Below, one piece after another: positions 1-33,940 of a DNA stretch of 33,940 nucleotides. Numbering within the stretch: the first letter of the stretch is position 1; every line of letters begins with the position of its first letter. A program made the translations under genes and the position numbers. This DNA is from Pelomyxa schiedti (Eukaryota; Protista; Evosea). The stretch lies in the NCBI GenBank assembly GCA_020536535.1, contig JAHLWZ010000981.1, positions 1-33,940 on the forward strand, given 5' to 3'. The notes beneath the pieces are model-generated. The model worked only from the letters and a program-made list of their open reading frames with translations, searched no databases and had not been told where the DNA came from.

Positions 1-11
1 GTACTCACCAT
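1..11 (-). CDS. Possible first micro-exon (ATG followed directly by a splice donor) of a gene running off the left edge
   Basis: Minus strand reads ...ctgttaa ATG|GTGAGTAC, a perfect GTGAGT donor directly after ATG. The product cannot be determined. Confidence 0.3.
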
Positions 12-362
12 TTAACAGAATTGATGGTGCGATTGGGATGCTCACTGGGAGTGCAGCGCGGGAGCGTGGGCGATTGTATGCTCGCTGGGCATGTGGGAGC
101 GTGGGAGCGTGGGAGCAGTGGGTGGGCGGGTTGTTTTTACACCACAAGAAAAAAAATATTTTTTTTAATTGAATCATTTCTTCCTTTCTGTCCTGTTTCC
201 GAACTGAGTGATTCAGCTGGGAACCAGCACAACCAAAAAACCATTTTTTTTTTGTCAGCTGGCATTTCCAGCGCCAGCTGGAACTTCCAGAACGGAAACT
301 TTTGTTTTATCGCCAGCTTTCGATTTATCAAAAGCTGTTGCGTGAAGCCGATTTCTGCCAGA

Positions 363-1150
363 TGGATGAGAAAACGCTGATTAATGATTTTTAGGGTAAG
401 TCTATTCGAATTGGACCCTTTTTCTCCATTCCCCACGGACTCAACAGTGGACGCTATGGTGGTCTTATTGACCCTGCTGTTCAGGCTGAAGGTCAGCAGT
501 GTAAAAAGCAACCATACACTGATGTTGTCTTATTGCTTGTTTCTGAAGTCATGGAGTGTTTACAAGCTTCTCCTCCTGCTCCATGCTTTTCTCTGCTGTA
601 CTTTTGGAGTAGCTAAGCTATGATGAGTGTTGTTTCTGGTGCACTCTCAGTCCTGGGCATGACTCAGCAGAAGTTGTTTTCAAGATTATCTGGGAGGTGA
701 TTCTTTCTTTGCTGAACTTCAAGTATTGTGACTGAGAGGTGTTGTTGCCCTCTTATGGCAGTGTTGTTGGGTGTACCCTTCTGTTTCGCAATAAACTCCC
801 TCACAAGGAGTCATCCAAGATTCTTGCTGTTTCGGTTTGTTTAGAACCATTGTGGGAATTCAGGAATTCGATAAGCAGTGGTCTTGTCTGAGAAACCAAA
901 GGTGTTTCACCTTCTGGACATCCAGGGTTTGCAACCTCTGTGTCAAATCGCTTCTTAAAAGAATCATGGCTGAAGTGGAGCTTGGGATGTGACCAACAAT
1001 GTGCAGGAGTGTGTGAGCCAGTCAGCCATTTGGTGGTCTGTGCTCTTCAACGATTTTCTTGAACATCAGTTGAAGCTGTACCATCAGAAGGAGATGTGGG
1101 GAATTTGATTGCCGACTTCAAGGCAATGTCTTCGACGTTGACAACCCTGC
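363..1150 (+). pseudogene. Possible degraded protein-coding remnant
   Basis: ATG at 363 and a canonical intron gtaagt...caacag (~396-448), followed by coding-like stretches (GGRYGGLIDPAVQAEGQQCKKQPYTDVVLLLVSEVMECL...) broken by stops and frameshifts. No family recognised. Confidence 0.25.
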
Positions 1151-1487
1151 AAAAAAGATTGCCTTACGGTGCTGTTACGTCCGTATTCCAGTTCCCCGCT
1201 TATTCTTTGAAGTGGCTGAAAATAATCAACAGACCGGAACGCTCTCATTTTCGTTGTTTTTTTTGTTCAGCCAAGTCGGTTCTGTTGATTCTGTTGGAGA
1301 AACGCAGAAGCACAACCACCCCGGGTCTTTTTTTTTTTTGTTTTTTTAACACAGCCAAATGGGCGCGGGGCGTGTCAGCACTAAATTGGCGCCCCGACAC
1401 TCATTTTTTGTAAAGACAAAGGGGGACTTGTAAACAAACAACACACGGCAACAGCACCAAGGCTCACCGTAATCGTAATTTGAGGGC

Positions 1488-2570
1488 ATGGAAAAGAGGT
1501 ACGGTGGTTGGCGGGCTTCAGACATCGATCCGGGTGTTCTAGGCAATGAGATCTACGTGGGCGGTTTGCTGCCGCACTTCACCGCCAATGACGTGGAACG
1601 ATGTTTTCATACTGCTGGGTTCAGGCAATAACCCGTGCCACTAAAAACGGAACGCGTGCCTCGCTTTCTTGGGGTGGTTGTACTCGTTAAATAAAACGGG
1701 CTGAATACGTTATTAACACTCTATTATTGACTCCAATTCCACAAAAGAGGAGTGACCGCGTTCCCACCGATTCCATGCACCGATAACCATGGCACGTTCC
1801 GTTGTAAGCTCCAATTCAACTCATGTGCTGAAGCAAAGTCAGCGTTAGTCAGAGACGATTTCTTCATTAAGCAGAGCACCTGCTCTTGGCACCTCACACT
1901 CAAACCGAAGCCTTGCGTACGCGCCATCCTCGCCAGAATGACGCCGCCTTCGCAGCATCACCGTCAACACCATCAGCAGCCCCAGCACTGCCCCTCGTTC
2001 CAACCACAACCGCCGCCTTCGCATCAAAACCTGCCATTTCAGGACGGGCAGCGCTTCCAGAATGCCCAAGTCCCCCCCCAGCCTAATGCACGTCAAACCC
2101 AGTTCCAGCAGAGTGCAACCAAATCCCAACCGACTTGGCAGCAGCAGTGGCGGCAGTGGCAGCAACAGTGGGAACAGTGGTGCCAGGACCATCACACATC
2201 CCAGTCTGGTTCCTGTGCCTTCCAACAGCAGCCTCAGTCAACCGCATCGTATCCAGTGTCTCTGCTGCCCAGGAACACCTTGAACAGATGGTCCGAATAC
2301 CAACAAGTTAGGGAGTGCGATGGGGTCCCAAAGTTCAACAATGCCGTGGCTCAGGCTCAGGCTCAAGCAAAGCAGGGCCCAGGCTGCTCCGACCCCCCCA
2401 GTTCAAGTGCAGCCAACACACCAACACCAAATCCAGAACTGGCACCAACAACGGCAGCAATACCAAGACAAACAGACCCAAAAACGAAGGTCCAAACAAC
2501 AACAACAACAACCCCAAGCACGGCCACATTACCAGCAGCGCCATATCCAACAACCACAACAACCTCGTAA
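1488..2570 (+). CDS. RRM-domain RNA-binding protein with Q/P-rich low-complexity C-terminus
   Basis: ATG 1488, exon 1 MEKRYGG...NEIYVGGLLPHFTANDVERCF (RNP2-like IYVGGL). A GC-AG intron at 1625-1747 joins in frame to the 1752-2570 ORF (CKLQFNSCAEAKSAL). The true 3' end may be 2622 (see findings). Confidence 0.7.
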
Positions 2571-2765
2571 CTGGCAACTACAAGTCACTCGCTTCCATCA
2601 AGTAAGCAACCACAACAACTAAAAAAATGTGTACCCTTCCTGTATTAATTTTTTTTTCCCCTCTTTCGTTTTTGGTTGGGAATTGGCAACTTGCTGTACT
2701 TCATGATTTGGGTGGCATCAGCTTGTAGTGTTGATGTTCTCCAAGTCAAGAAATTTGCAAGCAGC

Positions 2766-3400
2766 ATGACCGAATTGCTCACTGACGTTCAACAGCAACA
2801 GCAACAGCAACGTGTGCCACGCATTCCCTCATCACTATCATCGCAGCCGTTGCTGTATGTTCCACCACCGCGCTACCAGCAAGCTGCAGCAACAACCTGC
2901 TGCCGCTGTCCCACAATGGCGCTGTGCCAGGGCAGCACACTATTAGAGAGGACTAATCACTATCCGCCGGCTACTACTCCTAATATAATATAATAAGTTC
3001 AGGCCTGACATTCATTTATGTGATTCAGAAGGCCAGCTGTTGTTCATGCCATGTCAATCAAGCAAACATTATCTCCAGTGCAATTATGGCTTCTTTATGT
3101 GCTTGTCAGTTTCAATCATGCGATGTGTGCTGGTTTGTCTCATTCTGCCATTTTGGAACGAAATCCCATCATTTGGGTGTTTGAGTGGCACGCGGTTTTT
3201 CACTTCAAGGCAATCCTTGGGAAATGGAGGATGTTGGTTGATATGGGGATTTCACCATTCTCCAATTCGACTGATACTGGCCTGCCCGCCTTTTTTGCAA
3301 ATTGAAAGGTTCAGTCATCTCGAGTCTCCCTTTAGAACTGTAACATGTAGCCAGGCCTTGGTGCTGAGTTTGCTCTGCACGTGGTCTGCCTTGACTTTGT
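2766..3400 (+). pseudogene. Fragmented hypothetical gene (polyQ N-terminus, then broken frames)
   Basis: MTELLTDVQQQQQQQ... stops at 2993. Short overlapping coding-like ORFs follow at 3040-3402, with no consistent splice solution found. Confidence 0.25.
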
Positions 3401-3605
3401 AATGTAGGTCATGAAGTGTGTCACATTAGTGGAATCAACTTCCGCATCGTTTTGGTATGTTACTGCAACGTACCGGATCTTTGAATGCCACCACCAAACA
3501 TGAGATGCAACGTATGTCACTTATTTAAGACACAAAAGACCCAATTTTTGTTTCGAGCCTTTGCAGCAGGTTGTATAAAGGCATAAGGAGGGTAAAAATG
3601 CATCC

Positions 3606-4382
3606 TTAAAAGACAAACTGGGAAATGATTACAAAGAGCCCCAAAATGATGAGAAGGCTGTGGAGGGCTGCAGACCACTTCTTGAATCTCTTTTCTTTCC
3701 ATTCTCTCATCAAGTAAACCGAAACTGGCAGCAGGAACAAGTAGAACTAAGTCGTGATTAGAGATAAGCTAAAGAGCGAAATTGCATACGAAACCACAAA
3801 CTGCACCAGTATATCTTAACACATCCCCGACTTGGGGGTAGAACACCGCCAATAGATACCCAGCAGCAAGTACAACAAATGAGTACGCCACCACTAGTAG
3901 TATCCCTGGCCATTCCCGCTTCATCACAAAGCGGAATATCTGCCCCCTCATCAACGCGGAAACGAGCGGGAAAATTGATGCCATTTGTAGAACCACTGCT
4001 GCACGTGCTGTCATTCCATATATATCTGTGGCTGGGAAGTAGTCAAGAAAGTCCTGGTACCCTGCAATTATGTCACCAAAGGCAAGGTAACCAACCAGGC
4101 CCACAATGGTGTAGCTCAGTCCTCCCAAACAAAAGCCAATTGCCACATCACGGCGCGCATGTGCTGGATTGGCTTTCGTGGCAACGTTCAGCACGAAATT
4201 GTGAACAAAGAAGGATAGGGACAGAATTCCAGCCAAATATAAAGCACGCTCAGCAATAGGTGTGTAGTGAGGATCAGGTTGCCAGTTGAGGCCACTGCTA
4301 ATGATCATAAAAGTGATGACATAGAGTACCCACACCTGAAATAAGTTAGACCACAGGTTTAGGTATTTGGTTTTTTTTTTTT

Positions 4383-4415
<33 letters not shown>

Positions 4416-5271
4416 GTTGTTTTTTGGTTTATGTCCTCACAATTCCAATGCTGTTGATCTTTACGAAAACTGACCATTGCTTGAGAAGTAAACAGGGAAG
4501 CATGCACACAAAGACATAGAAGGGGACAGAGTATTTTCCCCAGTATTTCGCAGGATCAAATTCACCAGTGATTGATGTCACGATCCCAATGACAAGGGTG
4601 TTAAGGTTCGTTGACATAAGAATGAAATAAATAACGCAAGCTCCGAACAGCACCATGATAGATCCCGCCCACGCCACAATCTTCCCTGGGAGGCCCAGGT
4701 ACTGCTCACAAACGTCGATGAAATCAATGCTGCCTTTTCCCACATTCATAACCAGCATGGCTGTATACAACGTACAAGAGCCCATCACTACCACCACCAG
4801 CAGACCTCCCCATATCCCAGACTGACTGAAACCCCACGGCATTGACAGCAGCGCCGTTCCCATCATTGTGTTCCACACGGAGAATATCGTCAAGAAAGAT
4901 GATTGGTACTTCTTCGGCTGGTCCTTGACCAGCGCCTCCTCATCGTTGATGATGTTTCCGTAACCTCCCGCCTCCTTTTTGATCTCCGGCGGCGATGATG
5001 ACGTTGACGCATACTCGCGAGCACCGTGTGTGTCGGAGAATAGCGGTGTTTTTACGTTGTCGGCATCGGTCGACGATGAGGAGGAAGTGTCATCACTGTA
5101 GACGCCTGGAGATGTGCCTGCTTCGTAGTCCTGCCTGTTTGTCGTCAACCTTGTCTGTGGGGACGGTGGCGGAGGTGGCTTAGATCTTGCAGCATCACTG
5201 TCCGGGTCCTCGTAGTACTCGCTGTTGTCATTGACCACGTAGTCAACGTCCGTGGCGTTTATCGATGACAT
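3606..5271 (-). CDS. SLC38A9: SLC38A9-like amino acid transporter (AAAP/Aa_trans family), 3 exons
   Basis: TM1 signature TIFSVWNTMMGTALLSMPWG, plus LRYTGAVCG and C-terminal LHSLLIILGLFVIISQF. Introns at 4336-4440 (GTGAGG..TTTCAG) and ~3749-3789 (GTATGC..CTTAG). TAA at 3606-3608. Long acidic cytosolic N-tail. Confidence 0.9.
4370..4425. repeat. Poly-T plus (GTT)n microsatellite inside SLC38A9 intron 1
   Basis: Direct reading: T-run followed by about 10 GTT units. Confidence 0.9.
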
Positions 5272-5488
5272 GAGTGACGAGTGATCGGCAGATGCAATAA
5301 TTTATAGAATAATGAGGAATTCTGTTTCGAAAAGGAAGCCTAAATCGCTCGCAGGGGAGTAGTGCCAAGTAACAATCGGTTCCAGAGTCGTTGTTCTGAT
5401 TCCCCTCTCTGGTGTCTGAGGCCTGAGATTGTCTCCGAAGAATTCGTCTCACTGGTTGTTGTGGGGAATTCATCAATCTCGGCGGAAA
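5272..5488. promoter_or_regulatory. Putative bidirectional promoter (217 bp) between the SLC38A9-like and GH38 genes
   Basis: Divergent ATGs at 5271 (-) and 5489 (+), with an AT-rich element (taatttatagaataat) near 5300. Confidence 0.5.
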
Positions 5489-8400
5489 ATGGGAAAGGGC
5501 ACGAGAGTGAGGCTCGTAGCAGTGCTTACAGTTGTGTGCATTATAGGACTTATGGGAATCGGCCAACTTTTTTCCAACGTGCAGGCTGGTCCCATCCACG
5601 TTCACATCGTAAGTACCCTTTTCGTATTTTTTTTCGAAAAAAGGTGTTTTAAAACATACAACAAATAACTCCTGGGTGTTACTTTATTTTTCCCACCATG
5701 TAGATACCCCACTCTCATTGTGACCCTGGGTGGCTGGAAACATTTGAGGGTTATTCACCTGCTGTCAGAAGAATATTGAGTGGAGTTACTAGTGCACTGG
5801 CTTCGAATCCCTCTCGTCGCTTTGTTTGGGCTGAAACGTAAGTGTTGATCAATGAATGGCTTTTGAGCTTCCTTGTGCTTATGAAAACCCAGATCTTTCT
5901 TCCATGCATGGTTCAAAATTCAGAACGAGGACACACAACAAAAAATACGACAACTTATTAATAGTGGTCAATTTGAATTTGTGTCAGGTTTCATTGTTGT
6001 TGTCCCTCTGTGTATTCACTCAGTTTTTTAGGAGGATGGGTTCAAAACGATGAAGCTACTTGCACTCCTGAAAACATCATTGATCAGATGACACAAGGGC
6101 ATAAATGTACTTTCTTTAAAACGGAATAACACAACTGAGTGAAACATAGACCTTTTCGAAAACTTTGGTGTTAAACCCAGAGTGGCCTGGCAAATAGGTA
6201 TTGCCCACCACTACTCCAACAGTACTGACACTGAAAGATCCATTTGGACACTCTTCAATTATCCCTTCACTTTACTCCGAGATGGGTTTTGATATGCTTG
6301 TTATAAACAGAATTCCAATTTCAAGCAAGGTAATCCAAAGCCATTACAGTCACAAAACCAAGACGTGAAAAGGAAAAACTAAGAAACCATCAAGAACTCG
6401 ATTTTTTGTGGGTTGGGTCCGCAGAAAAGAATCAGTCCACATTATTAACACATGTACTGTATAACCACTATTCCGCACCTGTTGGTTTGACCATTACTTT
6501 TTCACTTTTTTTTGTCACCTGCATTATAGGATTTGATTTTGAAGGCATGCGATCTGGTAATGCGAAATCAAGGGCCTCTTCCTTTGTATCCATCATGAAG
6601 GTAAAAAACCCCAATACGGGAAAGAATGACGATTATCCCCCAGCAACAAGCATCAGCATTCAAGTCAAATCACATCGCTGTGCCTTGGGGTGATGACTTT
6701 AAATTCCAAGATACAAACTCTCAGTTCAGTAATATGGATACCGTTATTGGTATGGCTTTCTGTGAACCAAATTTCTGTTCATTTTGAAAAGAGGAGGTCA
6801 ATTCGCAGTATAGTAGTGAAGTTCAAGTGTCTTATTCCACAATGACAGAATACATGCTGGCTCTGTTTTCGGAGAACATACAATTTCCAACATTCACTCA
6901 AGATTTTTTCCCCTACACTGACAATAATGACGATTATTGGACAGTGTGGAGCCAACTTTGTTTCCATGATCTTATCGTCTGACAGGGGTATTATTCCACC
7001 CGCCCTGATCTCAAGCTATTAGTAAGAAAAACTGGAGCAATAAAAAGGGCTGCCGATATCATTTATGCATTTGCCCACCTTGAAGCCGCTATTCATCCAA
7101 GTATGGCATCGAAGTGGTCCGAAACTTTCAACAAACTGAGAGACGCAACAAGGGTAGGAGTTTTACTTTTTTTTTTGGCTTTTTAACTTAGTATATTTTT
7201 CGGTTGTCAGTTACTATCGTTAGTTCAACACCATGGTATCCTTGGATCTATGTTTTTTTTTTTTTCTAACTTATGGAAAGATGCCATTACTGGTACATCA
7301 CGAAGTAAGGTTGTTAGCAGCTATTTTGAAAACCTCCGTAGTGCCTCTTCTGGGTTTGCTGAAGTAAAAATGCTTTGAAATAAAAACGAAAATTAAGAAA
7401 CCAAACTAGATAGCTCAGTCACTTTTACCTATCCTTTTGGATGACGCCGAGTGTGGAGACACTGAAGGTAACATGCCTGTGTTCAATGGCCCGTGGAGAA
7501 TGCATGAAGCCTACTTCGATGGCGAGGAGGTAGTATTTGATGTTACTGATAGCACTGTCACAACGCCTCTTGTTCTGTACAATACACTGGCCTGGGAGAG
7601 ATTGGAATGTGTTAGCATCATCACCAAAAATGAAAATATTTTAATACAAGATGACCTTGGGAACCCAATCCTGGCTCAGGTAACCTCACTTCCGCAAGTG
7701 TACAACCTATAAACTATTCTTTAGATTGTCCCCCTGGCCACTGCAACCGCCAATTCGAAAGTTCGAGTCTATTTTACAGCACACATTCCTGCTCTTGGTT
7801 GCGCAACATACTTCGTTACAACACAAGCGACCCTTCCTGCTACTACCTTTGGATCACGTTTATCAGAAAGTATACTTAAAAAAGCAGGTAAAGTTCTTCT
7901 TTTGCATGTGTTTACTCCAATAAAACTTAGATACTGTTGATTTATCTGTGGAAAATGAGCTGCTGAAGCTTTCACTAACCTCAACTGGTTTGATTGATAC
8001 TATCACATTAAAATCTGAAAGCAAGCAAATCCCCATGAAACAAAGCGTATGATTCCGAACCATTGAACCGATTTCCCAATCCTCGCAGCTTTTAGAATAC
8101 CAAAATTCAAGAGGTGGAGCTTACATTTTTTCTCCCACAGGGGGTGCTGCTGACATTCCAGTCTAACTCCTTTTTGCATGGATTTCTTTAACCTATTTTT
8201 AAAGATCACCAAAAGTCTGGTGCGAGTTATAGAAGGCCCCGTAGTAAATATGGTGCATACCTTTGTGTATGAGGAAGAGGAGGTAGTTTTTGAGCAGCAG
8301 GCCAGGCTGTTTGCCGGCTTGACAGACTTGAGTAACGCTCTCCAAATCAGCCAAGTTGCACATGTTCGAAAGAATAAGGAGTTTGTAACCAGGTAAATTC

Positions 8401-10087
8401 TTTCTGTAAAATCTTCTTCTACCGGTATTATTTAGATTTAGCACTGGACTATCCTCACAGTTTTATACCGACAACGGAATTGAGTTGAGACCCCGCAATC
8501 TTAAAAGTAGCTCTGCTCCTACGAATTACTACCCAGTTGTTTATGCTGCTGCTTTGAGAGAAAAGTCCAGTAGTCGTCCCTTACAACTTGCTGTATGGCG
8601 GGGTGAGGATATACCTCATATTTTCACCTAACCTCTATGCCCAGTTTCTCCCTTCGCAGTCTGTTGGATTTGGGTACATTTCTGAAGGGTAGACGAATCA
8701 TCATCTTTCTTCCCCTAAACAAACACACAGTACCATTGAGTATGTGCTGCACCGGCATTCTTATCATGATGATGGTCGTGGGATGGCTGAAGGAAATAGT
8801 GACTCGACACCAGCTAACGTTCGAATGCTGATAATTCCCAGCCCGTGTGTTACTTCTAGTATGCTAAAATGAAGACTGAACACAAAAAGAATTGACAGCA
8901 TGGACTCCCCAATATTCCACAGGGCTCTCCAAAATACCAACCCTCTCTTGTGTGCAAGTTTTTAAGACTTTTTTTTCAATTAACCAATATTATTAGTTCC
9001 TTCACCTCGAGTACTGTTACTGAAATTGAGAACTATTCTGAATCTTATAAGACAACTTTTAACCCGCTCCGAGATCAACTTCCGGCGAATGTTCACCTAC
9101 TATCACTTCAACCTCTTCAAGAGGATTCTCTTGTAGTTGCCCTAAGGCTACAACACATTGGGGACCAATCCTCCTCAAAAGAGCTTCGATCCCCGGTAGA
9201 TTTATATATGAATTCTCTCTTTGAAGACCACAGAGTGCAACAAGTGCGGCGTACATCCTCAACACTCACCCGGAGTATGTCACTTCCGTTATGTTGGTCT
9301 TGATAACAACACCCACTCACAGATTATACTTCACTGCTCGAAAACCACCTTCGCTGGATGTCTTCCAAAAAAGCAATCTCGGCTACAAACAACGATCTAG
9401 CTTCTTGGTCACATTCCAAATGTATGTAAACATATTCCCGTTTCACCTCCCCACAATAATCTACGAAAAGATGAAACCACGCCTCTTGACACTGCAAGTG
9501 GTCTCGCATTGAGGCTGTATCCCCTTGAGATACACACCTACATCACTACCTTGGACGAAACATGTGAAGCCGAAACAACTGTGACAATCCCAACAACTAC
9601 CACCAATCCACAACCAGAACCAGACAAACAACCCACAACCACTCCAACACCAACACCAGCACAAGCAACAACAATAACAATAGTGGAACCTGCCACAAAA
9701 CAAACAGAGGACAGAGAACCAGAACAGGAAGAACCCCCCAAACAACCACCATTACAAAACAACATCCCACAAGTCACTCCCCCAACCCAACCTCCTCCTA
9801 ATCAGCAACAGCAACAGCAACAACAACAGGCCACCACGGGCACGGGCACGGGCACACCGAGCCGGGCATATACAGGACCAGGGGCCCACGGGCAGGCCCA
9901 GGCACAGCAGCAGGCGCCAGTGGGCAGGCTCTCGCCCCTGTTCATGCTGCTGCCCGTGCTCGCGGTGCTGTGCCTGGCCATGCTGTTCGTGTGCCCTGTG
10001 AGGGGCCGCCACTCGCCCTCCCCGCTGCTGCCCACCACCGCGGCCTCCCCGCGTAGCCGCAGCCCGATCTCAAAGCGCGCTGAGTGA
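5489..10087 (+). CDS. Glycoside hydrolase family 38 alpha-mannosidase with signal peptide, Thr/Pro-rich stalk and C-terminal TM helix; about 20 short introns
   Basis: Spliced motifs VHI|IPHSHCDPGWL, RRFVWAE, GGWVQNDEA, WQI|DPFGHS (catalytic nucleophile), PWGDDF, GYYSTRP, QHH|DAITGT, FYTDNG, NYYP, LHRHL-type motif, LPANVHLLSL, LRLQH. Last exon ends ...LFMLLPVLAVLCLAMLFVC...SKRAE*. Confidence 0.93.
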
Positions 10088-10228
10088 AGTCACCACCCAC
10101 ATTGATCGAACAACGGGAAGGAACAGAGAGTGGGTTTTTTTGAAGAAAAACCGTGCATGTTTCTATCAAGGAAATCTTCATCTATCTCGTGTCCCGCAAT
10201 TGCAAGTAGAAATTAAACGCAGACTGCC

Positions 10229-11610
10229 ATGAAGAGGAGACCCACACGACCGGCCACAATTTCGGGCGAGGAGGAGGTGGAAGATGGGGCAGATTCGGGT
10301 GTAGCAACGGCGCCGACTACGAAAAAATCGCGGGTGGACACAGCGGCGCCGAGCGGAAAATCCAAAAAAAAGGCGGCGAGGCCGAAGCCCCTGGTGACTT
10401 CAGTCCCCGAGGCCGACGACGACGACGGCGATGATTCGTCGGACATCACAATAGCAACTGCAACCAAAAGGGAGCTTTGTGTTGCTTCCTCTTCAACAGA
10501 GAACGCGAAATCGGCAGCCAAAAAGGGAGCCACGGCCGCGGTTTCAAAGAGTGCGAAAAATGAAGAAGAAGAGGAAGAGGAACAGGCGGAGCAGGAGGAA
10601 CAAGAGGAGCAGGAGGAGGAACAGGCGGAGGAACAGGCAGAGCCGGAGGAGCAAGAGCAGGTGTTGAGTCTAAAACCGGCGAGAGACTCGAAAACTGCCG
10701 CTGCTACTTCTACTTCTACTGCCGCCTCTGCTACTTCCAAGAGTGCACGTTCTGCACAGCCTGAAAAAAGTGCAACGAAGCCTGGGGGTAGTACTACCAC
10801 GTCTCCTCCTGCTGCACCTGCGCAACTTGGTGGGTTACCTCTTCACCAAGGAAGCTTGAGTGGTATTTTACCGCAATCGTCATTTCCTTCCTTTCTCAAA
10901 GTTTTGTAGGCTCACTTGTCCAGTCATCTACCAAAGTCTTCGTTGGCAATTTGTCCCTGAAAGTACAACCAGAAGACCTGGAAAAGATGTTTTCAAGTTG
11001 TGGTCCTAATGCTGGGATTCAATTTATCACAGATAAAAAGACCGGGAAGTTCTATGGGTGTGTGCCCATCTTTGAAAACCACCCTTTTAAATTTGTTAAG
11101 TCCTTGTGTAGAACTGCATTTGTACACTTCACCAACTCCCAATCTGCTCGCCGAGCTGTATCTCTAAATGGCCAAAAACTGCAAGGAAGACCCATAAAAA
11201 TTGAACTTGCACGCGAAGTTCCAATTCCCAGTTAGAATCTTCAGTGCAAGGCCTTGTTGAACTAACTCTTCCCTTTAGAAAGTAGCCCTATTCCTGGTGC
11301 CGTTACAGTGTTTGTGGGTTGCCTTCCTGCAAATATTACAGATGCAATGATAAAGAAAGTATTTTCTCCCTTTGGAGAAATCAAGGATGTAAGATTTTGC
11401 CATGACCCTGAAGGCACTTTCAAAGGGTATTGCATTCAATTCCAACTGCATAAGTAACTAACAATTTACAGTTGCGGCTTCATCGAGTTTGTTAACGAAG
11501 TTGGGGCAGCAGCAGCAGTGTCATGCACACCACCCCCCTCTATTCCCGGTACAAACATACCAATACCAGTCAAGTATGCCCACAGAGAATCTAAGGCTAA
11601 AAAATTCTAA
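10229..11610 (+). CDS. Nucleolin/Nsr1/RBM34-like protein: K-rich and acidic N-terminus plus two RRMs
   Basis: E-rich repeats. RRM1: KVFVGNLS...KFYG|TAFVHF...LNGQKLQGRPIKIE. RRM2: TVFVGCLPANIT...FKG|CGFIEF. Four GT-AG introns; TAA at 11608-11610. Confidence 0.85.
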
Positions 11611-12026
11611 GTTTTCACACCCACAATTCCTCTGTTGAACCCCTGGCTCCTCCCCCCTTTTTATTTCTATCTGGAACCACAAACAAAGCATCAGCCAAGG
11701 AACTAGGCTAAAGAACTTGCCCTGTTGTGTCCAAAGATGCAGATATTCCATGAGAATTGTTCTGGAATAACCAAACCCCAACAGAGTTGGGAGTTTGTAC
11801 CAGATCAATCCACAACCAGGAGAACTCCCATAACCCAGACTCTATTGTTTTGTCTCCACAGAAAACAGAACGAAAAACAATACCCGATTTCGAACAACAG
11901 GATGAAATTTCTCGGCTGCTGAAGGTTTTCTACCGCGTGTGCAAAAAACGCCCAACGAACGAACACACAAAAACTGACTTCAGAAAAAATCTTTTTTATT
12001 GTTTGGGATTCTTTACACTACACAAA

Positions 12027-12790
12027 TTAAACACAAAGGTCTTTAGCAGCCGTCGGCCTCGTACGCGGGAGATACGGTAACAATGACGGCTTTGTCTGGT
12101 TCTCGAGCTTCTGCAATCTCGGGCTCGGTGAAAACATCAATGAAGGAGTCCATGAACTTGGGCCCGTAAACCCAGTAGCTCCTGTGAATCCATTGAAGCT
12201 GTGACAAGAGTAAGAATAAATTATGGAAGACAAATAGAAAACGAACCTGCTGTGAGCCGCCATTGTGTAAGCGCCCATGTTCTCAAAGTAAAGATAGTCT
12301 CCAATTCCCAGTTCAGGCAACATAGCCTCTTGTGTAATGCAATCAAGACTGTCACAAGTAGGCCCAAAGATCATTGTAGGATAAAGCTTTGTGTTGTCAA
12401 TGCCGGGCCTTGGGAGTACTTTGGGTTCTGGGTGCTGGTGATCAAAGAAAATGCAATTGAACGACTGGTAAACTCCATCAGAGATGTAGTAGATGAAGCG
12501 AGAGGGCTCTCCAATGAGTGGGAATCGTCAGATGATGCGGAGAATTAGCTCGGCGTCAGTGTATAAGCGAGCAATTTTGCGCATCTCATCAGCGTGGTCA
12601 AATTTCATCCTTTTGACTTCAACTTCACGAGCATGCGTGATCTGAGACTCCATTTTACACGGATTCGCCGCGTGCTAACCCCCATTCCCAGAATAGAGTC
12701 TATCTCGTTCTTGCTAGCGCAATCAAATCCAGTGCCCAGCCTGGCCAAGGGGTGGAGAACCCCCGGGTTTGGATTGCCCCTTTCTAGTGG
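12027..12790 (-). pseudogene. ODC1: Ornithine decarboxylase pseudogene (5'-truncated, internally deleted, frameshifted)
   Basis: Collinear motifs GTGFDCASKNEI, ANPCKMESQI, LILRI..DDS, YYISDGVYQSFNCIFFDH, IFGPTCDSLD, ENMGAYT, FNGF. Frame breaks at ~12675, ~12530 and ~12512. No PFYAVKCN PLP-lysine motif and no FHVGS / DIGGG segment. Confidence 0.85.
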
Positions 12791-12859
12791 CTGTCAAGCC
12801 GCTCAACAAATAAACGCCCGTCTCCAATCCTCGCTGCCGAGAAATAATGCATATCACGC

Positions 12860-13199
12860 ATGTACCTCGGATCAACTCTGCCACGCGAGCACATCTCCAC
12901 CACCCCCAACGTCGCCGATCCTGTCATCCTCAGGCACCGACACAACGCCGGTGCTGCTGGTGGTCACCCTCTCTCCACGTGCGTGACCCACCTGGCGCCG
13001 ATCTCGTCGGCGATTATGTGGCGCGTGAGGGTGGCGACCGGCGCAGAGCAGCGCCGCAAGTTGGTCTCGTGCCCGAAGGTGGTGGCGCAAGTGTGCCAGG
13101 TAAGGCAAGTCTGCCAAGTGGCGCAAATGGATCTCGTACTTGTTGTTGTTGTGGTTGTACAACCTCTGCCATCATTGTCGTAGGTTCCGAAGTTGACAT
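12860..13199 (-). pseudogene. Frameshifted 5' fragment of an ARDQ-family gene (paralog of 28343-29578)
   Basis: Nucleotide similarity cttcgggcacgagaccaacttgcggcgctgctc vs ctccgggcacgcgaccaacttgcggcgctgctc, and ADEIGARWVTHVER vs TDEIGAHWVLHVDR. The motifs are spread over different frames. Confidence 0.8.
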
Positions 13200-13319
13200 G
13201 GGTGTGAGCTCAGATTAAAGAAAGAGTAGTTGTTGTGATTTCAGTGTCGGCCGACAGTGTCTGTTGATGTTGTTGCACTTCTCGCATTCTTCGAAATCAA
13301 CGGTGCTTGTTCATGCTTT

Positions 13320-13480
13320 TGGTGGTGGCTGCCTGTGAACGAGAAGGTAGCGGTGTGATTGAGATGTGTGGCGAGAGGTCGTGGGTTCGAGACCCGGAGT
13401 GTGCGTTGCCCGAACTTCACGAGCCCGCCGTCGGACTGTACCATCACACATGTCACAGTCACATTCAGGGAGAGCACGAG
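13320..13480 (+). pseudogene. Internal fragment of an ARDQ-family gene, opposite orientation
   Basis: SWVRDPECALPELHEPAVGLYH resembles SWVRSIIVCPVCELHEPVAALIH of the 28343-29578 protein. Confidence 0.5.
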
Positions 13481-13598
13481 TCCCATAATGCGCTGTGTCC
13501 TTTCAGCGGATGTTCATTTTCATTGTTGATTTGCGGGGTGGGTGTTTGATCGAGCGTGCAAACAAACTACTACATTCACGTAATATTTAATAATACAG

Positions 13599-14403
13599 GT
13601 GAAAGAGTACTAGTACAAACTGGTTGATTTATACTTGTAACCAAAAGGTATTGGGACATAATGCAGCGAGTAGTGTCGCGGCTGTGGCATTGCACTATCC
13701 TCGAAAATACTCTTTTGTTGTATCATTTGGCGCCTCTGGGACATACAACTCTTCATTGTGTGTAGTTTTTCTGTCCTAGTACTCAGTGATTTATATGCGG
13801 TAGTTATTTTCACCACAACACTCAAAGGTTTTCTTCAGACTTGGTAAAGTGTGCTTGGTAGGCCAGTCATGTGCCTATGCTGTGGGAGATAACACCCATT
13901 GGGCAAAACCCATTGACCTGGACACCACTCTATTCAAGGTACTTTCAGGAAGCAATCAAATCAATACGAACTCACATAAAGCACATTCCCACTTTTCCAA
14001 TTCCATTTTTCAGAACAATATACAACATACTAATGAACCACCACCAAAGGAGGTGATACTAGCTGCAAATACAGCAATACCAGATGAGAGCCTTGTGCAC
14101 AGCAACGTCATTTGTGCCTCAGGTGCAGTATACTCCACGCCCCAAGAAAGGCAGAGCACACACTTCCCACACCAGGCACAGATAGAGGACATGGAGCTGT
14201 ACTCCGTGGCCTGCCTCTGCCGTTCCATCAAAATCCCTCTGGCTGCTGTGAAGTACGTGGCAAACCTGGCTGATGGTGGACAGGGCCCTGCTGTTGCTCG
14301 CTCTGAGATGAGATCAAATATAATTACTTTCAGAGCTTTGGCTGTGACTGTTCTGGTCTGTGTGGTGAATGTTGTAGTAAATTCCCGTGTTCATTCAGTG
14401 TGA
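13599..14403 (+). pseudogene. MTA/SAH nucleosidase (PNP_UDP_1 phosphorylase superfamily)-like gene, frameshifted and lacking a clear 5' end
   Basis: LVQT|GIGT(fs)NAA, VVSFGASG, ICASG, IEDMELYSVACLCRSIKIPLAAVKYVANLAD match the family motifs GIGKVNAA / INxGxAG / VDME..A / S-D-x-A-D. About 2 nt are missing near 13659 and no start codon was found. Confidence 0.7.
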
Positions 14404-14541
14404 GGGTACTAAAGCACAAGGAAAGGAAAAAAAGAATTTTTTTGGTTCTATTGTTATTTTCATAGACAAACAATACAAAGAGGACACTGTCCCCAAAAAA
14501 ATAAACCAAAAAAAAAAAAGGGAGATTGGCCAGTGATTGTT

Positions 14542-17500
14542 TCAGTGGAATGAATAAACTGATGTGATAGCATTGAGATCAGCCTGCACAGCAGTGAGTG
14601 CGGCTTCATGAGCTGCGAGTACTGCCTTGAGTTTGGCTATGTGTCCGGCAATGACAACATCTCTGTCCCACATGTGGATAGTGTACACGAGTTGTCTGAC
14701 ACACTCTGGTCTTTGCAGATAGAACACAGGGTAGTCTGCAAGTATTGTCGTGAGCTCCTTGAGTACTCCGTGTGGATTGTGCTCATTGGCGGCTGCTAGA
14801 GCTGCCCTTTTCCTTGCTTTAATTTGTTCCCATGTCAGGTTCTCCAGAGTAGCCCGCTTGTCGATGTGGGAAATAGACTCAACGGCAACACCGGCCGCAG
14901 CAGCAAGTTCTTCAGCTTCTCGTACTTCTCGTTCATACTCGGCAAGTCGTGCTGCATCGAGGCGTTTCTTTTGGTCTGCACGTGCTAATTTCTTGTCATA
15001 CAAGGCAAGCACGTCTTTGAGATTGAGAGCTTTCTTGCTGTCGTAAATCATTTGCTCAGGGATAGAGAGTGTGTTGCGGGTAGAGTCGGTGGTTCCATAG
15101 TTCACATCCAGTGAACGTTTTTTTTCTGCTGCTCTTTTTGCACGGTTTTTGGAAAGCATGAGTTTTCTTTCTGCCCACCGCTCTGCCTTTCTCTCCAATT
15201 TTAGTTGTTTTCTCCTCTCTTCCCTCTCTTCCCACAGCCGAACCCAGAAGCTAGACTTTCTCAACTCAGGGTACTTTTTAGGGTCTTTTCCTTTGAATCG
15301 TGGGTGCCACGTTTTGGTTTTTTGTTCAGTGCCATCATAGTTGAGCACTTTGCGGTGAAGAGGGGCTTCCTAAAGCTGTTTAAGACAAGCAAATGAGTAA
15401 CAGAAAAACAAACAGCAGTTATCTGCTCTGCAGTAAGTCGAAAGATGTTTTCCTCAGTGAAGACCACATAGCTGCAGAAAATAAGTGAGGAAGATATGGC
15501 AGGGACACACATTTTTTTTTTGGCTGCGAGGGCTATGTGAAGCTGCCGTAAAGTCTCCTTGTCCCATAGTGTACGTATAGAGAGAAGAATGATCAAACCA
15601 CTACAATTTTCCAGTAGTCTTTCGTGATACTCCCGCCACTGGTAGGTTACGTAGTCATTGTCAAATAGGCTGACCCCACTCTGGTTCATGCAAGTATATA
15701 CATCTATAACAAGTAATAGTCCAAAAAAAAAAAATGCAAAGAAAATAAACCGTACTGTTTTTCAGAAGTTGCGTCATTAGAGCACAACCAGCTTTTGTAT
15801 CGTACTCTCCTTTGTCATCATGTGTGTGTGCAATGAATAGAAAAGGAGTCCCTCCTGATAACATTGTTTCATATGGCTTGAGAAGTCTTAGTAAACAGGC
15901 TTATGTAGTTCTTTGTTGTTGAGTTTGATATGATTTACCATTTCCGAGGGTCGTGGCATTTTTGGTTGTAAAACATCAGGGAGTGTTCGAACTGAATACA
16001 TATTAGTAAAGCCAAGTGAACTGTTACACACTTCTCTGAAGAAGGGTATTCAGTCTCTTGGTAAGAAGACTCACTGATTGTTTGAATTGTGTGGGCTCAG
16101 AAAAATCATCAATAGGAACGCCATAAATCAGTGACTTAACTTCTGCCATAAGATCCACTTTCTCATACCATATAGGACAGATCTATAAATTTGTGAGAGG
16201 ATTGCTTGAATTAAGATCCAAACCATAATCTGCTGGTGTTTCGCAAGGTGCAGCTCTTTAATACACCAATCAGAGACGGAAGACGTTTTACTGATAATAT
16301 AGACCAGCACTGAGGAGCCCAGTACACCATTGCCAATATCGGACCTCCAGTCACTGCCGGCTGCCAGCCTGGTTGTATCAATCCAGCTTTTTTTGTTTTT
16401 TTAGTGAAACTCACTGTGTGTGACAAGCATACCAACACAGACAATTGCGCTCTAGCTCTTCCTTTAACTTGGTTGCAAACTTCAAGTCGGCATGTGCATA
16501 ACTAAGAAATACTTCTCGGTGTTGAGCAATATCTGTTTTATTTCATTAGCGCCTGAAAAATTGAAGCCACAGCTCTACTTCTCAAACGTTCTCTGGTAGA
16601 CTTGGATGTGCACAAATCAAGAGGGTGTCGGCTTTCGAAATCGAGAATATCAAAAGGAGCAGCATGTGAGAGAAGGAATCTTTATCATTATGGTTAAAAA
16701 GGTTTGGAAGGCTGAAATTGCGTACTCGGCCATGTCTGTATTTTTCGTTATAGCTAAGTGAAGTGCTGTTTGTCCCTCCTTGTTACGCTTGGTTTTGTCA
16801 CAGTAGACCAGCTGCTCCACGCAAGGCATATGGTCATTGAGGATAGCAACGTGAAGTGCCGTGTTACCATCCTTTTATCATGTTTCACCATACTGTATAA
16901 CAAACTGACAAAGTACCTTATTCCTAATATCAGGGTTAGCATTGGCGCTCATCAACATTTTGGTAATAGATGCTTTTCCACTGTTTGCCAGTTAAAGAAA
17001 AGGCAAAAGGGGAAAAAGGTAGTCACCGTAAGGCACAAATATGTAAGGGAGTATTGCCATCTCGAGTTTTTGCTTCCAGCCCAGACACCATAGTGCCATT
17101 CCCCTGTTGGACTCGTCTGCGCGCATTTCTGGCAATCAAGGTTTGTGCTATTTGATCTCTTCCTAATAAGAAAGTCAGCACCAGTACAAATGAGAGAGAT
17201 ACGGAACCAAGAAAAGCTGCCCAATGCAGAGGTGAGAAGTCGTAAGGAGGTCTGTTCTTTCTATAGGAGAGCAGATCAATATCTTTGATGGTACGGAGGA
17301 TTTCATCAACGTTGCCATCCTTTGCGTGTTGTATAGCGGTGTGTTTGCGGGCTGTATTAAAGCAGTTAAACGAGGTTTTATGTAATTACAGTGTATCACC
17401 AATGAGAACTAAGCTGTGAGACCCAAGGGAAAATGAAAAACCCATTGATATGCCACTCAAAAATCTAATGAAGTGTGGCCCTACATGCATAGGTTCAGTT

Positions 17501-20500
17501 ACAAGCTCTTTAAAGTCAGAGGTATCCTCAAAGAAGCTTTCATGAATGGACTTGTCTAATTTGGGAGTAAGAAGAACCCAAACGCAAAACAAATAGTTAC
17601 CTAGAGGAACACATGTCCTATCTGTTGTACTTGTTGCAAAGGACTGTCGTGTTCCCCAAACCCAACAATTTCCGGCAGCAGTGACTGCAACAGTGTGCTG
17701 TTTGCCACATGTGACTTGCTTTACACTAGTACAAGAAATGGCTTTAACTTGACGAGGTTCCATTAGGCAGTGATCTAGAAGGAAAGGTCAAGATGATTAG
17801 AATAAAAAAAAAGGGAGGGAGGACTTCATGAGCAATTACCGGTATCACTATGGCCTAAACGAGATTTGCTGAACTGTCCACAAGTGAATACTTTACCAGA
17901 GGACGACACAATTGCTGTGTGATAGTGGCCACAGCTCACATGGGTAACTTCAGGGGAGGCAATTTTTTTCGATGCTTTGTAATAGAAATAAGGAACCTTA
18001 ATTACTTTTAGACAGTTGTTGGTTTGAGCAATGTGTTATTGGTACTTCAGTTGGTGTATAACAGTCGTCATTGTGACCAAGTCCAAGTTGCCCAAAGGCG
18101 TTGTCTTTTCTGTGTTAGTTGATTTCAAATGATTGTTCATTGACATACATCCCCAAGTGTACAGATCTCCGAGAATGCTTATTCCAGCAGAATGGTGTTG
18201 TCCCATTGAAACGTACTTGGGTTGAAGTTACACTCACCAAAAAAAAAAGCAGAGGCAAGTACTTACCTTTAATTGCAAGGAAGAAGAACCAGGGCAGAGC
18301 ACTGGAAACCAGTAGCAACTATTGTTAGAATCATTGTTTGGAAGACCCAACTGGCCGTGAAGATTGCTTCCCCACACAAATAGTGCACCGGCGCCAGTTA
18401 GAGCGCATGAACTCTCTCCTAATAATCATTGTAAGACATCAGCTCGTGTATTCTTGTTTAGTACCTCCAGCAGTGATGAAGACAACATCTTTGTTATACA
18501 GACTGGAAAGCTTATGGGGACAGGAAGAATCAAGAACGTGCTGACTGCAACCCAAAACACCAGAATCTTTGGAGCCCCAGGTGTACACCTCGGAGTTATG
18601 ATCCAATGCCATACTGTGGCCATTCCCACAAGCGATCATATGCACCGGGCAACCGCGGAAAAACTCTTTGGTTAAATAAAATAACAGCCATAAGTAAAAG
18701 AAATTGTATCTCAGGTAGAAGAACTGCACACCAATAGGAGTTGGAGTTAATCTGTCTACTGTATTTCCATGCCCCAGTTGACCAGCATTTCCCTGACCCC
18801 AAGAAAATATTTCACCGTGGTCTGCACAGGAGTTTAGAGGTGGAGTGTACTTGACAGAAGAGAGACAAACCAGTTAAGGCAAGTGTGTGGTGCCTGCCAC
18901 AGGCAATGATAGAGATCAACTGATCTCTCAGAATTTGTATGAAAATTGGCTCTGCCACAGGTTGTTTGTTCCCAGTCCCAACCTAAACATATTAGAAAGA
19001 ATTAACTAAGCAGGAACCTACCTGGCCACAATCATTTCCACCCCAACCCCTTAAGAGGTTAGTAGAAGACATGAAAGAATTCCAGCACACCACAGGGACC
19101 CTTTACCATGCATTTCACTTAGTCCTCTCAGCCTCATGTATTTTGGAGGGGCTCTAAGCATGTAAGATGTAAAGGATTACAGAAGATAATCATACTTCTC
19201 TAAATCGTATTTGCCCCTTGTTCCACAAATGGAAGTATCTTTTTTTTTTTTTTTTTGATTGAAAGGGATTTGGTGTTAGGCAAAGAGAAAAACTAAAGAG
19301 GCAGGCACAATATTCCATTGATGCAAAATGACTCCAACGTAGTTCTTCAAAAGACTGCTGTGAATAGAACTCCATTGAAGTAATGCACTGAAGAGAGTAA
19401 ATTTTTGGTGGTGGCTTTTGAGGATCAATGCGATCAAACTCGGAGCGTTCTGGGAGAGGCAGTTGCTCAAGTGTGTCTGGAAACTAAGTGACAAATGAGT
19501 TGAGAAGACTAAAAAACAATTAACATCCTACCGATTCTGGTTCATAAGCAGGATAGGTTGGTGAAAAATCCATTTCATTCTCCAGTGTTACAGGAAATAG
19601 GGTTGAGGATGGGGCAACTTGCATGTATCAGGAAACAAAAATAACGAGATCAGGCTTACATTTGGTACCACCACATTCGGTATCACTCTCCTCTTCAATA
19701 TCCTCCAGTTCACTATCTTCACTGTCACTGGCTTCAGCCTCATCCTCTGCAAGCATTTGTTGTCGTAGATCAGCACCCTGTTTTTCTAATTGCCGAGCTG
19801 CATCTTCCCCTGAAACTTGTGGATTTGTTGTATCAGGTCCGCCACTGGTGGTAGGTGGTGGTTCTGTTGTTGTTCTATCTCCCGGCACTTTGGCATCTGG
19901 CATGTCTTCCACAGCCTCAAAGCCCGAGAAAAACAGAGCTTCCTCATCAGCTTCTGACTTGGGAGGTGGCGTGCGTGAAACACGTGAAGTACGTAAAGTT
20001 GGAGTGCGTGAAGGTGGGGTCCTGGAAGGTGGTGGAGTTTTTGAAGACTTTGCAGGTGGGGGAGACCGAGAAGACTGTGGAGTGCGAGACTTTGAAGCCT
20101 GCTTCCGGCCCCGCGGGACTGGTTTTGCTGATTCCTCTTCCTCATCAGCCAAAAATCCTAGAATTTTGAGGGAAACTCTGGTGAGGGAAACTTTATGTTT
20201 GTTGGGTGCCAGGAACCAAAAATTTCATCCAAATCCAGCTCTGGTTCTGGCTCAGGTTCCGGTTCCTCCTCTCCAGTCATGAGATACTTTTCTGAGACAA
20301 ACTCCGCACCAGGAGGCAATTCAACTCGCCACCGTAGCCACCTGTTCGCAATGACATGTGTGACCTTAAGATTGTGAAAACTTGAGAAAGCCAAAAGAAA
20401 AGCAGAAGCAGCCGTTGACAGAAGTCGGTTTTTTTTTTTGTTTGTTTAGTGGTTTTTGGTGCCTTGTTGTTAAGTGCGTAGGTGACGGTTCCACCACGAG

Positions 20501-20672
20501 ATTTGATGGCGGCAATGACAGCGTTTTTTTCAGCAAAGGATCTATCCTCAGACGGCAGTACGTAAACGACTGCATTGTCAAACACGGGGCCGGAGATCTC
20601 CTCCCCTGCTTCCTCCGTCTCATGATCTTCGTTTGTGGCACTGATCTCGTCGTTGTTTTCTTGGTCGCCCAT
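14542..20672 (-). CDS. Multidomain protein: BRCT - acidic/Pro-Ser linker - Nup98 GLEBS-like motif - RCC1 repeats - ankyrin repeats - TIR - degenerate TIR-like - coiled coil (TirA-like)
   Basis: ATG 20672. BRCT: VFDNAVVYV...IKSRGGTVTYALNNK|VTHVI...FVSEKYL. LQCITSMEFYSQQSFEELRW at ~19330-19390. RCC1: IACGRHHTLAL, IACGNGHSMAL...VYTWG, GQLGLGH, VSCGHYHT, VTCGKQHTVAV. ANK: NTPLYN, TSHLC, GNTALHVA. TIR: VFLSYAHAD...WID...SDWCIKELHLA. Second unit: FLFIAHTHDD. Last exon 14542-15348. Not every internal splice junction was verified. Confidence 0.75.
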
Positions 20673-20945
20673 GAGCCGCCACGACTTTGCAAATTTTGTT
20701 TTTTTTTTCGTTTCTACGTCGGACCGATGTTGTTCGTTTTTTGGTTTTTCGGTGTAGTTCTTATTACGCTTCTTGATACAGCCCAAGAACAATCAATATC
20801 CTCTGAGATCACCACACACCTTATGGGATCGTGAGGCGACTCCTCAGCAGAACGGTGAGAATCAGGGGTCAACTCTCAGTTCAAGAAATCTCAGGCCTTT
20901 CTCTGAAGTTCCCCATCAACGGTTTTCCCAACCAAGAAAAAAAGA

Positions 20946-23900
20946 ATGGCTGATCGCAGGACACACGAACCACAGGCCGAATCCGTGGGGATGACGGTTT
21001 CGCCAGCAACGGGAACGCCAACTACCACCAGCCTACTATCGACCCCCAATGCACAACAGACAGCCGAACTCAGCCCAACCTGCGATCTCCTCTACCGCAT
21101 AGCCTCACAGTCGGTCAAGAACCTCGTCCAAGAGTACCAGGACACCCAGACCTCGTGCTCCCTCCCGGCCTTCCGCGGCCCAGTGCCAGTGACCGGCCCC
21201 GTGCCCCTCTCCGCCTCCTCCTCCCCTCCCCGCCCGCGGCTGGGCCCCGTCCCGTGGAGCCGCTGGATCCTCCGGGTCGAGGCGGGACTCGTGGGGTGCA
21301 CGGACCGGCTGGTTATGAGCTACTCGCTCACGACGCTCCACTCCCTGCTCTCGCTGCTCCGCGCTCGCCGCAAGTTCCTCGCTTCGCTGCCGCCGCGCCC
21401 GCCGTCGCCTCAGTCCTCGATGCCTCGCCTGCTGCACGGAATTATGGGCGGCGGCGACGACGACGACGAAAACGAAAGTCAGTGCAAGATAGATGACGGG
21501 GTGATGTTGAAATTATGGGAGCTGGTGTCGTGGGTGACTTTGGCATTCAAGACCGGGAGAATGAAAAGCATAATCGTGGCTTCTGGGCAGTGCCTCAGGC
21601 TTTTCGTCCTCGAGGGCCATGCTGCCCAGATTCCAAACTGGCAATGCCGAGTTCCCGAAATAGCAAAGGCAGTCCAAACCGTGTTTACGGAATGCACATC
21701 AATGTCGCTGGTTGTGGCTGTAGCATGCAGGGTCACGGCCGCGTTGCACAAGATACGGGTCATTAGAGCTCTGGTCCCCATCGACGACCTCCTGCCCCAG
21801 ATAGACCGCAAGATTCAAAGCTTCTGCTCTTGGGCTGACTGGGAACGAGAGCCGGGAGCACCAGAAATAGCCGACGCTATGTGCAGGCTTCTGGAGGCTA
21901 AGTATCGCCGTGGGCAGCAGGAACCTTACCAGGTCTCCAGGAGGGATGTGGAGTGGGTCGCAATGCTTTTAAAGATGAACTTACCATTAAGGCTTACTGA
22001 GAAGCTGGTTGTGATAACAAATACTATCGCCACAGATGCTTTGGCTGTTCAAGACAGCCATTTGCTTATTTCGCCAGCTTTGGCATGCTTGAAGCGCCAC
22101 TGTTATTGTGACTGTTATTTAAGCAGCACACCCAAAACATGTGTTACATCTCCAAATCTATGCGTTGCTCTGCATGCCCTTCTTAAGCACGCCAACAATG
22201 CAATTTTTCTGCCATCACAATTGAAGATTTTCCATTCAGTGCTCTCTTGTGGCCTTATGGAAGCCATAGTAGTCGTAATGAATTCTCACCCATCAAATGT
22301 CGATGTGCAAGTAATCGGCTGCCAAATGATACAATTACTACTCAGTGGCTCATATCGCCAATTCTCCACAATCCACCCAGTAGTTCAAGCAGTTCTAAGA
22401 GCTATAGACAGCTGTCCAGACATGGGACCTTTTCAAGATTTTGCTCTATCTGTTCTCCTTGCATTAGTGAATTATCCAAGGTTTGCTTCACATCGAACTG
22501 TTTTGGGTGCTGTACTTCGATTGAAGAATAGAAGTGAAACGGTGTGGGAAGTGATTGCCAAAGCCTCTGAATCTCATCTCGAAGTTAATGACGCAGTTGA
22601 AATTCTGCATGATCTTGTTGCATACCTGAGGCCGATAATACCATTGTCGCCGGAACTGGCAGGGAATGCACTCAAGGTGGTATTACATGTTGTTGGCCAC
22701 ACTGGAGATTCTGCTGCAGCTCTCCAGGATCTATACTGGGTATCTGAAAATTTCAACCCGTTTTCCTATCCTGAAGTGTGCGAGTTTATAGAGCGCATGG
22801 CTGTTTTGAGTGTGCCACACTTGATAGATATGGGTGCTCTGAATATACTTATGCCAGCACTATCGAGTTCAAAAAGCATAGTCCCAGGATGTAATGCTGT
22901 GATGACGCTTTTCCAGGATAACGAAATGAAGGACGCTATTTCCTCGAAAATGAAGCCGGTAGTGATTGCAGCAATAGAAATGTTAGGACCTACTTCAACT
23001 ACAAGCGAAGTATACCACCTATGGCGCACACTTGCAGCCTTGATAACCTCTGGGCGGAGTACCCATTTGTCGAGTGAACTACAACCAGTGGTTACTTGTA
23101 TTTTATCAGGAGAATGTAGCATGCTTTCCCACAGGGTTTACGAACATATTTTATTTTTATCAAAATCTGAGTCCTGTTCTTTCCTGCCTGTGATGCAAAA
23201 CATTCCAGAACTCTTCCCACCTCAATCCTTCTCCAAGGTGGCAGCCGATATAGTAGATCGAATGATCACTTCTCTTGGCAAAGATTGCAGAAATTCTTTT
23301 CCCATACCAGTTCCATTAGTCGAACTCCTTCTTGAATTCGCATTGAGTGTTGACGAGTATATCTCGCAGAGTACATGGAGATCTCTTATACGGTTACTCA
23401 AATTTAAATCTGGGCTCGAAACTGCATTGAAATTGTGTGTAATAGACATACTTCCCCATCTGGCCGAAAATATTGAAAAAAAAGAAAAACGGACGCAGCA
23501 AGAAGCATTGAAAATGCTAGTTCGTACCTTCAATTGTCTTCAGCCGCACAACATTCCCAGAGATACCTTTTTGAGTTACATTCAAGCATTGCTAGAACAG
23601 TTCTCTTATATTCAGAGAGCCTCCTTTGGCGTGGTATGGAGGGGAATTGCCTGCTATTTCACGGGCTCTTCCTCCAGCACCCTGTGGGAAGATGTACTCC
23701 TCGTTATGAAGAAATGTCCGGGCTTGTATAAAGTTCAAATTTTGGCATTGAAGACCTTGCACCACAGTTTAGCCCTGGAACATATCAAAGCAATAAATCC
23801 GTCTATAGAGATCATTTCCGGTACACTCAGCAAAGAAGGCAAACTCTCGAGAAATGTAAGATGGTGTAAGTGGGCTTTCCGTGTAGTCACACAATCACAT

Positions 23901-25226
23901 CCCAGCTATTTGGTCCACAATATTGTAGAACTGGTGCAACGTGAATTTGTTTCCTTTTGCTTTGGAGCACTCTGCCCATCTCAAGCAAAATTATGCTCCT
24001 CGGCACTGAAGACACTCTGTTTCATCTCAAGCATTCCATTTGGCTTTGAGGCAATCAATTCCGTTTATGATGTTGGGAAAATTATCGCAAAGATAAAGAC
24101 TTGTAAACCAAATACTGTAGAATCTCTTCTGTATCTTCTTAAGAGCTCTGTGCATGACACTCCTTCTGCCCAAAGTGCCCAGTCACAACTGGACAAGCTG
24201 CCAATTTTGGAATCATTCGCAATGTACGGCAAGGGGCACAAGCTCTATCTTGATGTTTACACGAAGCTACTTCGATACAGCTCCCCAAGCCCACCCAAAT
24301 TTTTAGCCCCGGCTCCCCCAACCTCCACGGGGGGAGGAGGAAAGATATGCCAATCCCATCATCCCGATATCCTCTGCTTCGCCTGCTACCGCTTTGACCA
24401 ATTCCACTTCTGCATCACCTGCGACGGCCCCTCCTCCTCCCGTAATTACTGCCGCGGCTGCATCGCAGCTTCCCACTACCGGCACGAAATCAGCCCCCCA
24501 ACGCTCCTCGTGGCCTCCTGCTGCTGCGCCCCAGCGGGCGAGACCACCGCCCTGACAATTATAGCCACAGACCCCAATCCCCCTCCCGAGCCAGAAAATC
24601 CCTCCGGCGGCGGCGGCATCGACCTGAGCAAGGAGCTGCAGGCGGCACTCCCGCTGGGATGCAGGCTGGGCCCCGGGCAGTTCAAGGTGCTCCCGCAGCA
24701 GAGCGCCGTGCACGTCCCCGACGCCCGGCGGTACCTGCTGATCAGGGTGCACACGGAGCGCCACTTCGACATCCACAGGGTCGCCCAGGCCCTGCAGACC
24801 GCGGCGGCCGCGGAGCTTCTGCTGTGCGCCGCGAGGTTCCCGCGGGTGGGCAACGGGGGGACCCTGCAGAGCCTCTCCCCGCTCGCGCTGCACAGGATAG
24901 GCCAGTTCCTGTGCCCCAGCCCGGCGCTCCTGCGGCTCCTCGTTTCCCACAGCATGAGAATAATGGAGGGTCCTGGGCCCTGCACGGGAAGCCAGCCGGG
25001 GGCTTCCAAGGTGTCTGCATTGTTGAAGAACCAACCACAGTATACAAAGGGAGTGGAGGTTCCGTGTGAGGCTCATTTGCCTGTGTGCAAACACTGCTGG
25101 ATGCAGTTTGAGAGGTGTCAGTGTCCTGTGGTGGACAACTACTGGTGCAGGAACAGTGGCATGATCATATCTAAGTGTCCTTGTGGCTGTAGACAACGTG
25201 TTTTGGATATACAGTCTGGGTGGTGA
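20946..25226 (+). CDS. Intronless 1426-aa ARM/HEAT-like helical-repeat protein with UBR/B-box-like Cys/His cluster and C-terminal Cys cluster
   Basis: 4.3-kb uninterrupted ORF. ARM-like GLMEAIVVVMNSHPSNVDVQVIGC; CITC...YCRGCIAASHYRH...SCCC at ~24410-24530; terminal CKHC...CQC...CPCGC. Confidence 0.8.
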   Translation: MADRRTHEPQAESVGMTVSPATGTPTTTSLLSTPNAQQTAELSPTCDLLYRIASQSVKNLVQEYQDTQTSCSLPAFRGPVPVTGPVPLSASSSPPRPRLGPVPWSRWILRVEAGLVGCTDRLVMSYSLTTLHSLLSLLRARRKFLASLPPRPPSPQSSMPRLLHGIMGGGDDDDENESQCKIDDGVMLKLWELVSWVTLAFKTGRMKSIIVASGQCLRLFVLEGHAAQIPNWQCRVPEIAKAVQTVFTECTSMSLVVAVACRVTAALHKIRVIRALVPIDDLLPQIDRKIQSFCSWADWEREPGAPEIADAMCRLLEAKYRRGQQEPYQVSRRDVEWVAMLLKMNLPLRLTEKLVVITNTIATDALAVQDSHLLISPALACLKRHCYCDCYLSSTPKTCVTSPNLCVALHALLKHANNAIFLPSQLKIFHSVLSCGLMEAIVVVMNSHPSNVDVQVIGCQMIQLLLSGSYRQFSTIHPVVQAVLRAIDSCPDMGPFQDFALSVLLALVNYPRFASHRTVLGAVLRLKNRSETVWEVIAKASESHLEVNDAVEILHDLVAYLRPIIPLSPELAGNALKVVLHVVGHTGDSAAALQDLYWVSENFNPFSYPEVCEFIERMAVLSVPHLIDMGALNILMPALSSSKSIVPGCNAVMTLFQDNEMKDAISSKMKPVVIAAIEMLGPTSTTSEVYHLWRTLAALITSGRSTHLSSELQPVVTCILSGECSMLSHRVYEHILFLSKSESCSFLPVMQNIPELFPPQSFSKVAADIVDRMITSLGKDCRNSFPIPVPLVELLLEFALSVDEYISQSTWRSLIRLLKFKSGLETALKLCVIDILPHLAENIEKKEKRTQQEALKMLVRTFNCLQPHNIPRDTFLSYIQALLEQFSYIQRASFGVVWRGIACYFTGSSSSTLWEDVLLVMKKCPGLYKVQILALKTLHHSLALEHIKAINPSIEIISGTLSKEGKLSRNVRWCKWAFRVVTQSHPSYLVHNIVELVQREFVSFCFGALCPSQAKLCSSALKTLCFISSIPFGFEAINSVYDVGKIIAKIKTCKPNTVESLLYLLKSSVHDTPSAQSAQSQLDKLPILESFAMYGKGHKLYLDVYTKLLRYSSPSPPKFLAPAPPTSTGGGGKICQSHHPDILCFACYRFDQFHFCITCDGPSSSRNYCRGCIAASHYRHEISPPTLLVASCCCAPAGETTALTIIATDPNPPPEPENPSGGGGIDLSKELQAALPLGCRLGPGQFKVLPQQSAVHVPDARRYLLIRVHTERHFDIHRVAQALQTAAAAELLLCAARFPRVGNGGTLQSLSPLALHRIGQFLCPSPALLRLLVSHSMRIMEGPGPCTGSQPGASKVSALLKNQPQYTKGVEVPCEAHLPVCKHCWMQFERCQCPVVDNYWCRNSGMIISKCPCGCRQRVLDIQSGW

Positions 25227-25306
25227 AAAGAGCCACTTGTTTTACTGTGTTCATAAGAAGAGTTTGGTCTTTCATAGGCTTTTTTTGTTCCGAAATACTT
25301 TTTTTT

Positions 25307-26627
25307 TTATTCACCATCCCAAAAAACCTCTGGTGTTAAGCCAGTGAACTTGTTAAGCATAATCTGAGAGCTTATTCTCATGTGTTGGTCTTCAGCTGCT
25401 ATAGAAGCCAGGTCTGATTTCAAAAGGTTCAGTAATTGGTGCCACAAGAGGGAAAAATTTACCATCTGAGTCCAAACAAAAGTCCAATATTTTACTGTTT
25501 TCAGCCATCCGTTGGAGATTTGTAGTTTTAGGAATAATAGTGGCTCCCATTTGTAGTCCCCACCTGAGGGCAACTTGCGCTTTTTAAAGTCAATAGACGG
25601 TTTTATGAGATGGCCCCAAACCTGTAGTCTTATTATATTTGCCTGCAATTCTGTTCAGTGTTGCGTTTTGTAACACATTGGGCATTGATGGTCTCGTTGG
25701 ACTAAAGGGTTTATTATAGGTTTTCTAAGATGAGTGACGACAAAAGGATACTGCAATACCGAACTGGTCATTGCCACCTAAAGGGCTGTACGCAGTCAAA
25801 CAAATTCTCCGTAATGAACAGTATTCTCTAAGTTTTGCTTGCTGGCATAATGGGTGCATTTCCACTTGGACAACAGAGGGCTTGATTCTTGCTTCCATCC
25901 ACAATTTTTCAATTTTAACGGAAGTAAAGTTGGAAACTAAAACGCGAGTTTAGTGAACAAAAAAAAGTAATGGAATTGTAGAGTAACCTCCAAGGTTTTT
26001 CACAAGGTTCCCATCAACTAATTTTTCCATTTCTTTCCAAGTTTGAATGGCAGGCACGGGAGGAAGGAAATCATCTGCTCGTGGAGGAAGTGCATGATTT
26101 TTCCTCAACGATACTGGCCAATGAACTAAACGAAAGCGACGTGTGTGTAGGAAATCTGATAAATTTGCTCACTTAAATACAAATCAATGTAATCTAAGCC
26201 GAGGTCCTCAAGAGTTCGCATAAAAGCAGGCCGAACATCTTCTGGAGCATGAAAGGTACACCTTGATTTTATATTATTCCTCGAGTGCCCAATACACCCA
26301 GGTTTTTACCACAATTTGCTGGTAACCCAAATATCCTGGCGTCTAATCCCTTTGGCAAACGCTTCCTTAAGGGCCTCCCCAACCTCCCTCTCCGTGCCAT
26401 AAAATCCAGCACAATCGACATGCCTCCGCATAGAGTTACAAAACAAAACAAAACAAAAAAAAAAAAGGAAAAAGCAAGCTGCACTACCTGTAGCCACAAT
26501 TTAGTACGGCGTGCAACACAACATCTCTGATCACACCCGGCGAATAAGCAGGGGCCCACGTTCCCACCCCCAGTCTTGGCATCACATCGCCAGACATAAG
26601 CGACATTCCAACACTCAGATCTTGCAT
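25307..26627 (-). CDS. Aldo-keto reductase (AKR1A-like NADPH-dependent), multi-exon
   Basis: [12 protein letters not shown]|[11 protein letters not shown] (catalytic Asp/Tyr), [18 protein letters not shown]|VHWP, GVT|[15 protein letters not shown] (corresponds to NQIE.HP), AYSPLGG, IPKSS. Confidence 0.93.
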
Positions 26628-26735
26628 TCAATGCAACCGGTACCCCCTCTCGCTGCGCGTATTTTTGTTTTCCTTTTTCTCAACAGATCGCCGTTTCGTC
26701 TTCTCGCACAAAAACCCAAGACAGGTTGGCAGGAG

Positions 26736-28181
26736 ATGCCGGTCGTCGGAAATTGCCATTGGTTTTTTTTTGTGGGTGTCTAATGAAGTGCTACAGTTCG
26801 CACGACAAACGAAAATCGAGAATGCACACGACGAGGGGATCTGGGCTGTAGATTGGCGTGGAAACCGGGTTGCCACTGGCAGTGTGGCGTCACGTGCGCG
26901 TGTTAAGACATGGTAAGATCTTCCTGTTTTATGTTGGGGTTTTTGTTTTCCTGTGTGTTGTGTGCCGTGCTCGCCATGTAGGTTACATTCTACGTTGTTA
27001 TTGCATGACAAACGATCCAACATTAAAATTGTAGTAATATGACACGGACAGGAAGAGCAAACCAGAACCCGCTCAAGAGCATATTCTCGAGCGAGCAAAC
27101 CTCGGAATAGTATCTGTTTCACTATCTCCCACCAGTTCTTGTATGCCCACTCTTTTTTTCCCACGCATTCCAATCATATCTAAAGTGTTGGCTACATCGA
27201 GTCTGGATAGTTGTATACGACTATGGGATCTTAGAGAAGGTTTTGGCTTAAAACTTACCCTCTGTTCTTACTTTTGGAACTTTTGAATGTCAGTACAACC
27301 TGCACTCCTGCACGAAATTGAATGTGACCCGGTGGAGGCCTGGGCTTTGAAAGTCAGCCCCGACGCCAGAAGCGTAGCAGTTACTGGGCAATCCGGAAAC
27401 ATAACCTTTTATAGTACTGAGACAGCACAAAAAGGGATGGTGGGTCAACACTTCTCAAACTACCAACTATTGAAAAAATACTTCAGATTCTATCTCCGGG
27501 TGGCAAATTTACTATGAGTGTAGCCTTCAGTGGCGATGGGAGATTTGTTGCTTGTGGCGCTTCTGATGGCGCTGTAACACTTTTCGAAGTTGCAACAGGA
27601 AGAAAAGTATACTCACTTCCAGGTCTAGAAGTAGTAAATTCGAATTGTTTAACTCTAAATTAGGCCATGCAATGACAGTAAGATCTCTTGCCTTTTCTCC
27701 TGATTCCACACTGCTTTTCACTGGATGTGATGATAGGCACACAAATGTGTATGATGTGTATGTTTTGTTCTGTCATAATTTTGTGGTTTTAAGTGCATTA
27801 TTTCTCTTTGAATACAGGCAAGAAGGTGAACTTGTCTACAGTTTATCTGGACACTCTTCTTGGGTTCTCTCGGTAAATGCCAACCCAGCAGCAAAGCTCA
27901 TTGCAACCGGGTTTGTACTCTTGCATGTACTTGATGCCCTTCTAATTGTTCATCAGGTCCAGTGACAAGACCGTCAAAATATGGGACTTGACCACTCACA
28001 AGTGCGTGCACACATTCACTGATCACCAAGATCAGGCATTTTCCCCCTTCTCCCTGTAACGGATAGCCTTCATTAACAACAATAAACACAGGTATGGTCA
28101 GTAGCGCACAACGAACAAGGAACTGAACTGGCGTCCGTATCCGACGACAAGGCCCTTATCTTCTACTCTGTTTCACCTTGA
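26736..28181 (+). CDS. WDR61: WD40-repeat protein WDR61/Ski8 (SKI and PAF1 complex subunit)
   Basis: MP|[89 protein letters not shown]|VWSV, SVSDDK; TGA 28179-28181. Confidence 0.9.
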
Positions 28182-28342
28182 AACCACGAAAAAAACACGG
28201 TCACCACACTTCTCAGAACGCTTCTTGGGACAACTGATTGCGCATTTTCAGAAAAAGGAAGGAAGGAAAAAAAAAGGGTCGGACGTTTGTGGGTCCCCAG
28301 TTTTCTAATGGAAGATCCCACAAAAGTTGCAACACAAATCAC

Positions 28343-29578
28343 ATGGCAGAGGGACAACCTGGGGTACTACCGTTTGCTACGCCTTGTACACTTGAACCGC
28401 CAGCACACATCCTCCGGGCACGCGACCAACTTGCGGCGCTGCTCCATGGGCTCGTGGAGCGCTGCGGGGCCCACAGCGCCGTGGCCGGGCTCGCCAAGAG
28501 CACAGTCACCGACGAGATCGGCGCCCACTGGGTCTTGCACGTCGACAGGAGGGTCGTGGTCAGTGGCTGCAATCTTGTGCCGCAAGTTGGTCGGGACGGC
28601 GGGAGGGGTGTGGGGGAGAACCACTACTATGGTAAGAGTTGCATGGGGTATGTCGACCTGGTGTGCATTGGAGTCTCCCTGACTTTGGGGGTGGTGGATC
28701 TCTGGGGCCGTGCCAATGTGGATCAGAGCTGGCTTGCATTCGACGCGGGCTGGGTTGGCCACGGCCGCCTGCTTACGCTCTCTGGTCTACTCAACTTTAT
28801 GACAGGGACCATGGAGGCTGCTTTTAGCTTGAATGCAGACGCTGCGGTGAAGGGGCGAAAGTGGGTGGTGATGATCAGTCCATTCTCGTGGGTACGCAGC
28901 ATTATTGTCTGTCCTGTATGTGAGCTACATGAACCCGTTGCAGCCCTCATTCATACAGTGGAAGTGGGAAGGAGGGTCTATTCAGTTCTGGCGATGCTTG
29001 ATGGGGATGAGGCTGTTGTGACAGTGGATGGGGATCTGGGAGACAGCGAGCTATGGTGTGTTGACCTGAACCAATCTTACGAATCGGGCAAGCTGGTTCG
29101 CACTGACAGTGGAATTGCAATTCCCGTCACCAGCTACGACTGTGTGGTGCCTTACATTTTTCGGAAAAAGCAGGGGCAGAAAGTGATTGTGGAAGGCGCC
29201 AACCTGGGGCCCTGCACTGTCCCGAGATATGCTCTGGAGCTTCCCAGTGCTTTGAAGTCACGTCCGCCGCCCCGTGCGCTTCTTCGGCGAGATGACAGTC
29301 AACGGCTATTGTGGCAGGTGGACAATGATCACTTTGCGGCAAAGGAAAACAACAACCACCAGGAGCTGAAAATCTTCAGCACAGATGACTGTGAAACCCC
29401 CCTTCGTGTCTTTCCTGTGCTCAACTGGAGGCTGTTTGACTGTGGAAATGGCTTCATTGTGTTCCAAGAATATGAATGTTCATGCATTGACCTCGTTGAT
29501 GCTGTCACTGGCACTTGGATATTGCGCCAACCAACACCAACAGCCAACTCTTTGGGAATTGCCATCTGCACCTCATGA
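28343..29578 (+). CDS. Intronless ARDQ-family hypothetical protein (N-terminal helical motif plus predicted beta-rich C-terminus), 411 aa
   Basis: Single ORF from ATG 28343 with RARDQLAALL...RCGAHS...EIGAHWV, GVSLTLGVV, KWVV, LWCVDL..SY and IDLVDAVTG.WI. A paralogous fragment lies in the same window. Confidence 0.8.
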   Translation: MAEGQPGVLPFATPCTLEPPAHILRARDQLAALLHGLVERCGAHSAVAGLAKSTVTDEIGAHWVLHVDRRVVVSGCNLVPQVGRDGGRGVGENHYYGKSCMGYVDLVCIGVSLTLGVVDLWGRANVDQSWLAFDAGWVGHGRLLTLSGLLNFMTGTMEAAFSLNADAAVKGRKWVVMISPFSWVRSIIVCPVCELHEPVAALIHTVEVGRRVYSVLAMLDGDEAVVTVDGDLGDSELWCVDLNQSYESGKLVRTDSGIAIPVTSYDCVVPYIFRKKQGQKVIVEGANLGPCTVPRYALELPSALKSRPPPRALLRRDDSQRLLWQVDNDHFAAKENNNHQELKIFSTDDCETPLRVFPVLNWRLFDCGNGFIVFQEYECSCIDLVDAVTGTWILRQPTPTANSLGIAICTS

Positions 29579-29593
29579 AACTTTTTCTTGCCT

Positions 29594-29689
29594 TTGCTTG
29601 CTGTGAATAAACATTTTTCGTGGTGGTAGGTGGCTAATAGACACAATTCTCATCCTTTTTCAGGGCTACTTTACACAAAAAACCTACCA
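29594..29689 (+). repeat. Left arm of a perfect 96-bp inverted repeat (partner 30265-30360)
   Basis: ttgcttgctgtgaataaac...aaaaaacctacca is the reverse complement of 30265-30360. Confidence 0.95.
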
Positions 29690-32600
29690 CACACGCAATC
29701 CCAGCACTGGGGGAGCAGTGACCTGGCCCCACCAAGGTCCCCATATCCACACTGTGCCATCAAAGGCAACAGCAGTAGCACCCTGCAAGCACAAGTGCTG
29801 AGCACACACCCATTCCTCAGACCCTTGAAATGCCCACACACCCATTTTTCCACTGTCCAGGTGATGCCCGGTGTGCATTCCGCGCTGGTTCGAGTCGTTG
29901 ATGACAATCACATCACCGCTGGATGGTTGCTGCTGCTGCTTGGAATTGGGTACAATTCCGGAGAGAATCCCGCTGGTTCCCGGGCCGCTCCCGGAATTGG
30001 TCATTGCTGTTGGTGCTGAAACGGGCCCACCATTCATAGGCAACGAAGTGCTGACAGTGGCCAAGTTGCTGATGGCATTCCCGGAGTTGAGCCCGCTGGA
30101 ACTGGCAACAACAACCGCGTTTGGTGACACAGGGGAAGAAGGGGGAGCCGGAGCGGTGGGTGACGGGGATGAGGATGAGGATGAAGCCGAGGAGAGGGGA
30201 GGTGATACAACCGGCGGCGGACACACGCACGCAATGGCGTGCGGCATGACGGGAGGGTTGGTGTTGGTAGGTTTTTTGTGTAAAGTAGCCCTGAAAAAGG
30301 ATGAGAATTGTGTCTATTAGCCACCTACCACCACGAAAAATGTTTATTCACAGCAAGCAATGGCGTGCGGCATGACGGGAGGGTTGGTGTTGGTGAGGGA
30401 TGTAGGGGGAGGGGGGATCGAGCGCCACCGCGTCCTAGAGCAGTCAAACTCCCAAACATCGCTGAGGTGAGCCAGGTCACAGCCAATGCCGCCGCATATG
30501 ACCCACAAAGGGTCATTAGCTCCGCCGGCACAGGCATGGCCACAGCGTTCTTGTGGCCAACTCGAACTCGAAATCGAGCTGACCTGGAAGTTGATGTTTG
30601 TTGCTGGTGATAGTGGCGATGATACGAGGGGTTGTGGGGTAGAGGCTGTGGCTGTCACTTCATTCCATGAATTCTGGGCTATGTTAAACTGCCACATATC
30701 CCCAAATATGGTGGGTGTCTCTTTGGTATTCCTGTTATTACACCACCATAAGCCTGTCTCATCACTTGACGGCCGTGCAGGGGCTGTTCCACCAAAAATA
30801 AACATGCTTCCTTGCCATATAAATACACTGTGTTTATATCTGGGCAGTGGAGCAACACCATAAGCCTTTGTATCGCAGGACTTGTCTGTTACATCAATAC
30901 TTGGTGATGAGACTAACCGGGAACTCACAGTTCCAGGGTGCAGTAATTTCCAGGTATGAGGAGGATTTCCATTAAGCAATAATACGTATACATCATTTAG
31001 AGGGGTCTTGTCATTAGATTTGCCACCAAAAATGTACATCAGGCCATCTTGAATGACAGCAGTGTGCTTGGAACGTGGGGGAGGTATTTCACCATCACAT
31101 TCCACAGACGACCAAGTATTTGTTGAGAAATCATATGATATCACTGTTGACACACAGGTGTTTGAAGTAGATTGAACTGGTGAGGCAATAGAGGGTGTCC
31201 GCTGAGCTGCTTGGTGTGAGTGGGGCGATGAGGGAGAAAATTGTGCACTCCTCGAGAGTGATGTTGAGGGTGATAGAGGGCCAACAGGAATAGATGGGGA
31301 TGGTGTGTGTGAAAGTGTCACATGGGACGTTGGTGTGAGCGTTTGTTGTGAAGTGGGTGTTGGTGGTCGTGTCTGACTTAGAGGATGTTGGCTTCCCCCC
31401 ACCTCAATACCACCAAAGACAAACATTTTGCCACTATGAACGACAGCTGTGTGAAACTTTCGGGGTAGGAAAACCTTGGAGTTGTCTTCTGGATAGCGTA
31501 TCAATAGTTTCGGTGTTGACTCTTCGTCCTAAGTTTTGTCACTGTTGTAACCACTAAAAGAAAGATGCTTACTCGGCCTACTGGATCACAGGAAGCCACC
31601 TCAACATTATTACCAGTGTTTAGTATCGACTTCTATTATATTATCAAAACGATGAAGCTTTCCAAACAGCATACATGGGACTGCAGCTCTATGGCAGGTT
31701 GCATTGCACCGGCATTCAAGTTCAAAAGGTCTTGAGTGTGCTGCGACCCCCCTGGAAATTGGTACTGGGGATTATTTTGCAGAAGTAGATGGAGTTGCTG
31801 TGCCTGTGCTTGCGTATTGAATGGACGTGATTGTCGTGTGGGTACTTGTACATGTTGGTGGTGATTGTAATGCTGTTGCACTTGTATATGCTGTTGCAAA
31901 ATATGTGGTGGCTGAGTTTGCATATGGATTTGTTGCAAATGGGATTGTTGCATTTGCAACTGTTGTTGCATTTGTTGTTGCTGTTGTTGCATTTGGAGTT
32001 GTTGCTGTTGCTGTTGCTGCATTTGCAACTGTTGTTGCTGTTGCATTTGCAACTGCTGCTGGTGTTGCATTTGTTGCTGTTGCTGTAACTGCTGTTGTAA
32101 CTGCTGTTGTTGCATTTGTTGCTGTTGTAGTTGCTGCTGCTGTTGTTGCAGTTGTTGTTCCTGAATGCGGTGCATCATTTCCTGTTGTGGATACTGTTGA
32201 ATCTGTGATGGTCGAGACAAAACTGGTGCAAGGGGGGATTGAACAGTGGAAACTTGAGTGACGCGCCTCCGCTTCGGTTGTAGCTCTGGTGATTGTGATC
32301 TTGCTGAAGTATTTTCTGTGTACACACTTGGTAATTGGCTATGGGAAGAATTGTGTGGGTGGTTCATTGCGGAGAAATGTGTTTGGATTTGCGGCAGCTG
32401 TAACTGTTGTAGTTGTGGTTGGACTTGCTGTTGTTGCTGTTGTTGTTGTTGCTGCTGCTGCTGCTGTTGTTGTTGTTTGGCCTACTAAAAGTTAACCATA
32501 GCAAAAAGAACGGTGCTTTCAACCTTGTCATACTCAATAATTCGTTTGGCAAGTACTTGCTTGGTCCCAGAAATCTTTTCTTCAGTTAGAAATGCAAGAG

Positions 32601-33022
32601 CAAAGGCAGTAATTATCACCTTTAGGCCACGCTTGCGGCATAGGTCTTTGAGTGATGTCAAGGTATTACTAGAAACCATGTCATTGGCTTCCCTACACTC
32701 TTGGGGCTGGTCGTGTGAGCTGAATCCCAGTCCAACAGAGAGAAGGAAGAATTAGATAGAATTCATGATTATTCTCACTAATACAGTGTTACATCGTAAT
32801 GTGTTTCGAGCATACAACTTGAAATTTAAGGAATATAATTAAAATTAATTTAATGCCTTTCATAAGGCGTGCAATCAACGAGCGAAAGAAAATGAAAGCA
32901 AAAGCCAAGGAAAAAAAAGAAGTAAAAAGTATTTTGACATTACGAAAGAGTCGACAAAAAAATACAGACCACGTGCATGACGCGGCTGGCATGTTACAAG
33001 TCTCACATCTTTCGTAGTCCAT
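29684..33022 (-). CDS. Cys-cluster - SAP domain - polyQ - Kelch-repeat protein; reading frame interrupted at ~30344 by an insertion
   Basis: ATG 33022 MDYERCETCNMPAASCT|CSH. SAP: TLTSLKDLCRKRGLK|ISGTKQVLAKRI. PolyQ tract. Kelch: PRKFHTAV..MFVFGG, PRSKHTAV..MYIFGG, PRYKHS..MFIFGG, ERCGHA..ICGG. The 30344-31504 and 29684-30247 ORFs are in the same frame. Confidence 0.8.
30231..30394. repeat. Inverted 96-bp copy (30265-30360) flanked by a 38-bp direct duplication (30231-30268 / 30357-30394)
   Basis: gcaatggcgtgcggcatgacgggagggttggtgttggt occurs twice, 126 bp apart. Confidence 0.95.
31940..32480 (-). repeat. CAA/CAG polyglutamine-coding repeats, including recurring QQQQLQM units
   Basis: Direct reading of tracts ~31940-32160 and ~32400-32480. 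Confidence 0.9.
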
Positions 33023-33103
33023 CGTCACACATGAAAGTTGGAAAAATGAGTGTATTTTGGTTTTTTCCTACTTCTTTTAATTCAAGCTCATAACTTTCGT
33101 TTT

Positions 33104-33636
33104 TCAACTTCGTGGTGAGTAAAAGCAATTCACAGCATTCAACAACTCCTCCCCCAGAATCTCCCTCACCCCACCATCCCCCAATCTCGCCCAAAGCGCC
33201 GCCGCAGACCCCGAGGTGGTGGATTTTCGATCCAGAAAGGAGGGCACCACTCCAATTGAGCCAATTGCCTCCCACTTGCGTCGGTGACCACAGCCAGCCT
33301 CGACATGCTCCTCGGTCTGTGGTTTCCTCCAAGGTCGGCTTGGGCACAGGCTTTTTTCTTCAACAGCCAGAAGGGATTTAATTAAATCGGCGTTCCAGGC
33401 GTCGTCGTGCGAGGGAGATGATAACGAGGGCGGTTTTGAGACGCGGTAGGGCATTGTGGGATGGGGCGGTAGGGGTGGTGAGAAATCTGCCGTGGATGGT
33501 GACGAGGTTTCTTCTTGGATTGGTGTACTACCCCTCTTTGATTGTCATTGTTCCTCTGAGGTATCCCACGTTGCTGTTGTTTTTCAATTTTTATTTGCAC
33601 CTCTTGGTTGCACTTATGGGATGTCATGTCGTCCAC
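33104..33636 (-). pseudogene. Possible broken hypothetical gene (two overlapping coding-like frames)
   Basis: ATG-initiated ORFs 33382-33636 and 33104-33454 overlap in different frames and are GC-richer than the flanks. No family recognised. Confidence 0.25.
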
Positions 33637-33940
33637 ACTTTTCTCTCCTGTTTTTTATAACTACTAGTTTCTCTTTTTCCTTATTGGTTTACCTATGTTT
33701 TTTGGGAGACTGGTAGTGATAATAAGTGCATAATCAAAGCTTCCAGGTCATGGGTGCTGCCTGCTGGTAACCATGTTTACACGAACTTGATGTGGTACAC
33801 AAAAATGGCTGTACTGCTAGTTGTATTTTTATGGTGCTCTGCTGCATTTGCCTTGATTTCATACCTTGCGTTGTACTGGTTTATTGTACCTAGTGCTATA
33901 GCAACTTACCCTGTCTACTTTAACTTTAGGTTTGTCCAAA

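Follow-up and report, generated by a model that had tools for sequence, protein, structure and literature searches.

The minus strand of a 33,940-nt contig (the window) of the anaerobic amoeba Pelomyxa schiedti raises the question of whether a BRCT-like domain, a Nup98-type GLEBS-like motif, an RCC1-like propeller, ankyrin repeats and two TIR units are encoded there by a single gene, and what kind of protein such a gene would produce. It had been suggested from a sequence-only reading that all of these modules lie on one strand with no evident gene boundary. Pfam searches on the exons and on the annotated product (P0001), complemented by hhalign for the second TIR unit (TIR2), indeed place every module on the minus strand within one coding region (Table 1), and a representative protein search identified P0001 as KAH3743549.1 of Pelomyxa schiedti, annotated on this contig and 100% identical to the product of the locus. 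From N- to C-terminus, this protein comprises a weak BRCT, a disordered linker, the GLEBS-like motif, a seven-blade RCC1-like propeller, ankyrin repeats, a first TIR domain (TIR1), TIR2, and a basic coiled coil followed by a conserved terminal module. Exon-level Pfam searches were run on separate stop-free stretches, while whole-protein work was carried out on P0001.

Table 1. Positions of the coding region and of its predicted features in the window.
Feature	Positions	Strand	Residues (aa)	Details
Whole coding region	14542-20672	-	1-1558	ATG 20672-20670, stop 14544-14542; 30 coding blocks, 1558 aa, KAH3743549.1
BRCT-like domain	20272-20588	-	29-101	Split by a 98-nt GC..AG intron, 20365-20462; C-terminal half weak/degenerate
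Linker	19532-20271	-	~102-314	Acidic, Ser/Thr-Pro-rich, low-complexity (composition read from P0001); RNA contigs over 19532-20145
Nup98-type GLEBS-like motif	19334-19390	-	346-364	Invariant S-F-E-E-x-R core; PF21240
RCC1-like propeller, seven-blade	17620-19095	-	407-748	Exon-level Pfam RCC1 repeats 17389-19102
Ankyrin repeats	16589-17229	-	~848-1000	Exon-level Pfam Ank 16653-17385
TIR1, putative catalytic	15981-16521	-	1008-1145	W-x-x-x-E 16254-16268; Glu1081 codon 16254-16256
TIR2, divergent TIR-like	15414-15944	-	1158-1283	Gln1253 (codon 15543-15545) at the catalytic Glu position
C-terminal exon	14545-15369	-	1284-1558	Basic coiled-coil-like stretch, then conserved ~75-aa module 14545-14763

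Splicing in the RNA contigs, across GT..AG introns of 39-66 nt, connects positions 18267-20058, which carry the propeller, the GLEBS-like motif and the linker, and, separately, positions 15290-16291, which carry the C-terminal exon, TIR2 and TIR1. All RNA-supported junctions match the GenBank model when its blocks are mapped one by one onto the window, and in the homologue P0004 the entire layout is contained in a single uninterrupted 4425-nt ORF. On the strength of the spliced contigs, the agreeing gene model and the single ORF of P0004, the locus can be regarded with high confidence as one gene, and the absence of a gene boundary has been borne out, with the BRCT exons lying outside the RNA cover. 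Among the RNA contigs mapped to the window, none covers 17461-17854 or the region beyond 20218, which contains the first two introns together with the exons for the BRCT. Intron 19618-19659 is retained in one RNA contig.

A wrongful merger of two neighbouring genes, one encoding the BRCT and GLEBS modules and the other the RCC1-ankyrin-TIR part, could draw on that uncovered upstream region and on the retained intron; however, a split between GLEBS and RCC1 is already contradicted by a 1414-nt spliced contig in which the exons for the linker, GLEBS and RCC1 are connected in frame. Further upstream, a canonical phase-1 intron of 59 nt connects exons 2 and 3, the first half of exon 3 lacks an in-frame ATG, and single ORFs run from BRCT through TIR in P0004, P0006 and P0008, all of which makes the two-gene reading extremely improbable. 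Two alternative introns near the start of the gene were rejected: a first intron with a GT donor at 20486 would remove eight residues that are present in homologues, and a 39-nt intron at 20381-20419 breaks the frame.

With regard to the kind of protein encoded, the GenBank product name of KAH3743549.1 is "UVR8". The propeller is recognized by Pfam with 260 bits for WD40_RLD (profile positions 2-334 of 363) and 240 bits for RCC1, six RCC1 repeats being called, and its nearest solved structures are the RCC1-like domains of UVR8, HERC1/2 and RPGR, the best by sequence being that of UVR8 (E 1e-84). UVR8 is a stand-alone plant propeller, whereas in this non-photosynthetic amoeba the propeller forms a single domain within a TIR protein of 1558 aa, alongside BRCT-like and ankyrin modules. 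The label is a misleading best-hit transfer and is wrong; a fitting name would be TirA-like TIR domain protein. When the predicted domains were checked on the whole protein, the RCC1, ankyrin (Ank_2 112 bits, Ank 88 bits) and TIR_2 assignments were clear, but BRCT and GLEBS remained below their Pfam cutoffs.

Since 2007, TirA has served as the reference "immune-like" TIR protein among amoebae. For comparison with it, the TIR sequence of Dictyostelium TirA (Q54HT1) was used as printed in Table S4 of a preprint (10.64898/2026.04.20.719644), and the layouts were compared by protein lengths, TIR position and a figure legend only. TIR1 is approximately 44% identical to the TirA TIR (about 40 of 90 residues, ungapped, counted by eye), and the likeness extends to the surroundings of the catalytic Glu. 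Furthermore, TirA (1336 aa), its D. purpureum orthologue (F1A3W2, 1309 aa) and the P. schiedti protein are all large soluble amoebozoan TIR proteins in which the TIR lies some 400 residues from the C-terminus. The preprint describes Glu-dependent cADPR synthesis by the TIR of the D. purpureum orthologue, and the domains that one of its figures shows for its proteins include, according to the legend, BRCT and RCC1 (10.64898/2026.04.20.719644). Because of this identity and of the preprint on the D. purpureum orthologue, with BRCT and RCC1 listed, the P. schiedti gene, judged by its sequence, is with high confidence a member of the TirA family rather than a new kind of gene, as had been surmised for its core, and it is already annotated as one polypeptide. 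It should be borne in mind that for Dictyostelium TirA there is genetic evidence of a role in extracellular traps and in feeding on bacteria or defending against them, whereas the P. schiedti protein is described here from its sequence.

TIR1 itself is matched by Pfam TIR_2 with 71 bits on P0001 and, at the exon level, in two exons (16414-16542 and 16131-16400). Its model has a pLDDT of about 90 and superposes on the SARM1 TIR with Z 15.9 and an rmsd of 2.4 over 126 residues, and on the Hydra TRR-2 TIR with Z 16.4. The sequence-only reading had also held that the catalytic Glu is kept, which agrees with the finding that Trp1077 and Glu1081 of the W-x-x-x-E motif are invariant in nine BRCT/GLEBS-type homologues; in the TIR1 profile these residues align with the W-x-x-x-E of AbTir and with the corresponding Glu-containing motif of a plant TIR. 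Compared with SARM1, AbTir and plant TIRs, TIR1 thus shares the TIR fold (Z 14-16) and a conserved Trp and Glu in the same helix, while the accessory domains differ, as neither SAM/ARM, nor NB-ARC/LRR, nor a bacterial sensor domain is present. It is on balance probable that TIR1 is enzymatically active. By analogy with the D. purpureum orthologue, it would cleave or cyclise NAD+, most likely yielding cADPR, and this activity would probably require self-association of TIR domains.

On the other hand, the TIR domains may function as adaptors or scaffolds rather than as enzymes, the classical assumption for animal TIRs, in which case the conserved Glu would be structural. In keeping with this possibility, the TIR of D. 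discoideum TirA has no 'yes' for a product in the preprint's table (10.64898/2026.04.20.719644), and the same Pelomyxa genome has retained two paralogues (contigs C1138 and C829) that have lost the Trp and the Glu of the W-x-x-x-E motif and also lack BRCT and GLEBS. Yet the strict invariance of both residues in 9/9 BRCT/GLEBS-type homologues, set against their loss in the paralogues, the activity of the D. purpureum orthologue and the fact that NADase TIRs such as AbTir are its closest sequence relatives among PDB entries render a purely adaptor role unlikely, and a putative NAD-cleaving TIR1 is the preferred reading.

The paralogues are also informative with respect to the N-terminal modules. 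Dictyostelium TirE (DDB_G0278125) has been described as combining RCC1 repeats with two tandem TIRs, both diverged and invisible to Pfam (PMC13142454), a layout equal to that of the C-terminal two thirds of the P. schiedti protein, although its diverged TIRs resemble the C1138 and C829 paralogues rather than the TirA-type gene. Since, among the three RCC1-ankyrin-TIR-TIR paralogues of Pelomyxa, only the present gene has kept the catalytic residues together with the N-terminal modules, their joint retention suggests that the two may work together.

Of these modules, the BRCT-like domain scores 22 bits with BRCT_2 and 19.4 bits with BRCT on P0001, and it is rated as weak here because both values are below the cutoffs (27.3 and 21.3); at the exon level only half a BRCT is matched (E 0.067), and the AlphaFold model of the domain is unreliable (mean pLDDT 46.7). 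The spacing of its GG-x10-TH residues nevertheless agrees with that in homologues, in which a BRCT is found at the same position above the cutoff (P0004, 31.8 bits; P0006, 41.5 bits). No Pfam family matched the linker that follows. Homologues sharing the layout include those of Mastigella and Physarum, and BRCT and the GLEBS-like motif occur at matching places in P0003, P0004, P0006 and P0008, which derive from other organisms. The earlier view of these two modules as additions to a TirA core was accordingly abandoned; given their shared places in homologues, both appear to be ancestral to the protein family rather than acquired by Pelomyxa.

The GLEBS-like motif is the element that appears to be new. 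It is matched by PF21240 (Nup98_GLEBS) with 24.6 bits and E 2.5e-5 on its exon and with 20.3 bits on the whole protein, both below the gathering score of 27, and the match spans profile positions 18-36 of 39, that is, the C-terminal arm of the hairpin, with the N-terminal arm unmatched. In a six-frame scan of the 52-Mb genome, PF21240 produced two matches only, the motif being one of them, and the FG nucleoporins of P. schiedti score 25.4-27.6 bits with the same model, so that the motif is comparable to them (24.6 versus 25.4). In three homologues, moreover, PF21240 is the sole Pfam match across the motif segment. The S-F-E-E-x-R core, both glutamates included, is conserved across five homologues, while in P0006 and P0008 the motif is degenerate and the Leu following the glutamate pair is replaced. 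The resemblance to GLEBS that had been noticed by eye is therefore real and conserved, albeit sub-threshold.

The best PDB matches of the motif are Nup98 GLEBS peptides in complex with Rae1, and the GLEBS family profile retrieves from the PDB Nup98 GLEBS chains exclusively (E 0.044), although with marginal statistics (E 0.04-0.5); against the genome, the matches of this profile are limited to the motif itself and to the Nup98 that bears the autoprotease domain. The invariant Glu-Glu pair aligns with the Nup98 peptide in 3mmy and corresponds to Nup98 E201/E202, which form salt bridges to Rae1 (PMC3783196). The C-terminal arm and both Rae1-contacting glutamates are thus shared with the GLEBS (Rae1/Gle2-binding sequence) of Nup98 and Nup116, but P0001 is not a nucleoporin, because it lacks the FG repeats and the C-terminal autoprotease domain, both of which are present in the nucleoporin genes on contigs C284 and C179. 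As for whether the full architecture had already been described, one polypeptide is given in KAH3743549.1 and BRCT and RCC1 are named in the 2026 preprint's legend, but no mention of a GLEBS-like motif in this protein family was encountered in the literature found. What the present comparison would add is hence this motif, with both predicted Rae1-contacting glutamates conserved in five homologues.

Binding of this candidate motif to Rae1 or Bub3 is put forward tentatively, as a possibility somewhat short of an even chance. Through its two invariant glutamates, the motif would most likely dock on a WD40 propeller of the Rae1/Gle2 type (or Bub3 type) at its top face, and such docking would tie the enzyme to the mRNA-export/nuclear-pore (or mitotic checkpoint) machinery. 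A search for the Pelomyxa Rae1 by means of the generic WD40 family gave 42 matches, none of which could be singled out as Rae1. Alternatively, the motif may fold onto the protein's own RCC1-like propeller, or onto another partner, and serve as a latch within the molecule or as a structural element, its likeness to Nup98 then reflecting no more than a similar placement across the face of a propeller. In all five homologues the motif lies just upstream of the propeller, which here starts about 45 residues downstream, and the Nup98 model is matched over one arm only and below threshold, both of which speak for a latch; against it, the spacing between motif and propeller varies widely among homologues, between a few dozen and over 100 residues, and the invariant S-F-E-E-x-R residues, including both salt-bridge glutamates, are those that define a Nup98-type GLEBS. 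The latch is considered rather unlikely, and recruitment of a Rae1- or Bub3-type propeller is retained as the preferred reading of the motif.

Overall, the favoured model, which we hold to be moderately probable, is that of a large soluble multi-domain protein of the TirA family in which TIR1 is a probable NAD-cleaving enzyme, the N-terminal modules (BRCT-like domain, GLEBS-like motif, RCC1-like propeller and ankyrin repeats) position or regulate this enzyme, and the GLEBS-like motif docks a Rae1/Gle2- or Bub3-type propeller. A broader generalization, that TirA-family TIR enzymes are physically coupled via a conserved Nup98-type GLEBS to Rae1/Gle2 or Bub3, so that the pore-export machinery would be the site, or the controller, of the production of a signal derived from NAD+, for instance cADPR, is a long shot; if true, one possible form would be a guard that fires upon disturbance of the nuclear-pore/export machinery. 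Irrespective of this, a motif with a defined candidate partner (Rae1 or Bub3) that can be mutated at two glutamates would offer a direct and cheap experiment in Dictyostelium on how TirA is positioned or switched.

It had further been imagined that the BRCT and GLEBS-like modules are sensors or decoys that couple DNA damage or interference with mRNA export to TIR signalling. Read as integrated parts of a guard-type immune receptor, they would switch on the TIR upon damage signals or when a pathogen interferes with the export complex of Rae1 and Nup98. The Rae1-Nup98 GLEBS structures among the best matches (4owr, 7byf and 7vpg) include complexes with viral proteins, which makes this interface a pathogen target in animals, and TIR1 is probably catalytic. 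In addition, Dictyostelium TirA is required for defence-like functions (PMC5758549). However, these modules belong to the conserved features of the family and keep an invariant core, being neither recently integrated nor fast-evolving, and the BRCT is degenerate in P. schiedti. Moreover, no Pelomyxa pathogen is known to target Rae1, and a sensor or decoy function is judged improbable and speculative, while positioning or regulation of the enzyme remains the favoured role of the N-terminal modules.

The part of the protein downstream of TIR1 would serve, according to the same model, as a non-catalytic scaffold made up of TIR2 and the C-terminal coiled-coil module. TIR2 has no Pfam match, but hhalign aligns it to the TIR1 profile with a probability of 91.7% (E 7.7e-7), and its model displays alternating strand-helix topology; it is thus TIR-like, but its catalytic Glu has been lost. 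Pfam likewise gave no match for the C-terminal exon or for P0002, and an ESM Atlas look-up of the terminal module returned no usable match. The exon is spliced to TIR2 in an RNA contig, and its terminal module of about 75 residues is conserved in P0002-P0004, P0006 and P0008.

A single real gene is located at 14542-20672 of the minus strand, a region of numerous short open stretches with tiny gaps between them, as supported by spliced RNA contigs, the mapping of a GenBank protein and a homologue encoded by one reading frame. When its 275-aa last exon was used as query against protein representatives, it retrieved a 1558-aa protein (KAH3743549.1; here P0001) that is 100% identical over residues 1284-1558 and is annotated as "ultraviolet-B receptor UVR8 [Pelomyxa schiedti]". 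This name is wrong and is a best-hit transfer, explained by the solved structures nearest to the propeller of P0001, namely UVR8, HERC1/2 and RPGR. P0001 maps onto the window as 30 blocks that agree with all junctions seen in RNA, including a junction inside a stretch initially taken as one exon (19239-19308).

Spliced RNA contigs from this locus were found in three single-cell protist transcriptome runs of one study, with 39-66 nt skipped at joints that show CT..AC in plus-strand orientation, equivalent to GT..AG for the minus-strand gene; being assembled contigs, they inform splicing, not expression level or transcript ends. One contig of 1414 nt lacks eight introns and spans 18267 (RCC1 exons) to 20058 (acidic linker), with the GLEBS exon lying between; another spans 15290 (beginning of the last exon) to 16291 (TIR1, the first TIR unit) by way of the second TIR-like unit. 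GLEBS is thereby joined to RCC1, and TIR1 to the last exon, as the sequence-only reading of one fused transcript had anticipated. No contig of the three runs covers 17461-17854 or anything above 20218, and the BRCT exons therefore have no direct RNA support. The exon 2-exon 3 junction is a canonical 59-nt intron of fitting phase. Intron 1 (20365-20462) has GC..AG ends and a length of 98 nt, well out of the ordinary for this gene; a model containing it is nevertheless favoured over alternatives because it keeps the BRCT Gly-Gly to Thr-His spacing as in three homologues. A 42-nt intron (19618-19659) is unspliced in one RNA contig (run X2) and removed in another (run X1), which could reflect intron retention or pre-mRNA. 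Compared with the assembly, contigs from two RNA runs have A instead of G and G instead of T at positions 19563 and 19903; because a DNA run agrees with the window, these are probably differences between alleles or strains.

Domains of P0001 and related loci in the Pelomyxa schiedti assembly. Exon-level Pfam: each open stretch of 14542-20672 searched separately.
Feature	Location	Residues of P0001	Strand	Basis
BRCT_2 / BRCT	exon stretch (N-terminal half)	29-101	-	exon Pfam E 0.067; whole-protein Pfam 22 / 19.4 bits, under cutoff
Nup98_GLEBS	GLEBS exon	346-364	-	exon Pfam 24.6 bits (cutoff 27); whole-protein Pfam 20.3 bits
RCC1 repeats / RCC1-like propeller	17389-19102	407-748	-	exon Pfam; whole-protein Pfam 260 bits
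Ankyrin repeats	16653-17385	848-977	-	exon Pfam; whole-protein Pfam
TIR_2, two pieces in exon search	16414-16542 and 16131-16400	1011-1100	-	exon Pfam; whole-protein Pfam 71 bits
Paralogue	L004 (G000:C1138:1-10000), about 4750-9330		+	RCC1-ankyrin-TIR-TIR-coiled coil
Paralogue	L008 (G000:C829:32000-41000), about 3220-7320		+	RCC1-ankyrin-TIR-TIR-coiled coil
FG-repeat nucleoporin with GLEBS motif	L001 (G000:C284:1-1999), 149-1189		-	interrupted by assembly N run
FG-repeat nucleoporin with GLEBS motif	L007 (G000:C179:33500-38500), about 680-3440		-	plus Nup98 autoprotease domain

The proposed domain list holds for the GLEBS-like motif (under its Pfam cutoff), RCC1, ankyrin, TIR1 and TIR2, the last by hhalign profile match. 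The exon-level search assigned no Pfam family to the second TIR-like stretch or the long last exon. The BRCT also stays under cutoff in P0001, and its predicted model (pLDDT 46.7) is too poor for judging the fold. The same layout is present in a Mastigella eilhardi transcript (P0003), in P0004 (run SRR22746131), where a single uninterrupted 4425-nt ORF encodes the whole protein, in P0006 and P0008 from other runs, and among shorter fragments and a Physarum transcript. Since the BRCT passes its cutoff with 31.8 bits in P0004 and 41.5 bits in P0006, it is best read as a family trait that decayed in Pelomyxa, not an addition in this amoeba as had been suggested. Homology to the C-terminal exon alone (E 1.6e-19, 37% identity) is seen in two stand-alone proteins of 250-251 aa (P0002 and P0005; Logan and ENA assemblies). 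Elsewhere, the coiled coil and terminal module therefore also make up an independent protein.

TIR1 is the best-conserved region of the family, and its Trp-x-x-x-Glu motif is invariant (9/9 sequences). An AlphaFold model of residues 1000-1295 reaches pLDDT ~90 across TIR1 and matches Hydra TRR-2, SARM1, C. elegans TIR-1, MyD88 and plant TIR domains with Z 14-16. Among solved structures, the TIR1 profile finds the NADase AbTir as its best relative (E 1.7e-8), and the Trp and Glu of the two line up. Enzymatic activity, its product and self-association are putative. Aligned to the TIR1 profile at 91.7% probability, the second unit (TIR2) places Gln1253 opposite Glu1081 of TIR1, with no residue shared at that point family-wide, and is therefore a degenerate, probably non-catalytic TIR.

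A recent preprint (10.64898/2026.04.20.719644) prints the sequences of assayed TIR domains in its Table S4, including Dictyostelium discoideum TirA (Q54HT1, 1336 aa, TIR 820-956, Glu892) and its D. purpureum orthologue (F1A3W2, 1309 aa, TIR 769-907, Glu841). It names BRCT and RCC1 in its architecture-figure legend and reports catalytic-Glu-dependent production of cADPR by a D. purpureum TIR; the D. discoideum TirA TIR has no "yes" in Table S4. Read by eye, ~40 of 90 ungapped positions of P0001 are identical to the printed TirA TIR, which by sequence far exceeds the level among unrelated TIRs and bears out the suspected TirA kinship of the core. The gene belongs to a known family and was already annotated, under a wrong name. 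TirE is described in a second preprint (PMC13142454) as combining RCC1 repeats with two diverged tandem TIRs. The two Pelomyxa paralogues (C1138 and C829; RCC1-ankyrin-TIR-TIR-coiled coil) begin right at the propeller, lack BRCT and GLEBS, and no longer carry the Trp or the Glu of the TIR1 motif (Arg/His in one, Arg/Gln in the other). These paralogues look like the TirE side and the gene in the window falls, judging from these features, on the TirA side, being the only one of them with both catalytic residues and the N-terminal modules. A third type of TIR gene (L003, G000:C776:6000-15999, 7933-8580, plus strand) has the genome's top PF13676 score (57.6 bits) within one 216-aa open stretch, its preceding exons being seemingly unrelated to RCC1 or ankyrin.

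The conserved GLEBS-like motif represents a modest, testable new lead. Across all six frames of the 52-Mb assembly, PF21240 matched just two loci: this gene, with 25.3 bits, and the FG-repeat nucleoporin of C284, with 27.6 bits. In 101-residue windows PF21240 was the only Pfam match in P0001 (24.6 bits), P0003 (14.7) and P0004 (15.5), covering profile positions 18-36 in all three, compared to 25.4 bits for Pelomyxa's own nucleoporin. The top PDB matches of the GLEBS exon were Nup98 peptides crystallised with Rae1 (3mmy, 4owr, 7byf, 7vpg; E about 0.5), improving to E 0.044 with a five-segment family profile, for which 5/5 matches were Nup98; against the genome, this profile found only this gene and a second nucleoporin (C179) with FG repeats and an autoprotease domain. 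The core Ser-Phe-Glu-Glu-x-Arg is invariant in the family segments, and its two glutamates are the counterparts of Nup98 E201/E202, which form conserved salt bridges with Rae1 (PMC3783196). Each of the PF21240 and PDB statistics is marginal taken singly, and it is their combination with conservation and reciprocity that makes a chance origin of the likeness unlikely. The motif is a candidate docking segment for a partner; alternatively, it may bind the propeller of P0001 itself. The literature search found no paper joining GLEBS with TIR domains, and the earlier proposal that the N-terminal modules act as sensors or decoys has no support beyond analogy.

Head-to-head with the TIR gene, with 273 nt between start codons, lies an intronless 1426-aa ORF (20946-25226, plus strand) for which Pfam suggests nothing beyond a weak similarity to LRRK2 ARM repeats (E 6.7e-4); its C-terminus is Cys/His-rich and GC rises to 0.60 at both ends. 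Just downstream of the TIR gene and convergent with it, a 184-aa open stretch (13849-14403, plus strand) matches nucleoside phosphorylases of the PNP_UDP_1 superfamily in their C-terminal part (E 8.7e-8) and is probably one exon of an adjacent gene.
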